64,000 bases of DNA, taken from assembly GCA_964346725.1 (NCBI GenBank), contig CAYFVM010000002.1:1582-65581 (forward strand). The letters run 5' to 3'. Under the pieces are notes generated by a model. That model was given only the letters and a program-made list of their open reading frames with translations, did not search any database and was not told where the DNA came from. Made by a program: the position numbers and the translations under genes. Positions 1 through 64,000 of this stretch are shown here, piece by piece (position 1 is the stretch's first letter; each line of letters starts with the position of its first letter). The stretch comes from an uncultured Bacteroidales bacterium. Lineage in GTDB: Bacteria; Bacteroidota; Bacteroidia; Bacteroidales; UBA1715.

Positions 1-272
1 AACGTCATGGTGGTACACCAATGCCTTTACGATTAAATGAAGTAAATCGTATTTTAGGGAAAGTTGATGAACTTGCCGAATGTGAAGAAGAAACCTCCGT
101 GCCGTTTGTTGTTGGAGAAGTTGTTAAAGTTACCGATGGACCTTTTAACGGGTTTTCTGGAATCATTGAGAAAATCAATGAAGAAAAGAAAAAAATTTCT
201 GTTGAAGTTAAGGTTTTCGGTAGAAAAACACTTCTTGAACTAGGATTTATGCAAGTGGAAAAGGAATCTTAA
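1..272 (+). CDS. nusG: Transcription termination/antitermination factor NusG, C-terminal KOW part (5' end outside window)
   Basis: The frame is open from the window edge. The KOW-like block GEVVKVTDGPFNGFSGIIEKINEEKKKISVEVKVFGRKT is present. It lies in the conserved nusG-rplKAJL-rpoBC synteny. Confidence 0.85.
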   Translation, partial: RHGGTPMPLRLNEVNRILGKVDELAECEEETSVPFVVGEVVKVTDGPFNGFSGIIEKINEEKKKISVEVKVFGRKTLLELGFMQVEKES

Positions 273-292
273 TAAATAAATAATAAAGCATT

Positions 293-733
293 ATGGCAAA
301 AGAAGTAGCAGGTCTAATCAAATTACAGATTAAAGGTGGTGCTGCAAATCCATCTCCCCCAGTAGGTCCAGCTCTTGGAGCAAAGGGTGTGAATATAATG
401 GAATTCTGCAAGCAGTTTAACGCAAGAACACAGGATCAAGCAGGAAAAGTTGTTCCTGTAATTATTACTGTGTACTCTGACAAATCATTTACTTTCATTC
501 TTAAAACCTCTCCTGTAGTAGTACAGTTGTTGGAAGTAGCAAAAGTAAAAAGTGGGTCAGCAGAACCAAATAGAAAAAAAGTTGCGAGTGTAACTTGGGA
601 TCAAGTAAAAGCTATCGCTGAATCAAAAATGCGTGATTTAAATTGTTTCACAATTCAATCAGGTATGGAAATGGTTGCAGGTACAGCACGTAGCATGGGT
701 ATAACAATTGAAGGTGAAAAACCGACACTCTAA
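293..733 (+). CDS. rplK: 50S ribosomal protein L11
   Basis: 146 aa. The N-terminus [44 protein letters not shown] is the canonical L11 signature. Synteny agrees. Confidence 0.97.
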
Positions 734-745
734 AACATTGAAACG

Positions 746-1435
746 ATGAAGCTTACGAAAAATAGAAAAGTTGCTCTAAGTAAAGTAGAAGCAGGCAAAG
801 CGTATGCCATTGACGATGCAGCAAAATTAGTAAAAGAAATTACTACCACAAAATTCGATGCATCTGTAGATATGGATATTCGTTTGGGTGTAGATCCTAA
901 GAAAGCAAATCAAATGGTACGTGGTGTTGTTACACTTCCTAATGGAACAGGTAAAAATGTTCGCGTATTGGTTCTTTGTACACCTGATAAAGAAAAAGAA
1001 GCAAAAGAAGCTGGAGCAGACTATTATGGTCTTGATGAATATGTTGAAAAAATCAAAAACGGTTGGACTGACGTAGACGTTATTATCACCATGCCTACAA
1101 TTATGGCGAAAATAGGTGCTCTTGGTAGAGTTCTTGGACCACGCGGTTTGATGCCAAATCCTAAAAGTGGAACAGTTACCATGGATATCGCAAAAGCTGT
1201 GATAGAGGTAAAAGCTGGTAAAATTGACTTTAAGGTTGATAAATTTGGTATTATCCACGCATCTATCGGAAAAGTATCATTTGCTCCTGAAGCCATTGTT
1301 GGCAATGCAAAAGAATTTGTTAACATGGTAAACAAATTAAAACCAGTGTCTGCAAAGGGAACTTATGTAAAAAGCATCTATATTTCTTCTACAATGAGTC
1401 CAGGCATTCAAGTAGATACAAAATCATTAATGTAA
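746..1435 (+). CDS. rplA: 50S ribosomal protein L1
   Basis: 229 aa. L1-type blocks are present ([39 protein letters not shown]). It directly follows rplK. Confidence 0.97.
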
Positions 1436-1448
1436 AACGAGGATTGTT

Positions 1449-1970
1449 ATGGATATAGCACAAAAAAGAGATATAGTTGAAAGTATCGTTGCCAAAATTA
1501 ATGAAAACGGTCACTTTTACATTGCTGACATTGAAGCATTAAATGCTCAAGATACATCAGCACTTCGTGGAAAATGTTTTGAAAATAACATTGAAATAAT
1601 TGTAGTAAAAAATACTCTATTAAGAAAAGCTTTAGAACAAGTAGAAGGCGACTTCGAAGAACTTTATGGCGTTTTAAAGGGAACAACTTCTGTTTTATTC
1701 TGTAAGACAGCAAATGTTCCTGCAAAAATGATAAAAGAACTTCGTAACTCAGGAAAAGAAAAACCTGTACTTAAAGGCGCTTTTGCAGAACAATGTATCT
1801 ATATTGGCGATGATCAATTAGACGCATTAGCAACTATCAAATCTAAGGCAGAACTTATTGGAGACATTATTGCTCTTCTTCAATCACCTATGCAACAAGT
1901 TATTTCTTCTTTGGAATCAGGGAAAAATACTATTGCAGGAGTTGTAAAAACATTATCAGAAAAAGAATAA
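1449..1970 (+). CDS. rplJ: 50S ribosomal protein L10
   Basis: 173 aa. It lies between rplA and rplL, and its length and composition are L10-like. Confidence 0.9.
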   Translation: MDIAQKRDIVESIVAKINENGHFYIADIEALNAQDTSALRGKCFENNIEIIVVKNTLLRKALEQVEGDFEELYGVLKGTTSVLFCKTANVPAKMIKELRNSGKEKPVLKGAFAEQCIYIGDDQLDALATIKSKAELIGDIIALLQSPMQQVISSLESGKNTIAGVVKTLSEKE

Positions 1971-2008
1971 ATAAATAATAAGTAGTAACATTTTTAATTA
2001 AACACATT

Positions 2009-2386
2009 ATGGCAGATTTAAAAGCATTAGCAGAAGAACTAGTAAATCTTAGCGTAAAAGACGTAAAAGAATTAGCTGACATTCTTAAAAACGAATATGG
2101 TATTGAACCAGCTGCAGCAGCAGTAGCAGTAGCAGCTTCAGCAGCAGGTGCAGCAGCAAGTGCAGCTGAAGAAAAAACTGAATTCGATGTAATCTTGAAA
2201 TCAGCAGGTGCAGCTAAATTACAAGTTGTAAAAGTTGTAAAAGAACTTACTGGTCTAGGATTGAAAGAAGCTAAAGATATTTGCGACCAAGCTCCAAAAG
2301 CAGTGAAAGAAAAAGTTTCTAAAGAAGAAGCTGAAAAAATCAAATCAGAATTAGAAGCAGCGGGAGCAGAAGTTGAACTTAAGTAG
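2009..2386 (+). CDS. rplL: 50S ribosomal protein L7/L12
   Basis: 125 aa. It has an Ala-rich hinge ([22 protein letters not shown]) and the C-terminal [17 protein letters not shown]...[10 protein letters not shown] typical of L7/L12. Confidence 0.97.
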
Positions 2387-2411
2387 GATTAAATAATCTT
2401 ATAATTTCATA

Positions 2412-2446
2412 GGTTTTAGCCACATTTGTGGCTAAAACCTTTTCTC
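2412..2446 (+). terminator. rplL-rpoB intergenic hairpin plus U-tract (attenuator/partial terminator)
   Basis: Perfect 13-nt arms GGTTTTAGCCACA (2412-2424) and TGTGGCTAAAACC (2427-2439) are followed by TTTTCTC. The position matches the known partial terminator between rplL and rpoB in other bacteria. Confidence 0.75.
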
Positions 2447-2479
2447 ATACAATTAAGTTCAATATTTCAACTTTTCGCA

Positions 2480-5400
2480 ATGAAGACAAAGGAAAGAGTT
2501 AACTTCTCATCAATTAAAAATAAATTAGACTATCCTGATTTCCTAGAAATTCAGTTGAAGTCTTTTAACGAGTTCTTTAAAGTAGATTCAACTCAAGAAG
2601 AACGTAAAAACGAAGGTTTAAGTGAAGTTTTCAATGAAAATTTCCCAATCGCTGATACCCGTAATAATTTCATACTAGAATTTCTTGACTATCAATTAGA
2701 TCCGCCAAGATATTCAATAGAAGAATGTTTGGAAAGAGGATTAACCTTTAGCATTCCTCTGAAAGCGAAGTTAAAGTTATATTGTACAGATCCTGAACAC
2801 GAGGATTTCGAAACAGTTGTACAAGATGTATATCTTGGAACAATTCCATTTATGACTCCACGAGGAACGTTTGTTATAAATGGTGCAGAACGTGTTGTTG
2901 TTTCTCAACTACATCGTTCTCCGGGCGTATTCTTTGGCCAAAGCATCCACTCTAACGGAACAAAATTGTATTCTGCCAGAATCATACCTTTTAAAGGTTC
3001 TTGGATAGAATTCGCCACAGATATAAACGGTGTAATGTACGCATACATTGACCGTAAAAAGAAATTACCAGTAACCACTTTACTCCGTGCTATAGGTTTT
3101 GAATGTGATAAAGACATTCTTGAAATTTTTGACCTTGCCGAAGAAATAAAAGTATCAAAGACCGGCTTGAAAAAAGTTGAAGGTCGTAAATTAGCTGCGA
3201 GAGTTCTAAAATCATGGATTGAAGATTTCGTAGATGAAGATACCGGTGAAGTTGTTTCAATAGAAAGAAATGAAATCATTGTCGAACGTGAAGTTATCAT
3301 AACGAAAGAACATATCGATATGATTCTTGAGTCTGGTCAAAAAACTATCTTGTTGCACAAGGAAGACCAAAACTCATCTGATTTCGACATTATTTATAAT
3401 ACATTACAAAAAGACCCTTGTAACTCAGAGAAAGAGGCAATTTTTTATATTTATCGCCAATTGCGTAACGCTGAACCACCAGATGAAGCTACCGCACGCG
3501 ATATTATTGATAAATTATTCTTCTCTGACAAGCGTTATGATTTGGGTGAAGTTGGTCGTTATAGAATCAACGCCAAATTGTATAGCAATTTAGGTCCTAA
3601 CGAAGAAAAAGAAACTACGCGAGTTTTGACGAAGAAAGATATTATTGAAATTATCAAATATCTTATCCAACTTATAAACTCAAAAGCTGATGTTGACGAT
3701 ATTGACCACTTAAGTAACCGTCGTGTTAGAACAGTGGGCGAACAATTGCGCAACCAGTTTGGCGTTGGTTTGGCTCGTATGTCAAGAACCATTCGTGAAA
3801 GAATGAACGTTCGTGACAACGAAGTATTCACACCAATAGAATTGATTAACTCAAAGACACTTTCTTCTGTTATCAATTCATTCTTTGGAACTAACCAATT
3901 GTCTCAGTTTATGCAACAAACCAACCCGCTTGATGAAATGACCCACAAACGAAGACTTTCTGCACTTGGTCCTGGCGGTTTGTCAAGAGAAAGAGCAGGT
4001 TTCGAGGTACGTGACGTTCACTATACTCATTATGGTCGTCTTTGTCCTATCGAAACTCCTGAAGGTCCGAACATTGGTCTTATTTCTTCATTGTGCGTGT
4101 TTGCAAAGGTAAACGATCTTGGATTTATAGAAACTCCATATAGAAAGGTAGCAAATGGTAAAGTTGATCTTTCAGAAAGTGGTGTCGTTTATTTGAGCGC
4201 AGAAGAAGAAGAAGAGAAAACTATTGCACAAGCAGATACTCCATTGAAAGCCAACGGAGAATTTGATGCCAATAGAATTAAAGCTCGTAAAGAAGCTGAT
4301 TTCCCTATCACGGGTCCAGAAGATATTACTTTGATAGATGTGGCACCAAATCAGATTACATCAATTGCTGCGTCTTTAATTCCTTTCTTGGAGCATGATG
4401 ATGCTAACCGTGCGTTGATGGGATCTAACATGATGCGTCAGTCTGTGCCTCTATTAAAGGCAGATGCGCCTATTGTTGGTACCGGAATAGAACGTCAGGT
4501 TATTCATGATTCTCGTGTTCAAGTAATGGCAGAAGGCAACGGAGTTATTGAATATGTTGATGCTCGCGAAATTCGTGTTCGTTATGATAGAACAGAAGAA
4601 GAAACTTTCGTAAGTTTTGACGATAACTTGACTGTGTATCCTATTATCAAATTCAGAAAAACTAACCAAAACACTTGTATTAATCTTCGTCCAATAGTGG
4701 AAAAAGGTGAAAGAGTAGTTAAGGGACAGTGTTTAACTGAAGGATATTCTACTCAAAACGGAGAATTAGCAATAGGACGAAATTTAAAAGTTGCGTTCAT
4801 GCCTTGGAAGGGTTACAACTTCGAGGATGCTATTGTGATTTCTGAACGTGTTGTTCGTGAAGATACAATGACATCTATTCACATTGATGAACACATATTG
4901 GAAGTACGTGATACAAAACGTGGAAGTGAAGAGTTTACATCTGATATTCCAAATGTGAGCGAGGATGCTATTAAAAACTTGGACGAACATGGACTTATTC
5001 GTATTGGAGCAACAGTAAAACCAGGCGATATTTTAATTGGTAAGATTACTCCAAAAGGAGAATCAGATCCTTCACCTGAAGAAAAATTGTTGCGTGCTAT
5101 ATTTGGTGATAAAGCCGGAGATGTTAAAGATGCATCATTGAAAGCTCGTCCATCATTATATGGTACAGTAATTGACAAAAAATTATTCACAAGAACGGTT
5201 AAGGATAGAAAAACAAAAGCAAACGAAAAACCAATTCTTGAAGGTTACAAAGCTGAATACGAGGCAAACTACAAGAAAATAAAAGACATCCTAGTTCAAA
5301 AACTTTTCAAACTTGTTGAAGGTAAAACATCACAAGGAGTGAAAGATTACGCAGGAAATGTCCTTATTTCAAAAGGTTCTAAGTTTACTCAAAAATCACT

Positions 5401-6301
5401 TAACGAAATTGAAGATTTTACATCGGTTATCACTGAAAAATGGACAACTGATACTTCAAAGAATGATTTGATTTCAAGTTTGCTTCACAATTTCTGCAAG
5501 AAACAGAAAGAAATCGAGGGAGAATATAAACGTAAAGAATACGCTATTTCCGTTGGAGACGAACTCCCTGCTGGAATCATGCAGTTGGCTAAAGTTTACA
5601 TTGCGCAAAAACGTAAATTGAAAGTCGGTGATAAGATGGCAGGTCGTCACGGTAACAAAGGTATCGTTTCTCGTATCGTAAGAGATGAGGATATGCCTTT
5701 CTTGGAAGACGGAACTATTGTAGATATCGTATTGAACCCTCTTGGTGTGCCTTCTCGTATGAACATAGGACAGATTTATGAAACTGTTCTAGGTTGGGCC
5801 GGAAAAGAATTAGGTTTGAATTTTGCAACCCCAATCTTTGATGGTGCATCACTTGAAGACATTACTGAATACACTCGCAAAGCAGGAGTTCCTGATTATG
5901 GTAAAACATATTTGTACGATGGTGGAACAGGAGAACGTTTTGACCAACCGGCAACTGTAGGTGTAATCTATATGCTGAAATTGGGACACTTAATTGATGA
6001 TAAGATGCATGCTCGTTCAATCGGACCATACTCATTGATTACGCAACAACCACTTGGAGGTAAAGCTCAATTTGGAGGTCAACGTTTCGGAGAAATGGAG
6101 GTTTGGGCAATCGAAGCATTCGGTGCATCAAATGTGTTGCAAGAAATTTTAACGATAAAATCTGATGATGTGATGGGCCGTGCTAAAGCATACGAAGCAA
6201 TCGTAAAAGGTGAGCCTCTTCCGACACCAGGATTACCGGAATCTTTCAACGTATTGTTGCATGAATTACGAGGATTGAGTCTCAATATAGATTTTGAATA
6301 A
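2480..6301 (+). CDS. rpoB: DNA-directed RNA polymerase beta subunit
   Basis: About 1273 aa, with many RpoB blocks (e.g. [64 protein letters not shown]). I chose the ATG at 2480 (MKTKERVNF) because the TTG at 2426 lies inside the terminator hairpin. Confidence 0.97.
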
Positions 6302-6336
6302 GCAATTGCATTAATAAATTTTAAAGTTCATAGGAT

Positions 6337-9300
6337 ATGGCTTTTAGAAAAGACACAAAAATTAAAAATAACTTTTCAAAAATTAGCATAAGTTTGGCGT
6401 CACCAGAAGATATTTTGGATCGTTCAAGCGGCGAAGTTTTGAAACCGGAAACTATCAATTACAGAACATATAAACCAGAACGCGACGGTTTGTTTTGTGA
6501 AAGAATTTTCGGTCCGGTAAAAGACTATGAATGTCACTGCGGTAAATACAAACGTATTCGTTACAAAGGAATTATCTGTGATAGATGTGGTGTTGAAGTA
6601 ACAGAAAAGAAAGTTCGTCGTGAAAGAAGCGGACATATTAATTTGATTGTTCCTGTTGCTCACATTTGGTACTTCCGTTCTTTACCTAACAAAATCGGAT
6701 ATCTTCTAGGCTTACCAACAAAGAAACTTGATTCAATAATTTACTACGAACGTTATATTGTTGTTCAAGCAGGTATTAAGAAAGCCGATGGTATTTATGA
6801 TATGGATCTTCTTACTGAAGAAGAATATTTGAATATTACCGAAACATTACCAAAAGAAAATGAAGCATTAGATAATAGCGATCCAAACAAATTTATCGCT
6901 ATGATGGGTGCTGAAGCGTTAGAAGAATTGCTTAAACGAATCAATCTTGATGAATTGTCATATTCATTGCGTGACCAAGCAAGCAAAGAAACTTCTCAAC
7001 AAAGAAAGAACGAAGCTCTTAAACGTTTGCAAGTAATAGAAGCTTTCCGTGAATCAGTTGGAAAGAACAAACCAGAATGGATGATTTTGAAATGTATTCC
7101 GGTTATTCCACCGGAACTTCGTCCACTTGTTCCACTTGATGGCGGTCGTTTTGCTACATCAGATTTGAATGACTTGTATCGTCGTGTTATTATTAGAAAT
7201 AACCGTTTGAAACGTTTGATTGAAATCAAAGCTCCTGAAGTAATTCTACGTAACGAAAAACGTATGTTGCAAGAAGCCGTTGATTCTTTATTCGACAACT
7301 CACGAAAAACAAATGCAGCAAAAACTGAAGCAAACCGTTCACTTAAATCATTAAGCGATAGTTTGAAAGGTAAACAAGGTCGTTTCCGTCAGAATTTGTT
7401 GGGTAAACGTGTTGACTATTCAGCTCGTTCAGTAATTGTCGTAGGACCTACATTGAAATTGCACGAATGTGGTATTCCTAAAGACATGGCTGCTGAACTT
7501 TATAAACCGTTCATTATTAAAAAGTTAATAGAACGAGGTATCGTAAAAACTGTAAAATCTGCAAAGAAAATTGTAGATAGAAAAGATGCAGTTATTTGGG
7601 ATATTTTGGAAAATGTATTGAAAGGACATCCAGTATTACTAAACCGTGCTCCGACATTGCACCGCTTGGGTATTCAAGCATTCCAACCTAAAATGATTGA
7701 AGGAAAAGCTATTCAACTTCACCCACTCGCATGTACGGCATTCAACGCCGATTTCGATGGTGACCAGATGGCTGTCCATCTTCCATTGGGAAATGCTGCT
7801 ATACTTGAAGCACAAATCCTTATGTTGTCATCACACAACATTTTGAACCCAGCGAATGGAGCTCCTATCAAGGTGCCTTCTCAAGATATGGTGCTTGGTT
7901 TGTACTATATAACTAAAGAATTAGCTGGCGCAAAAGGTGAAGGTACTGTATTCTATTCTTCAGAAGAAGCTCTTATTGCTTATAATGAGAAAAAAGCAGA
8001 ACTTCATGCTAAAGTTAAAGTAATGTTCACCGACATGAATGGTAAAAAATCATTGATTGATACCACTGTTGGTAGAATTATTTTCAACGAAATAGTACCA
8101 GAAGAAGTTGGTTATATCAATAAATTGTTGACCAAAAAATCATTGCGTGACATTATTACCGATGTATTGAAAGTTGCAGGAACTCCAAAAACTTCAGATT
8201 TCTTGGATGATATCAAGAATCTAGGTTACAGCATGGCGTTCAAAGGTGGATTGTCATTTAATTTGGCTGATGTTATAATTCCTCCAGAAAAGGTTGAATT
8301 AGTAAATGCTGGCTACAAGCAAGTAGAAGACGTAATGAATAACTATAATATGGGTTTCATTACAAACAACGAACGCTACAATCAAATTATTGATATTTGG
8401 ACACATACCAATGCAAACTTAACTAACATTGTGATGAAACAATTGAGCGAAGACCGTGGTGGTTTCAACTCAGTATACATGATGTTGGATTCTGGAGCTC
8501 GTGGTTCTAAAGAGCAGATTCGTCAGTTAAGTGGTATGCGTGGTTTGATGGCGAAACCTCAGAAATCAGGCGCTGTGGGAAATGAAATTATTGAAAACCC
8601 AATCTTGTCAAACTTCAAGGAAGGTTTGTCAGTCTTGGAATACTTCATTTCTACTCACGGTGCTCGTAAGGGTTTGGCCGATACCGCTTTGAAAACTGCC
8701 GATGCTGGTTATTTGACAAGACGTTTGGTTGACGTTTCTCACGATGTTATCATTACTCAAGAAGATTGTGGAACATTGCGTGGCTTGATTGCTACTGCTG
8801 TTAAGAATAATGATGAAGTTGTAGAATCATTATATGATAGAATTTTAGGTAGAACTTGTGTTCACGATGTATATCATCCACAAACTGGAGAATTGATTGT
8901 GAAAGCTGGAGATGAAATAACAGAATCAGTTGCTCAAGCAATTGAAGATTCTCCAATTGAACAAGTAGAAATTCGTTCGGTATTAACTTGTGAATCACGC
9001 AAGGGTGTTTGTGCAAAATGTTACGGTCGTAACCTTGCAACAGCTCGTATGGTTCAAAAGGGTGAAGTTGTTGGTGTTATTGCAGCACAGTCAATCGGTG
9101 AACCAGGTACTCAGTTGACTCTTCGTACATTCCACGTCGGTGGTACAGCATCAAATATCGCAGCTGATTCTTCTCTTGTTTCAAAATACGATGGTATTGT
9201 TGAAATAGAAGAATTAAGAATGGTAGAGGGTGAAGATGAAACTGGAGCAAAAGTTGATATTGTAATCGGTCGTCTTGCTGAATTAAAAATCGTTGATAAG

Positions 9301-10578
9301 AATACAAGAAGTGTTTTGACAACTCAAAACATTCAATATGGTTCTAAATTGATGGTTAAAAACCACACAGAAGTAACAAAAGGTACGCTTATCTGTTCAT
9401 GGGATCCATACAATGCGTCAATTATTTCAGAATCAGCAGGTAAGATTGCTTTCGAAAATGTAACTAAAGATGTAACCTATAAAGCTGAATCCGATGAACA
9501 AACCGGTTTCGAAGAAAAGGTTATTATAGAATCAAAGGATAGAACTAAGAACCCAATCATTAAGATTGTAGACAAGAGTGGTGAAACACTTCACACATAC
9601 AACTTGCCAGTTGGAGCTCACATTACTGTGAATGAAGGTGACAAGGTTAAAATTGGTCAAATCCTTGTGAAAATCCCACGTGCTATTGGTAAATCTGGTG
9701 ATATTACCGGTGGTCTTCCTCGTCTTACTGAATTGTTTGAGGCTCGAAACCCATCAAATCCTGCAGTAGTTTCAGAAATTGATGGAGAGGTAGCTTTCGG
9801 TAAAATTAAGAGAGGTAACCGTGAAATTATCGTAACGGCAAAAACAGGTGAAGAAAAGAAGTATCTTATTCCTCTTTCAAAACAAATCCTTGTTCAAGAA
9901 AACGATTACGTAAAAGCTGGAACAAGTTTGTCTGATGGTTCTATCACTCCTTCTGATATTCTTGCTATTATGGGTCCAACGAGAGTACAAGAGTATATCG
10001 TAAACGAAGTACAATCCGTTTACCGTCTACAAGGTGTGAAGATTAACGACAAACATTTCGAGGTTATCGTTCGTCAAATGATGAGAAAAGTTCAAATTGA
10101 AGATCAAGGCGATAGCAAATTCTTGGAAGGTGAAATCGTTGACCGTTGGGAATTTATGGACGAAAACGATAGAATTTACGAAAAGAAAGTCGTTACCAAT
10201 GCCGGTGATTCTGAAGATTTGAAACCGGGACAAATCATTACTGTTCGTCAGTTGCGCGATGTAAATTCACAATTGAAACGTAAAGATTTGAATTTGGTTG
10301 AAGTTCGTGATGCGCATCCTGCTACTGCTAGTCAGATTTTGCAAGGTATTACAAGAGCATCTTTGCAAACTCACAGCTGGATTTCAGCATCTTCATTCCA
10401 GGAAACAACTAAGGTTCTTAACGAAGCTGCCATCAATGCAAAAGTTGATGATTTGGAAGGCTTGAAAGAGAACGTTATCATTGGTCATAAGATTCCAGCC
10501 GGAACAGGTTTGAAGAAATATGAAGAAATGATAGTTGGGTCTAAAGAAGACTATGCAAAACTAAGAGACAAAGAATAG
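6337..10578 (+). CDS. rpoC: DNA-directed RNA polymerase beta' subunit
   Basis: 1413 aa. It has the Zn-finger [23 protein letters not shown] and the catalytic [12 protein letters not shown] motif. It follows rpoB. Confidence 0.98.
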
Positions 10579-10600
10579 ATTTTTTGTTCTAAATAGTAAA

Positions 10601-10639
10601 AGAAGACAAGGAGTTTAATTTCCTTGTCTTCTTTTTTTA
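10601..10639 (+). terminator. Rho-independent terminator after rpoC
   Basis: A perfect 12-bp stem, AGAAGACAAGGA (10601-10612) / TCCTTGTCTTCT (10621-10632), has an 8-nt loop and is followed by a T-run at 10633-10638. Confidence 0.85.
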
Positions 10640-10665
10640 TATATTTCACAACTAAAAAGAAAAAT

Positions 10666-10971
10666 ATGGAAAATAAAGAACAACAACAAATTAGTATAGA
10701 TTTACCATCAGAAGTGGCTGACGGTATATATTCAAATTTAGCTATCATTTCTCATTCAAATGCAGAGTTTATACTTGACTTTGTACGAATGATGCCGGGA
10801 GTGCCAAAGGCAAAAGTTATGTCAAGAATTATTTTGACACCGGAGCATGCAAAAAAATTATTGATGGCATTGCAAGACAATGTTCAAAAATATGAACAAC
10901 ACAATGGCCAAATAAAAGAAACCAAAAACTTCCCGTTGCCAAACCTTGGTTCAGGTTCTGCACAAGCATAG
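10666..10971 (+). CDS. DUF3467-like small protein
   Basis: About 101 aa from the ATG at 10666 (MENKEQQQISIDL...YSNLAIISHSNAEFILDF). This pattern matches my recollection of DUF3467 proteins commonly encoded after rpoC in Bacteroidota. The longer ORF start at 10624 overlaps the terminator. Confidence 0.6.
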   Translation: MENKEQQQISIDLPSEVADGIYSNLAIISHSNAEFILDFVRMMPGVPKAKVMSRIILTPEHAKKLLMALQDNVQKYEQHNGQIKETKNFPLPNLGSGSAQA

Positions 10972-10975
10972 TAGC

Positions 10976-11710
10976 ATGGAAAAACAAGATTTTATATATG
11001 GCCCTCATGCGGTGCTTGAAGCATTGCAAGAAGGGAAAACTATAGACCAAATATTCATAAAGAAACAATCTGATAACGAACAAATCAGAGAAGTTATTTA
11101 TTTGGCTCGAAAACGAAATGTTACCGTTAAAAGTGTGCCAATTGAAAAATTGAATAGAATAACTCGAAAAGCACACCAAGGAATAGTCGCTTTTGTTTCT
11201 CCAATTGAATTTCAAGATATCGAGCGCATTGTTCCTTCTTTGTATGAAGAAGGTAAAGTGCCTTTTTTGGTTATTTTAGACGAAATATGTGATGTGAGAA
11301 ATTTTGGTGCAATTACCAGAACGTGCGAATGTATGGGCGTTGACGCTATTATTATTCCACAAAAAGGTGCAGCCCAAATAGGTGCCGATGCGGTGAAAAC
11401 GTCGGCTGGTGCTTTGTTCAAAATTCCAATTTGTAAGGTGTCGTCTCTAAAAAATACGATTACTTTCTTGCAAGAGTCCGGCATACAAGTAATTTGTGCC
11501 GCAGAGAAATTTTCAGAAAACTGCTATGATGTTGACATGACGCAACCCATAGCGCTTGTGTTTGGTGCAGAGGAAGATGGAATTGAAGCTTCCATTATAG
11601 AAAAAGCCGATGCTTGCATAAAAATTCCAATGAAGGGAGAAATTTCTTCATTAAACGTTTCTGCCGCTACCGCTATGTGCGTGTATGAGGTTTGTAGACA
11701 AAGAAAATAA
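10976..11710 (+). CDS. SpoU/TrmH-family RNA 2'-O-methyltransferase (RlmB-like)
   Basis: The start at ATG 10976 (MEKQDFIYGPHAVLEAL) lies just after the upstream stop. The SpoU substrate-binding N-terminus and the C-terminal knot motifs (LVFGAEEDGI, IPMKGEISSLNVSAA) are present. Confidence 0.85.
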   Translation: MEKQDFIYGPHAVLEALQEGKTIDQIFIKKQSDNEQIREVIYLARKRNVTVKSVPIEKLNRITRKAHQGIVAFVSPIEFQDIERIVPSLYEEGKVPFLVILDEICDVRNFGAITRTCECMGVDAIIIPQKGAAQIGADAVKTSAGALFKIPICKVSSLKNTITFLQESGIQVICAAEKFSENCYDVDMTQPIALVFGAEEDGIEASIIEKADACIKIPMKGEISSLNVSAATAMCVYEVCRQRK

Positions 11711-11790
11711 GAGCTTAACGCAGTTCGATGATTAGGGTTTATTCCAATCAACAAAAGAACATTTTCCCATCTTAGATTCTTATAAATTTT

Positions 11791-11798
11791 TATATTTG
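11791..11798 (+). promoter_or_regulatory. Candidate Bacteroidota -7 promoter box (TAnnTTTG) for the thi operon
   Basis: TATATTTG lies 8 nt upstream of the first base of the riboswitch P1 stem. No clean -33 TTTG was seen. Confidence 0.4.
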
Positions 11799-11805
11799 TT
11801 CCATA

Positions 11806-11884
11806 ATTGTTAGGGGTGCCATGAGAGTGGCTGAGATTATACCCTGTGAACTTGATTTGTATAATTACAACGAAAGGAAACAAT
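11806..11884 (+). promoter_or_regulatory. TPP (THI-box) riboswitch aptamer
   Basis: P1 is ATTGTT (11806-11811) / AACAAT (11879-11884). The conserved cores are AGGGGTGCC...GGCTGAGATTATACCC...TGAACTTGAT...ATAAT...CGAAAGGAA. It lies upstream of a thiamine operon. Confidence 0.92.
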
Positions 11885-11939
11885 CTCTCAGGCTGTTTAG
11901 CCAAACGTGTGTATCCCCTTTCGCTTAAAAGGAAAAAAA

Positions 11940-12635
11940 ATGAAAGTGTATGATGAGTATGCGAAGGAGTATGATGCATGGTTTCTTGAAAATCAAAATC
12001 TGTTACAATCCGAAGTGAAATTGGTTGCGCATTTTATGCGCAATCCCGGTAAGGCCTTGTCTATTGGCTGTGGCAGTGGTCTGTTTGAAATGATTCTTGA
12101 AAAAGAATATGAAATTAGCATAAAAAATGGCCTTGAACCTTCGTCTAGTATGGCTGAAATAGCTCGCAAAAGAGGTATGAATGTAACGATTGGCTCTGCC
12201 GAAGAATTTGTTTTGGGTAGCGACCAATACGATACCTTGCTATACAATGGTTGCCCAAGTTATATTTCTGACCTTCAGCCTTCTTTCGAAAATGCGTACA
12301 AGGCATTACATAAAGGCGGAAAAATAGTTGTGATAGACGTCCCGAAGGAGAGTGGATATGCAACTCTGTATAATTTGGCAATGACATTAGGCACGTGGGA
12401 CCATCCGCTGTTGAAAGATGTACAACCTCCGCATCCGTATCCCATTGAATTTGTGAAATCGGCAAATTGGCGTACCACGGGCGAAAAAGTTGAACTAATG
12501 AAACTCGTTGGTTTTAAAAATTTCCAATTCGCTCAAACACTTACTGCTGATCCGTGTTATTCCAATGATGCCGTGGAAGAACCGTCAGAAGGCTATTCTC
12601 GTGGCTCGTATGTGGCTATTTGTGCCGAGAAATAA
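11940..12635 (+). CDS. Class I SAM-dependent methyltransferase, first gene of the riboswitch-controlled thi operon
   Basis: 231 aa from the ATG at 11940. It has SAM motif I LSIGCGSGLFE and a post-I acidic residue. The product is otherwise unassigned. Confidence 0.75.
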   Translation: MKVYDEYAKEYDAWFLENQNLLQSEVKLVAHFMRNPGKALSIGCGSGLFEMILEKEYEISIKNGLEPSSSMAEIARKRGMNVTIGSAEEFVLGSDQYDTLLYNGCPSYISDLQPSFENAYKALHKGGKIVVIDVPKESGYATLYNLAMTLGTWDHPLLKDVQPPHPYPIEFVKSANWRTTGEKVELMKLVGFKNFQFAQTLTADPCYSNDAVEEPSEGYSRGSYVAICAEK

Positions 12636-12664
12636 TATGATTTAATGCTAGAAACTTTTATACA

Positions 12665-13453
12665 ATGGACAAACAAACTATTATAACTGATTTACAAGCA
12701 ATTCGTGCGCAATCACCACTTATTCACAATATTACGAATTATGTGGTAATGAATAACACCGCAAATGCCCTGCTTGCTATAGGCGCGTCGCCCGTAATGG
12801 CGCATGCAACTGAAGAAATGGAAGAAATGACATCTATTGCATCTGCCTTGGTTTTAAATATTGGGACTCTCAGTCATTATTGGGTTGATGCAATGCTCGT
12901 AGCCGGTCATACTGCTAAGAAACTCGATATCCCTATTGTTCTCGATCCTGTTGGTGCCGGGGCTACAAATTATCGTACCGAAACCTGTAATCTTATTTTA
13001 GAAGCCTGCACACCCGATATTATCAGAGGGAACGGCTCCGAAATTATGGCATTAGTCAATAGTGAGATAAAAACCAAGGGCGTTGATAGTAGTGCGTCTT
13101 CGTCGTCGGCATTGGATGCTGCAAAATATTTGGCAAAAAAATATTCGTGCGTTGTTTCGGTGAGTGGCGCGGTTGACTACACTACCGATGGCACAAATGT
13201 TATAGAATGTCACAATGGTGTACCGTTGATGGCAAAGGTTACCGGACTTGGGTGTACAAGTTCTAGTTTGGTTGCTGCCTTTGCTACTGTCGATAAAAAT
13301 TATCTTGACGCGACTGCCGCTGCCATGGCTATTATGGGAATTGCAGGAGAAATGGCCGCAGAGAAATCAATTGGAACGGGTTCTATGCAAGTGAATTTTC
13401 TTGATGCATTGACTATCATTTCTGAAAACGATATAAATCAACGATTACGATGA
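12665..13453 (+). CDS. thiM: Hydroxyethylthiazole kinase
   Basis: 262 aa. It has PLIHNITNYVVMNNTANALLAIGASPVMAH and VVSVSGAVDY blocks typical of ThiM. Confidence 0.92.
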   Translation: MDKQTIITDLQAIRAQSPLIHNITNYVVMNNTANALLAIGASPVMAHATEEMEEMTSIASALVLNIGTLSHYWVDAMLVAGHTAKKLDIPIVLDPVGAGATNYRTETCNLILEACTPDIIRGNGSEIMALVNSEIKTKGVDSSASSSSALDAAKYLAKKYSCVVSVSGAVDYTTDGTNVIECHNGVPLMAKVTGLGCTSSSLVAAFATVDKNYLDATAAAMAIMGIAGEMAAEKSIGTGSMQVNFLDALTIISENDINQRLR

Positions 13454-14094
13454 GTAGAACACAATTTGACCCCAAACTTTATTTAGTTACCGACCGTCCG
13501 CTTTGCTTGGGACGGGAGTTGGAATGGGTTGTAGAAGAAGCCGTAAAAGGTGGCGTTACACTTGTTCAACTGCGCGAAAAGGACACAGACACGCGTCAGT
13601 TTATTGAGTTGGCTATTCGTTTGAAAAAAACGTTGGCGGCATATCATGTTCCATTGTTAATTAACGACCGCATAGATGTTGCATTGGCTGCCGATGCCGA
13701 TGGCGTTCATATAGGGCAAAGTGATATGCCATACGAGATGGCTCGTCGTTTGCTCGGCAATGAAAAAATTATTGGAATTTCACTTGAAAATGATGCCGAT
13801 GCTGCAAATGCGTTAGATGTAGACTATGTGGCAGTTTCTCCGGTGTATCTTACAAATACAAAAACGGACACAAGTGCGGCGCTCGGTTTAGATGGCGTGC
13901 GGCGAATTTCTGCGCTCTCAAATCATCCGGTTGTTGGAATTGGTGGCATGAATCAATCAACGGTAAAAGATGTGATAGCGTCAGGCGCAGATGGTGTGGC
14001 TGTGGTTTCGGCAATTTGTTCGGCCGAAAGTCCTTTGTTGGCATCACAACAACTTCTAGAACAAATACACAAAGGGCAATTTAAAAAAGAATAA
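13450..14094 (+). CDS. thiE: Thiamine-phosphate synthase
   Basis: 214 aa. ThiE/TMP-TENI motifs LYLVTDR, VQLREK, DGVHIGQSD and GIGGM are present. It overlaps thiM by 4 nt. Confidence 0.92.
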   Translation: MSRTQFDPKLYLVTDRPLCLGRELEWVVEEAVKGGVTLVQLREKDTDTRQFIELAIRLKKTLAAYHVPLLINDRIDVALAADADGVHIGQSDMPYEMARRLLGNEKIIGISLENDADAANALDVDYVAVSPVYLTNTKTDTSAALGLDGVRRISALSNHPVVGIGGMNQSTVKDVIASGADGVAVVSAICSAESPLLASQQLLEQIHKGQFKKE

Positions 14095-14742
14095 ATGGAA
14101 AAATGGAGCGAAAAGGCTTGGAAACATTCGTTGCCAACCTATACTAAAATATTAGAAATGCCATATATCAAGGAACTTATGGCCGGAACGTTGCCCCAGC
14201 AATGTTTTAAGTTTTACATTCAGCAAGATGCGTTGTATTTGAAAGACTACGGCATGGCATTGAGCAAGATTGCAGAATTATTGCCAAATCCCGCGCACAA
14301 AAAACTCTTTACGTTTTTTGCCGAAGGTGCTGTGCTTTGTGAGCAACAATTGCATGAAAGTTTTATTAAAAAATTGCAAATAGAACCACAAACGCAGAAA
14401 TCAAAAGCATGTCAGAGTTATACCAACTTCTTGAATGACTGCACACGCCGAGGCGATTTGGAGCTATCGTTGGCCGCAGTTTTGCCGTGTTTTTGGGTGT
14501 ATAATGAGGTTGGTAAATATATCGTTGCCAATCAAAGTAAGAGTGGTAACAATCCGTACCAAGATTGGATTGACACCTATTCGTGTGATGAATTCGACAA
14601 CGAAGTTCGTCAGTGTATAGACGTTTGTGATGAATATGCCTCGGCTTCGCCTGAAAAACAGGGCGCAATGACCGAAGCATATAATATTGCAACTCATGCC
14701 GAGTTTGAATTTTGGGATAGCGCATATAGATTGGATTTATAA
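14095..14742 (+). CDS. tenA: TenA-family aminopyrimidine aminohydrolase (thiaminase II)
   Basis: 215 aa. It shows the TenA/THI-4 pattern (FKFYIQQDALYLKDY ... LPCFWVYNEVG ... YQDWIDTYS). Confidence 0.88.
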   Translation: MEKWSEKAWKHSLPTYTKILEMPYIKELMAGTLPQQCFKFYIQQDALYLKDYGMALSKIAELLPNPAHKKLFTFFAEGAVLCEQQLHESFIKKLQIEPQTQKSKACQSYTNFLNDCTRRGDLELSLAAVLPCFWVYNEVGKYIVANQSKSGNNPYQDWIDTYSCDEFDNEVRQCIDVCDEYASASPEKQGAMTEAYNIATHAEFEFWDSAYRLDL

Positions 14743-14755
14743 CAACAAGGTAGAT

Positions 14756-15787
14756 ATGAATTTAAAAGAAATAGGAGAATTTGGTTTTATAGAGCGCTTT
14801 CGCCCACAGTTTGATGACATTGTATGCGAATCAGCTCTTGGCATAGGAGATGATTGTGCCGTAATTGCGGTAAATAGTGAAACCGATTGGCTGGTCACTA
14901 CTGATATGTTGGTTGAGTATATTCATTTTTTGCGTAACGATATTTCACCATACGAACTTGGGTACAAATCTGCAGCCGTGAACATTAGCGATGTGGCGGC
15001 TATGGGAGGAAAACCATTTTGTTCGTTTTTGTCAGTCGCTATTCCTATGGATTGCTCCGTAGAATATCTCGATGAATTTATGCGCGGGTATCATGCCATT
15101 TGTAAAAAATACAACGTGGCTTTGCTTGGCGGTGACACCACCAAATCGGTGAAACATTTTACTATTAATGTTGGAATAATTGGAAGCATTGCGCACGGAA
15201 AAGCAAAATTGCGTTCGTCGGCCCATGTCGGTGATTTGATTTGCACCACCGGTTTGCTTGGCGACTCTGCCGGAGGTTTACGATTGATTCTTGACAGCAA
15301 AAGAGACGCTTCGCAACCCGAAAAAAAATATTTGTTGGAACGACATTGTGTTCCTGAACCTCGAGTGAACGAAGGAATGTTTCTTGCCAAGTTCTCTGGG
15401 GTACATGCTATGATGGATATTTCAGACGGCATTGCTTCGGATTTGCGTCACATTTTGGAGCAAACAAAAAACATTGATGCGGAGGTTGATTTGGAAACAA
15501 TACCAATGTCGGCGCAGCTTGTTACCGTTGCTCAAGAAGAAGGATGGAATGCGGTGGAATTGGCCACGAGTGGTGGCGAAGATTATGAATTATTGTTCAC
15601 CCTTGCTGAATCAGATTTTGCTGAAATAAAACGGGAATACGAACAGAAATTTAAAACGCCGCTGTATTGCATTGGAAAAATTGCCGAAAAACAAGACGCG
15701 AATTCTTCTGTAGGAACTATCAGATGGCGCGAAAATGGCACAGAGGTGGCGTTTATGAAAGATGGATTTAATCATTTTGCATCATAA
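14756..15787 (+). CDS. thiL: Thiamine-monophosphate kinase
   Basis: It has the AIR-synthase-related fold motifs GEFGFIERF, LGIGDDCAV, DISDGIASDL and SGGEDYELLFT. The ATG at 14756 lies after the tenA stop. Confidence 0.9.
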   Translation: MNLKEIGEFGFIERFRPQFDDIVCESALGIGDDCAVIAVNSETDWLVTTDMLVEYIHFLRNDISPYELGYKSAAVNISDVAAMGGKPFCSFLSVAIPMDCSVEYLDEFMRGYHAICKKYNVALLGGDTTKSVKHFTINVGIIGSIAHGKAKLRSSAHVGDLICTTGLLGDSAGGLRLILDSKRDASQPEKKYLLERHCVPEPRVNEGMFLAKFSGVHAMMDISDGIASDLRHILEQTKNIDAEVDLETIPMSAQLVTVAQEEGWNAVELATSGGEDYELLFTLAESDFAEIKREYEQKFKTPLYCIGKIAEKQDANSSVGTIRWRENGTEVAFMKDGFNHFAS

Positions 15788-15805
15788 AATTTAAAAATCA
15801 AGATA

Positions 15806-16618
15806 ATGAAAACATATAAACGAGTGTTGACAATTGCCGGAAGCGATTCGGGCGGAGGAGCAGGAATTCAGGCTGATATCAAGACAATTTCTGCTTGTGG
15901 ATGTTTTGCCACATCGGCAATTACGGCCGTTACGGTACAAAATACCGTGGGCGTGTGTGCTGTGCAGGATATGCCGGTAGCCATTGTGCGAGGTCAAATT
16001 GATGCCGTTTTGAGGGATATTGGGACAGATGCGGTAAAAATTGGTATGCTCAGTTCAACGGAAATTATTATGGGAATAAAAGAGGAATTGCTCTCTCACA
16101 AACTTACCAATGTTGTGCTCGATCCCGTGATGGTCTCAACTTCGGGGCATAAATTGTTACAAGACGACGCCATTGAAACTCTTAAAAACGAGTTGTTGCC
16201 TTGCGCACGAGTTATTACGCCAAATATTCCGGAAGCAGAAATTTTACTTGGTCATAAAATTGAAATGCAGAATCAATTACCTGAATACGCACGTGAGTTG
16301 GCAAAAACGTATGGTACTTCGGTGTTGCTAAAGGCTGGACATTTAACTGAAAATGAGCTTGTTGATGTTTTTTATAACGCAGAAACCAACGAAACTGTGT
16401 TTTTGAAATCGCCACGACAATACACCAAAAACACGCACGGAACCGGATGCACCCTGTCAAGCGCGTTTGCTTCTTTTTTAGCCAAAGGCTATTCGCTTAA
16501 CGAAGCGGCCGTGAATGCGAAAGAGTATCTCTCTCAGGCCATTATAGCAGGTGCCGAATACGAAATTGGTCGCGGTCATGGACCGGTTTGTCACTTTTGG
16601 CAATGGTGGGGAAAGTAA
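15806..16618 (+). CDS. thiD: Hydroxymethylpyrimidine/phosphomethylpyrimidine kinase
   Basis: 270 aa. ThiD motifs VLTIAGSDSGGGAGIQADIKT, DPVMVSTSG and THGTGCTLSSA are present. Confidence 0.93.
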   Translation: MKTYKRVLTIAGSDSGGGAGIQADIKTISACGCFATSAITAVTVQNTVGVCAVQDMPVAIVRGQIDAVLRDIGTDAVKIGMLSSTEIIMGIKEELLSHKLTNVVLDPVMVSTSGHKLLQDDAIETLKNELLPCARVITPNIPEAEILLGHKIEMQNQLPEYARELAKTYGTSVLLKAGHLTENELVDVFYNAETNETVFLKSPRQYTKNTHGTGCTLSSAFASFLAKGYSLNEAAVNAKEYLSQAIIAGAEYEIGRGHGPVCHFWQWWGK

Positions 16619-16756
16619 CCCCAAATAAGTAAAGTTGAGATGTTTTTTTTGATTTAAATAAGTTGTACTCAAAAGAGAAACAAATTACTCAGAATCGGGA
16701 AAAAATTTCTATCTTTCGCCGGCAAAAAATGAATGTATAAATTTTAAACATAAACT

Positions 16757-19192
16757 ATGAAATACGGCTATTTCGATGACGCGAACAGAGAGTACGTCAT
16801 CACAAATCCCAAAACTCCTTATCCTTGGATTAACTATTTAGGAAACGAAGATTTCTTTTCTTTGGTTTCTAACACAGGAGGAGGTTACACGTTTTACAAA
16901 GACGCAAAATTCCGTCGTTTAACTCGTTATCGTTACAACAACGTACCAACAGATAATGGCGGTAAATATTTCTATATCAAAGACGGCGACACTGTTTGGA
17001 ATCCAGGATGGAAACCGGTGAAAACTCAACTTGATAGCTACGAGTGCCACCATGGTATGAGTTATACTCGCATCAAAGGTTCCAAAAATGGCGTAAGTGC
17101 TGATGTTCTTCAATTTGTGCCACTTGGATTTTGGGGCGAACTTTTGAAAGTAACATTAACCAACGACTCAAAAGAGACAAAGAAATTGAAATTGTTCTCT
17201 TTCATTGAATGGTGTTTGTGGAATGCTTCTGACGATATGGAAAATTTCCAACGTAACTTTTCAACCGGTGAAGTGGAGATTGAAGGTTCTGTAATTTATC
17301 ACAAAACAGAATTCAAAGAACGTCGTAATCACTATGCTTTCTATTCAGTAAATACTCCAATTCAAGGATATGACACTGACCGCGAATCATTCGTAGGTCT
17401 ATACAATGGTTTCGATTGTCCTGACGCTGTAATGGAAGGAAAACCAAGAAATACGGTAGCTCACGGATGGTCTCCTATCGCTTCTCATTATATTGAAGTA
17501 GAATTGGCTCCAGGTGCAAGCAAAGATTTCATCTTCATGCTTGGTTACGTTGAAGTTACTCCAGAAGAAAAATGGGAAAGCAAGTTGGTTATCAATAAGA
17601 AACCAGCTAAAGCAATGATTGCGAAATATGATACAGCCGAAAAAGTAAAAGCTGCTTTTGACGAACTTCGTTCATATTGGGACAATCTTTTGGGCAAAAT
17701 TACTATTAAGTCTAACGACAACCGCTTAGACAGAATGGTAAACATCTGGAATCAATATCAATGTATGATTACTTTCAACATGAGCCGTTCTGCATCGTTC
17801 TTCGAATCAGGAATTGGCCGTGGTATGGGCTTCCGTGATAGCAACCAAGATTTGATTGGTTTCGTACATCAAATCCCTGCTCGTGCTCGTGAAAGAATCC
17901 TCGATATTGCTGCAACTCAGTTTGAAGATGGTTCTTGCTATCACCAATATCAACCACTTACCAAAAAAGGTAACTCGGCAATTGGTGGCGACTTCAACGA
18001 TGACCCACTTTGGTTGATTTTGTCAACAACAGAATACATCAAAGAAACAGGAGATTATACAATCCTTGATGAGCAAGTTCCTTTTGACAACGATGAATCA
18101 AAAGCAAAATCTCATTTCGATCACTTGAAAGTTTCTTTCTATCACGTTGTGAACAACTTAGGCCCACACAAATTACCGTTGATTGGCCGTGCCGATTGGA
18201 ACGATTGCTTGAATTTGAACTGTTTCTCTAACGATCCAAACGAATCATTCCAAACTACAGGAAACAAAAAAGGAAGAACTGCTGAATCACTTATGATTGC
18301 TGGCTTGTTCGTTCTTTACGGAAAAGAATTTGTAAAACTTTGCGATAAAATCGGAAAACACGACGAAGCTGTTGCCGCTCAAAAACATGTTGATGACATG
18401 ATTGAAGCAGTGAAGAAAGATGGTTGGGATGGCGATTGGTATTTGCGTGCATACGATTACTTTGGTCGTAAAGTTGGTTCAAAAGAAAATGAAGAGTCAA
18501 AAATCTTCATTGAATCACAAGGATGGTGTACTATGGCTGAAATCGGAAAAGAAGACGGCATGGTTAAAAAGGCTTTGGATTCAGTAAAAGAACGTCTTGA
18601 TTGCGAATACGGTATTGTGTTGAACAATCCTGCATTTACAAAATACTACATTGAATACGGTGAAATTTCAACATATCCAGCTGGATATAAAGAAAATGCC
18701 GGAATATTCTGCCATAACAATCCTTGGATTATGATTGGTGAAACAATGATTGGTCGCGGAGATAGAGCGTATGAATACTATACGAAGATAGCTCCAAGTT
18801 TCTTGGAAGAAATTTCTGACTTACACAAAGTTGAACCTTATGTATATTGCCAAATGATTGCCGGTAAAGATGCATATCGTCCGGGAGAAGGTAAAAACTC
18901 ATGGTTGTCTGGTACTGCAGCTTGGAACTTCTATGCAATTATCCAATACATTTTAGGTTTGAAACCGGATTATGATGGAATTACTATCAATCCATGTATT
19001 CCAACAAAATGGGATGGATTCTCTATGCAACGTAAATTCCGTGATGCAACATACAATATCACAGTTAAAAACCCAGCACATGTAAGCAAAGGTGTGAAAT
19101 CTATAACGATAGATGGAAAACCAGTAAATGGCATTGTTATACCATTGCAAGCTGCTGGAACAACTCATGATGTTGAAGTGATAATGGGATAA
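16757..19192 (+). CDS. GH94 cellobiose (or related beta-glucan/chitobiose) phosphorylase
   Basis: 811 aa. The N-terminus [29 protein letters not shown]...[18 protein letters not shown] and [37 protein letters not shown] closely match my recollection of clostridial cellobiose phosphorylases. Confidence 0.88.
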
Positions 19193-19211
19193 TTCTAATC
19201 CCGTAAACAAT

Positions 19212-19249
19212 AAAAAATCCGATGAGAGTTTTCTTATCGGATTTTTTTG
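19212..19249 (+). terminator. Rho-independent terminator after the GH94 gene
   Basis: The arms are AAAAAATCCGAT (19212-19223) and ATCGGATTTTTT (19236-19247), and the stem runs into a T-run. Confidence 0.75.
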
Positions 19250-19263
19250 TAATTTAACCAAGC

Positions 19264-20445
19264 ATGAATTCAAGTAAAAGGAGAAAAATATTGTTTTTAT
19301 CTGCTTGGTATCCAAATAGATATGATGCAATGTCTGGTTTGTTTGTTAGAAAACATGCCGATTGTGTCTCACGATTTGCCGAAGTCATTGTACTCTATCC
19401 TTGCCCAACTCAAAACAACGATGAAACGGGAATTGTAGAACGGAGATACAATAACGTGCGAGAGATTTATGTGTATTATCATCACGCTCATAATAAAATA
19501 GAGAAAGCCGTTGCGTATTTTGCTGCATTTTTTCGTGGTTTTCGCTTTGTGGAAAATCACTATGGTCGTCCTGATATTTGTCATGTGAATATTTTGACAC
19601 GAGCTGGCGTTTGTGCTCTTGTTTTGCAGATGTTATATGGAATTCCCTACGTCATTACTGAACACTGGACGCGTTATTTGCCCGAAAATAATTCATATCA
19701 TGGCCTTCTACGAAAACTCTGTACAAAGTTTGTGGTAGTAAAGGCAAAATCAATTTCAACAGTTTCAGAGATGTTGGAAAAGGCGATGAAATTACATGGG
19801 TTGAGAAACAATTACGTTCATTTGAATAATGTGGTAGATGACTTCTTTTTTAATGACCAACTAAAAAAGCCTTCTCAAAAAAAACAGATATTGCTCGTGT
19901 CTTGTTTTAATGAACCTGCAAAAAATGTCTGCGGAATCGTGCGAACTATTAAACGTCTTTCGCAAAGGAGAAAAGATTTCGTTTTGACTATTGTTGGCGA
20001 TGGAAAAGATTTTTTGCAAGTAAAAGAATATGCCGCTTCATTGAATTTAACGTCAGATGAGGTTCAATTTGTAGGAGAAAAGACACCTGAGGTAGTTAGC
20101 ACATATTTTCATCAATGCGATTTTTCAATTCTTTTTTCAAATTATGAAACGGCATCAATAGTAATTATGGAAAGTTTGGCTTCGGGAAGACCTATCGTAA
20201 CAACGAATGTGGGAATAGTGCCCGAAGTTATAACAAAAGAAAACGGAATTATTGTTCCTCCACAAGATGAAGATGCCTTTTTTCAAGCTATTTCGCGTAT
20301 GCTTGATACATACTCAAGCTATTCGTCAGAGGTAGTTAGAGATAGCGCAAAACCATATTCGTATGATGAGGTAGCGAAGCAATTACAGAACTTGTATTCG
20401 TTCGCAAAATCAAGCCCAATATCGTTTCCGAAACGAAAGAATTAA
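19264..20445 (+). CDS. GT4-family (GT-B) glycosyltransferase
   Basis: 393 aa. The C-terminal half has the GT1/GT4 signature (TIVGDGKD ... ETASIVIMESLASGRPIVTTNVGIVPEVI). Confidence 0.8.
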   Translation: MNSSKRRKILFLSAWYPNRYDAMSGLFVRKHADCVSRFAEVIVLYPCPTQNNDETGIVERRYNNVREIYVYYHHAHNKIEKAVAYFAAFFRGFRFVENHYGRPDICHVNILTRAGVCALVLQMLYGIPYVITEHWTRYLPENNSYHGLLRKLCTKFVVVKAKSISTVSEMLEKAMKLHGLRNNYVHLNNVVDDFFFNDQLKKPSQKKQILLVSCFNEPAKNVCGIVRTIKRLSQRRKDFVLTIVGDGKDFLQVKEYAASLNLTSDEVQFVGEKTPEVVSTYFHQCDFSILFSNYETASIVIMESLASGRPIVTTNVGIVPEVITKENGIIVPPQDEDAFFQAISRMLDTYSSYSSEVVRDSAKPYSYDEVAKQLQNLYSFAKSSPISFPKRKN

Positions 20446-21744
20446 CCCAAGGGAAACTATTGCAGCAAGAATTTCGGCAACATTTACCGAAAGCCAAATG
20501 CCATCAATGCCAAGAATTGCAGGCAAGATAAACACCGCTCCCATTTCAAAAATAAGTGTTCGTGTGAACGCAGCAACTGCCGAAACTATTCCGTTGTTCA
20601 GGGCCGTAAATAACGCAGACGTAAACATATTCATTCCACACAAAATGAAGCTGAGCATGTATATGCGATAGGCTCGTACAGTGAAATGATAGAGAACTTC
20701 ATCGTATCCAACGAAAAAACGAACAACGCCACTACATATTATTTGAGCAAGTAGCGTGAGCGCAATTCCTGAAACGAGCATATGTGTAAAACTTTTTTTG
20801 AACAGGCTTTGTAGTTCAGACCTGTTTTTTGCTCCATAATTAAAGGATATAACTGGCGATATGGCAATGTTGTATCCGATAAGAAACGCTGCATAAATAA
20901 AGCCGAGATACATTAAGATTCCGTATGCAGCTACACCGTTTTCTCCCACGTGTTTCATGAGTTGCATGTTGTAGCAAACGCTCACGATTGAGAGAGCAAT
21001 ATTTCCGACAAATTCGGACAATCCATTGGTACATGTTTTTATAATTGCATGGTAATCAATAGAAAATCGTATGAGTTGTAACGAACTTTTGTTTCGTTTT
21101 GACAAAAAGTAGTATAAGGGAAATATTCCTCCAATAAATTGAGCAATCATAGTTGCGGTAGCTGCTCCGGCAAGTCCCCATTTGAAAACCACAATAAAGA
21201 GTGCATCAAGGACTATATTGATGCATCCGCAAATGATGGTTATTTTTGTACCAAGTTGAGGTCGCTCAGCTGCCATGTAAAACGATTGGAATGCCATTTG
21301 GAGCATAAATGCGACCATTGAAAGGAGCAATATGCGCGCATAAATAACGCAGTCTTTCAACATTTCTCCTTCTTCGGCACCAAGTGCAAGTGCAATCTTG
21401 GGAATAAATATAAAAAGTAGCGTGCTGCTGACTATTCCAACCACAATGGTGACCGCAATGAGCAACGAGAATATTTCATTTGCATGATGCATATTGCCTT
21501 CGCCTTTGATTTTAGCCACGAGTGCGTTGCCTCCTGTTCCAATCATAATACCGAGTGCGCTAACAATCATCATAATCGGATACACTAAATTGAGTGCGGC
21601 AAAAGCTGTAGTGCCAACAAAATTTGAGACAAAAATTCCATCAACAATGCTGTACACCGAAATGGCCAACATCATGAGGATAGATGGGATAGTGGTTTTT
21701 AAAATCCGACTATAGTTATAGTGTCCAGATAGTTCTATTTTCAT
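20410..21744 (-). CDS. MATE-family efflux transporter
   Basis: 444 aa and polytopic. The N-terminus TTIPSILMMLAISVYSIVDGIFVSNFVG and the internal repeat are typical of MATE/NorM proteins. Confidence 0.85.
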   Translation of the reverse strand: MKIELSGHYNYSRILKTTIPSILMMLAISVYSIVDGIFVSNFVGTTAFAALNLVYPIMMIVSALGIMIGTGGNALVAKIKGEGNMHHANEIFSLLIAVTIVVGIVSSTLLFIFIPKIALALGAEEGEMLKDCVIYARILLLSMVAFMLQMAFQSFYMAAERPQLGTKITIICGCINIVLDALFIVVFKWGLAGAATATMIAQFIGGIFPLYYFLSKRNKSSLQLIRFSIDYHAIIKTCTNGLSEFVGNIALSIVSVCYNMQLMKHVGENGVAAYGILMYLGFIYAAFLIGYNIAISPVISFNYGAKNRSELQSLFKKSFTHMLVSGIALTLLAQIICSGVVRFFVGYDEVLYHFTVRAYRIYMLSFILCGMNMFTSALFTALNNGIVSAVAAFTRTLIFEMGAVFILPAILGIDGIWLSVNVAEILAAIVSLGLILSFRKRYWA

Positions 21745-21756
21745 ATATAGGTTGCA

Positions 21757-22677
21757 TTATAAAACTGTTCGAGCAGCCGCAATGTCTTTCTTTATTGCTT
21801 CTTGCAATGCTTTGCGAGAAAGAAATTGTTGCTCGTCGCGAAGGCGAGAAACAAAACGAATACGTACGTACTCTTCATATAAATCTCCTTGAAAATCAAG
21901 TAGATGTGTCTCTATTGTAAGAGGTAATTCCTTTTGTATTGTAGGATTTGTGCCAATGTTTACTACCGAAGCGTATTCTTTGCCGTTTACTACCGTGTAG
22001 CAAGCATATACGCCAACAGCGGGAATCATTTTTTGCGAGAAGTTCAATTGCAAATTTGCCGTAGGAAATCCAAGCGTTCTGCCTATTTGAACTCCTGCAA
22101 TGATGGTTCCGTCAATAAAATAGTTGTATGTTAAATACGAATTTGCAGTCTTGATGTCTCCTAACGATAACGCATTTCGAACTTTTGTTGAGCTAATTGC
22201 TTTTGATCCAATGGAATAAGCTTCAATCTGTTCTAGCTCAAAATGTAGCTTTTGTGCAAATTGCTGCATGAGTTCAAATGTACCGGAACAATTCTTCCCG
22301 TATTTATGGTCGTAGCCAATGATTACTTTTCGTGCGCCAATTCCTTCGTGAATTATCTGTGTTATGTAGTCCTCTGGGCTCAAATTTGCAAATTCGTTGG
22401 AGAAAGGTAATACCAGACAAGCATCTAAGCCGGTTTGCTCCAAAAGTTCTAGTTTTTCTTCTAAACTCGTAAGCATTTTGAATCCTTCTGCTTTGTCGAA
22501 AAATACTCGAGGATGTGGCCAAAATGTCAACAGAACCGATTCTCCTTGGTATGCGTTTTTCTCCGACTCCAAATGCGCAAGAATTTCGCGATGTCCTGCA
22601 TGAACACCATCAAACATTCCTATGGTAAGAATAGGATTGTGTGCCGAAAATTCTTGTATGGAATGATAGATTTTCAT
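21757..22677 (-). CDS. ribF: Bifunctional riboflavin kinase / FMN adenylyltransferase
   Basis: It has LTIGMFDGVHAGHREIL (nucleotidyltransferase HxGH), and a C-terminal riboflavin kinase block GFPTANL...GVYA...NIGTNPT...ETHLLDF. I chose the internal ATG (MKIYHS); the ORF is open to 22728. Confidence 0.92.
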   Translation of the reverse strand: MKIYHSIQEFSAHNPILTIGMFDGVHAGHREILAHLESEKNAYQGESVLLTFWPHPRVFFDKAEGFKMLTSLEEKLELLEQTGLDACLVLPFSNEFANLSPEDYITQIIHEGIGARKVIIGYDHKYGKNCSGTFELMQQFAQKLHFELEQIEAYSIGSKAISSTKVRNALSLGDIKTANSYLTYNYFIDGTIIAGVQIGRTLGFPTANLQLNFSQKMIPAVGVYACYTVVNGKEYASVVNIGTNPTIQKELPLTIETHLLDFQGDLYEEYVRIRFVSRLRDEQQFLSRKALQEAIKKDIAAARTVL

Positions 22678-22746
22678 TTGCCACAAAGATACACTTTTCC
22701 CTTTTTTTAGAAATAGTGCGAAAGACAATACTCATTTTTAATGGTA

Positions 22747-23508
22747 TTATTTCTTTGTGTAGGACTGCCTTCCTGATTGGTACACTTCGTTTTCCATCGT
22801 CTTCATGGTAAAGTCAACGTAGAAGTTTCCTTCAAAATTGTATTTTCCTGTACCGGAAATGAGATATTTGTTCCCTAAAAAGTCTATCCACTCTGTGTCA
22901 TCAGGAATTGTGACGGCCATACTTTCATCTTGTGTAAAAACGAATGGCACATATTGGCCGGCGAGTGGGAAATCCCAGAAATTGTTGTTCTTTATTGTGG
23001 TTTCGTTTTGCTTTGTTAATTCTACATCGTAGGTGGAGTTTGTAGACGATTCAAAGCAAGAATATGTTCCGGTAAAATAGTCTATAAATGCTTGTTGCGA
23101 AAAGGCAACCGAGCATGTTGCGTAATTTTTTGAAACCGTAATATCCGATGACGAAATAGTCAAATTAATAGAGTAGGCTGTGCCTTTGGTGATTTTTGCA
23201 GTATTGATAGTAAGGTAAATGCTATCTAATGCGTTGCTTTTCAATGATTTACTTGTACTTATGGAATACACATCGTTGGGAAGGGATGTCTGTGCTGAAA
23301 TGTTGATTGTAGCTGTAGAATTTCCGCCAAAAACTTGAATAGGAACGGCTATGTCGTATTCGTCGGAAGCGATAAACGAGATAGTTTCGGTATAATTTGT
23401 TTGCGCAAATTCAACGGTGGGTTGTTCTATGCTTGCGTCAAGATATTCGTTTTTGTTGCACGACGCCAAAGAACAAACGCAAAGCAGATATATGAGAAGT
23501 CGTTTCAT
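22747..23508 (-). CDS. Hypothetical surface lipoprotein downstream of the SusD-like gene
   Basis: 253 aa. It has the signal peptide plus lipobox MKRLLIYLLCVCSLASC. Its ATG overlaps the SusD-like stop (TAATG). I recognised no family. Confidence 0.6.
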   Translation of the reverse strand: MKRLLIYLLCVCSLASCNKNEYLDASIEQPTVEFAQTNYTETISFIASDEYDIAVPIQVFGGNSTATINISAQTSLPNDVYSISTSKSLKSNALDSIYLTINTAKITKGTAYSINLTISSSDITVSKNYATCSVAFSQQAFIDYFTGTYSCFESSTNSTYDVELTKQNETTIKNNNFWDFPLAGQYVPFVFTQDESMAVTIPDDTEWIDFLGNKYLISGTGKYNFEGNFYVDFTMKTMENEVYQSGRQSYTKK

Positions 23509-24899
23509 TAGTATCCTTGATTTGGTGTTAGATTACTGTTGGCGTTCAATTCGGCCGTAGGAATTGGGAACGCAAATAAATAACTTGGGTTTGGAACGGA
23601 GCAAATCGTTGAATTGCAATCAGTTCTCTCTATCCCAAATGAAAATACCGAGCGTTTTAATTGGAAAAATCGTTTGCCTTCAAAGGCAAATTCTTTCCGG
23701 TATTCTTCATGAACTTTCAAATACAAATCCGTGGCAGAAAGGTTGTCCAAAACGCACGACGCATCTACACGTTTTGTTAATTGTTCCATAATGGCAAGCG
23801 CCTTTTCGTAATACTCTGTTTGCGTAGCCAAATCAGTAGCTTCCATCATTTTTACTAAATAACAGTCCGCCAGTATGAAATAAATTTCAGACAAACGAAG
23901 AACCGGCACGTTGTCTATGCCTAAACCCTCACGTCCGGGATATTTCATGAAAAATTTTTCAGAGCGTTTTTTGATGAAAGCTGTCCGAATGTCGGAATTG
24001 GAATAGAAGGTGAGCAAATCTTCCGAAGGAACTATGCCTCCGTATCCGTCAGGCGAAAGCATGTGCCCAATGCTGTTAGTTCCTTGATTGTCTGTGGCCG
24101 ACATGGCAATGGAGAAAATGCTCTCCGTTGACGATTCTTGCGACCAACTTGCCATGTAATTGTCGGCAGTGAGTAATGAATATTGGTTTGTGGCAATCAG
24201 TTTTTCGGCTGTTTCTATTGCTTTAGTTCTTTGATTATCAGAAATGTAGGCGAGTGTTAGCAAAGCTTCAACACTATATTTGTTGAATCGAAATGGGGTA
24301 ACGTCGGCATTCTCCAACAATGTTTCTGCTTGGCGCAAATCGTTGATAATTTGCGCATACACAGTTCTTACTGGTGTACGTGATGGATAAGGAATAGTAT
24401 CGTTGGCAATAGGAATACCTTCCGTTGAAAACGAAGACTTGTTTGCAAACATGCGAAGTAAGTCAAAATAGGCTAAACTTCGTATGGCAAGCGCTTCTCC
24501 ATATATGGTCTCGTTTAAATCATTACGGCTGCTGTCTCGGCACGCTTTGATAATGTTGTCGGCGTTGTTAATTATCTTGTATGCAATAGACCAAAATGCC
24601 TTTAAATCTTCATCATCGGCGGTTACGCTGAAGTTGTAAAACGATGAAAAATTGCCAGTGTTTTGTGTCGAAAGTTTTGCGTTGTCGGCATAAACGTCGC
24701 CAATCAAAATAAAATTTCGTCCGTAGTAATTGTAATTCTGGAAATCGCTATAGCAACCAATAAGAGCAGAATTTACGCCTTGTGCAGTGGAAAACAATTT
24801 TGCTTGTGGTGCGTAGTTTGTCGGTTCTTTGTCAAGAAAATCATCAGCGCAAGCTGTAAAGAGTATCGTGGAGAATAGAGCGAGTAATACTTTTTTCAT
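23508..24899 (-). CDS. RagB/SusD-family nutrient-binding outer-membrane lipoprotein
   Basis: 463 aa. It has the lipobox LFTAC and SusD-like TPR blocks (ALIGCYSDFQNYNYYGRNFILIGDVYADNA, ALAIRSLAYFDLLRMF, FAFEGKRFFQLKR). Confidence 0.85.
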   Translation of the reverse strand: MKKVLLALFSTILFTACADDFLDKEPTNYAPQAKLFSTAQGVNSALIGCYSDFQNYNYYGRNFILIGDVYADNAKLSTQNTGNFSSFYNFSVTADDEDLKAFWSIAYKIINNADNIIKACRDSSRNDLNETIYGEALAIRSLAYFDLLRMFANKSSFSTEGIPIANDTIPYPSRTPVRTVYAQIINDLRQAETLLENADVTPFRFNKYSVEALLTLAYISDNQRTKAIETAEKLIATNQYSLLTADNYMASWSQESSTESIFSIAMSATDNQGTNSIGHMLSPDGYGGIVPSEDLLTFYSNSDIRTAFIKKRSEKFFMKYPGREGLGIDNVPVLRLSEIYFILADCYLVKMMEATDLATQTEYYEKALAIMEQLTKRVDASCVLDNLSATDLYLKVHEEYRKEFAFEGKRFFQLKRSVFSFGIERTDCNSTICSVPNPSYLFAFPIPTAELNANSNLTPNQGY

Positions 24900-24939
24900 A
24901 AATTTCTTTAAAAGACTTTCAAAGATATAAATAAAGCAA

Positions 24940-26772
24940 TCATTTTCGATAGAAATCGGTTGTAACTTTTTGAAGCAGAGCTTTTCCTTGTTGCAACGTT
25001 GTATCTTGTAAATTGTCAGTTTTCTTTATAATGGCGGCGTTTTCGTTGTCCCAAGAAAACGATTGATTGCCACGTAAAAAGCCCATTCCGTTGTTGTACG
25101 CATAAAATGCAAAAGGTTGGTCGCCTCGCAAAATATCTTTGCTGAATGAGAATTGCGCAGAAGGCAGGTCAAGTTGATTACAGAGCATCATTGGTAAATC
25201 ACACTGGGCAACCAATTCGGATATTACGGTATCGGTTGCAACCACGCCACCCGTCCAAATGAGAGGAATGTGAAATTTATCTTGACAGGAAACGATTTGC
25301 GGATTTTTGGTTATGCGAGAACCATGGTCTGAAACGAAAATAACGAGCGTGTTGTCCCACCAAGGCTCTAAACGCGCACGACGCATAAAGTCGCCTATAC
25401 AACTATCGCTATAGTGTATGGAGTTTAGAAGTTTTGAATATTCGTCGGGGCCCGAAAATTCGCTTTCCATCGGCACGTTGAATGGTTCGTGGCTGCTGAG
25501 TGTGTAGCAAACGGTGAAAAATGGTTGTTTTTCTGTGTGCAAATCGGAAAACATGCGTGAAAGAACCACATGGTCGAGCGCACCCCATTTTGTTACTTTG
25601 GCTTCAAGTCCGAAATCATCAATCGTTACGCAGTGTTCTATGCCGCCGTAGCGGAAATATGAGTTCATGTTACCGAAACGAATGTCGCCACCGTGATAGA
25701 GTGAGAGTGAATAATCCAAGGAATCAAAAAGAAGGCTGAGGTAGGGAAGTTTTTCCGCTTTCTCGTTAAATTTCATGATTGCAGCGGTTGGGTGCGCCGG
25801 GTAACCACTCAAAATTGAGGCTATGCCCATTTCACTTTTGGTGCCGTTTGCGTAGCAATTTGAAAATAAAATGCCCGACTTTGCAATTGAGTCTAGGTTT
25901 GGCGTAACGCCTTTTTGCCCACCCAATACACTAATTTGCGAAGCAGTAAAACTCTCCAAAATAAAAATAACAATGTTCGGACGTTTGTTGGTAATCAGTT
26001 GCGTTGGCTTTTGTTGTTTTGAATACAAAAGTTTGTCACAAATGCTGTTACATTCTGATTCTTCCATGAATACATTTGCCTCATCTTTTTTACTTGAAAA
26101 CACTGAAGATAAAAAGTGCCATTGGTCATTGATTGCTCCATGATTAGCAAATGTTTTTTTGCTGAAATATACCGTGCCGGTGCGCAATGCGGCAACACTT
26201 AATCCTCCTCGAATGGGAATAATCATTATGCCCATTATGAGTATAAAAATCAAGAGTGACGGATAGTTTGTTCGTTCAAATTTGTAGCAGAGAGTTGCTA
26301 TCCATTTTTTATAGAAAATATAAAAACCGACAATAATTGCTATCACTACGAATACAAGTAACGCTATATGCCACAGCGGAGTAGATGCCATAGCTTCTTT
26401 GGGCGTAGCCAAGTATTCCAAAACGGACGAGTCCATCCTGTATCCCCAGTTGCGGTAGAGTTCGGCATCGCACACGGTAATAATGGCCCCAGGGATGAGC
26501 AATAATAATGTCAATGTGGTGAGTGCAATTTTGATTTTCCCATTGTCTTTTACGAAAATGGAGATACATAGAATTACCGAAGTTAGTACGACAATATACC
26601 CAATCATGGAGGCATCGTGCGAGAAACCTGAAATGAATGTCTGAAAAATTGTGCCCCAATCAAGTCCAGCCGTGAGTGTGTGGTTGTATACTAAAAACAG
26701 CATTCTGCTGAATTCAAAAAACAGGAGCCAGAACAAGGCGTAGAACAGAAGGAGTTGTAATCGAGATTTCAT
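24940..26772 (-). CDS. LTA-synthase/sulfatase-family membrane protein (phosphoglycerol or phosphoethanolamine-type transferase)
   Basis: 610 aa. About 5 N-terminal TM helices are followed by an alkaline-phosphatase-superfamily domain (NIVIFILESFTA ... FVSDHGS). Confidence 0.8.
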   Translation of the reverse strand: MKSRLQLLLFYALFWLLFFEFSRMLFLVYNHTLTAGLDWGTIFQTFISGFSHDASMIGYIVVLTSVILCISIFVKDNGKIKIALTTLTLLLLIPGAIITVCDAELYRNWGYRMDSSVLEYLATPKEAMASTPLWHIALLVFVVIAIIVGFYIFYKKWIATLCYKFERTNYPSLLIFILIMGIMIIPIRGGLSVAALRTGTVYFSKKTFANHGAINDQWHFLSSVFSSKKDEANVFMEESECNSICDKLLYSKQQKPTQLITNKRPNIVIFILESFTASQISVLGGQKGVTPNLDSIAKSGILFSNCYANGTKSEMGIASILSGYPAHPTAAIMKFNEKAEKLPYLSLLFDSLDYSLSLYHGGDIRFGNMNSYFRYGGIEHCVTIDDFGLEAKVTKWGALDHVVLSRMFSDLHTEKQPFFTVCYTLSSHEPFNVPMESEFSGPDEYSKLLNSIHYSDSCIGDFMRRARLEPWWDNTLVIFVSDHGSRITKNPQIVSCQDKFHIPLIWTGGVVATDTVISELVAQCDLPMMLCNQLDLPSAQFSFSKDILRGDQPFAFYAYNNGMGFLRGNQSFSWDNENAAIIKKTDNLQDTTLQQGKALLQKVTTDFYRK

Positions 26773-26836
26773 TGTATTAGAAACATTGGTCTTACAAAAG
26801 TATTAAAACCATAGAATTTTGCAATTGCAAGAGGGG

Positions 26837-29311
26837 TCAATACGGATCTACATTTATGGAAAAACTAGTGGTTTTATATTCCTCACGATTTACAATTGCT
26901 TGCATACAATCGCTTACTTGTTTGCGTATGTTGGCAAAATTAAATTGGCGAGGGATTTTTAGTAAAATATCTTGTGCATATAAAAGTTGAATTCTGGGAA
27001 TGGGAGGGAATTCCGGTCCAAGTATAACTATATCTTTTATTTTGCGTAAATCAGAGGCGAGTTGCTTCGCTGCCGAAATAGCCGTGTCTTTGTCGCGATT
27101 TTTGATGGTAACTTTTATGAGTCGAGTAAAGGGTGGGTACCAGAAATTTTTGCGCTCAAGCATCTGTGTATTAAGCATTGACTGGTAGTTGTTCTCTTTT
27201 ACAAATTGGATAATTGGGTGTTCTGCTTGGAATGTTTGAATATAGACGTCACCTTGCTTCTCGCTTCGGCCGGCGCGGCCTGCAACCTGCACCATTAACT
27301 GAAACGCACGTTCGTCTGCTCTAAAATCGGGAAGGCGAAGCATACTATCGGCACTGAGAATTCCAACAAGTCCAACGTTTTCAAAATCAAGACCTTTGGT
27401 TATCATTTGTGTGCCAATCAATATGTCTATATCATGATTTTCAAAACGAGAAATTAAGTCGGTGTACGCATTTTTGCCGCGAGTGGTGTCTAAGTCCATT
27501 CGTGCTATACGAACATTAGGAAACATTTCGTGAAGAGTGTCTTCAATTTTTTCCGTACCAAAACCAACCAAGTGCATGTCTCTGTTGTGACATTCGGGGC
27601 ATTCCGAGCTAAATTGAATGGTATATCCGCAGTGGTGACATTTAAGAGAATTTGAAAATTTATGGTAGGTAAGACTTACATCACAGTTTCGGCACTGAGG
27701 AACGTAGCCACAATCGGGACATTCAAGGTATGGCGAAAATCCTCGACGGTTTTGGAACAAAATAATTTGTCGTTTTTCTGCCAAATTTTTCTCAATCGCT
27801 TCAAGCAATGTTTTGCTGAAAATGTCACGCATGCGTTGTTGCTTGTGCTCTGTGCGAAGGTCAACAATGTGCATCAATGGTAATGGCGCTTTGGTGTGCC
27901 GAGTTTTCATTTCTACCAAAGCCAATTTTTTTTGTAATACGTTGTAATACGTTTCTACGCTTGGCGTTGCTGTGCCTAAAAGCAGGTTCGCTTTAAAATT
28001 CGATGCAAGTATGTACGCCATATCGCGTGCATTGTATCGAGGTGCCGGGTCATATTGCTTAAATGACGATTCATGTTCTTCGTCAATGATTATAAGTCCT
28101 AAGTTGTTGAATGGCAAAAAGATAGAAGAGCGAACGCCTAAAATTACACGATACGAATTTTCGTTGTTTTGTAAAATGTTGTTCCAAACTTCCACGCGTT
28201 CGTTGTCGGAAAATTTAGAATGGTAGATGCCCACTTTGTCGCCAAAAACATCGCGCAAGCGGTTTATAATTTGCGATGTGAGTGCAATTTCTGGTAACAA
28301 ATACAATACTTGCTTTCCACTGTCTATGATTTCTTGTATCAAGTGAATATACACTTCGGTTTTTCCACTTGATGTTACTCCGTGAAGCAAACAAAACTTA
28401 TTCTGAGAAAATGCCTCGTGAATTCCTTGCAATGCCGTTTGTTGTTGGTCGCTTAACTGTGCAAGACCTTTAATTTCTTTATTTGTCTTAGCAAAACGCG
28501 AAACTTCTTTGTTCTCAATAACGATGATATTTTTCTTTGCAAGTTCCGCCAAAATAGCAGACGACGTTTGTGTGAGCGCGTTTTGTCTAGCTACGGAAAA
28601 CGATTCCTCATCTTTGTGAAGAATTGTTTCGTTGAGCAACCACAAGAAAAAACTTTGTTGCTTTGCGGCGCGAGCAATTTGGGCAAACGATTGGTCTATA
28701 AACGACTTGTCTTGTACATTACCTGCAAGTCGTATGTATGCTTCTAACTTTGGCTTGTATTGGTTCGAAATATTTTCGCTAATAACGATAGCGTTGAGTT
28801 TTACGAGTTTTTGTACCTGAATTGTTACCGATTTTTTATTAAGTGTTTTTGCTAAATCGAGTAGCGAAAGACTTTCGTTTCTCTCAACTGCATAATACAC
28901 TTGTCGGTCTGCTTCGTTAAGCGTCATGCAGTCAAAGTCGGGATTGGCAGAGACTATGGCTTCACTTTCTAGTTTGAGACCTGAGGGAAGAGCCGCTTTC
29001 ATAATCTCTCCTCGTGTGCACATATAATAGTTAGATATCCAGTTCCACAACTGTAATTGTTTTTTGGTAACAATTGGCGCCTCATCCAGTACCGATTCTA
29101 CTGACTTTATTACAGCTACATTGGGTTTATTGTGGTGAATATCATACACAATGGCGGTGTACATTTTGCGTTGTCCAAGCTGCACAATTACACGGCTACC
29201 TATAGCGATAGAATCTTTGAGAGATTCTGGTACTTGATACGTGTAAAGTGGAACAGCTAGTGGCAAAAGTACGTCTATAAACGTTGCCGTATGTCTATCT
29301 TTATTTTCCAA
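26837..29311 (-). CDS. priA: Primosomal protein N' (replication restart helicase)
   Basis: 824 aa. It has Walker A HGVTSSGKTEVY, IIDEEHESSFKQ, and the Cys-rich zinc region CPDCGYVPQCRNCDVSLTYHKFSNSLKCHHCGY. Confidence 0.95.
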   Translation of the reverse strand: MENKDRHTATFIDVLLPLAVPLYTYQVPESLKDSIAIGSRVIVQLGQRKMYTAIVYDIHHNKPNVAVIKSVESVLDEAPIVTKKQLQLWNWISNYYMCTRGEIMKAALPSGLKLESEAIVSANPDFDCMTLNEADRQVYYAVERNESLSLLDLAKTLNKKSVTIQVQKLVKLNAIVISENISNQYKPKLEAYIRLAGNVQDKSFIDQSFAQIARAAKQQSFFLWLLNETILHKDEESFSVARQNALTQTSSAILAELAKKNIIVIENKEVSRFAKTNKEIKGLAQLSDQQQTALQGIHEAFSQNKFCLLHGVTSSGKTEVYIHLIQEIIDSGKQVLYLLPEIALTSQIINRLRDVFGDKVGIYHSKFSDNERVEVWNNILQNNENSYRVILGVRSSIFLPFNNLGLIIIDEEHESSFKQYDPAPRYNARDMAYILASNFKANLLLGTATPSVETYYNVLQKKLALVEMKTRHTKAPLPLMHIVDLRTEHKQQRMRDIFSKTLLEAIEKNLAEKRQIILFQNRRGFSPYLECPDCGYVPQCRNCDVSLTYHKFSNSLKCHHCGYTIQFSSECPECHNRDMHLVGFGTEKIEDTLHEMFPNVRIARMDLDTTRGKNAYTDLISRFENHDIDILIGTQMITKGLDFENVGLVGILSADSMLRLPDFRADERAFQLMVQVAGRAGRSEKQGDVYIQTFQAEHPIIQFVKENNYQSMLNTQMLERKNFWYPPFTRLIKVTIKNRDKDTAISAAKQLASDLRKIKDIVILGPEFPPIPRIQLLYAQDILLKIPRQFNFANIRKQVSDCMQAIVNREEYKTTSFSINVDPY

Positions 29312-29723
29312 TGAGTTTATTGAAAAAAGATTTTTTCTTTGTTTTGCCGTAGTTGGTACTCAATGATTCATCCATTGTACCTACTTGTAGTATGGTGCAA
29401 ATTTTTGACCAATCAATTTCTCCGCCAAATTCCACGTTCTTATCGTCAATATATATATCAGCGTCAATTTTTCGACTGACTTGAGATTCGTCGAATTCTT
29501 CTTCGGGATAGTTTTTGTTTATAGCATAAAATTCTACACCGTTTTCACGACAAAATTCAACCGCTTCGTTGAGCATATTGCCGCTTCGATATGTCCATAA
29601 AATAAGTTTGTCTCCGCGTTTTTGGAGTTCGCGTAAAGTTTCAAAGGCGAACAATTTTTTCTCTCCTATCTCAGGATATTTATGTTCTACCAATGTCCCG
29701 TCAAAATCTATAGCTATCTTCAT
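29301..29723 (-). CDS. Small HAD-superfamily phosphatase-like protein
   Basis: 140 aa. HAD motif I is IAIDFDGTLV and motif IV is YIDDKN. It overlaps the priA start by 11 nt and begins 1 nt after the recQ stop. Confidence 0.65.
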   Translation of the reverse strand: MKIAIDFDGTLVEHKYPEIGEKKLFAFETLRELQKRGDKLILWTYRSGNMLNEAVEFCRENGVEFYAINKNYPEEEFDESQVSRKIDADIYIDDKNVEFGGEIDWSKICTILQVGTMDESLSTNYGKTKKKSFFNKLIGK

Positions 29724-29724
29724 T

Positions 29725-31908
29725 TTAGTTCGCCTTTTCAGATAAAAATTTAATTCTTACAAGTCGGACTTCTTCTTCGGAATAGGTTCCATCGTTTGTC
29801 CATTCGTCTATTGCATCTTGCACTTGCTCCGATTCTGAAGTAGAGAAATAGTCGTAAAGTTCGTCTATTGCATCTTCTTCAATTACTTCATTAATGTAAT
29901 AGTCAATATTGATTTTCATACCAGAATTGACGATGCTTTCAATTTCAATGAGTAGTTCATTTAAATTAATTCCAAGAGCTTCGGCTATGGTGTCGAGTGA
30001 TAGTTTTTTGTCTATGTTGGTAATAATTTGGACTTTGTTTCCCGATTTATTTACCACAGATTTAACCACCATGTCTTGAGGACGTTCTATCTCGTTTTCC
30101 TCAACATAGCGCGCAATCACGTCTACAAATGGTTGACCGTATTTTTTTGCTTTTCCTTCGCCAACGCCCGAAATGTTTTTCAATTCTTGTAATGTAATAG
30201 GATACTGAATAGCCATTTCGTTTATGGATGCTTCTTGAAAGACAACATACGGAGGAACATTGTTCTTTTTTGCTACGCTTTTGCGCAAATCCATGAGTAT
30301 AGAAACTAATGTAGTGTCAAAAGCATCATCGCTTTGAACCGTTTCTGTATCGGTTTCCGTTTGCTCATAGTCATGGTCTTCGGTAATTGTAAATGAGTGC
30401 GGTTTGTGGAAAAATGCTTTTCCTTCGTCTGTAATTTTCAATAAACCGTAATTCTCTATCTCTTTGTCCAATAAACGACCCATGAGCATATGGCGGATAA
30501 TGGCGTTCCAGTATTTTGGATCGTGGTCATCGCCCCAACCAAATTCGTCAAGTTCGTTGTGTTTGTATGTTTTAATTTCTGAGGAATTATTCCCCATCAG
30601 AATTTCAACAATGTGTCCTTGTTTGAAACGTTGTTTAACCGTTTTAATCGTTTTAAGAACTTTAATCACCTCGTTCATAACCTCAATTTGCGGTTTTGGA
30701 TGCAAGCAGTTGTCGCAATTACCACAATTTTCGGTCATTTCTTCACCAAAATAATTCAAGAGCACTCGTACGCGGCACAAACTGGATTCGGCATATGAAG
30801 ACGTTTCGAGCAATAATTGTTTTCCAATTTCTTGTTCAGCAACCGGTTTGCCTTCCATGAATTTTTCAAGACGAAGAATGTCTTTGTAGCTATAGAATGC
30901 GATACATTTTCCTTCGCCACCATCGCGACCGGCACGACCTGTTTCTTGGTAATATCCTTCCAATGATTTTGGAATGTTGTAGTGTATCACAAAGCGAACG
31001 TCGGGTTTGTCTATTCCCATACCAAAAGCTATGGTCGCAACAATTACATCAACTTCCTCCATCAAGAACATATCTTGATTTTTCGAACGCGTGTGCGCAT
31101 CAAGTCCGGCGTGGTATGGAAGAGCTTTTATCCCATTCACAACTAGTGTGTTGGCAAGTTCTTCAACTTTTTTTCTACTCAAACAATATATGATACCCGA
31201 TTTACCGGTATTATCTCGTATAAATTTAATTATTTGCTTCGTTGCATCAACTTGCGGACGAATTTCGTAGTACAGATTCTTTCTGCGGAATGATGATTTG
31301 AAGACTTTTGCATCCAACATTCCCAAGTTTTTCTGAATATCGTGTTGCACCTTTGGCGTTGCTGTAGCGGTAAGTGCAATGATTGGCGCACGACCAATTG
31401 CTTCAACTATTGGTTTGATTCGTCGGTATTCCGGGCGGAAATCGTGTCCCCACTCTGAAATACAGTGTGCTTCATCAATTGCAAAGAACGAAATCGTAAT
31501 GCTTTTGAAAAACTCAACGTTGTCTTCTTTTGTGAGTGACTCGGGAGCAACGTATAGTAATTTTGTGATACCAGTTCGTACATCTTCTTTTACGCGAAGA
31601 ATTTCTGCTCTGCTAAGTGAAGAATTTAAAAAGTGCGCAATTCTATTGTCAGTGCTGAAGCCACGCATGGCATCAACTTGATTTTTCATTAATGCAATAA
31701 GAGGCGAAATAACAATAGCCGTCCCATCAAGAAGCATTGCTGGAAGTTGGTAACACAATGATTTGCCACCGCCCGTAGGCATCAACACAAACGTGTCATT
31801 GTTGTCCATCAAACTTTCAATAACTTCTTTTTGGTTCCCTTTAAAAGAATCAAATCCAAATTTTTCTTTTAAACAATGTAGTAATTCTATTTCGCTAATT
31901 TTCGCCAT
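29725..31908 (-). CDS. recQ: ATP-dependent DNA helicase RecQ
   Basis: 727 aa. It has FGFDSFKGNQKEVI, MPTGGGKSLCYQLPA and DEAHCISEWGHDFRPEY, a Zn-binding CGNCDNC, and an HRDC-like region. Confidence 0.96.
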   Translation of the reverse strand: MAKISEIELLHCLKEKFGFDSFKGNQKEVIESLMDNNDTFVLMPTGGGKSLCYQLPAMLLDGTAIVISPLIALMKNQVDAMRGFSTDNRIAHFLNSSLSRAEILRVKEDVRTGITKLLYVAPESLTKEDNVEFFKSITISFFAIDEAHCISEWGHDFRPEYRRIKPIVEAIGRAPIIALTATATPKVQHDIQKNLGMLDAKVFKSSFRRKNLYYEIRPQVDATKQIIKFIRDNTGKSGIIYCLSRKKVEELANTLVVNGIKALPYHAGLDAHTRSKNQDMFLMEEVDVIVATIAFGMGIDKPDVRFVIHYNIPKSLEGYYQETGRAGRDGGEGKCIAFYSYKDILRLEKFMEGKPVAEQEIGKQLLLETSSYAESSLCRVRVLLNYFGEEMTENCGNCDNCLHPKPQIEVMNEVIKVLKTIKTVKQRFKQGHIVEILMGNNSSEIKTYKHNELDEFGWGDDHDPKYWNAIIRHMLMGRLLDKEIENYGLLKITDEGKAFFHKPHSFTITEDHDYEQTETDTETVQSDDAFDTTLVSILMDLRKSVAKKNNVPPYVVFQEASINEMAIQYPITLQELKNISGVGEGKAKKYGQPFVDVIARYVEENEIERPQDMVVKSVVNKSGNKVQIITNIDKKLSLDTIAEALGINLNELLIEIESIVNSGMKINIDYYINEVIEEDAIDELYDYFSTSESEQVQDAIDEWTNDGTYSEEEVRLVRIKFLSEKAN

Positions 31909-32026
31909 GCTCTGCCCTCGTTATCAAATTGAAATATAATCTGTTATTTTTAAAACAACCAACGAGATTATTAGATAAATTTGCCTAGTGAAAATAGTAT
32001 AATTATTTATATCTACCAAAAAAAAA

Positions 32027-33004
32027 ATGAATATCGTGAACGACAACCAGGCAATTATAGAAAGTGCAAAACGAATTATACGCGAAGAGTCTCAGTCTAT
32101 CAGTAATTTAACGAATTATTTAGATGATAATTTTGCCATTGTGGTGAAAAATATTCTTGCTTCGAAAGGAAGACTTGTCGTTACCGGAATTGGAAAAAGT
32201 GCACTTATCGCAACTAAAATCGTTGCAACTATGAATTCTACTGGTACTCCCGCATTATTTATGCACGCCGCTGAGGCAATTCACGGCGATTTGGGAATGA
32301 TTCAAAAAGAAGATATGGTTTTGTGTATTTCTAAAAGTGGAAATACTCCTGAAATTAAAGTGCTTGTGCCACTTTTGAAACGTGGCGGAAATAAATTGAT
32401 AGCAATGGTTTCGGAACGTTCATCATATCTAGGCGAACATGCCGATTATATGTTGTATGCTCACGTTGACCATGAGGCTGATATAAACAATATGGCTCCC
32501 ACCAATAGTACAACTGCCCAGTTGGTTATGGGCGATACGTTGGCTATGTGTTTGTTGGAACAACGGAAATTTACACCGCAAGATTTTGCGAAATATCACC
32601 CTGGTGGCGCATTGGGAAAACGTATGTATATGCGTGTTGACGACATTTTTGTGGAAGAAAATGCTCCACGCGTTTCACCTACACAGTCAATTTCCGAGAC
32701 AATCATTGAAATTTCTTCAAAACGTTTGGGAGCTACCGCCGTTGTAGATGAAAACAATCAATTAATTGGGATTATTACCGATGGTGATATTCGAAGAATG
32801 TTGGAAAAAAATACCAACATAAACGAAGCCAAAGCGCAAGACATTATGTCCAAAAATCCTAAAACAATTAGTCGTAATGAGTTGGCGGTAAGGGCGTTTG
32901 AACAAATGGAGAAAAACAGCATAACGCAATTGATTGTTACTGATGGCAAAACCTATCTTGGCATGATTCACTTGCACGATTTGTTGCGCGAAGGAATCGT
33001 ATAG
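32027..33004 (+). CDS. kdsD: KpsF/GutQ-family arabinose-5-phosphate isomerase (SIS plus CBS pair)
   Basis: 325 aa. The SIS motif is GRLVVTGIGKSALIATKIVATMNSTGTPALFMHAAEAIHGDLGMI. Tandem CBS domains are at the C-terminus. Confidence 0.88.
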   Translation: MNIVNDNQAIIESAKRIIREESQSISNLTNYLDDNFAIVVKNILASKGRLVVTGIGKSALIATKIVATMNSTGTPALFMHAAEAIHGDLGMIQKEDMVLCISKSGNTPEIKVLVPLLKRGGNKLIAMVSERSSYLGEHADYMLYAHVDHEADINNMAPTNSTTAQLVMGDTLAMCLLEQRKFTPQDFAKYHPGGALGKRMYMRVDDIFVEENAPRVSPTQSISETIIEISSKRLGATAVVDENNQLIGIITDGDIRRMLEKNTNINEAKAQDIMSKNPKTISRNELAVRAFEQMEKNSITQLIVTDGKTYLGMIHLHDLLREGIV

Positions 33005-33099
33005 TTCCGCTCCGAATAGTAGAGAGTTACACCTTAATATAATAGTGCTTTTTACGAAAGAAAGCCGTATTTTTGCCCTCGTTGAAAGGAAAGTTTTGT

Positions 33100-34359
33100 A
33101 TGATACAACGAAATGAAATAGAGATAATGGCGCCGGTGGGTTCGTACGAATCACTTGCCGCTGCAATTCAAGCTGGCGCAAATTCAGTGTATTTTGGTAT
33201 TGAAATGTTGAACATGCGTGCGCGCTCTTCAAACAACTTTACCACCCAAGATTTGATAAAGATTGTAGATACATGCAACGAACATGGCATTAAATCATAT
33301 TTGACCGTCAACACTATTATTTATGACAAGGATATGGAAACCTTGCATAAGGTGATGCAAGCAGCCAAAGATTTCCATGTTTCGGCTATAATCGCTTCTG
33401 ATATCGCTGCTATTCAATGTGCACGTGAATATGGCGTTGAGGTTCATCTTTCAACACAATTGAATGTTTCAAATACGCAAGTAGTTAAGTTTTTTGCACA
33501 ATATGCTGATGTTGTGGTGCTTGCACGCGAATTAAATTTGATGCAGGTACGTGAAATATACGATGCAATACAAGCAGAAAATATTTGCGGACCTTCGGGA
33601 CAACAAGTAAAACTTGAAATGTTTTGCCATGGTGCGCTCTGTCAGGCAATTTCGGGGAAATGTTATTTGAGTCTTCACGAGCGGAATTATTCTGCCAACA
33701 AAGGTGCATGCTTGCAAACGTGCAGAAAGGCATATATTGTGACTGAAAAAGAAACGGGCAACGAACTTGAAATTGACAACGAGTACATTATGTCGCCCAA
33801 AGATTTGTGTACTATTGGTTTTCTTGATGAACTAATTGAGGCCGGCGTGCGAGTGCTCAAAATTGAAGGCCGTGCGCGCAGTGCAGAATACGTTAAAACC
33901 GTTGTGACTTGTTACAACGAGGCAATCAACGAAATAGTGCAAGGAACCTATACCGACAATAAAGATGCAAAAGTAGCAGCCTGGAAGGAACGTCTTTCTC
34001 GCGTATTCAATCGCGGTTTTTGGAATGGCTATTATCTTGGCCAGCGTTTGGGCGAATGGAGCACGCACTATGGAAGTAGCGCTACAAAGATTAAAGTTGC
34101 CTTGGGCAAATGCACAAATTATTTCTCAAACCTCAATGTAGCAGAATTCCTCATGCAGTCAGATGAGTTGAACGAAGGTGATGAGGTTATGATAATTGGA
34201 CCTACAACCGGTGTGGTAGAAATGAAAGCACACGATATGTATGTGAATTTGCAAAAAGTAGAAAAAACCGTCAAAGGTGAATTGTTTTCAATAAAAACAG
34301 AAGAAAAAGTGCGTCGTGGCGACAAACTTTTCAAAGTAATTGTAAATAACTTTCAATGA
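33100..34359 (+). CDS. Peptidase U32 family protein (PrtC-like)
   Basis: It has EIMAPVGSYESLAAAIQAGANSVYFG and FCHGALCQAISGKCYLS, characteristic of U32. I preferred the ATG at 33100 over the TTG at 33073. Confidence 0.85.
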   Translation: MIQRNEIEIMAPVGSYESLAAAIQAGANSVYFGIEMLNMRARSSNNFTTQDLIKIVDTCNEHGIKSYLTVNTIIYDKDMETLHKVMQAAKDFHVSAIIASDIAAIQCAREYGVEVHLSTQLNVSNTQVVKFFAQYADVVVLARELNLMQVREIYDAIQAENICGPSGQQVKLEMFCHGALCQAISGKCYLSLHERNYSANKGACLQTCRKAYIVTEKETGNELEIDNEYIMSPKDLCTIGFLDELIEAGVRVLKIEGRARSAEYVKTVVTCYNEAINEIVQGTYTDNKDAKVAAWKERLSRVFNRGFWNGYYLGQRLGEWSTHYGSSATKIKVALGKCTNYFSNLNVAEFLMQSDELNEGDEVMIIGPTTGVVEMKAHDMYVNLQKVEKTVKGELFSIKTEEKVRRGDKLFKVIVNNFQ

Positions 34360-35645
34360 AGATAAAGCAGAAAGTTGCAGTTTTTTTATCGTCTGAAACT
34401 ACTAAAAACTCAGCTACGTTGCTTTCTGCCGGAGTAATGGTGCAAGTTATTGCATTGTTGATTTATCCGATTATTACTCGTTTATATGCTCCTGAAGATT
34501 TTGGCCTTGTAAGTTTGTTTTTGAGTATCACGGGAATACTTTCGCTCTTTGCTACGGCGGAATTTCAATATTCTATTGTACTCCCGAAATCCGAATCAAA
34601 AGCTGTGGCCTGCTTTTCTTTTGGTTTTTTTATAATGCTTGGCGTGGTTGCGTTGCTCGTGTGCACGCTGCCGTTTTCGGAACAAATAGCCGATATTTTT
34701 AATGCACCAAATTTGGCCGAATGGTATTGGGCAGTTCCGGTTTTTGTGCTTCTTTCAGGTTCATGGACCTTGCTCAACTATTGGTACACGCGTCACAAAC
34801 AATTTCGTTCCGTTGGAAACTATCAAATGACACAAAGTGTTACCAATGCCATATCAAAATGTGCGTTTGGCTATGCCGGATTGCTCAGCGGCGGACTAAT
34901 TTTGTCTGCTATTATTGCTCCGTTTATTGCACTTTGTGTGAGCATAGTTACCACGTATAAAGATGGTTTACACACCTTATTCTCTGTGCGAAAAGAAGAC
35001 TGCAAAATAGTTGCAAAAGAGTATGCGAATTTTCCAAAATATTCGTTACCACGGGCTTTGGTCAATAGCATTAGTCGAGGATTGCCTATATTGCTACTTA
35101 CTCCGTATTTTGGATTGTCTGAAATTGGATATTTGGGCATGGCGCTTACGTTGGCATTTAGTCCTATTACCATTATTAGCAATTCGTTGTATCAAGTTTT
35201 TTATCAAAAAACAGCCGAACAAGTGCAACGACGTGAAAGTGTTCGTGCTTTTTTATGGAAATTCATGAAAACAATATTGTCGTTCATCGTTCCCGGTTTT
35301 GTATTACTGTATATAATTTTGCCCGATTTTACCGAATTATTGTTAGGTGAAGGCTGGCATGTTCCCGGAGAATATATCCGCATTATGCTTGTGTGGATTG
35401 GTTTGACGGCAATAGTTTCACCTTTGTCATATATTCCCGACGTGTTTCAAAAACAAAAAATCGGACTTGCGTTTGAAGTTATACTTGTGTCGGCTCGTGT
35501 AATTGGATTGGTAATTGGTATTTGGGCACAAAATTTCACTATGGCAATTATGTGCTACAGTATAGGAAGTGCAATTGTAATTTTTACACAATTACTATGG
35601 TTCCGGTCGATGGTAACGCAATATGAGAAAGGATTGCAAGAATAA
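34356..35645 (+). CDS. Polysaccharide biosynthesis/oligosaccharide flippase (Wzx-like, MOP superfamily)
   Basis: 429 aa with about 12 predicted TM segments. The N-terminus is IYPIITRLYAPEDFGLVSLF. There is a 4-nt ATGA overlap with the U32 gene. Confidence 0.65.
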   Translation: MKIKQKVAVFLSSETTKNSATLLSAGVMVQVIALLIYPIITRLYAPEDFGLVSLFLSITGILSLFATAEFQYSIVLPKSESKAVACFSFGFFIMLGVVALLVCTLPFSEQIADIFNAPNLAEWYWAVPVFVLLSGSWTLLNYWYTRHKQFRSVGNYQMTQSVTNAISKCAFGYAGLLSGGLILSAIIAPFIALCVSIVTTYKDGLHTLFSVRKEDCKIVAKEYANFPKYSLPRALVNSISRGLPILLLTPYFGLSEIGYLGMALTLAFSPITIISNSLYQVFYQKTAEQVQRRESVRAFLWKFMKTILSFIVPGFVLLYIILPDFTELLLGEGWHVPGEYIRIMLVWIGLTAIVSPLSYIPDVFQKQKIGLAFEVILVSARVIGLVIGIWAQNFTMAIMCYSIGSAIVIFTQLLWFRSMVTQYEKGLQE

Positions 35646-35812
35646 ATTACCCACATTTCTCATCTGTATTCCCAGAACAAAAACATACTTTTCCTATCGT
35701 TTCTTTGGCTTTATTTCAAAGAAGAATCTGCCGTTTTTTAAAAAAGAATATTTTATTGGGATTTTCTTTATAAAAACGTAATTTTACCAAAAGAATTTTT
35801 TAGAATCGATAT

Positions 35813-37405
35813 ATGAAAGAATCTCTATTACTGGGAGCAGAAGCTATAGCTCTCGGCGCGATTGACGCAGGAATTTCAGGTGTGTACGCATATCCTGGTA
35901 CTCCGTCAACCGAAATTACCGAATTTATCCAAAAATCCAAGGAAGCACAAGAAAAACATATTCGTTCAAAATGGGCATGTAATGAAAAAACAGCATACGA
36001 AAGTGCATTAGGAATGTCATATGCCGGCAAGCGAGCTCTTGTTTGTATGAAGCACGTTGGTCTTAACGCCTGTGCCGATGCGTTTATGAACTCTGCTATT
36101 TCCGGAGTAAATGGCGGTTTGGTGTTGGTTGTGGCTGATGATCCCTCACAGCACTCTTCACAAAACGAGCAAGATAGTCGTGTGTATGGCAAATTTGCAT
36201 TGCTTCCGCTTGTAGAACCTTCTACACAACAAGAAGCATACGATTGTGTACACTATGCTTTTGAGATGTCGGAAAAAATGCGTTTGCCGTTTATTCTTCG
36301 TGTTACAACGCGTTTGTCACACTCTCGTTCTATAATTTCTAAAAGAAAATATCACGAACAGAATGCGTTCAATCCACAATTGCAACGCGAACGTTGGATA
36401 ACACTTCCAGCGTATGCACGACGTCAGTACAATGCGTTGGTTGCTCAACAAGATGAATTGACTGCGCTTTCAGAAAATTCACCTTTTATGAAAGTCATAG
36501 AAGGCACATCAAAGAAGGCTGTGATTGCGTTTGGTTTAGCATACAACTACGTGATGGAAGTTCGTGAAACGAATTACCTTGACGTTTCGGTGTTGAAAAT
36601 CTCTCAATATCCGTTGCCTCGTAAGCAAATTGCTGAATTCCTTACAAAATATGACGATATACTTGTAGCCGAAGAGGGATATCCGGTAGTAGAAGAATAT
36701 TTACGTGGTTTCCTTGACAATAGTAAACTTCGTGGAAAACTTGATGGTGCGCTTAATAGAACCGGAGAATTGAATCCGGAATTTATGGCAGCCGCAATGG
36801 GCGTGGCTCCGGCAAAAACTGCCGAAGTTTTATCATTGATGGTAAACCGTCCGCCTGCACTCTGCAAAGGTTGCGGCCATCGCGATACATACGAAGCTTT
36901 GAATGCGGCATTTGTTGGATACAAAGAACATCATGTGTTTGGTGACATTGGTTGCTACACGCTTGGCGCGCTTAAACCATACGAAGCCATCACTGCTTGT
37001 ATCGATATGGGTGCTTCAATCACAATGGCGAAAGGTGCTGCCGATGCCGGACTTCATCCTGCAGTAGCGATTATCGGTGACTCTACCTTTACTCATTCAG
37101 GTATGACCGGACTTCTTGATGCGGTGAATGAAAACACAAAAATGACCATCATCATTTCCGATAACTCAACTACCGCAATGACCGGAGGTCAGGATTCTGC
37201 CGGAACAAACAAACTACACCTTATCTGCAAAGGTCTTGGCGTAGACGAAAATCACATTCGTGTGATGGTTCCTCTCAAATCAAATCTTGAGAAGAATATC
37301 GAACTTATGAAAGAAGAATTTGAATACGATGGCGTTTCCGTAATTCTTGCACAAAGAGAATGCGTTCAAACAGCAATTAAAAACAAAAAGAAACTCAACA
37401 AATGA
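35813..37405 (+). CDS. iorA: Indolepyruvate:ferredoxin oxidoreductase alpha subunit
   Basis: 530 aa. It has a TPP-enzyme N-terminus GAEAIALGAIDAGISGVYAYPGTPSTEI, plus CKGCGHRD and GDIGCYTLG. It is followed by iorB. Confidence 0.88.
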   Translation: MKESLLLGAEAIALGAIDAGISGVYAYPGTPSTEITEFIQKSKEAQEKHIRSKWACNEKTAYESALGMSYAGKRALVCMKHVGLNACADAFMNSAISGVNGGLVLVVADDPSQHSSQNEQDSRVYGKFALLPLVEPSTQQEAYDCVHYAFEMSEKMRLPFILRVTTRLSHSRSIISKRKYHEQNAFNPQLQRERWITLPAYARRQYNALVAQQDELTALSENSPFMKVIEGTSKKAVIAFGLAYNYVMEVRETNYLDVSVLKISQYPLPRKQIAEFLTKYDDILVAEEGYPVVEEYLRGFLDNSKLRGKLDGALNRTGELNPEFMAAAMGVAPAKTAEVLSLMVNRPPALCKGCGHRDTYEALNAAFVGYKEHHVFGDIGCYTLGALKPYEAITACIDMGASITMAKGAADAGLHPAVAIIGDSTFTHSGMTGLLDAVNENTKMTIIISDNSTTAMTGGQDSAGTNKLHLICKGLGVDENHIRVMVPLKSNLEKNIELMKEEFEYDGVSVILAQRECVQTAIKNKKKLNK

Positions 37406-37980
37406 TTAAGAATATAATTTTGTCGGGAGTGGGCGGTCAAGGAATTTTGACTATCGCCTCTATTATTGACCTTGCGGCAATGCACTCCAATCTTAACGTA
37501 AAACAAGCCGAAGTTCACGGAATGAGCCAACGTGGTGGCGATGTGCAATCAAATTTGCGCATTTCCGATCAGGAAATTTATTCTGACCTTATACCAAAAG
37601 GCGAAGCCGACATTGTGTTGGCTATGGAACCGCTTGAAGCATTGCGTTACGTGCCGTTTCTTAAAAAAGACGGAATCATTATTACTTCATCGGGATGTAT
37701 GAAAAATATTCCTAATTATCCTGACGAAGCAAAAGTGTTAGAAGCCATTAAAAACAGTGGTTTCAAGTACGTGATTATTGATTCCGAAGAAATAGCAAAG
37801 AATTTGAGCGAACGCGTTTCAAATGTGGTGATAGCCGGTGCCGTTGCTCCAATTATTGGCATCGATGCAAAAGTGATGGAACAAAGCGTGAAAGAATTGT
37901 TTGCTTCTAAAGGTGAAGAAATAGTTGCAATGAATGTGAAAGCATTTGAAACAGGTTTAGAATACAGTAAAAATCTCTAA
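37402..37980 (+). CDS. iorB: Indolepyruvate:ferredoxin oxidoreductase beta subunit
   Basis: 192 aa. It has NIILSGVGGQGILTIASII (2-oxoacid oxidoreductase gamma-like domain) and overlaps iorA by 4 nt. Confidence 0.85.
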   Translation: MIKNIILSGVGGQGILTIASIIDLAAMHSNLNVKQAEVHGMSQRGGDVQSNLRISDQEIYSDLIPKGEADIVLAMEPLEALRYVPFLKKDGIIITSSGCMKNIPNYPDEAKVLEAIKNSGFKYVIIDSEEIAKNLSERVSNVVIAGAVAPIIGIDAKVMEQSVKELFASKGEEIVAMNVKAFETGLEYSKNL

Positions 37981-37981
37981 T

Positions 37982-39283
37982 ATGATTTGGAACAAGACAA
38001 TAGAGTGTATGGACCGCAAGTCAATGCGGAAACTACAAGGTGAACGATTGAGACGAGTTGTTGAGCAGGTGTATCACAATTGTGCTCCATATCGTGAAAG
38101 AATGCAGCAAGCAGGCGTTTTGCCGTCAGACATTCAAACGATAGATGATATCGTAAAACTTCCTTTTACATCGAAAAAGGATTTGCGTGATTATTATCCA
38201 TGGGGTTTGTTGTCGGTTCCACTTTCTGAGATTGTAAAAATTCATGCTTCTTCGGGAACTACCGGAAAACCTATCGTTATGGGATATACTCGTAAAGATA
38301 TTGATAACTGGTCTGAAGCCGGTGCTCGTTGTTATTCGGCTTATGGTTTGGGCAAAGACGATATTATTCAGATTTCATACGGTTACGGTTTGTTTACCGG
38401 TGGTTTGGGAGCGCACGATGCTTCTTTGAAACTTGGTGCTACTACCATTCCTATTTCTGCCGGAAATACCGAGAAGCAATTGCTTCTTATGCACGATTTG
38501 GGCACAACCGCATTGGCTTGTACGCCTTCGTATGCCTTGTATTTGGCTGAATCGTTGGAAAAATCGGGAATTCCTCGCAATGAAATTCAATTGAAGGTGG
38601 GAATTTTCGGTGCAGAACCATGGACAGAAGAAATGCGTAAAGAAATTGAATATCGTCTTGGAATAAAGGCATACGATATCTATGGATTGACAGAAATTTC
38701 CGGTCCTGGTGTTGGTTTCGAATGCGAATGCCAAAACGGAACGCACTTGAACGAAGATTTGTTTTTCCCTGAAATTATTAACCCTGAAACAGGCGAACAG
38801 GTTGCCGATGGCGAAGAAGGTGAACTTGTATTTACTACTTTGACCAAAGAAGGTATGCCGCTTATTCGTTTCCGCACACGCGACTTAACGCGTTTAACTC
38901 GTGGCACGTGCGAATGTGGAAGAACGTTGGTGAAAATGGGAAAAATACTCGGAAGAACCGACGATATGTTGATTATTCGTGGTGTGAACGTGTTCCCATC
39001 GCAGGTAGAATCTGTTTTGTGTACGTTGCAAGAGGTTGAACCGCATTTCTTCATCACTGTTGACCGTATAAATAATACCGATACCTTCGACATTGACGTT
39101 GAGGTGAAAGAACAATACTATTCTGACGTGATGAGCGATATGGAGAAATTGAGAAAGAAAATCGCTCATGCTATCCAAAACGTGGTGGGAATTCAACCAA
39201 ACATTAAACCGGTTGCTCCAAATACCATCGAACGTAGTCAGGGTAAGGCAAAACGCGTGAATGACAAACGAAAATTCAAATAA
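37982..39283 (+). CDS. paaK: Phenylacetate-CoA ligase
   Basis: 433 aa. It has the AMP-binding core IHASSGTTGKPIV, YGLTE, and a PaaK-type C-terminus. Confidence 0.88.
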   Translation: MIWNKTIECMDRKSMRKLQGERLRRVVEQVYHNCAPYRERMQQAGVLPSDIQTIDDIVKLPFTSKKDLRDYYPWGLLSVPLSEIVKIHASSGTTGKPIVMGYTRKDIDNWSEAGARCYSAYGLGKDDIIQISYGYGLFTGGLGAHDASLKLGATTIPISAGNTEKQLLLMHDLGTTALACTPSYALYLAESLEKSGIPRNEIQLKVGIFGAEPWTEEMRKEIEYRLGIKAYDIYGLTEISGPGVGFECECQNGTHLNEDLFFPEIINPETGEQVADGEEGELVFTTLTKEGMPLIRFRTRDLTRLTRGTCECGRTLVKMGKILGRTDDMLIIRGVNVFPSQVESVLCTLQEVEPHFFITVDRINNTDTFDIDVEVKEQYYSDVMSDMEKLRKKIAHAIQNVVGIQPNIKPVAPNTIERSQGKAKRVNDKRKFK

Positions 39284-39311
39284 GATAATCGAACACTAAA
39301 AACATACAACA

Positions 39312-39719
39312 ATGGTAGTGAAACAACTTTCGGTATTCCTTGAAAATAAAGTAAATAGCCTCAACAAAATGTTGCAGGTTCTCACTGATAATGGAATCAA
39401 TATGTCTGCATTTTGTATAGCCGATTCAGTTGACTATGGAATCATACGTTTTTGCGTTGGTCGTCCTGAATTGGCATGTAAGATTTTGCGCGAGCACGAT
39501 TACAATGTTCGTTTGACTGACGTGGTTTGTATTGAAGTTCCTCACGAATCGGGAGGCTTGCAAAAGGCAATTAGAATTTTTTCTGAAAACGATATCAATA
39601 TTGATTATATGTACGCCTTTGCCGACAATGGTTCAGCAAAAGTGGTAATTCGTAGCAATTCTACCGATCGTCTTATAGAAATTGCCAAAGCGCACAATAT
39701 CGTATTAGTTACAATTTAA
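39312..39719 (+). CDS. ACT-domain protein
   Basis: 135 aa, built from two short ACT-like beta-alpha-beta-beta-alpha-beta units. It is the usual partner of iorAB-paaK clusters. Confidence 0.7.
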   Translation: MVVKQLSVFLENKVNSLNKMLQVLTDNGINMSAFCIADSVDYGIIRFCVGRPELACKILREHDYNVRLTDVVCIEVPHESGGLQKAIRIFSENDINIDYMYAFADNGSAKVVIRSNSTDRLIEIAKAHNIVLVTI

Positions 39720-39732
39720 TTCGTTGTACTCC

Positions 39733-41226
39733 ATGCTCAATCAGAAACTACTCCAACAGCAGCAGCAGAAACTCTCGCCACAGCAGATTCAAGTAATTAA
39801 AATGCTTGAAATTCCTACTATGGAACTTGATACCCGTATCAAGGACGAGATAGAAGCCAATCCTGCGTTGGAAGTTGAAGGAGAATCAAATTCTGATGAG
39901 CAAGAGAAAAACGAAACGGACGATTCGCAAAATCAAGATAATGATTTGAACGACGACGATTCTGACGTTAAGGAAACCGACAAAAACAACGAGTTCGATA
40001 TAGACGACTATTTCAACGAGGACGAATATTCCAACTATAAATATTCGGCTAACAATTCTTCGCCCGACCAAGACAACAAAGAGATTCCGTTTTCAGGCGG
40101 AAATTCGTTCCAAGAGAATCTTAAAGCTCAATTGGAATTGCTCGATTTGACGGACGACGACATGGCGCTTGCCGATTTTATCATTGGCAACATTGACGAA
40201 GATGGCTATTTGCGTCGCGACCTTGAGAGCATTGTTGACGATATTTTGTTGCTACAAAATGTGACAACAACGAAAACCGATTTGCAACGCATTTTGAAAG
40301 CTATTCAAACACTCGACCCTGCGGGAATCGGTGCAACTTCGCTCAAGGAGTGCTTGGTTTTGCAAATAGAAAGAAAAGAGAAAACGCCCGAAACGCTCAC
40401 CGCAAAAGCGATTTTGGAAAAATACTACGAAGAATTTACCAAAAAGCATTACGATAAAATTCTGCAAGGACTCGAAATCGAGGAGGAGGATTTGAAGGAC
40501 GCCATTGACATTATCATAAAACTAAATCCGAAACCCGGAAATGGTACCGCCGATGCGTATGCCAAAACGTTCAATCAAAGTATTTTCCCTGACTTCAATT
40601 TGGATAACCAAAACGGTGAATTGATTTTGACGCTGAACTCGCACAATGTGCCAAGTTTGCGCGTGAGCAGTACGTATGCGAGTATGTTGCAAACATACAA
40701 GGCCACACAAAACAGTAGCAAAGGTCAGAAGGAAGCGTTTGAGTTTATCAAACAAAAAATAGATTCTGCAAAATGGTTTATTGATGCGCTCAAACAACGC
40801 AACAACACCTTGTTGTCGACCATGCAGGTTATACTTGATTTTCAACGCGAATTCTTCATTACAGGTGATGAGGCAAAACTCAAACCAATGATTTTGAAAG
40901 ATATTGCAGAACGTACTGGCCTTGATATTTCTACCGTTTCGCGTGTTGCAAACAGCAAACATATTCAAACGCAATACGGAATTTATTCACTCAAATATTT
41001 CTTCTCAGAAGGTCTCACAAACGATTCGGGCGAAGAAGTTTCGTCGCGCGAAATCAAAGCAATTTTGCAAGAGGCAATCTCCGAAGAAGACAAACGAAAA
41101 CCATATACCGATGAGCAGCTTACTGATGTTCTAAAAACCAAAGGCTACAACATTGCTCGTCGAACGGTTGCAAAATATCGCGAACAATTAGGCTTGCCTG
41201 TAGGCCGTTTGCGCAAAATGTTGTAA
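39733..41226 (+). CDS. rpoN: RNA polymerase sigma-54 factor
   Basis: Region I is MLNQKLLQQQQQKLSPQQIQVIKMLE, followed by an acidic region II. The C-terminal HTH plus RpoN box is ISTVSRVANSKHIQTQYGIYSLKYFF...ARRTVAKYRE. I chose the ATG at 39733; the ORF opens with a TTG at 39724. Confidence 0.95.
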   Translation: MLNQKLLQQQQQKLSPQQIQVIKMLEIPTMELDTRIKDEIEANPALEVEGESNSDEQEKNETDDSQNQDNDLNDDDSDVKETDKNNEFDIDDYFNEDEYSNYKYSANNSSPDQDNKEIPFSGGNSFQENLKAQLELLDLTDDDMALADFIIGNIDEDGYLRRDLESIVDDILLLQNVTTTKTDLQRILKAIQTLDPAGIGATSLKECLVLQIERKEKTPETLTAKAILEKYYEEFTKKHYDKILQGLEIEEEDLKDAIDIIIKLNPKPGNGTADAYAKTFNQSIFPDFNLDNQNGELILTLNSHNVPSLRVSSTYASMLQTYKATQNSSKGQKEAFEFIKQKIDSAKWFIDALKQRNNTLLSTMQVILDFQREFFITGDEAKLKPMILKDIAERTGLDISTVSRVANSKHIQTQYGIYSLKYFFSEGLTNDSGEEVSSREIKAILQEAISEEDKRKPYTDEQLTDVLKTKGYNIARRTVAKYREQLGLPVGRLRKML

Positions 41227-41227
41227 C

Positions 41228-41869
41228 ATGGAAAAAGTGTTAAGGACCCTTGCTTGGATAATTTCTGTGATTTTTCATCCTATTGGCATAGTGGTGATAG
41301 GGTGCACAGTTATCAATTTTGCTCTTTTTGCAGGTGTTGTTGGTCTTGAAAAAACTATCTCTAGCCTTGTTTTTTTGCGAACCATAAAACCTATTATAGG
41401 ACTATATTATCTTTTGCCATTGCTGTTTTGCGTGATATATGCAATGTTTTTTATGCGCAAAGGAGATCTAGACAACAAACGTCATAGGCTCATGTTGCTA
41501 TCATTCATTCTTTTGACCTATGTAGTGAGTCTTTTTAATACATCAATATCGACATTTTACCTACCATATCTCATGGGCTGTACGTTTGTGATATTGGTGG
41601 CTACAATTATCACATTCTTTTGGCGAATAAGTCTTCATACCATAGGCATGGGCGGTTTACTTGGTTTTTTCACCGAAATGATGATAACTCAGGCTTTTGA
41701 TAAATCAATAATGATACCGGTGTTTATGCTTACTGTGATAATTGCCGGTTTGGTTGGTTCTGCTCGTTTGTATTTGGAAGCGCACACACCAGCACAAATA
41801 TACGCAGGATATGCTGTTGGATTTGTAGGCACAGCCGGCGGTATGTTTGTTAATACTCTTTTGGCGTAA
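41228..41869 (+). CDS. Polytopic membrane protein, possibly PAP2-like phosphatase
   Basis: 213 aa with about 6 TM helices. RISLHTIGMGG and RLYLEAHTPAQIYAGY loosely resemble PAP2 motifs C2/C3. The assignment is tentative. Confidence 0.45.
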   Translation: MEKVLRTLAWIISVIFHPIGIVVIGCTVINFALFAGVVGLEKTISSLVFLRTIKPIIGLYYLLPLLFCVIYAMFFMRKGDLDNKRHRLMLLSFILLTYVVSLFNTSISTFYLPYLMGCTFVILVATIITFFWRISLHTIGMGGLLGFFTEMMITQAFDKSIMIPVFMLTVIIAGLVGSARLYLEAHTPAQIYAGYAVGFVGTAGGMFVNTLLA

Positions 41870-42479
41870 AGAAGTCCCAGCGAAGCAAGAAATACAAAGC
41901 TAAATTGTGATATCGCTGTTCTATTGGAATAAGAGAATATGAGCATCGTGCGGCAAAGTCAAGTTGCTTGCCTAAATCTACAGAAACGCCTGCACAGGCT
42001 TGCAAATCAAGCCGGGAGAAATCATTCGTTTTATTGCTTACACCTTCAAAATCAAAACGTTCGTACACCTTTGCCGAAAGCATTGCACCCGCATCTAATT
42101 TCACTATTTCGGGAAACGAAGCCAAAAACGTGTGCGGTTTTATTTGTAACAAATAGGTTGCGTCAACGTAGCCTAATGCTATTTTGTAGTTCTTTACAGA
42201 ATCGGCGGCACCTTTTTGTGCAAAACCCAATTCAAAGCTATGATTAGCAAACGAGCCAGGATAGGTTACAAACATTCCCGCAGCAGGGCCAATGGTGTGA
42301 AACCCTGCACGTTCGTCACCATCTATCTGACTTGTAGAAAATCCCGCATAGAGACCTCCCGAAAAATTCTGCGCCTGCAATTGCGACGCAAGCGCCAATA
42401 AAAATATTGTCACAACCAGTAGAGACGCACCATGGTGCGTCTTTATACAAGCGTTATGTTTTGGGAGGGGGAAATTCAT
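41850..42479 (-). CDS. Small outer-membrane beta-barrel (porin-family) protein
   Basis: 209 aa. It has a signal peptide ending ALASQLQAQ and alternating beta-strand pattern (GLYAGFSTSQ, FELGFAQKG). It starts 4 nt after the patatin stop. Confidence 0.6.
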   Translation of the reverse strand: MNFPLPKHNACIKTHHGASLLVVTIFLLALASQLQAQNFSGGLYAGFSTSQIDGDERAGFHTIGPAAGMFVTYPGSFANHSFELGFAQKGAADSVKNYKIALGYVDATYLLQIKPHTFLASFPEIVKLDAGAMLSAKVYERFDFEGVSNKTNDFSRLDLQACAGVSVDLGKQLDFAARCSYSLIPIEQRYHNLALYFLLRWDFFTPKEY

Positions 42480-42482
42480 ATC

Positions 42483-43517
42483 TTATTTTTGATTCGCTTC
42501 GTATTTGTCCATTGCTTCCGCCATTAATTCACGACCTTTTTGGGAAATTTCTTTAGCTCGTGAATAGTCCAATAGTGTGGAGTAGGAATCGAAATTCATT
42601 TTTGCCAAAACATCCGGCTTGGCAATTTCTGTCTGCAATCTTGCAATAGTGTGGTTCATAAGGCTATACGAGCGAGTTAGGATAGAGTAGTAGTTGTCGT
42701 CAATAATGTCGGCAGACACTGCAGCTCCTTTATCGCACTTAACCAGCGATTTCCGTTTCGAACTCGTTTCTCGTTTTAACTTAATCAGTTCCTCACTATG
42801 GCTCCCTATGATTTTTACTTTTTCTATAACCGAAAGTGTCTTGTCTCGTGCTACAGTGCTGATAGCTTCAAGCGATGACTGTTCTTTGCAGTTTACATAA
42901 GCTTCGAATTTTTTCAGTTTCGACAAAAAACTCTTAATGGCTTCACTGTCAATACTGTTTATGTCAAATCCAACCAACAAATCGTGGCCGTTGCGTGGTA
43001 CAATATCGTAGGGCATGGTATTAACCACGCCACCATCAATCAACGTGTGAATACCATTTTTTTGCGGACGAAAGAGTGAAGGAATAGAGATTGATGAACG
43101 AATAGCATCGTAGAGATTGCCTTTGCGAAACACAACTGCTTCGCCTGAATACAGGTCTGTCGCTACAGCTGCGTATGGAATATTTAATTTTTCAATATCA
43201 ACATCGGGAACAATCTCTTTGATAGTATTGATGATTTTGTCGCCACGAACTAAATAGCTTTTGCTTAGGGTAAAGTCTATAAGGCTCATTACTTTGCGTT
43301 CGTCTAATTGGAACAACCATTCTTTGAACAAAGGCAGTCCTCCGGCGGCGTAGATGCCTCCAACCAAAGAACCGATGGAACATCCTGCAATAGAAGTGAT
43401 GTTGTATCCACGTGCCAGCAATTCCTCTATAGCTCCAATGTATGCAAACCCTCGAGGTCCGCCACTTGACAGAACTAAAGCTACATCTTTTGTCCTTGTT
43501 TTTTTTTTCACTAGCAT
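42483..43517 (-). CDS. Patatin-like phospholipase
   Basis: 344 aa. It has the oxyanion SSGGPRGFAYIG, the nucleophile elbow GCSIGS (GxSxG), and the catalytic DGG (LIDGGV). Confidence 0.9.
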   Translation of the reverse strand: MLVKKKTRTKDVALVLSSGGPRGFAYIGAIEELLARGYNITSIAGCSIGSLVGGIYAAGGLPLFKEWLFQLDERKVMSLIDFTLSKSYLVRGDKIINTIKEIVPDVDIEKLNIPYAAVATDLYSGEAVVFRKGNLYDAIRSSISIPSLFRPQKNGIHTLIDGGVVNTMPYDIVPRNGHDLLVGFDINSIDSEAIKSFLSKLKKFEAYVNCKEQSSLEAISTVARDKTLSVIEKVKIIGSHSEELIKLKRETSSKRKSLVKCDKGAAVSADIIDDNYYSILTRSYSLMNHTIARLQTEIAKPDVLAKMNFDSYSTLLDYSRAKEISQKGRELMAEAMDKYEANQK

Positions 43518-43575
43518 TCGTTTAGAATGAACGTTTAAAGTTCGGAAAAATTATCAAGATTGCAAAGTCGTAGTT

Positions 43576-43601
43576 CATATTCTATAATGATATAGAATAT
43601 G
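43576..43601. repeat. Perfect 11-bp inverted repeat with 4-nt spacer in a divergent promoter region
   Basis: CATATTCTATA-ATGA-TATAGAATATG lies between the divergently oriented patatin gene and the 43694 lipoprotein gene. Confidence 0.8.
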
Positions 43602-43693
43602 CAAAAAAGATAAGAATTAAACCTCTCGTACGTGCGAAAGTTGTACCTTTGAATTTGTAAATAACCAATGCATGCAACAGCAGAGTTATCTAA

Positions 43694-44329
43694 ATGAAAA
43701 CCGATAAAACTATGAAAAGAATAATCCAAACATTGATGTTGTTTTTACTACTATCATCGTGTTGCAGAGAAGATTCAATAGAAGTAGCTCGATACGAGCT
43801 GGGAGCTCAGGAATTGGCATTATTGCCTTATTCAAATGGCCAAAAAGTTAGCTTTGTTCATTCAAATGGCTATGCTTTTGATTTTAATGTGATTGAGGAT
43901 AGAATTGAATGGGAACAACACCATGCTTTTTGTGAATGGAATTGTTGTGGGAATGAGTATTATTCATATCAAATGAAAACGACAATTCTAGAATCTACAT
44001 ATCCAAAGTTTCATATAGAATTTTCATTGGGCGGCGCAAGATTTCGTGAATACATACCCCAAACCCTAAATATCGAAATCAATAACAGACATTTTATTCA
44101 GTTTCCGTATGATACTTTGTCCAATTTTATTTGTGATTCAATAACCCAAACAATTTATTATGACTCTATTTCTCTAAATAATCAAATGTATTATAAGGTT
44201 TTTATGAGAAAATTCGAAAGCAATGTAAGCGATTCATCTCTATTAGAACCGATGTCTGTTTATTTCAATAATTTAGGATTGATTCAACTTGAAATGTCAA
44301 ATCATGAAACATATACAATTAACAAATAA
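43694..44329 (+). CDS. Hypothetical lipoprotein (paralogue 1)
   Basis: The lipoprotein signal is MKRIIQTLMLFLLLSSC, so the real start may be the second ATG at 43712. It shares blocks with the next gene. Confidence 0.6.
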   Translation: MKTDKTMKRIIQTLMLFLLLSSCCREDSIEVARYELGAQELALLPYSNGQKVSFVHSNGYAFDFNVIEDRIEWEQHHAFCEWNCCGNEYYSYQMKTTILESTYPKFHIEFSLGGARFREYIPQTLNIEINNRHFIQFPYDTLSNFICDSITQTIYYDSISLNNQMYYKVFMRKFESNVSDSSLLEPMSVYFNNLGLIQLEMSNHETYTINK

Positions 44330-44906
44330 GCTGATTCTTATTTCTGCTCTTTCACTACTATTAAATAGTTGCGGAGACATTAAAGGTGTTTTCAATATCA
44401 GTAGCGACGCAAGAAAATACCAGATAGACACCACCATTACAACCCTAAAGTTTGTTGACAATTATGGCATATCAGAAGAATTCTTTATGGATCAAGATGT
44501 CTGGTATAAAACACATCATTACTATAGCGAATGGGGAAGTGATGGCGATGCATGGGGTGAAAGCTATGGGGCTGCATATAGTTCAACAGTAAACGGATTC
44601 TTTTTCATGTTTGGGTTAAGAGCAACTGTTGAAAATACAGAACTTGAAATAGAATGGAACCAAAAAGATAGGCTTGTGTATAATTTCCGCACTAAGACGG
44701 TTGAATATGGTGTTGATGCAAAGATTAATTTCTACGACACTTTAACAGTCAGAGGAATACAATATAAAGACATAATTGAAGTTGATTACACAGAAAAAAT
44801 AAACGAAATAGACAAGGATACACCGGTAAAAACATACATTTCTGGCAATAAAGGGTTAATTAGATTTGAAAGAAAAGACAACGTAATATTAGAACGAATA
44901 GAATAA
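44304..44906 (+). CDS. Hypothetical lipoprotein (paralogue 2)
   Basis: MKHIQLTNKLILISALSLLLNSC has a lipobox. It shares HHxxxEW and C-terminal GLIxxE blocks with the upstream gene. The ATG at 44304 lies within the TTG-initiated ORF that starts at 44289. Confidence 0.6.
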   Translation: MKHIQLTNKLILISALSLLLNSCGDIKGVFNISSDARKYQIDTTITTLKFVDNYGISEEFFMDQDVWYKTHHYYSEWGSDGDAWGESYGAAYSSTVNGFFFMFGLRATVENTELEIEWNQKDRLVYNFRTKTVEYGVDAKINFYDTLTVRGIQYKDIIEVDYTEKINEIDKDTPVKTYISGNKGLIRFERKDNVILERIE

Positions 44907-44950
44907 GCACATACGTAAAATTTAGAAACCATTATAAAAACGATACAAGC

Positions 44951-45556
44951 ATGAAAAACAAAATTTTAGGATTTTTTTTAGTTTCAATTTCATTATCTGC
45001 ATTCGGACAAAGCAGTGATAAATTACCAAGATTTTTTGCTGACCCCATTATTGCAGATAGTTCATCTACTATGATGATTCCCACCAGTTATAATACCGAT
45101 TTGTTGACTTCAAGTAAAATAGCCCTATCGAATAATTATTACGCAAACATTATTTTCTACGATTTTAAGGCAGATACATCCAAGAAACTATTCAAGGATG
45201 ATACATTTATTCAAGCATTCCCTAATCATTACAACCGATACTACTACAATGAAAGAACTACCAAACATGAAAATATAAGCAGTAAGTGGATTTTTTATTT
45301 TGTAAAACCAAACGATTACGATAAAAGTGGCAAAGTTGATGATGATGACCCATCTATTCTCTATGTTTCTGACAAATATGGAAATGGATTACAGGCAATC
45401 ACACCGGCTAACGAAAACGCGGTTTCTATTGACATTTTTGATACGCAGGGTTTTGTACTAATAAAAATGCAACGTGATTTAGACAATGACAAAAATTTCA
45501 AATACAACGATAAAGATTTCTATTACATTCGACTTGATTTAAATACATTGGCATAG
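44951..45556 (+). CDS. Hypothetical secreted protein
   Basis: 201 aa. It has the signal peptide MKNKILGFFLVSISLSAFG/Q and two acidic DxDxxG/DxDxD loops (DYDKSGKVDDDD, DLDNDKNFKYND). I recognised no family. Confidence 0.55.
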   Translation: MKNKILGFFLVSISLSAFGQSSDKLPRFFADPIIADSSSTMMIPTSYNTDLLTSSKIALSNNYYANIIFYDFKADTSKKLFKDDTFIQAFPNHYNRYYYNERTTKHENISSKWIFYFVKPNDYDKSGKVDDDDPSILYVSDKYGNGLQAITPANENAVSIDIFDTQGFVLIKMQRDLDNDKNFKYNDKDFYYIRLDLNTLA

Positions 45557-45776
45557 GGGAATAAAATAGAGATTCAAAATTAATGTCCTCAAAGAAATCG
45601 AAAGAAATGAAAAAGCGTATTATTCTAGTATTATAAAAGATGGAAAACATTGGTGGTTCCCATGCTAAACAGCAAGCGCCGGAATTCCCCCAATAAATAC
45701 ACGAAAATTCCCCTCTCATTTCTCCCAAAATTGTATATTTGAAAAACGCATTACTAACGAATTAAAACTTCAACCT

Positions 45777-46526
45777 ATGGACTGTAAATCAGAATCAAAA
45801 CAAATTATTCTTGCCCTTTCAATAGTAATAGGGCTTTCGCTGTTAGGCTTTTTCATTTTCAAAGGACTTAAAACATTTAGCGACAAAGACCGAATAGTTA
45901 CCGTAAAAGGATTAGCTGAAATGAATATGACCGCAACGTCGGCCACGGTTACCTTACATTTTTCATTTTCGGGCGACACCTTGCAAGACATCATTGCCAA
46001 AACTGAAAGCAAGAAAAATGCAATCGTTACCTATATGACCAACAATGGCTACGACGCCAAAGACATTACCATAAAACAGATTGGCGTAAACGACCGACAA
46101 AAATATTACGAACCCCAATGGGTAGACGACAAACAAGTGCAGGTAAAAATAGATAGATATACCATTTCACAAAGTATCACCTTTGAGTCAAAAGACGTGA
46201 AAAGCATAGAGGACAAAGTTGCTCAATTGGAGTTGGAATTGGTGAGCAACGATTTAACCTGCACTATCAGTACCGACTATTCTTTCCCGGAACTAAATTC
46301 CATTAAACCTCAGTTGATAGCTGAAAGTACAAAAAATGCACGTGTTGCAGGAGAACAGTTTGCCAATGATTCGCAAGCAAAATTGGGCAAAATCAAGACC
46401 GCTTCACAAGGACAGATTACAATTGCAGGACGCTATTATTACGAAGAAGAATCAAGCGAGGCACCCAACGAACCCTATCTTCAAAAAGCAAGAGTTGTGA
46501 GTACCATTGTGTTTTTCTTGGAATAA
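45777..46526 (+). CDS. SIMPL (DUF541)-like protein
   Basis: 249 aa. An N-terminal TM anchor is followed by RIVTVKGLAEMNMTATSATVTL and a C-terminal AESTKNARVAGEQFANDSQAKLGKIKTASQG, resembling the SIMPL/YggE family. Confidence 0.6.
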   Translation: MDCKSESKQIILALSIVIGLSLLGFFIFKGLKTFSDKDRIVTVKGLAEMNMTATSATVTLHFSFSGDTLQDIIAKTESKKNAIVTYMTNNGYDAKDITIKQIGVNDRQKYYEPQWVDDKQVQVKIDRYTISQSITFESKDVKSIEDKVAQLELELVSNDLTCTISTDYSFPELNSIKPQLIAESTKNARVAGEQFANDSQAKLGKIKTASQGQITIAGRYYYEEESSEAPNEPYLQKARVVSTIVFFLE

Positions 46527-46540
46527 TAAAACTCACTCAA

Positions 46541-46579
46541 CCCCCTCAAAGGTACAACCACCCGGTTGTACCTTTTTTT
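46541..46579 (+). terminator. Terminator hairpin, repeat copy A
   Basis: CCCCCTCAAA-GGTACAACC-ACCC-GGTTGTACC-TTTTTTT. The stem is 46551-46559 / 46564-72 with a T7 tail. It is near-identical to the copy at 47423-47469. Confidence 0.8.
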
Positions 46580-46696
46580 ATGAAATAAAGCCCTCATATC
46601 TACGAAAGTCGTATATTTGAGTTCGCAATACATCGTTGGCGGTAAAGCTACAAAGCTATACCATAGACGTTACCACATATAAAAAAATATAAAAAA

Positions 46697-46728
46697 TTTG
46701 TAAATAAGTAACTTATAAGTTACATTTG
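46697..46728 (+). promoter_or_regulatory. Bacteroidota-type promoter (-33 TTTG / -7 TAcaTTTG) with an embedded 16-bp palindromic operator, for the toxin-antitoxin operon
   Basis: TTTG (46697-46700) is followed by a 20-nt spacer and then TACATTTG (46721-46728), 15 nt before the ATG at 46744. The perfect palindrome GTAACTTATAAGTTAC (46708-46723) spans the spacer and the -7 box. Confidence 0.6.
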
Positions 46729-46743
46729 TAAAGATATTTCTAT

Positions 46744-47097
46744 ATGAATGAAAGAATAAGAACGGTAGTCGCATATAAAGATTATTTTAAAGAATTCTTA
46801 TTGTCACAACCAGAAAAAGTTCAAAACAAAATATTTAAAATAATTGAGATAGTAGAGTGTCAACAGCGAATCCCTGAAAAATATATAAAACAAATAGAAG
46901 GAGAAAAAGGATTATATGAAACAAGAATTTCGTTGGGTTCAAATATTTGGAGAGTCTTTTGTTTTTTTGATGAAGGTAAATTAGTAATACTTTTAAATGG
47001 ATTTCAAAAGAAAACGCAGAAGACGCCAAAAAGTGAGATTAAAAAGGCAGTGTTATTAATGGAGCAATATTTTATTGATAAAAAAGAAAAACTATGA
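46744..47097 (+). CDS. Type II toxin, RelE/ParE superfamily (HigB / phage Gp49-like)
   Basis: 117 aa. Small basic blocks IKQIEGEKGLYETRISLGSNIWRVFCFFDEGKLVILLNGFQKKTQKTP are typical of Gp49/HigB-like toxins. There is a 4-nt overlap with the HTH partner. Confidence 0.8.
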   Translation: MNERIRTVVAYKDYFKEFLLSQPEKVQNKIFKIIEIVECQQRIPEKYIKQIEGEKGLYETRISLGSNIWRVFCFFDEGKLVILLNGFQKKTQKTPKSEIKKAVLLMEQYFIDKKEKL

Positions 47098-47387
47098 AAG
47101 AGGTAAATACGTGGTCTGATATAAAGAATGAAGTGTACGGACCAAAAGGAACAGAAAGAAGAGATGAGCTTGAAAGAGATTTCAAGTCATTTCAAATTGG
47201 TATGCAAATAAGAGAAGCAAGAGAGAAAAAAAATATAACTCAAAACCAATTAGGAGAAATCATATCTAAAAAAAGAACATACATTTCTCGAATTGAAAAC
47301 GATGCAAGTAATATCACGCTAAAAACGTTGTATGATATAGTTGAAAAAGGTCTGGGCGGAAAAATTAAAATACAAATTGAGGTATAA
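47094..47387 (+). CDS. XRE-family HTH antitoxin (HigA-like)
   Basis: 97 aa. The HTH is IREAREKKNITQNQLGEIISKKRTYISRIENDASNITLKTLYDI. It has toxin-then-antitoxin gene order, as in HigBA. Confidence 0.8.
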   Translation: MKEVNTWSDIKNEVYGPKGTERRDELERDFKSFQIGMQIREAREKKNITQNQLGEIISKKRTYISRIENDASNITLKTLYDIVEKGLGGKIKIQIEV

Positions 47388-47422
47388 ATAAAATAGACCA
47401 GAGGTAACGTGAGCCGTTGTCA

Positions 47423-47433
47423 CCCCCCCCCCC
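47423..47433. repeat. C11 homopolymer tract
   Basis: Eleven consecutive C lie immediately 5' of repeat copy B. The equivalent tract in copy A is C5 (46541-46545). Confidence 0.95.
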
Positions 47434-47438
47434 TCAAA

Positions 47439-47469
47439 AGCTACAACCACCCGGTTGTAGCTTTTTTTG
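47439..47469 (+). terminator. Terminator hairpin, repeat copy B
   Basis: AGCTACAACC-ACCC-GGTTGTAGCT-TTTTTTT. The loop and tail are the same as in copy A, and one stem base pair is swapped G:C to C:G. Confidence 0.8.
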
Positions 47470-47563
47470 TCTATAATATACCGAAATGAGAATCTCGTAT
47501 CTATGGATTATGTAGATTGGATAATTCCAAATAAAACATTGTGTAACCTATTGTAAAACTGAT

Positions 47564-48277
47564 ATGAGTATGAAAACAAGCATTATTATATGCAGTTACA
47601 ATGAAGAAAAGACTATTTCTGATGTCGTTATTTCATGTTGTGTGCATAACCCCAATTCCGAAGTAATAGTTGTAGATGATGTCTCTTTAGACAATACCGA
47701 GAGGGTATTAACCGAATTATCAAAGAAATATGTTTTTACGTATGAGAAATTAAAACAGAATCAAGGGAAAAGTTGGGCAATGGTTCATGGTGTTGAAGTT
47801 TCGACAGGTGATATAATTCTTTTTTTTGATGCCGACGTTTCAAATATCAAAAAGGAACACTTTTATGTTTTATTGACTCCACTGTATGAAGATGAAGCCG
47901 ATATTGTACTAGGCCAACCATCTGATACTCTCATTAATTATCAAATAAATCCATTTAAAACATTAACGGGGCAGAGGGCCTTGTTCAAAAAAGACATACT
48001 CCCGATTTTAAGCGAAATAAAAAACATAAGATTTGGAGTTGAAACATACATTAACCTCTATTACCAAGCACTCGGGAAAAGAATTAAATATGTGCTTCTC
48101 CAAGATTTAAAGCATCCAACCAAATATCAAAAGACCACACCAATTGAGGCGACGAAAGAATTTATTAAAGAAGGGCAAGAAATAGCCATAACATTAGCTA
48201 AAAACAACCAGCTGATTTTACAAAGGATAGAACTTCAATTTAATAGAACAAATGCCATTACCATGAAAAAAAATTAA
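47564..48277 (+). CDS. Small GT2 (GT-A fold) glycosyltransferase, GpgS/GT81-like layout
   Basis: 237 aa. It has IIICSYNEEKTI, VVDDVSLDNT, GKSWAM, and the DxD motif ILFFDADVS, then LTGQRALFKKDIL...RFGVETYINL. Confidence 0.75.
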   Translation: MSMKTSIIICSYNEEKTISDVVISCCVHNPNSEVIVVDDVSLDNTERVLTELSKKYVFTYEKLKQNQGKSWAMVHGVEVSTGDIILFFDADVSNIKKEHFYVLLTPLYEDEADIVLGQPSDTLINYQINPFKTLTGQRALFKKDILPILSEIKNIRFGVETYINLYYQALGKRIKYVLLQDLKHPTKYQKTTPIEATKEFIKEGQEIAITLAKNNQLILQRIELQFNRTNAITMKKN

Positions 48278-48450
48278 TGAAATTCAAGAGGAAATAAACA
48301 AAAGCCTGCAAGATTTGAAAAACAAGATTGATGAATTTACCGGAGAATAACAACGCACCACAATGCCCGGTGTGGTACATACAGAAAAGTGTTCACAAGT
48401 ATTTATAATAGAAGGAAAAGAGAACTTGTCCCAAACCAAAAATAAAATTA

Positions 48451-48458
48451 TACCTTTG
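48451..48458 (+). promoter_or_regulatory. Candidate -7 box (TAccTTTG) for the methylase operon
   Basis: TACCTTTG lies 17 nt before the ATG at 48476. TACCTTTGTAAAG differs at a single position from the TA-operon -7 region TACATTTGTAAAG. Confidence 0.4.
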
Positions 48459-48475
48459 TAAAGGACAAAACGCAT

Positions 48476-49396
48476 ATGATAACAAAGGCAAAACCATTCA
48501 TTAAATGGGTTGGCGGTAAAACCCAACTAATTGAAAGCATTCAAAAGGTGTTGCCTGTCGATTTTGCTGAGATTAAAAATGTTACCTATGTGGAGCCGTT
48601 TGTTGGTGGGGGAGCTGTTTTATTTTGGATTTTGCAACAATATCCAAATATTACAAAAGCCGTTATTAACGACATAAACCCCGATTTAACAACCGCCTAT
48701 AAAACCATCAAAGAAAAACCATCTGAACTTTGTAAATACTTACAAGCTATTCAAGATGAATATATCCCGTTGGGCGAAGAACAGCGAAAAGCATACTATC
48801 TAAACAAGCGAGAAAAATTCAACACTAAATCACTTGAACCTATCGAAAATACCGCATTGTTTATCTTTCTAAACCGTACGTGTTTCAATGGCTTATATCG
48901 TGTAAACAGTAAAGGACTTTTTAATGTCCCCTTTGGACGATACGCGAATCCTAAAATATGCGATGAGCAAACAATTTTTGCCGACAGCGAACTACTGCAA
49001 AAAGTAGAAATACTAACAGGTGATTTTGAACATACCTTACACTATGCTACTTCCAATAGCTTCTTTTATTTCGATCCGCCGTACAAACCATTAAGCGAAA
49101 CATCAAGTTTCAATTCGTATGCAAAAGAAGATTTCAATGATGTAGAGCAAATTCGATTAGCCAATTTTTGTAAAAAAATTGATATGCTTGGGCATACATT
49201 TATTTTAAGTAACTCTGATGTGAAAGGTAAAAATCCAACCGATGAATTCTTTGATACGTTATACGAGCCGTTCAACATCAAAAGGGTGCTTGCCACACGA
49301 ATGATTAATGCAAATGCTGAAAAGCGAGGAAAACTAACCGAATTATTAATCACCAACCAATCATCAGAGCAATTAGTATATTTCAGAGCAATTTGA
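48476..49396 (+). CDS. Dam-family (D12 class) N6-adenine DNA methyltransferase, DpnM/M.MboIA-like, predicted GATC
   Basis: 306 aa. It has PFIKWVGGKTQLI, EPFVGGGAV, NRTCFNGLYRVN, and the catalytic FYFDPPY. Confidence 0.9.
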   Translation: MITKAKPFIKWVGGKTQLIESIQKVLPVDFAEIKNVTYVEPFVGGGAVLFWILQQYPNITKAVINDINPDLTTAYKTIKEKPSELCKYLQAIQDEYIPLGEEQRKAYYLNKREKFNTKSLEPIENTALFIFLNRTCFNGLYRVNSKGLFNVPFGRYANPKICDEQTIFADSELLQKVEILTGDFEHTLHYATSNSFFYFDPPYKPLSETSSFNSYAKEDFNDVEQIRLANFCKKIDMLGHTFILSNSDVKGKNPTDEFFDTLYEPFNIKRVLATRMINANAEKRGKLTELLITNQSSEQLVYFRAI

Positions 49397-50224
49397 AACC
49401 TTTCTTTCGCAATTAAGTGAAACGAATGCAACCCTTGATTACTTTACCGATTTTGGAAAGATTACTTCTAACGTAAAGAAAATCTCAATAAAACTTAATC
49501 AGCTCAACTATTTAATAGGTAAAGAAGATTTAAAATCAGCGGTTCAAGAACTATTTGAAGAAAACGCAAAAGTTTTTGAAGTGTTAGATATTTTGATTGC
49601 TGTGAGAAAAAATAAATGTGCAAAAACATTCAATAAAGAAGGTGAAATAGTTTTGCTCAACTCTTATTTCGAATCACCGGATAAGATTTATGAGTTTATA
49701 GAAGGTACAGGGCTCGGCCAAACTGTTTCGAAACAAAAACATTACAAATCAATCTTGTAGATTATGTTTTTGGCGTTGAGGTAGGATTAGATACAAATGC
49801 AAGAAAAAACAGAGGCGGCGAAAATATGTCAAAGGCTGTTTCTCTACTCTTTGATAGTGCTCAAATCTTCTACAAAAAAGAGGTGAACTGTACAGAATTT
49901 CGCGAGATTACAAGTTTGGGTGTAGATTTAAAAAGATTTGATTTTGCAATAAAAACAAACGTTAAAACCTACCTCATAGAAACCAATTTTTACAATGGTA
50001 GAGGCTCTAAACTTAATGAAGTAGCAAGAGCATATTCCGATCTTGCTCCCAAAATAAATCAATATCCAAATTTTGAATTTGTTTGGATTACTGATGGTCA
50101 AGGCTGGCTGTCTGCAAAAAATAAATTGGAAGAAGCATTCTCAATAATTCCGAGTGTATATAATCTTTCAACTCTTGAATTGTTTATTCAAAAAATAAAA
50201 AAAGAAACAATAGTATCATTCTAA
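49377..50224 (+). pseudogene. DpnII/MboI-family type II restriction endonuclease, disrupted (no canonical start; at least one frameshift near 49715-49760)
   Basis: The C-terminal ORF (49826-50224) contains RFDFAIK...YLIETNFYNGRGSKLNEVARAY...FEFVWITDGQGW. The same frame upstream reads NLVDYVFGVEVGLDTNARKNRGG. The N-terminal half (SEQFETFLSQLSETNATLDYFTDFGKI...) is in another frame and ends at the TAG at 49758. The first in-frame codons after the TAG at 49374 are TAT ATT TCA. Confidence 0.8.
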
Positions 50225-50235
50225 AATATTATATA

Positions 50236-51801
50236 ATGGCATTTCTTCAACCATATCAACTAAAACAAGTTACGGATAGACTGACTCAAGATGCTTCTAC
50301 TCTTGGACGGCTCTATAGTTCAAAAAAGAAAAATTATATGGAGTTAAGCATAGACCATAATTTGGTCGATGTTTATATTAAAGATGGGTGGGAAGTATTC
50401 ACAACATTGAAAACAAAAACAAAAATAAAAAAACGAAAATCTGTAGCTAAAGAGTTTGAAGATAATATATGGTGTCAATTATACGAAATAGGGTACAGAA
50501 ATTTGAATTTTGATGAAAATCTTCATTTGCCTTATGGTAAAGAAGATTATGAAAAAAAACAAATTGATGTGGTTGCTATAGATGGCGAAACTGCTATCCT
50601 CGTTGAATGTAAATCAGCAATTAATCCATCCTCTGCGCCTTCTTATAAAACTGAATTTGAAGGGTTATCTTTAAAACTTGATGGTTTCAAAAAAACAATA
50701 AATCAATTATATGGTTCAGAAATTAAAATCAAATACATATTTGCAACAAAGAATATTCTGCTAAGTGACAAAAGCGAAGATTACAAAAGGTTAATGGACA
50801 CCAATTCATTTCATTACGATGACAATGCTTTTAAGTATGTTGAAAATCTTATATTGAATTATAAATATGCCGTTAAATATCAATTCCTTGGTTTAATATT
50901 TAAAAATCAACTTATTAATAATACTAAAATTGAAATACCTGCAATAGAAGGAGATATGGGGAATAAAAAATATTATATGTTTTCCATTGAACCATCTCTT
51001 TTATTAAAAATTGGATATATCCTACATAAAACTAAGACAAATGCAGAATTGCCAAATTATCAAAGATTACTTGTTCCTTCAAGACTTGTATCAATAACTC
51101 AATATATTGATAAAGGAGGGTGTTTCCCAAATTCCTTAATTGTAAACTTTAACGAATCTAAGCACGAAGTTAACTTTGAAAGTGTTGCAAGAAAAGACGG
51201 GACTTCTTCAAGATATGGGACTTTAAAAATACCAAATGCTTATGCATTAGCATACATAATAGATGGTCAACATCGATTGTATGGTTACGCGGGCTCAAAA
51301 TACCTTAATACAAATACAGTGCCTGTAGTAGCTTTTAAAAATTTATCACCAGAAGAACAACTTCATATTTTTGTTGATATTAATGAAAATCAAAAAGCTG
51401 TAAAACCAAGTTTAAGAACAATGTTGAAAGAAGACCTTTTATGGAGTTCTACTAGAGTCGATAGTAGAATGTCAGCTCTTCGTTCTGCAATTATTCGAGA
51501 ATTATCAGAGAATTTGACTAGCCCTTTATATGCAAAAATTGAAATCGGTGCAGATCCAGCTCCTTTAAGTGCCGATTTTTTTGATAGAGGTATTTTGGCC
51601 TCTGGATTATTACCAAAAGCAAAAGGTAATACTTATATAGAAGATTCATTAGAAGGCTCGATATACAATACGAACAATCTAGATCATTCTAATGAAATGC
51701 AAAAAACAAAAAAGGAAATTGTTGAGCTTGTTTCTTTATGTTACTCATTGGTAATAAATAACTATTCTGAATATTTACAACAGGGAAAAATACTTCATTA
51801 A
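50236..51801 (+). CDS. DGQHR-domain (DndB/ParB-like) protein with N-terminal PD-(D/E)xK-like motif; 5' fragment of a larger frameshifted gene
   Basis: 521 aa. It has IDVVAIDGETAILVECKS (50566-50613); then NYQRLLVPSRL, FPNSLIV, AYIIDGQHRLYGY (DGQHR at 51262-51276) and FVDINENQKAV. Confidence 0.8.
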   Translation: MAFLQPYQLKQVTDRLTQDASTLGRLYSSKKKNYMELSIDHNLVDVYIKDGWEVFTTLKTKTKIKKRKSVAKEFEDNIWCQLYEIGYRNLNFDENLHLPYGKEDYEKKQIDVVAIDGETAILVECKSAINPSSAPSYKTEFEGLSLKLDGFKKTINQLYGSEIKIKYIFATKNILLSDKSEDYKRLMDTNSFHYDDNAFKYVENLILNYKYAVKYQFLGLIFKNQLINNTKIEIPAIEGDMGNKKYYMFSIEPSLLLKIGYILHKTKTNAELPNYQRLLVPSRLVSITQYIDKGGCFPNSLIVNFNESKHEVNFESVARKDGTSSRYGTLKIPNAYALAYIIDGQHRLYGYAGSKYLNTNTVPVVAFKNLSPEEQLHIFVDINENQKAVKPSLRTMLKEDLLWSSTRVDSRMSALRSAIIRELSENLTSPLYAKIEIGADPAPLSADFFDRGILASGLLPKAKGNTYIEDSLEGSIYNTNNLDHSNEMQKTKKEIVELVSLCYSLVINNYSEYLQQGKILH

Positions 51802-51947
51802 TTCTAATCGAGGAACTTATGCCTTTTTGTGTACAATTGGCAGTATAAACTGTTTTTTTAACCCAAAATGGTATTATAACAAAATCAACACCGTCAATTG
51901 AAAGATTTAATCATATTAAAAAATACTTAGTAGCTTTATTTGATAAT

Positions 51948-52577
51948 ATGAAAGTTCTAAAAGAGGAAGAGGGAGATAAAGTCCTAAAAATACAAGGAGA
52001 AGGAGCAGGAAAAAGTTGGGTGTGTTTCTTCCAAGAACTTATTAATAAAACATATAGTGAATTTAATCCAATTGAATTAATAGAATGGAAAGAAAAAAAC
52101 AATGAAGATATTCAAACTAAAGGAAGAAAATATGCGACAGAGATTGAAAAGAAAATAAAACAATTAGTATTAGAAGGGATCAAAGAAATATATGGTGATA
52201 ATTGGGATTTAGAAATAAGTGCTATTAAAAGAAAATGTATTGAACTAGCAGAAGCTGAAATTGAAAAACAAGATATCGAAACAAAAGAACGTATTGATAT
52301 ACCGTGGATCGATATGTTTACAATCATGGATTATAAAAAAATTATAACTGATAATTGGACAAAGCAGCCAACAAACAAAACAGACTTTATAACCTTTGAG
52401 AAATTATTCTCAATAAACATCGGTGAAGAATTTAATAGTAAAAGTGATAAAGTTAGATGGTTGTCAAAATTCAATTCATATAGAAATTTAATCGCTCACG
52501 AAGGGACAAAGGAAAAGGCAATCACACGTAAAGAAGTAGAATTTTTAGAAAATATTCATAACCATTTTTATAAGTAA
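51948..52577 (+). CDS. Swt1-like HEPN domain; 3' fragment of the same frameshifted gene (frame open from 51849)
   Basis: 209 aa. It has IYGDNWDLE, MDYKKIITDNW and FNSYRNLIAHEG, with Rx4H at 52482-52499. The upstream 147 nt are coding in a third frame that links it to the 50236 ORF. Confidence 0.7.
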   Translation: MKVLKEEEGDKVLKIQGEGAGKSWVCFFQELINKTYSEFNPIELIEWKEKNNEDIQTKGRKYATEIEKKIKQLVLEGIKEIYGDNWDLEISAIKRKCIELAEAEIEKQDIETKERIDIPWIDMFTIMDYKKIITDNWTKQPTNKTDFITFEKLFSINIGEEFNSKSDKVRWLSKFNSYRNLIAHEGTKEKAITRKEVEFLENIHNHFYK

Positions 52578-53453
52578 TTGAAAAGTTATTTCAAATCCGC
52601 AGATAAAGCCTTCACCTTATTGCAAGGCGATAGTATTGAACTTTTAAATCAGTTTGATTTTAAGTTTGATATGATTTTTGCTGACCCACCATATTTCTTG
52701 TCAAACGGTGGCATTTCTGTGCAAAGTGGCAAGATGGTTAGCGTAAACAAAGGAGATTGGGACAAGTCGCAAGGATTTGAAAAGGATAACGAATTTAATT
52801 ATAACTGGCTAAAAGCCTGTAAAGACCATTTAACCGACAACGGCACTATATGGGTAAGCGGAACATTTCATAATATATTCTCTGTTGCGCAAATGCTTAC
52901 CGAACTCGATTATAAAATACTTAATTGCATTACCTGGGCAAAAACAAACCCTCCGCCAAATCTTTCGTGTCGCTATTTTACTCATTCTACTGAGTTTATC
53001 ATTTGGGCACGCAAGAGCAAAAAAGCCTCGCACTATTACAATTATGAGTTAATGAAGTCCATTAATGGCGGTACTCAAATGAAAGATGTTTGGCATTTGC
53101 CTGCCATAGCTCCTTGGGAAAAATCGTGTGGAAAACACCCTACCCAAAAACCTTTGGCATTGCTCACACGTATTATAATTGCATCTACTCAAAAAAATGC
53201 GTGGATTCTTGACCCATTCACCGGTAGCTCTACTACCGGTATTGCCGCAAATCTTGCTAATAGAAAATTTCTTGGTATCGACAAAGAAGAAGCATTTCTG
53301 AACATATCAAAAAATAGAAAACTCGAAATTGAGAATCCTCAAATAGTTGCTGAGTATAGAAAAAAACTTCGCGGTTTCGAAACCAATACGCAATTGCAAT
53401 TATTTTTAGCAGAAGAACCCGAAGTTGAATATCAAAGAACGCTCAAGTTCTAA
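52578..53453 (+). CDS. N6_N4-type (beta class) adenine DNA methyltransferase, DpnA/M.MboIB-like, predicted GATC
   Basis: 291 aa. It has MIFADPPYFLSNGG, KGDWDK, ITWAKTNPPPNLSCRYFTHSTEFIIWARK, GKHPTQKP and ILDPFTGSSTTG, very similar to my recollection of DpnA. A TTG start directly abuts the upstream stop. Confidence 0.88.
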   Translation: MKSYFKSADKAFTLLQGDSIELLNQFDFKFDMIFADPPYFLSNGGISVQSGKMVSVNKGDWDKSQGFEKDNEFNYNWLKACKDHLTDNGTIWVSGTFHNIFSVAQMLTELDYKILNCITWAKTNPPPNLSCRYFTHSTEFIIWARKSKKASHYYNYELMKSINGGTQMKDVWHLPAIAPWEKSCGKHPTQKPLALLTRIIIASTQKNAWILDPFTGSSTTGIAANLANRKFLGIDKEEAFLNISKNRKLEIENPQIVAEYRKKLRGFETNTQLQLFLAEEPEVEYQRTLKF

Positions 53454-53482
53454 AACAGACCTACTAACTCACCCTACGCCCC

Positions 53483-53911
53483 ATGAGAATCTGGTCTATC
53501 CATCCAAAATATCTTGATGCCAAAGGCCTTGTGGCACTTTGGAGAGAAACACTCCTTGCTAAACACGTGTTAGAGGGAAAAACCAAAGGATATATCCACC
53601 ATCCGCAACTTACTCGGTTTTGCACCGCGCCAAACCCCTTGGCTGCTATCAACCAATATCTGTCGGTGGTTTATCAAGAGGCAGTTGCGAGAGGCTATCA
53701 CTTCGATGCCTCCAAAATAGAGCCGACCAGTGCGCCCACACACATTACCGTCACTCAAGGGCAGGTGGACTACGAATTCCATCATCTTCTTAGAAAACTA
53801 CAAGTCAGAGACCCTCAACTGTATCAAACAGTAGCAGACGTGCGTCAATGTCAAGCGCACCCGCTATTTCAAGTAGTAGAAGGGGGAGTAGAAGCGTGGG
53901 AGAAGCAATAA
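53483..53911 (+). CDS. Pyrimidine-dimer DNA glycosylase / endonuclease V-like protein (Pyr_excise family)
   Basis: 142 aa. The N-terminus is MRIWSIHPKYLDAKGLVALWRETLLAKHVLEGKTKGYIHHPQLTRF, the hallmark of this family as I recall it. Confidence 0.7.
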   Translation: MRIWSIHPKYLDAKGLVALWRETLLAKHVLEGKTKGYIHHPQLTRFCTAPNPLAAINQYLSVVYQEAVARGYHFDASKIEPTSAPTHITVTQGQVDYEFHHLLRKLQVRDPQLYQTVADVRQCQAHPLFQVVEGGVEAWEKQ

Positions 53912-54157
53912 CGCTCGCATTTCCCCACTTGTTCTCATTCGTTGTGCCGTTTGGCAATTAGGCACAGCCATTTTCCTTCTTTCCCCTTCATAGTGTCACC
54001 AATTGAGGTACAAATTTTTTGTTCCAAAGCATTGGCATGTTCGCTGCAAATTATTTTCACTCTTAACAATCCACAATTCTTACTCTATACATTGTGCCAC
54101 CGCATGAACGCTTGTTTTCAGGGCATTCCGGGTGTTGGTATCTCGAAAGTTATCAAC

Positions 54158-54204
54158 AAAGTGGCAGAAAGTGGTAAAAAATGTAAGAAAGTGGAAAAAA
54201 TGTG
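54158..54204 (+). promoter_or_regulatory. MraZ-box array (10-bp phased AAAGTGG direct repeats)
   Basis: AAAGTGG occurs at 54158, 54168 and 54188. Degenerate AAAATGT units occur at 54178 and 54197. The array lies 37-83 nt upstream of the mraZ ATG. Confidence 0.65.
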
Positions 54205-54240
54205 TTTACTTTTACCTACGAATTATTGTGTTAAAAACCG

Positions 54241-54711
54241 ATGGTGAATTTTGTAGGTGAACATACAGGTAAAATAGATGTGAAAGGGCGTGTGCCGCTA
54301 CCTTCTCAGCTCAAACGACAAATGGGTGGGTCTGAAGAATTGGTGCGTTTTGTGCTCAAAAAGAGCATTTACAAGCCATGTCTTGAACTCCATCCTATGG
54401 AATCATGGCAAACAATGATGGCGCAGTTGTCTAAAAAATTGAATCCGATTTTCAACAAAAAGCACAATGCGTTTCTTACTGAGTTTAGCAAAGGCACAAT
54501 AGAGCTGACGCTCGATTCTATGAATCGTTTGCTCGTTCCTAAAAATCTAATGGATTTTGCAGGCTTGTCAAAAGATGTGGTTTTCCTTGGTGTTGAAGGA
54601 ATTGTTGAGGTGTGGGATAAATCTCGTTACGAAGCAAGCAAAATGCCACAAGATGATTTCGAACAATTGGCAGGCGAAATTTTTGGTGACGATTTTAATT
54701 TGTATGAGTAA
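54241..54711 (+). CDS. mraZ: Transcriptional regulator MraZ
   Basis: 156 aa. It has FVGEHTGKIDVKGRVPLPSQL and a second SpoVT/AbrB-like repeat LDSMNRLLVPKNL. It is the first gene of the dcw cluster. Confidence 0.93.
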   Translation: MVNFVGEHTGKIDVKGRVPLPSQLKRQMGGSEELVRFVLKKSIYKPCLELHPMESWQTMMAQLSKKLNPIFNKKHNAFLTEFSKGTIELTLDSMNRLLVPKNLMDFAGLSKDVVFLGVEGIVEVWDKSRYEASKMPQDDFEQLAGEIFGDDFNLYE

Positions 54712-54717
54712 AAATAT

Positions 54718-55617
54718 ATGACGTATCATGTTCCTGTCCTCTTGCATGAATCGGTAGAGGGTTTGAATATTAATTCGAAAGGAGTTTATATTGACGCCAC
54801 ATTTGGTGGCGGGGGACATTCAACCGCAATACTCAAACAATTAAATGGCGGACATTTGTTCGGTTTCGACCAAGATGACGATGCTCGCAAAAACGCATTA
54901 CAATCCGAACAATTTACGTTTGTGTACCACAATTTTGCATACGTAAAAAATTTCATGCAATACTATGGTATACTGCAAGTTGACGGAATTTTGGCTGACT
55001 TGGGCGTTTCATCGCATCACTTTGACGATGCAGAACGTGGTTTTTCGTTCCGCTTTGATGGTCCGCTCGATATGCGCATGGATCGCTCGGTGAAAAAGTC
55101 GGCTGCGAATGTGGTAAATGAATATGACGAACTTTCGTTGACCGCAGTGTTTAAGAATTACGGCGAAATAGTGAATGCTCGTCGTTTGGCACAAGAAATT
55201 ATAGCTCGTCGCAAAGAAGCGCCAATAGTAACCACCGGCGACCTAAAGCAAATAGGAACCAAGTTTTGCAATCCGCAAACCGAGAGCAAATACTTGTCGC
55301 AGATATTTCAGGCATTGCGCATAGAGGTAAACCACGAAATGCAAGCGCTGAAAGATTTTTTGGAAGGTGGTTTGCAAATCTTGCGTCCCGGTGGACGATT
55401 TGTGGTTATTACCTATCATTCGTTGGAAGACAGAATGGTGAAGAATTTTTTTAAGTCGGGAAATATAAACGGCGATGTGGAACAAGACTTCTTCGGAAAC
55501 GTAAAAACACCATTTACACTCATTTCCAAGAAAGTAATAGTTCCCGGCGCTGAAGAATTAGAAAGAAACAATAGAGCACGTAGTGCAAAATTGAGAATAG
55601 TTGAAAAAAATGGCTAG
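54718..55617 (+). CDS. rsmH: 16S rRNA (cytosine1402-N4)-methyltransferase
   Basis: 299 aa. It has HVPVLLHESVEGL, DATFGGGGHS, DLGVSSHHFD and SLEDRMVKNFF. Confidence 0.95.
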   Translation: MTYHVPVLLHESVEGLNINSKGVYIDATFGGGGHSTAILKQLNGGHLFGFDQDDDARKNALQSEQFTFVYHNFAYVKNFMQYYGILQVDGILADLGVSSHHFDDAERGFSFRFDGPLDMRMDRSVKKSAANVVNEYDELSLTAVFKNYGEIVNARRLAQEIIARRKEAPIVTTGDLKQIGTKFCNPQTESKYLSQIFQALRIEVNHEMQALKDFLEGGLQILRPGGRFVVITYHSLEDRMVKNFFKSGNINGDVEQDFFGNVKTPFTLISKKVIVPGAEELERNNRARSAKLRIVEKNG

Positions 55618-55957
55618 TCAAGACAAGAACACGAAATTGAATTTCAAAGACATCCTTAACGGAGAGATTTTGAAGGCTGAGTTCCTCAAAAATCATCTTC
55701 CCGTGATTGGTGTCATTTTGTTCTTGGTGGTTGTGTACATTGCCAATGGATACCACGTGTATTACATTGAGCAACAGAACAAACGATTAGATAAAGAAAT
55801 AAAAGAGGTGCGTGCCGAATACGTTTCAACGCAAAAGGTGCTCATCAACAAAATGAAGTATATCAATATTCAATATCAAATTGAACAACGCAATTTGGGA
55901 TTGAAAGAATTACGTGAACCCGCTTATACAATATCGTCATATGAAAACGGAAACTGA
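55610..55957 (+). CDS. ftsL: FtsL-like cell division membrane protein
   Basis: About 115 aa. It has a single TM helix (LPVIGVILFLVVVYIANGY) followed by a coiled coil, and lies between rsmH and ftsI. I preferred the ATG at 55610 over the TTG at 55601. Confidence 0.7.
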   Translation: MASQDKNTKLNFKDILNGEILKAEFLKNHLPVIGVILFLVVVYIANGYHVYYIEQQNKRLDKEIKEVRAEYVSTQKVLINKMKYINIQYQIEQRNLGLKELREPAYTISSYENGN

Positions 55958-58064
55958 AATATTGAAAAATATTCGCTGGCGCTTTATAGCGGTTCCCATT
56001 ATGTTCATCATTTTCGGAGTGATGATATTATGGAAAGTAGTTGAAATACAAGTAAACGAAAGTGAAGAATTGATAGGCGAACAAAAAAATAGAGCTAAAG
56101 CCAAAGTGGTGCAACCGCGCCGTGGCGACATACTTGACCGCAAAGGTCGTGTATTGGCTTGTTCTGTGCCTGAATACACCATCTATTTCGATGCACGTAT
56201 CGCGTTTTTCAAGAAAAAAGGCAACTTAGACTTAATAGACCAAAACATTGATTCCATTGCCGATGGTTTGGCGCGCATTTTCCCTGATGAAAGTCGTCAG
56301 AATTTTTACAACCTCATACGTAAGGCAAAAAAAGAGAAAAAGATTGTAAAACTCTATAAGAATCCAATCGATTACAATCAGTTGCAGGCGGTGAAAAAAC
56401 TTCCATTGCTTCGCGAAGGTGCTTATAGAGGCGGACTCACCGTTTCGGTCGAAAACAATAGAGTCTATCCCTATGGCGGTATGGCTACACGTACCATCGG
56501 TTTCTTGCGCAAAGGCGAATTCCATGGAAAAACCGGATTGGAAAAAGCCTACGATGCTGAATTGTACGGAAAAGTTTGTGAGGATATTGAGGCTGTTGAA
56601 ATGGGTAATGAAGTAGGCAACATTGATGGCTACGATTTGGTCACAACCATTGATGCAGATATTCAAACTATTACGCACGAAGAACTTACCAAAGCACTTA
56701 AAGCCTACGATGCAGAGTGGGGCTGTGCTGTTGTAATGGATGTAAAAACGGGCGATATTTTGTCTATCTCAAATCTATCGCGCAACGATGACACTACCGA
56801 CAATAATTTCTATGAAAACTGGAATTATGCCGTTTCAAACGTATGCGATCCGGGTTCTACCATAAAACTTCCATCGTTAATGGTGGCTTTTGAAGATAAA
56901 TACATCAATCTTGATGACACTATCAATACCGGCAATGGCCAAGTTACGTATGCAAATGGTCAACTTACCGTAACCGACTGGAATCACAAAACACATGGTG
57001 GTTTCCAAAAATTGTCAGTCATCGATGTGTTTGCAAACTCATCAAACGTGGGAGTGAGCAAAATCATCGACAAATATTATGTGAAAGAACACCGCGAGTG
57101 GGATTTCATTGATAGAATTAAAGCAATGAATTTAGACCAACCTTCGGGAATTGATTTGGTTGGCGAACAACATCCACGAATTAAAGACCCGAGCATGACC
57201 GAAGGTGCTGAACGTTGGTCAGGAACTACCCTGTTGCAGATGTCGTATGGCTACGAAATAGAATTGACTCCATTGCAAATACTCACATTTTACAATGCGG
57301 TAGCAAACAATGGTAAAATGATGCGCCCACATTTGATGAAAGAAATCAGAAGCGATTCGAAAGTAATCAAGACTTTCAAACCACAGTCGGTGCGTGGCTC
57401 TATTTGCAAAAAAGAAACGTTGGAAAAAGCGCATAAAATAATGGAAGCGGTAGTAGAACATGGTACTGCAAAGAATTTTGCCAGTTCGTATTACAAAATT
57501 GCCGGAAAAACAGGAACAGCGCAAACTTTCGAACGTGGTTCATACAACAAAAGCAAGTTGCGTGGTTCGTTCTGCGGATATTTCCCTGCCGACAATCCAA
57601 AATATTCATGTATCGTAGTAATTCAGTCAAAAACTACCGAAAACTATAGTGCCGTTGGTGCGTTCAAAAACATTTCCGATCGCATTTATTTCATGGATTA
57701 TGACTTGCGCAACGAAATGTCGTCAGATACGGCATCAAGAGAAACAATGCCATCAATGACGAATGGCTTTGCAAGTGATTACGATGTGTTGTACAAAAAT
57801 TTATCTATTCCGGTTCTTACTAAGAATAGTGCAACATGGGTAAAAACTAATACAGAAAATAAAAAAGTAACGAAAACAGCATTGCGTTTCCAAAAAGACG
57901 TGGTTCCAAACTTTGAACGCATGGGTATGCGCGATGCATTGTTTTTGGCGGATAGTCTTGGTATTAAAGTAAAATGTGACGGCTATGGCCGAATTTGTCG
58001 CCAGTCGCTCAAACCCGGCTCGCCATATTATCCCGGAGATGTAATTGTTTTGACGTTAAACTGA
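55941..58064 (+). CDS. ftsI: Penicillin-binding protein (FtsI/PBP3-type transpeptidase)
   Basis: It has an N-terminal TM, a PBP dimer domain (RRGDILDRKG), the active-site serine motif (DPGSTIK), and KTGTA. The start is either ATG 55941 or GTG 55914. Confidence 0.9.
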   Translation: MKTETEILKNIRWRFIAVPIMFIIFGVMILWKVVEIQVNESEELIGEQKNRAKAKVVQPRRGDILDRKGRVLACSVPEYTIYFDARIAFFKKKGNLDLIDQNIDSIADGLARIFPDESRQNFYNLIRKAKKEKKIVKLYKNPIDYNQLQAVKKLPLLREGAYRGGLTVSVENNRVYPYGGMATRTIGFLRKGEFHGKTGLEKAYDAELYGKVCEDIEAVEMGNEVGNIDGYDLVTTIDADIQTITHEELTKALKAYDAEWGCAVVMDVKTGDILSISNLSRNDDTTDNNFYENWNYAVSNVCDPGSTIKLPSLMVAFEDKYINLDDTINTGNGQVTYANGQLTVTDWNHKTHGGFQKLSVIDVFANSSNVGVSKIIDKYYVKEHREWDFIDRIKAMNLDQPSGIDLVGEQHPRIKDPSMTEGAERWSGTTLLQMSYGYEIELTPLQILTFYNAVANNGKMMRPHLMKEIRSDSKVIKTFKPQSVRGSICKKETLEKAHKIMEAVVEHGTAKNFASSYYKIAGKTGTAQTFERGSYNKSKLRGSFCGYFPADNPKYSCIVVIQSKTTENYSAVGAFKNISDRIYFMDYDLRNEMSSDTASRETMPSMTNGFASDYDVLYKNLSIPVLTKNSATWVKTNTENKKVTKTALRFQKDVVPNFERMGMRDALFLADSLGIKVKCDGYGRICRQSLKPGSPYYPGDVIVLTLN

Positions 58065-59515
58065 TGAGAAATAGTAACTTACATGGTATCCTCAATGATG
58101 TTGCTACACTGCAAGTTGTAGGCAATACGAATATTTCTGTTTCTGCAATAGACACCGATTCTCGAAATATTGGTACATCAATGGTGTTTGTAGCTGTGCG
58201 CGGTGTTGCCGTTGATGGGCACAACTTTATAGCTTCTGCCGAACAACAGGGAGCTGCCGCTGTTGTCTGCGAAGAATTACCAAAAACAATCAATCCTGCG
58301 GTTGCGTACATTGTGGTTGAAAATTCTGTGATTGCATGCGGACAATTGCTCCGTGCTTTTCACAACATTGATTTTTCAAAACTCAAAGTTGTGGGTGTAA
58401 CCGGAACTAACGGCAAAACAACTACTGCAACCTTGTTGTATCGCTTGTTTTCAGGCTTGGGACACAAATGTGGTTTGTTCTCAACTGTCGTGAACTATGT
58501 AGATACAACCGAATATCCTGCAAATCACACGACTCCCGATTTAGTACAGTTGTACGATTTGTTCGAAAAAATGCAAACAGCCGGTTGTGAATACTGCTTC
58601 ATGGAAGTCAGCTCACATGCAATACACCAACATCGTGTAGCCGGAGTAGATTTTGTAGGTGGCATTTTTACAAACCTTACACAAGATCATTTAGACTATC
58701 ACAAAACATTCGCAGAATATCTCCGTGTTAAAAAATCATTCTTCGACACTCTTCCGGCTTCCGCCTTCGCGTTGACTAACGACGACGACAAGAATGGTCA
58801 GATAATGTTGCAAAACACTCGTGCCGGAAAATATTCATATTCGCTCAAAAGCATGAGCGACTTTAAATGTCGCGTGCTCGAACAACAATTCGACGGCATG
58901 TTGCTTAAGATTGACAATGTTGAGGTTTGGGCTAAATTCATTGGCTTGTTCAACGCCTATAATTTGCTTGCTGTGTATGGTGCGGCAATATTATTAGGCC
59001 AAGAAAAACAAGCTGTGCTTGAAATCATAAGCACGCTCACGCCGGTTGCGGGTCGTATAGAGTTCTTTAAAAATGCAAACGATGTGACTGCTGTAGTTGA
59101 CTACGCTCACACACCCGATGCTTTGGAGAATATTCTAACCACGCTCAATGCATTATGCCCTAAGACCAATAAAATTATCACCGTAGTTGGTGCAGGTGGC
59201 AATCGCGATAAAACAAAACGCCCGATAATGGGTAAAATCTGTGCACGTTTGAGCAACCAAGTTATACTCACGTCCGACAATCCGCGCAACGAAGATGCTG
59301 CCGACATTGCAAATCAAATGCTTGCCGGTATAGAGTCGCCAACAAATGTGCTCACAATACTCGATCGCAAGCAAGCGATTAAAACAGCCATAATGCTTGC
59401 ACAAAAAGGCGATGTGATTTTAGTGGCAGGCAAAGGACACGAGCCATATCAAGAAATTCAAGGTGTTAAGCACCATTTTGATGATAGAGAAGTAATAAAG
59501 GAATTGTTTAATTAA
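58064..59515 (+). CDS. murE: UDP-N-acetylmuramoyl-L-alanyl-D-glutamate-2,6-diaminopimelate ligase
   Basis: It has the Mur ligase P-loop [21 protein letters not shown], and VAGKGHE. The ATG at 58064 overlaps the ftsI stop (TGATG). Confidence 0.93.
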
Positions 59516-59526
59516 ACTGTAAAAAT

Positions 59527-60765
59527 ATGCTGTATCATTTATTTACCTATTTAGATAAATTCGATTTCCCTGGAGCGGGATTGTTTCAGTATCTTTCGTT
59601 TAGAGCAAGTTTTGCTTTTATTGCGGCATTACTCATTTCTATTTTCTTCGGAAAACGAGTGATAGAGTTTTTGCAGAAAAAACAGGTAGGAGAAATTATT
59701 CGCAACCTTGGTTTGGAAGGACAAATGCAGAAAAAAGGTACTCCAACCATGGGTGGTATTTTGATATTCATTTCCATTATTATTCCAACCCTCCTTTTTG
59801 CCAACTTAACCAATGTGTACATTCTTTTAATGTTGTTTACCACTATTTGGTTTTGCCTATTGGGATTCTTGGACGATTATATTAAAGTGTTCAAGAAAAA
59901 CAAAGAAGGATTGCACGGACGCTACAAAATTGTAGGACAAGTTATCTGTGGTTTGGCTGTAGGACTTACGTTGTATTTCGACGACGATGTGGTTATTGCA
60001 CAAAAAACACATGCCATGGAAACTACGCAACAAGAATACAGTTCTGAACAAATTGAAAAAACACGTGTTGAATTATATGGCGAAAAATCAACCAAGACTA
60101 CAATCCCTTTTGTGAAAAACAATGAGTTTGATTATAAGTCACTCGTTGGTTTTGTAGGCGAGAATGCTGATGTGTTAGGTTGGATTTTGTTCGTGTTTAT
60201 TGTGATTTTCATAACTACCGCAGTTTCAAATGGCGTAAACTTAACCGATGGCTTGGATGGACTTGCCGCGGGAACCACCGCAATAGTGGGGGCCGTGCTG
60301 GGTATCTTGGCATATCTCTCGGGTAACGTGATTTATTCGAGCTATTTGAATATCATGTACATTCCGTATTCCGGTGAATTGGTTGTATATGCGTGTGCAT
60401 TCTTGGGTGCTACCATTGGGTTCCTTTGGTACAACTCATTTCCGGCTCAAGTATTTATGGGCGATACCGGAAGTCTTATGCTTGGCGGTATCATTGGAGT
60501 ATTTGCAATTCTTATTCGTAAAGAATTGTTGCTCCCTATTCTATGTGGAATCTTCTTTGCCGAAAGCGTTTCTGTGATTATTCAGGTGGCGTATTTCAAA
60601 CACACAAAAAAGAAGTTTGGTGAGGGCAAACGGTTCTTCCTTATGGCTCCGCTCCATCATCATTATCAGAAAAAAGGTCTTCCGGAATCGAAAATAGTAA
60701 TTCGATTTTGGTTGATAGCACTCATTTTAGGTGCTTTAGCATTGGTAACATTAAAAATACGATAG
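59527..60765 (+). CDS. mraY: Phospho-N-acetylmuramoyl-pentapeptide transferase
   Basis: 412 aa and polytopic. It has [27 protein letters not shown] and APLHHH. Confidence 0.95.
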
Positions 60766-60772
60766 TACAACA

Positions 60773-62122
60773 ATGAAAAAAACAAATTTCATAGTTATTC
60801 TTGGTGCCGCAGAAAGTGGTGTAGGTGCTGCTATTTTGGCAAAAGAAAAAGGTTTTGACGTCTTTGTTTCCGATAATGGAAAAATCAAAGACCAATACAA
60901 AACTATGCTTGTTGAAAATAATATCGAATTCGAGGAAGAACATCATTCTGAAGAAAAGATTCTCGAGGCAACTGAAATTATTAAAAGTCCGGGTATTCGT
61001 TCTGATGCCCCACTTGTGGTGAAATTACTTTCGCTAGGAACTCCGGTTATTTCCGATTTGGAATTTGCTGCACGATACGCCAATGCAAAATTAATTTGCA
61101 TCACCGGAAGCAATGGAAAAACCACTACCACATTGTTGACCTATCATATTTTGAAACAAGCTGGTTTGAACGTTGGACTAGCAGGTAACGTTGGAAAAAG
61201 TTTTGCCTTGCAAGTTGCTCATAATAATTACGATTATTATGTATTGGAAATTAGCAATTTCCAACTCGATCACATGTACGATTTCAAGGCCGATATTGCA
61301 ATTCTATTAAACATTACTCCCGACCATTTGGATCGTTACGAATACAAATTCCAGAACTACATCAATTCTAAGTTCAGAATTTCACAAAATATGCAGTCAA
61401 GCGATACTTTTATCTATTGCAGCGATGATGAAGTGTTGATAGATGAGATAGGTAAGAGAAAAATCTTTGCTGAAAAAGTAGCATACACCGTAACCGATGA
61501 TTCTACTAAACAAGCATATTTAAAAGAAGATACAATCTATGTGAATTTGCTTGAAAAAGATAGATTTTCGGTGAGTGTAGGCGAAATGCAGTTGAGAGGA
61601 AAACATAATTATGGAAACTCAATGGCAGCAATGCTTGCAGCTCGTGCCGTTGATATTAAAAATGACAAGATACGAGAAAGCCTCATTTCATTCCAAAATG
61701 TGGAACATCGACTTGAGAAAGTACCATTCACCGTTAAAGGTGTAGAGTTTATAAATGACTCAAAGGCAACCAATGTCAATTCGGTATGGTATGCGCTCGA
61801 TAGCATGAAATCAAACGTGATTTGGATTGCAGGCGGAACTGACAAGGGAAATGATTATTCAGAGCTTTATGCGTTGGCAAAAGAAAAAGTGAAAGCTTTG
61901 GTTTGCCTTGGCCTTGACAATGAAAAATTGAAACAATCATTTGGCGACAAAGTGCCAACAGTAGTTGAAACTCGCAGTATGAAAGATGCCGTTCTAAAAT
62001 CATTTGAATTGGCTAGTCCCGGTGATGTAGTGTTACTTTCACCGGCATGTGCAAGTTTCGATTTGTTTAAGAATTACGAAGATAGAGGAATCAAGTTTAA
62101 AGAAGAAGTACGAAATCTATAA
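60773..62122 (+). CDS. murD: UDP-N-acetylmuramoylalanine-D-glutamate ligase
   Basis: 449 aa. It has an N-terminal Rossmann IVILGAAESGVGAA, ITGSNGKTTT, and the Mur ligase C-terminal domain. Confidence 0.93.
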   Translation: MKKTNFIVILGAAESGVGAAILAKEKGFDVFVSDNGKIKDQYKTMLVENNIEFEEEHHSEEKILEATEIIKSPGIRSDAPLVVKLLSLGTPVISDLEFAARYANAKLICITGSNGKTTTTLLTYHILKQAGLNVGLAGNVGKSFALQVAHNNYDYYVLEISNFQLDHMYDFKADIAILLNITPDHLDRYEYKFQNYINSKFRISQNMQSSDTFIYCSDDEVLIDEIGKRKIFAEKVAYTVTDDSTKQAYLKEDTIYVNLLEKDRFSVSVGEMQLRGKHNYGNSMAAMLAARAVDIKNDKIRESLISFQNVEHRLEKVPFTVKGVEFINDSKATNVNSVWYALDSMKSNVIWIAGGTDKGNDYSELYALAKEKVKALVCLGLDNEKLKQSFGDKVPTVVETRSMKDAVLKSFELASPGDVVLLSPACASFDLFKNYEDRGIKFKEEVRNL

Positions 62123-63393
62123 TGGACGAAACAGTATCGGAAATAAAGGAACGCTTAGCTGCTGAAGGAATTACATCCTTCCGTAGTCTTCTTATTGGCA
62201 ACAAGATAATATGGACCATATTCTTTTTGCTGATAGGCATTTCTCTTATTGCCGTATATAGTTCTTCCAGCATGGTGATTTTTAGAAACGGAGCAAATAA
62301 TTCTTTCTCCGTTTTGTTAAAACAAACCATGTATTTGCTTGCGGGCGTGGTTATTACCATATTTGTTTCGCAAATAGTGTATCGTTTCAAACCGGGAATC
62401 CTCAAAAAACAAGCATTCTTTTGGTATGTGGTTTCTGTCGTTCTGCTTTTAATGACCTTCTTTAGCGCATTTTCAGAAGAAGTAAATGGTGCGCATAGGT
62501 GGATAAACATTTTCGGTTTTTCAATTCAACCGAGTGAGTTTGCAAAAATGGCTTTAGTGATTTATATAGCCAAAATCTGCTCAGAGAATCAAGATAACAT
62601 TGGCGATCCTAAAAGAGTATTATACAAGATTCTCTTTGCCTCGGGAATTGTAGCAGGAATTATTTTGCTTTCAAATTTCTCAACGGCATTGTTTATTGTT
62701 CTCATTATGTTTTTCATGATGTATTTAGGACGATTGCCATTTAAACAATTTGCTGCCATAGGAGCCATCGGGATTGCTCTTGCTGCTATTATGGGCTTTA
62801 TCATTTTAAAAGAACCTCAAATATTCCCTCGTGGTGAAACGTGGCAAAAACGTGTGGTAAGTTTCGTCCCTAGTCTTGCTCCGTATGCAAGTGGCTATAA
62901 TCCTGAAACGGAATATGCACCAATAGATAATTATCAAGTAACGCAAGCAAAAATTGCCATAGCCGAAGGTGGTGTTTTGGGAAAAATGCCGGGCAACAGC
63001 ACGCAACGTTATAAATTGTCTCAAGCATATTGCGATTTTATTTATGCAATAATAATAGAAGAAATGGGTTGGGCAGGCGCTATCATAGTACTTTTGGCAT
63101 ATTTCTGGCTCATTTGGCAGTCGCTCAATGTGGCCAAAAAAATGCAGCATGTGTTTGATGAATTGGTGGTGCTTGGTTTAATGTTTATGATGGTTGCGCA
63201 AGCGTTTCTTCATATGGGTGTTGTGGTAAATCTTTTGCCTGCAACCGGACAAACATTGCCCGTCATCAGTTCGGGTGGTTCTTCTTTGTTCATCACCTGT
63301 ATTGAATTTGGAATTGTTCTGGGCATGTCGCAGTATGCAGAAGCGCATGCAGAAGATCCCAAGAAAAGTAAAAGTGTAGAAGTTAGTGATTAA
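62122..63393 (+). CDS. ftsW: FtsW/RodA-family (SEDS) peptidoglycan polymerase
   Basis: 423 aa with about 10 TM helices. It has SEFAKMALVIY, DFIYAIIIEEMG, and LPATGQTLPVISSGGSS. Confidence 0.92.
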   Translation: MDETVSEIKERLAAEGITSFRSLLIGNKIIWTIFFLLIGISLIAVYSSSSMVIFRNGANNSFSVLLKQTMYLLAGVVITIFVSQIVYRFKPGILKKQAFFWYVVSVVLLLMTFFSAFSEEVNGAHRWINIFGFSIQPSEFAKMALVIYIAKICSENQDNIGDPKRVLYKILFASGIVAGIILLSNFSTALFIVLIMFFMMYLGRLPFKQFAAIGAIGIALAAIMGFIILKEPQIFPRGETWQKRVVSFVPSLAPYASGYNPETEYAPIDNYQVTQAKIAIAEGGVLGKMPGNSTQRYKLSQAYCDFIYAIIIEEMGWAGAIIVLLAYFWLIWQSLNVAKKMQHVFDELVVLGLMFMMVAQAFLHMGVVVNLLPATGQTLPVISSGGSSLFITCIEFGIVLGMSQYAEAHAEDPKKSKSVEVSD

Positions 63394-63404
63394 ATAGATA
63401 CGAT

Positions 63405-64000
63405 ATGAAAGTGTTGATAAGTGGCGGTGGAACCGGCGGACATATTTTTCCAGCAGTGAGCATAGCTAATGCGCTACGCGAAAAACATCCCGATTGCGAG
63501 ATTCTTTTCGTGGGTGCAGAATCCCGTATGGAAATGGAACGCGTTCCTGCAGCAGGCTACGACATTGTAGGGTTGCCAATTAGAGGTTTTGACCGTGCAC
63601 ACATTTTCAATAACATAAGTGTATTGATTGACTTGTGGAAAAGTATGCGTAAGGCAAAAAAGATTGTAAAAGAATTTAAACCAGATGTAGCTGTTGGAGT
63701 AGGCGGATATGCAAGTGGCGCTGCTATGAAAGTAGCTGCAAAATATGGAGTACCGGTACTTTTGCAAGAACAAAATGGTTTTGCGGGCGTGACCAATAAA
63801 CTTTTGAAAAACGATGCTTCAAAGATTTGTGTGGCATACGAAGGCATGGAGAAATTTTTCCCTGCAGAAAAATTGATTCTTACCGGAAACCCAGTGCGTC
63901 AAAATCTTGTAGGTGGCGATAAAAATGAAGCATACAAAGCATTCGGTTTTTCACCCGACAAAAAAACATTGTTAATCATAGGCGGTAGCCTTGGTGCTCG
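63405..64000 (+). CDS. murG: UDP-N-acetylglucosamine-N-acetylmuramyl-(pentapeptide) pyrophosphoryl-undecaprenol GlcNAc transferase, 5' part (runs off window)
   Basis: My own translation from the ATG at 63405 gives MKVLISGGGTGGHIFPAVSIANALREKHPDCEILFVG...VGVGGYASGAAMKVAAKYGVPVLLQEQNGFAGVTNK. It is not in the ORF track because there is no stop within the window. Confidence 0.9.
   Translation, partial: MKVLISGGGTGGHIFPAVSIANALREKHPDCEILFVGAESRMEMERVPAAGYDIVGLPIRGFDRAHIFNNISVLIDLWKSMRKAKKIVKEFKPDVAVGVGGYASGAAMKVAAKYGVPVLLQEQNGFAGVTNKLLKNDASKICVAYEGMEKFFPAEKLILTGNPVRQNLVGGDKNEAYKAFGFSPDKKTLLIIGGSLGA

What the first reader, a model, noticed from the sequence alone, without database searches (positions are those of the whole stretch)
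50236..52577. About 780-aa PD-(D/E)xK + DGQHR (DndB/ParB-like) + Swt1-type HEPN protein nested in the R-M operon: candidate uncharacterised defence effector
Domain content:
- The 50236-51801 ORF has a restriction-endonuclease-like motif (D111/D116...E124-x-K126 in IDVVAIDGETAILVECKS).
- The same ORF has the DGQHR-family signature set: NYQRLLVPSRL, FPNSLIV, IIDGQHRLYGY and FVDINENQKAV.
- The 51948-52577 ORF has the layout of Swt1-like HEPN domains (IYGDNWDLE ... MDYKKIITDNW ... FNSYRNLIAHEG) with an Rx4H motif.

The intervening 147 nt are coding in a third frame (EKYFINSNRGTYAFLCTIGSINCFF). The three pieces therefore form one gene once two single-nucleotide insertions are removed.

The protein would combine a DNase-like module, a ParB-fold (potentially NTP-binding) module and a predicted RNase module. 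DGQHR/DndB proteins are known to me only as accessories of phosphorothioation or 7-deazaguanine DNA-modification clusters, and neither is present here. The only modification genes nearby are adenine methylases. I know of no experimentally characterised system with this architecture or context.
Basis: partly seen in the sequence, partly recalled or inferred. Interest (0 to 1): 0.85.

Follow-up and report, generated by a model that had tools for sequence, protein, structure and literature searches.

The report
Broken Dam-linked nuclease–DGQHR–HEPN effector gene
This is a frameshift-inactivated copy of a widespread, untested 780-residue bacterial protein that joins a DNA-cutting domain, a ParB-like nucleotide-binding domain and a likely RNA-cutting domain. 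Intact copies almost always sit directly behind a Dam-type DNA methylase, so the pair looks like an undescribed kind of restriction-modification system.

Summary
Window 50236-52577 is one gene read in three frames. Removing one base from the G3A5 tract (51783-51790) and one from the T7 tract (51853-59) gives a stop-free 779-aa protein. It aligns end to end (52-60% identity) with over 100 intact 778-794-aa proteins.

Domain support is uneven:
- DGQHR/ParB-like: firm (TIGR03187, 131 bits).
- N-terminal PD-(D/E)xK: good. D111, E124 and K126 are conserved; D116 is not.
- C-terminal HEPN: moderate. It has an RNxxAH motif and repeated sub-threshold Abi_2/Swt1/Apea hits, but no fold-search confirmation.

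The main new result is context. In 70 of 80 related loci a Dam-subfamily methylase lies immediately upstream on the same strand. No other neighbour is conserved in the window's clade. Gut and rumen Bacteroidales versions have lost the HEPN motif and carry an SF2 helicase downstream.

I read the pair as a self-contained Dam-gated restriction-like cassette. This function is inferred, not shown. In the window the effector is grafted into an MboI/DpnII-type M1-R-M2 operon. It and the DpnII endonuclease gene are the only visibly broken genes in 64 kb, and both methylases are intact. I found no experimental characterisation.

The parts
48476..49396 (+). M1: intact Dam/DpnM-type (D12 class) N6-adenine DNA methylase, first gene of the operon
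   Evidence: Pfam MethyltransfD12, 216.7 bits. NCBIfam TIGR00571 Dam subfamily, 303.7 bits against a cutoff of 114.85. Mean identity is 45% to the Dam partners of the gut-clade loci and 33% to those of the window effector's own clade.
49380..50224 (+). DpnII-family restriction endonuclease pseudogene. It is read in two frames, with the frame change at about 49730-49760. There is no ATG/GTG/TTG start upstream of 49581 in the N-terminal frame.
   Evidence: Pfam DpnII matches 49581-49760 (profile 66-122) and 49826-50224 (profile 150-273, 137 bits) in different frames. tblastn with the intact DpnII of L063 picks up the C-terminal part from 49751.
50236..52577 (+). The finding: a pseudogene of a 779-aa PD-(D/E)xK + DGQHR(ParB-like) + helical linker + HEPN protein, split over three frames
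50236..50928 (+). N-terminal module (residues 1-231): a small N-terminal subdomain plus the PD-(D/E)xK nuclease core. Catalytic D111 is at 50566-50568, E124 at 50605-50607 and K126 at 50611-50613.
   Evidence: D111 is conserved in 74/74, E124 in 73/74 and K126 in 70/74. Sub-threshold Pfam hits occur to NERD in 25/25, Hjc in 24/25 and Card1_endonuc in 17/25 orthologues. The top Foldseek hits of the AF2 model are PD-(D/E)xK nucleases: VC1899, Cdn1, Can2, AF1548, Hjc (probability up to 1.0, E 5e-3 to 1). The module occurs almost only at the N-terminus of 745-800-aa proteins (619 representatives at E<=1e-3).
50929..51650 (+). DGQHR / ParB-Srx-fold module (about residues 232-470). DGQHR is at 51262-51276, with QR at residues 276-277 and the FxxxN asparagine at N383.
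   Evidence: TIGR03187, 131.3 bits against a cutoff of 58.85. Pfam DndB, 66.7 bits against 29.1. DGQHR, QR and N383 are invariant in 74/74.
51783..51790 (+). Frameshift 1: a +1 insertion in the GGGAAAAA tract
   Evidence: Deleting one G restores QQEKYFI, which matches the family consensus.
51853..51859 (+). Frameshift 2: a +1 insertion in the T7 run
   Evidence: Deleting one T restores GSINCFLTQNG, which matches the consensus GSLNxFxTxxG.
51948..52577 (+). C-terminal all-alpha module with the HEPN-type motif R-N-L-I-A-H. R is at 52482-52484 and H at 52497-52499.
   Evidence: AF2 model pLDDT 86.9, all helical. Among 75 family C-termini the top Pfam families are Abi_2 (23 members, best E 2.8e-5), HEPN_Apea (23) and HEPN_Swt1 (19, best 1.4e-4). 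R and H are kept in 38/39 members of the window's clade. Foldseek against the PDB gives no significant match.
52578..53453 (+). M2: intact DpnA/CcrM-like N6_N4 (beta-class) adenine methylase. Its TTG start directly abuts the effector's stop codon.
   Evidence: Pfam N6_N4_Mtase, 189.7 bits. 51-61% identical to the methylases at +2 in five gut-clade loci and 57% to the one at -3 in L063.

Best explanation
The gene is a recently inactivated copy of the effector half of a two-gene, restriction-modification-like cassette.

Shown:
- The family is large and conserved over its full length.
- Its three candidate catalytic motifs are conserved.
- A Dam-subfamily methylase is almost always encoded directly upstream, in an operon-like arrangement.
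- In some gut Bacteroidales the effector, together with a helicase, occupies the position between two adenine methylases. In MboI-type GATC systems (gene order from my own knowledge) that position is held by the endonuclease.

Inferred mechanism:
- The Dam-type methylase marks host DNA, probably at GATC.
- The effector's DGQHR/ParB-fold module binds DNA and a nucleotide triphosphate. DndB-like proteins bind ATP and GTP.
- The effector licenses its N-terminal PD-(D/E)xK nuclease to cut DNA that lacks the mark.
- In the window's clade the C-terminal HEPN domain adds an RNase activity as a second, abortive-infection-type arm.
- In the gut clade that arm is lost and an SF2 helicase partner is used instead.

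In this window the effector gene was recruited into a DpnII/MboI-type operon (M1-R-effector-M2). Both nuclease genes have since been knocked out by frameshifts. Two intact adenine methylases remain as orphans.
For: Gene and family:
- Single-gene reconstruction and full-length homology.

Domains:
- TIGR03187.
- PD-(D/E)xK evidence.
- HEPN evidence.

Linkage to Dam:
- A D12/Dam methylase lies co-directionally upstream in 70 of 80 loci. In 59 the gap is -34 to +77 nt. In 10 a 148-aa DUF7226 gene lies between them.
- Of the 10 loci without it, 6 are truncated or lack enough upstream sequence (L034's own gene is also split) and L037 is truncated within the gene.
- All 9 partner methylases tested reach TIGR00571 at 216-304 bits.
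- Effector and Dam pairwise identities correlate, r = 0.73 over 68 loci.
- No other conserved neighbour exists in the window's clade.

R-M-like layout:
- Five-gene operons Dam-DUF7226-effector-SF2 helicase-DpnA-like methylase have near-zero gene spacing (gaps or overlaps of a few bases; up to 11 nt overlap).
- The effector sits directly downstream of a DpnII endonuclease gene in two separate lineages: the window and L063. Their effectors are only 42% identical and each has closer relatives elsewhere.

Selective decay:
- About 60 long ORFs in the window are intact. Only the DpnII R gene and this gene are broken, and both methylases are intact.

Other:
- 72 of 74 complete orthologues are intact.
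- DndB-like proteins bind ATP/GTP (bioRxiv 10.1101/2025.10.10.680097).
Against: - No activity has been shown for any member.
- The methylase specificity (GATC) is inferred only from Dam-subfamily membership and the DpnII association.
- The HEPN fold is not confirmed by Foldseek. Its motif is dispensable in one clade.
- Two loci, L007 and L024, carry the effector without any adjacent methylase. For a classical restriction enzyme this would be lethal unless a methylase is encoded elsewhere.
- A distant relative on plasmid pNL1 sits beside radical-SAM, ATPase and second-DGQHR genes, with no Dam.
- Canonical DndB is a regulator, not a nuclease.
- I cannot exclude that the frameshifts are assembly errors.
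Confidence: 0.55

Rival explanations
1. DndB-like regulator or accessory. The protein controls or assists the adjacent methylase: an NTP-dependent repressor like DndB, or an ATPase helper like DpdB for DpdA. It does not attack foreign DNA.
For: The only above-threshold family assignment is the DGQHR/DndB superfamily. The gene is tightly coupled to a modification gene. DndB is reported as an ATP-dependent regulator (PMC4507180, listed; PMC10853773).
Against: Scores are far below the equivalog cutoffs: DndB 38.9 against 328, DpdB 64 against 300. Only the first half of the DndB profile matches. An extra N-terminal nuclease module with invariant D...ExK and a HEPN motif have no role in a regulator. 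In the window the gene is knocked out together with the endonuclease, while both methylases stay intact.
Confidence: 0.15
2. Abortive-infection toxin rather than restriction enzyme. The protein senses invading DNA or loss of methylation, then kills or arrests the cell, mainly through HEPN RNase activity. The DNase module is secondary.
For: An Abi2/Swt1-clade HEPN signal and the RNxxAH motif are conserved in 38/39 members of the window's clade. Anantharaman et al. 2013 propose HEPN domains in R-M operons as a suicidal second line of defence (PMC3710099).
Against: The HEPN motif is deleted or substituted in 32/35 gut-clade members, while the nuclease and DGQHR motifs stay invariant. The conserved core function therefore does not need HEPN catalysis.
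Confidence: 0.2
3. The frameshifts are assembly or sequencing errors at homopolymers. The gene, and the DpnII gene, are intact and functional in the organism.
For: All three lesions lie in or beside short homopolymer runs. The repaired ORF has no other lesion and keeps 97% of the invariant positions.
Against: About 58 kb of other coding sequence in the same window has no broken gene, including ORFs of 1291 and 1413 codons. Three indels confined to the two nuclease genes of one operon fit selective inactivation better. Tracts of 3-7 bases are short for systematic error.
Confidence: 0.15
4. Modification-dependent (Type IV-like) nuclease of the GmrSD/SspE/BrxU design: a ParB-fold NTPase plus a nuclease that attacks modified phage DNA. 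The neighbouring methylase would be incidental.
For: The design logic is the same: a ParB-fold DGQ(H/Q)R NTPase fused to a nuclease (PMC4619093).
Against: No DUF262 or DUF1524/HNH hit was found. PADLOC gave no hit. Near-obligatory operonic coupling to a Dam methylase is not expected for Type IV enzymes.
Confidence: 0.07

Closest known systems
DndB / DpdB / DGQHR-domain proteins (TIGR03187, PF14072)
   Same: ParB/Srx-fold DGQHR module with QR, DGQHR and FxxxN motifs, encoded next to a DNA-modification gene. DndB is also described as a ParB domain followed by a HEPN domain (Makarova et al. 2013, PMC3632139).
   Different: About twice the size. It has an added N-terminal PD-(D/E)xK nuclease module. 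Only the first half of the DndB/DGQHR profiles matches. Scores are far below the DndB, DpdB and DGQHR_dnd_1 equivalog cutoffs. The partner is a Dam adenine methylase, not dndACDE or dpdA.
Swt1/Abi2-clade HEPN fused to ParB (Saro_3948 group of Anantharaman et al. 2013)
   Same: The same ParB + C-terminal HEPN fusion was catalogued in silico. A 769-aa DGQHR protein on N. aromaticivorans pNL1 aligns over 92% of the family at 28% identity. I did not check that this protein is Saro_3948.
   Different: That relative lies beside radical-SAM, ATPase and second-DGQHR genes, without a Dam methylase. The Dam-linked cassette and its helicase-linked, HEPN-dead clade are not described in that paper.
MboI/DpnII-type GATC restriction-modification systems (M1-R-M2)
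   Same: A Dam-type M1 upstream and, in the window, L063 and five gut loci, a DpnA-type second methylase. The effector occupies the R position, or sits next to R.
   Different: The effector shares no similarity with DpnII/MboI endonucleases. It carries an NTP-binding ParB fold and a HEPN domain, and in one clade it works with an SF2 helicase. That is closer in logic to NTP-dependent Type I/III/ISP enzymes.
GmrSD / SspE / BrxU (DUF262 ParB-fold NTPase + DUF1524 HNH nuclease)
   Same: A DGQ(Q/H)R ParB-fold NTPase coupled to a DNA nuclease in one polypeptide, with a defence role.
   Different: The nuclease fold differs (PD-(D/E)xK rather than HNH) and so does the domain order. There are no DUF262/DUF1524 matches. 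Those enzymes are modification-dependent and are not paired with a cognate methylase.

Membership tests
DGQHR domain family (TIGR03187 / Pfam DndB PF14072) | Profile score above the curated cutoff | tested here: met
   TIGR03187 131.3 bits against 58.85. PF14072 66.7 bits against 29.1. All 25 of 25 orthologues hit PF14072.
DGQHR domain family (TIGR03187 / Pfam DndB PF14072) | QR pair, DGQHR pentapeptide and FxxxN motif | tested here: met
   Q276 and R277, D343-R347 and N383 are present in the window copy and in 73-74 of 74 homologues.
DndB proper (TIGR03233 equivalog) | Equivalog score and linkage to dndACDE | tested here: not met
   38.9 bits against a cutoff of 328. No dnd genes were seen among the ORFs of 42-60 kb, nor among conserved neighbours in 80 loci.
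DpdB (NF041060 equivalog) | Equivalog score and linkage to dpdA / 7-deazaguanine genes | tested here: not met
   64 bits against a cutoff of 300. No such neighbours were found.
PD-(D/E)xK (restriction endonuclease-like) nucleases | Conserved D ... (D/E)xK catalytic motif on the core beta strands | tested here: met
   D111, E124 and K126 are conserved in 70-74 of 74. In the AF2 model they lie on strands E112-115 and E119-133.
PD-(D/E)xK (restriction endonuclease-like) nucleases | Profile or fold match to known members | tested here: inconclusive
   NERD hits 25/25, Hjc 24/25 and Card1_endonuc 17/25, all below the gathering score (best E 1.3e-4). The top Foldseek hits are all PD-(D/E)xK nucleases with probability up to 1.0, but E is 5e-3 or worse.
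HEPN superfamily (Abi2/Swt1 clade) | Rx4-6H motif | tested here: met
   R749-N-L-I-A-H754 in the window copy. R and H are kept in 38/39 members of its clade and lost in 32/35 gut-clade members.
HEPN superfamily (Abi2/Swt1 clade) | Profile or fold match to known HEPN domains | tested here: inconclusive
   Abi_2, HEPN_Apea, HEPN_Swt1 and HEPN_RiboL-PSP are four of the six Pfam families matched by most of the 75 C-termini (ranks 1-3 and 6), but only at sub-threshold scores (best E 2.8e-5). Foldseek of a pLDDT-87 model finds nothing significant; a HEPN toxin ranks 8 at E 4.2.
Type II restriction-modification system | Nuclease gene adjacent to a DNA methylase gene | tested here: met
   A Dam-subfamily methylase lies directly upstream in 70/80 loci. 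The window has M1 and M2.
Type II restriction-modification system | Endonuclease cleavage at a defined site, blocked by the cognate methylation | not testable with these tools
   Needs biochemistry or in vivo restriction assays.
GmrSD/SspE/BrxU Type IV enzymes | DUF262 N-terminal and DUF1524 (HNH) C-terminal domains | tested here: not met
   No DUF262 or DUF1524 hit in the Pfam scans of the window protein or of 25 orthologues.
Any system in PADLOC-DB v2.0.0 | Match to a defence-system protein model | tested here: not met
   0 families at E<=1 for the repaired 779-aa protein.

The most novel reading that the evidence does not exclude
The Dam methylase plus this triple-module protein is a previously unrecognised, widespread class of NTP-dependent restriction system. 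A ParB-fold nucleotide switch would gate a PD-(D/E)xK DNase on unmethylated (probably GATC) DNA. It would have one of two interchangeable back-up arms: a HEPN RNase in environmental lineages, or an SF2 helicase in gut and rumen Bacteroidales. The system can share its methylation mark with classical DpnII/MboI systems.
Probability: 0.4. Interest if true: 0.75.

Novelty: new variant of a known kind. Interest (0 to 1): 0.6.

Why it matters
If the inference holds, ParB/DGQHR nucleotide switches would gain a role as the sensing or licensing module of a restriction enzyme. So far they are known from chromosome segregation, phosphorothioation control, 7-deazaguanine insertion and Type IV enzymes.

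It would also define a common cassette. At least 591 stretches in species-representative genomes encode a relative, and more than 2,700 protein clusters exist. The cassette would be a transformation and phage barrier in Bacteroidota, including gut and rumen Bacteroidales that are hard to manipulate genetically.

The swap between an active HEPN motif and a helicase partner is a natural experiment on how R-M systems combine DNA-level and RNA-level effectors.

For this window, the practical message is that the locus is a decayed R-M cluster. Its two methylases are likely to act as orphans.

Tried and rejected
Searches that found nothing useful:
- PDB sequence searches with the repaired protein and with a 25-sequence profile gave nothing relevant.
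- Foldseek of the full-length model gave only weak hits, all to the nuclease module.
- Foldseek of the separately modelled C-terminal ORF gave no support for HEPN. The HEPN call therefore rests on the motif and on collective sub-threshold profile hits.
- PADLOC found no match to the effector.
- The exact 521-aa product is not on record in the contig index.
- An exact 42-mer across the T7 frameshift is absent from the species-representative genomes. No second copy of the broken allele and no closer intact allele was found; the nearest protein is 60% identical.
- Literature searches on DGQHR, DndB-like, PF14072, DUF7226 and ParB-like/HEPN/Dam combinations found no description or test of the Dam-linked cassette.

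Ideas considered and rejected:
- Phase variation. Two independent +1 shifts in tracts of 3-7 bases would both have to revert.
- Defence-island embedding. The flanks in the window's clade are mostly housekeeping genes.
- D116 as a catalytic residue. It is not conserved.
- A single origin of the DpnII association. The window and L063 effectors are only 42% identical, and each has closer relatives that lack DpnII.
Full report
**What is in the sequence.** Window 50236-52577 holds an ORF of 521 codons (50236-51801) and one of 209 codons (51948-52577) in different frames. The 147 nt between them are open in the third frame and read EKYFINSNRGTYAFLCTIGSINCFF. Both frame changes are +1. They fall in a GGGAAAAA tract (51783-51790) and a T7 run (51853-51859). 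Removing one base from each gives a 779-codon ORF with no other lesion. Deleting a G rather than an A at the first site restores QQEKYFI, which matches the family consensus ExEKYFI.

**Homology of the repaired protein.** The repaired protein hits more than 2,700 protein clusters. The best 120 or so are 778-794 aa, cover 100% of the query at 52-60% identity, and are named at most 'DGQHR domain-containing protein'. The middle-frame segment contains family-invariant residues (SNRG). The one-gene reading is therefore certain. The repaired protein keeps 174 of 179 invariant columns; intact members keep 94-100% in leave-one-out tests. The inactivation is recent, or, less likely, an artefact.

**Domains.**
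- *DGQHR/ParB-fold module* (about residues 232-470): firm. TIGR03187 scores 131 bits against a cutoff of 58.85, and Pfam DndB scores 66.7 against 29.1. The QR, DGQHR and FxxxN residues are invariant in 74 full-length homologues. The protein is not DndB, DpdB or DGQHR_dnd_1: its scores of 39-80 bits compare with equivalog cutoffs of 300-450, and only the first half of those profiles matches.
- *N-terminal PD-(D/E)xK module*: well supported.
- D111, E124 and K126 are conserved.
  - All 25 orthologues give sub-threshold NERD hits, 24 give Hjc and 17 give Card1_endonuc.
  - An AlphaFold2 model of orthologue P0002 (pLDDT 84, pTM 0.69) has PD-(D/E)xK nucleases as its best PDB neighbours: VC1899, Cdn1, Can2, AF1548 and Hjc. 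Probabilities reach 1.0 but E-values are only 5e-3 to 1.
  - This N-terminal module occurs almost only at the start of 745-800-aa proteins. There are 619 representatives at 50% clustering with E<=1e-3.
- *C-terminal module*: all-alpha (model of the window's own 209-aa ORF, pLDDT 87), with the motif R-N-L-I-A-H. Foldseek gives no significant match. Among 75 family C-termini, Pfam's Abi_2 (23 members, best E 2.8e-5), HEPN_Apea (23), HEPN_Swt1 (19, best 1.4e-4) and RiboL-PSP-HEPN (6) are among the most often matched families, holding ranks 1-3 and 6. I rate HEPN of the Abi2/Swt1 clade as probable, not proven.

**Context in the window.** The operon has four genes.
- M1 (48476-49396) is a Dam/DpnM-type methylase and is intact.
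- Next comes a DpnII-family endonuclease gene, read in two frames with the change near 49730-49760. It has no canonical start codon for its N-terminal part.
- The effector gene follows 11 nt later.
- M2 (52578-53453) is a DpnA/CcrM-like N6_N4 methylase and is intact. It starts on the base after the effector's stop.

A greedy ORF map of the whole window shows about 60 long intact ORFs, including two of 1291 and 1413 codons. No other gap suggests a broken gene. Three indels confined to the two nuclease genes, with both methylases spared, is the classic pattern of R-M decay. It argues against general sequencing error. The region around 43.7-53.5 kb is 27-37% GC against 39-43% in the flanks, and it sits just upstream of mraZ and the dcw cluster. 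The host is an uncultured rumen or gut Bacteroidales: the 1291-aa product of 2426-6298, RpoB by size and conservation (not profile-checked), is 93% identical to two such MAGs.

**Context of intact relatives, the main new result.** A scan of one genome per species found at least 591 stretches encoding a relative, and 80 were retrieved. Most are Bacteroidota. Alpha-, Beta-, Gamma- and Zetaproteobacteria, Campylobacterota, Patescibacteria, Acidobacteriota and Fibrobacter also appear, at 53-67% identity, which implies horizontal spread.
- In 70 of the 80 loci a D12-class methylase lies upstream on the same strand. In 59 it is the adjacent gene, with gaps of -34 to +77 nt. In 10 a 148-aa DUF7226 gene intervenes.
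- Of the ten exceptions, seven are cut by contig ends or lack enough upstream sequence (L034's own gene is also split). Two, L007 and L024, are true orphans. One, L063, has a DpnA-like methylase and an intact DpnII endonuclease immediately upstream, as in the window.
- All nine partner methylases tested belong to the Dam subfamily TIGR00571 (216-304 bits).
- Pairwise identities of effectors and of their methylases correlate at r = 0.73.
- In the window's clade nothing else is conserved. Scanning 145 flanking proteins gave mostly housekeeping families and only scattered defence hits.

The unit is therefore a self-contained, mobile two-gene cassette rather than a resident of defence islands.

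**Two clades.** Thirty loci, 29 of them gut and rumen Bacteroidales where the effector is about 40% identical to the window's (the other is L080), have a 470-560-aa SF2 helicase (ResIII + Helicase_C) directly downstream. Five of these also carry a DpnA-like methylase after the helicase. That gives tight five-gene operons: Dam-DUF7226-effector-helicase-M2. In this clade the HEPN R/H motif is substituted or deleted in 32 of 35 members, while the nuclease and DGQHR motifs stay invariant. In the other clade, which includes the window copy, R and H are kept in 38 of 39. The conserved core is thus nuclease plus DGQHR. HEPN catalysis and the helicase look like alternative accessories.

**The window operon is a chimera.** Its effector belongs to the HEPN-active clade (mean 51% identity, against 40% to the gut clade). 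Its M1 resembles the gut-clade Dam partners (45% against 33%). The window and L063 effectors are only 42% identical and each has closer relatives without DpnII. The effector has therefore joined a DpnII system at least twice. This is the best indirect argument that the effector is compatible with, and probably keyed to, GATC adenine methylation.

**Interpretation.** I read the family as the nuclease/effector subunit of a Dam-gated restriction-like system.
- *Shown:* the architecture, the motif conservation, the operonic coupling to Dam, occupation of the endonuclease slot between two adenine methylases, and selective inactivation alongside DpnII R in this window.
- *Inferred:* the methylase marks self DNA; the ParB-fold module binds DNA and NTP (a DndB-like protein binds ATP and GTP; bioRxiv 10.1101/2025.10.10.680097) and licenses the PD-(D/E)xK domain on unmarked DNA; HEPN provides an RNase back-up.
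- *Rivals:* a DndB/DpdB-like regulator or helper, a mainly abortive-infection toxin, a Type IV-like enzyme, and assembly error. Each is weighed in its own section of this report.
- *Counter-evidence:* the two orphan loci, and the distant pNL1 relative that lies next to radical-SAM/ATPase genes.

**Known or new.**
- Anantharaman et al. 2013 (PMC3710099) list a Swt1-like HEPN fused to ParB (Saro_3948).
- Makarova et al. 2013 (PMC3632139) note that DndB is a ParB domain followed by a HEPN domain, and that COG1479/DGQHR proteins fuse to PD-(D/E)xK, HNH and HEPN domains.
- The 2024 reappraisal of Dnd systems (PMC10853773) does not mention a Dam-linked form.
- PADLOC v2 has no model for the protein.
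- I found no experimental work on the family.

The domain combination is therefore catalogued, and the family is annotated only generically. The obligate Dam partnership, the clade split between HEPN and helicase, and the R-M-like role appear undescribed. I file it as a new variant of a known kind (restriction-modification). I score interest at 0.6. The family is a good, directly testable candidate, but the copy in this window is dead, and the mechanism rests on comparative inference.

Noticed in passing
window 49380-50224: The DpnII-family restriction endonuclease gene of the same operon is also broken. There is a frame change near 49730-49760, and no ATG/GTG/TTG start for the N-terminal 65 or so residues; the reading frame opens at TAT ATT just after a TAG. 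Both methylases of the operon are intact.
   Followed up: partly
window 43694-53453 against the flanks: A low-GC block (27-37% GC, against 39-43% in the flanks) lies immediately upstream of mraZ/rsmH/ftsL/ftsI/murE/mraY. It holds three unannotatable 200-aa ORFs, a SIMPL/DUF541 gene, a toxin-antitoxin pair, a GT2 glycosyltransferase and the R-M operon. It looks like a horizontally acquired island.
   Followed up: partly
window 46744-47387: A Gp49/DUF891 (HigB-like) toxin gene overlaps by 4 nt an HTH_3 (HigA-like) antitoxin gene. This is a type II toxin-antitoxin pair at 27-31% GC, just upstream of the R-M operon.
   Followed up: partly
window 53483-53911: A pyrimidine-dimer DNA glycosylase (Pyr_excise, DenV-like; 80 bits) lies directly after M2. 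Its GC content (48%) is well above both the island and the flanks. Its origin and any link to the operon are unexplained.
   Followed up: no
L042-L079 (gut/rumen Bacteroidales loci), e.g. L062 8620-14957: This clade of the family has lost the HEPN Rx4H motif, by substitution or a 6-residue deletion. It has an SF2 helicase directly downstream, often a DUF7226 gene between Dam and the effector, and sometimes a DpnA-like methylase with a 130-aa C-terminal extension or an HNH_2 protein at +2.
   Followed up: partly
L034 1609-3980; L036 10001-12350: Two further loci carry split copies of the effector gene: 145+647 aa in L034 and 562+94+88 aa in L036. L036 breaks in the same linker region as the window copy. 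Its contig name suggests a long-read assembly, so errors are possible.
   Followed up: no
L081 (N. aromaticivorans pNL1) 5860-12358: A distant full-length relative (28% identity) lies head-to-tail with an operon of an ATP-binding protein, a radical SAM protein and a second, 335-aa DGQHR protein, with no Dam methylase. This may be a different modification system using the same effector architecture.
   Followed up: no
L007 and L024: Intact effector genes with no adjacent methylase. The upstream genes are a 130-aa ORF of unknown family in L007 and a protein I read by eye as tyrosyl-tRNA synthetase in L024. If the protein is a restriction nuclease, these genomes should encode a compatible Dam elsewhere.
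   Followed up: no
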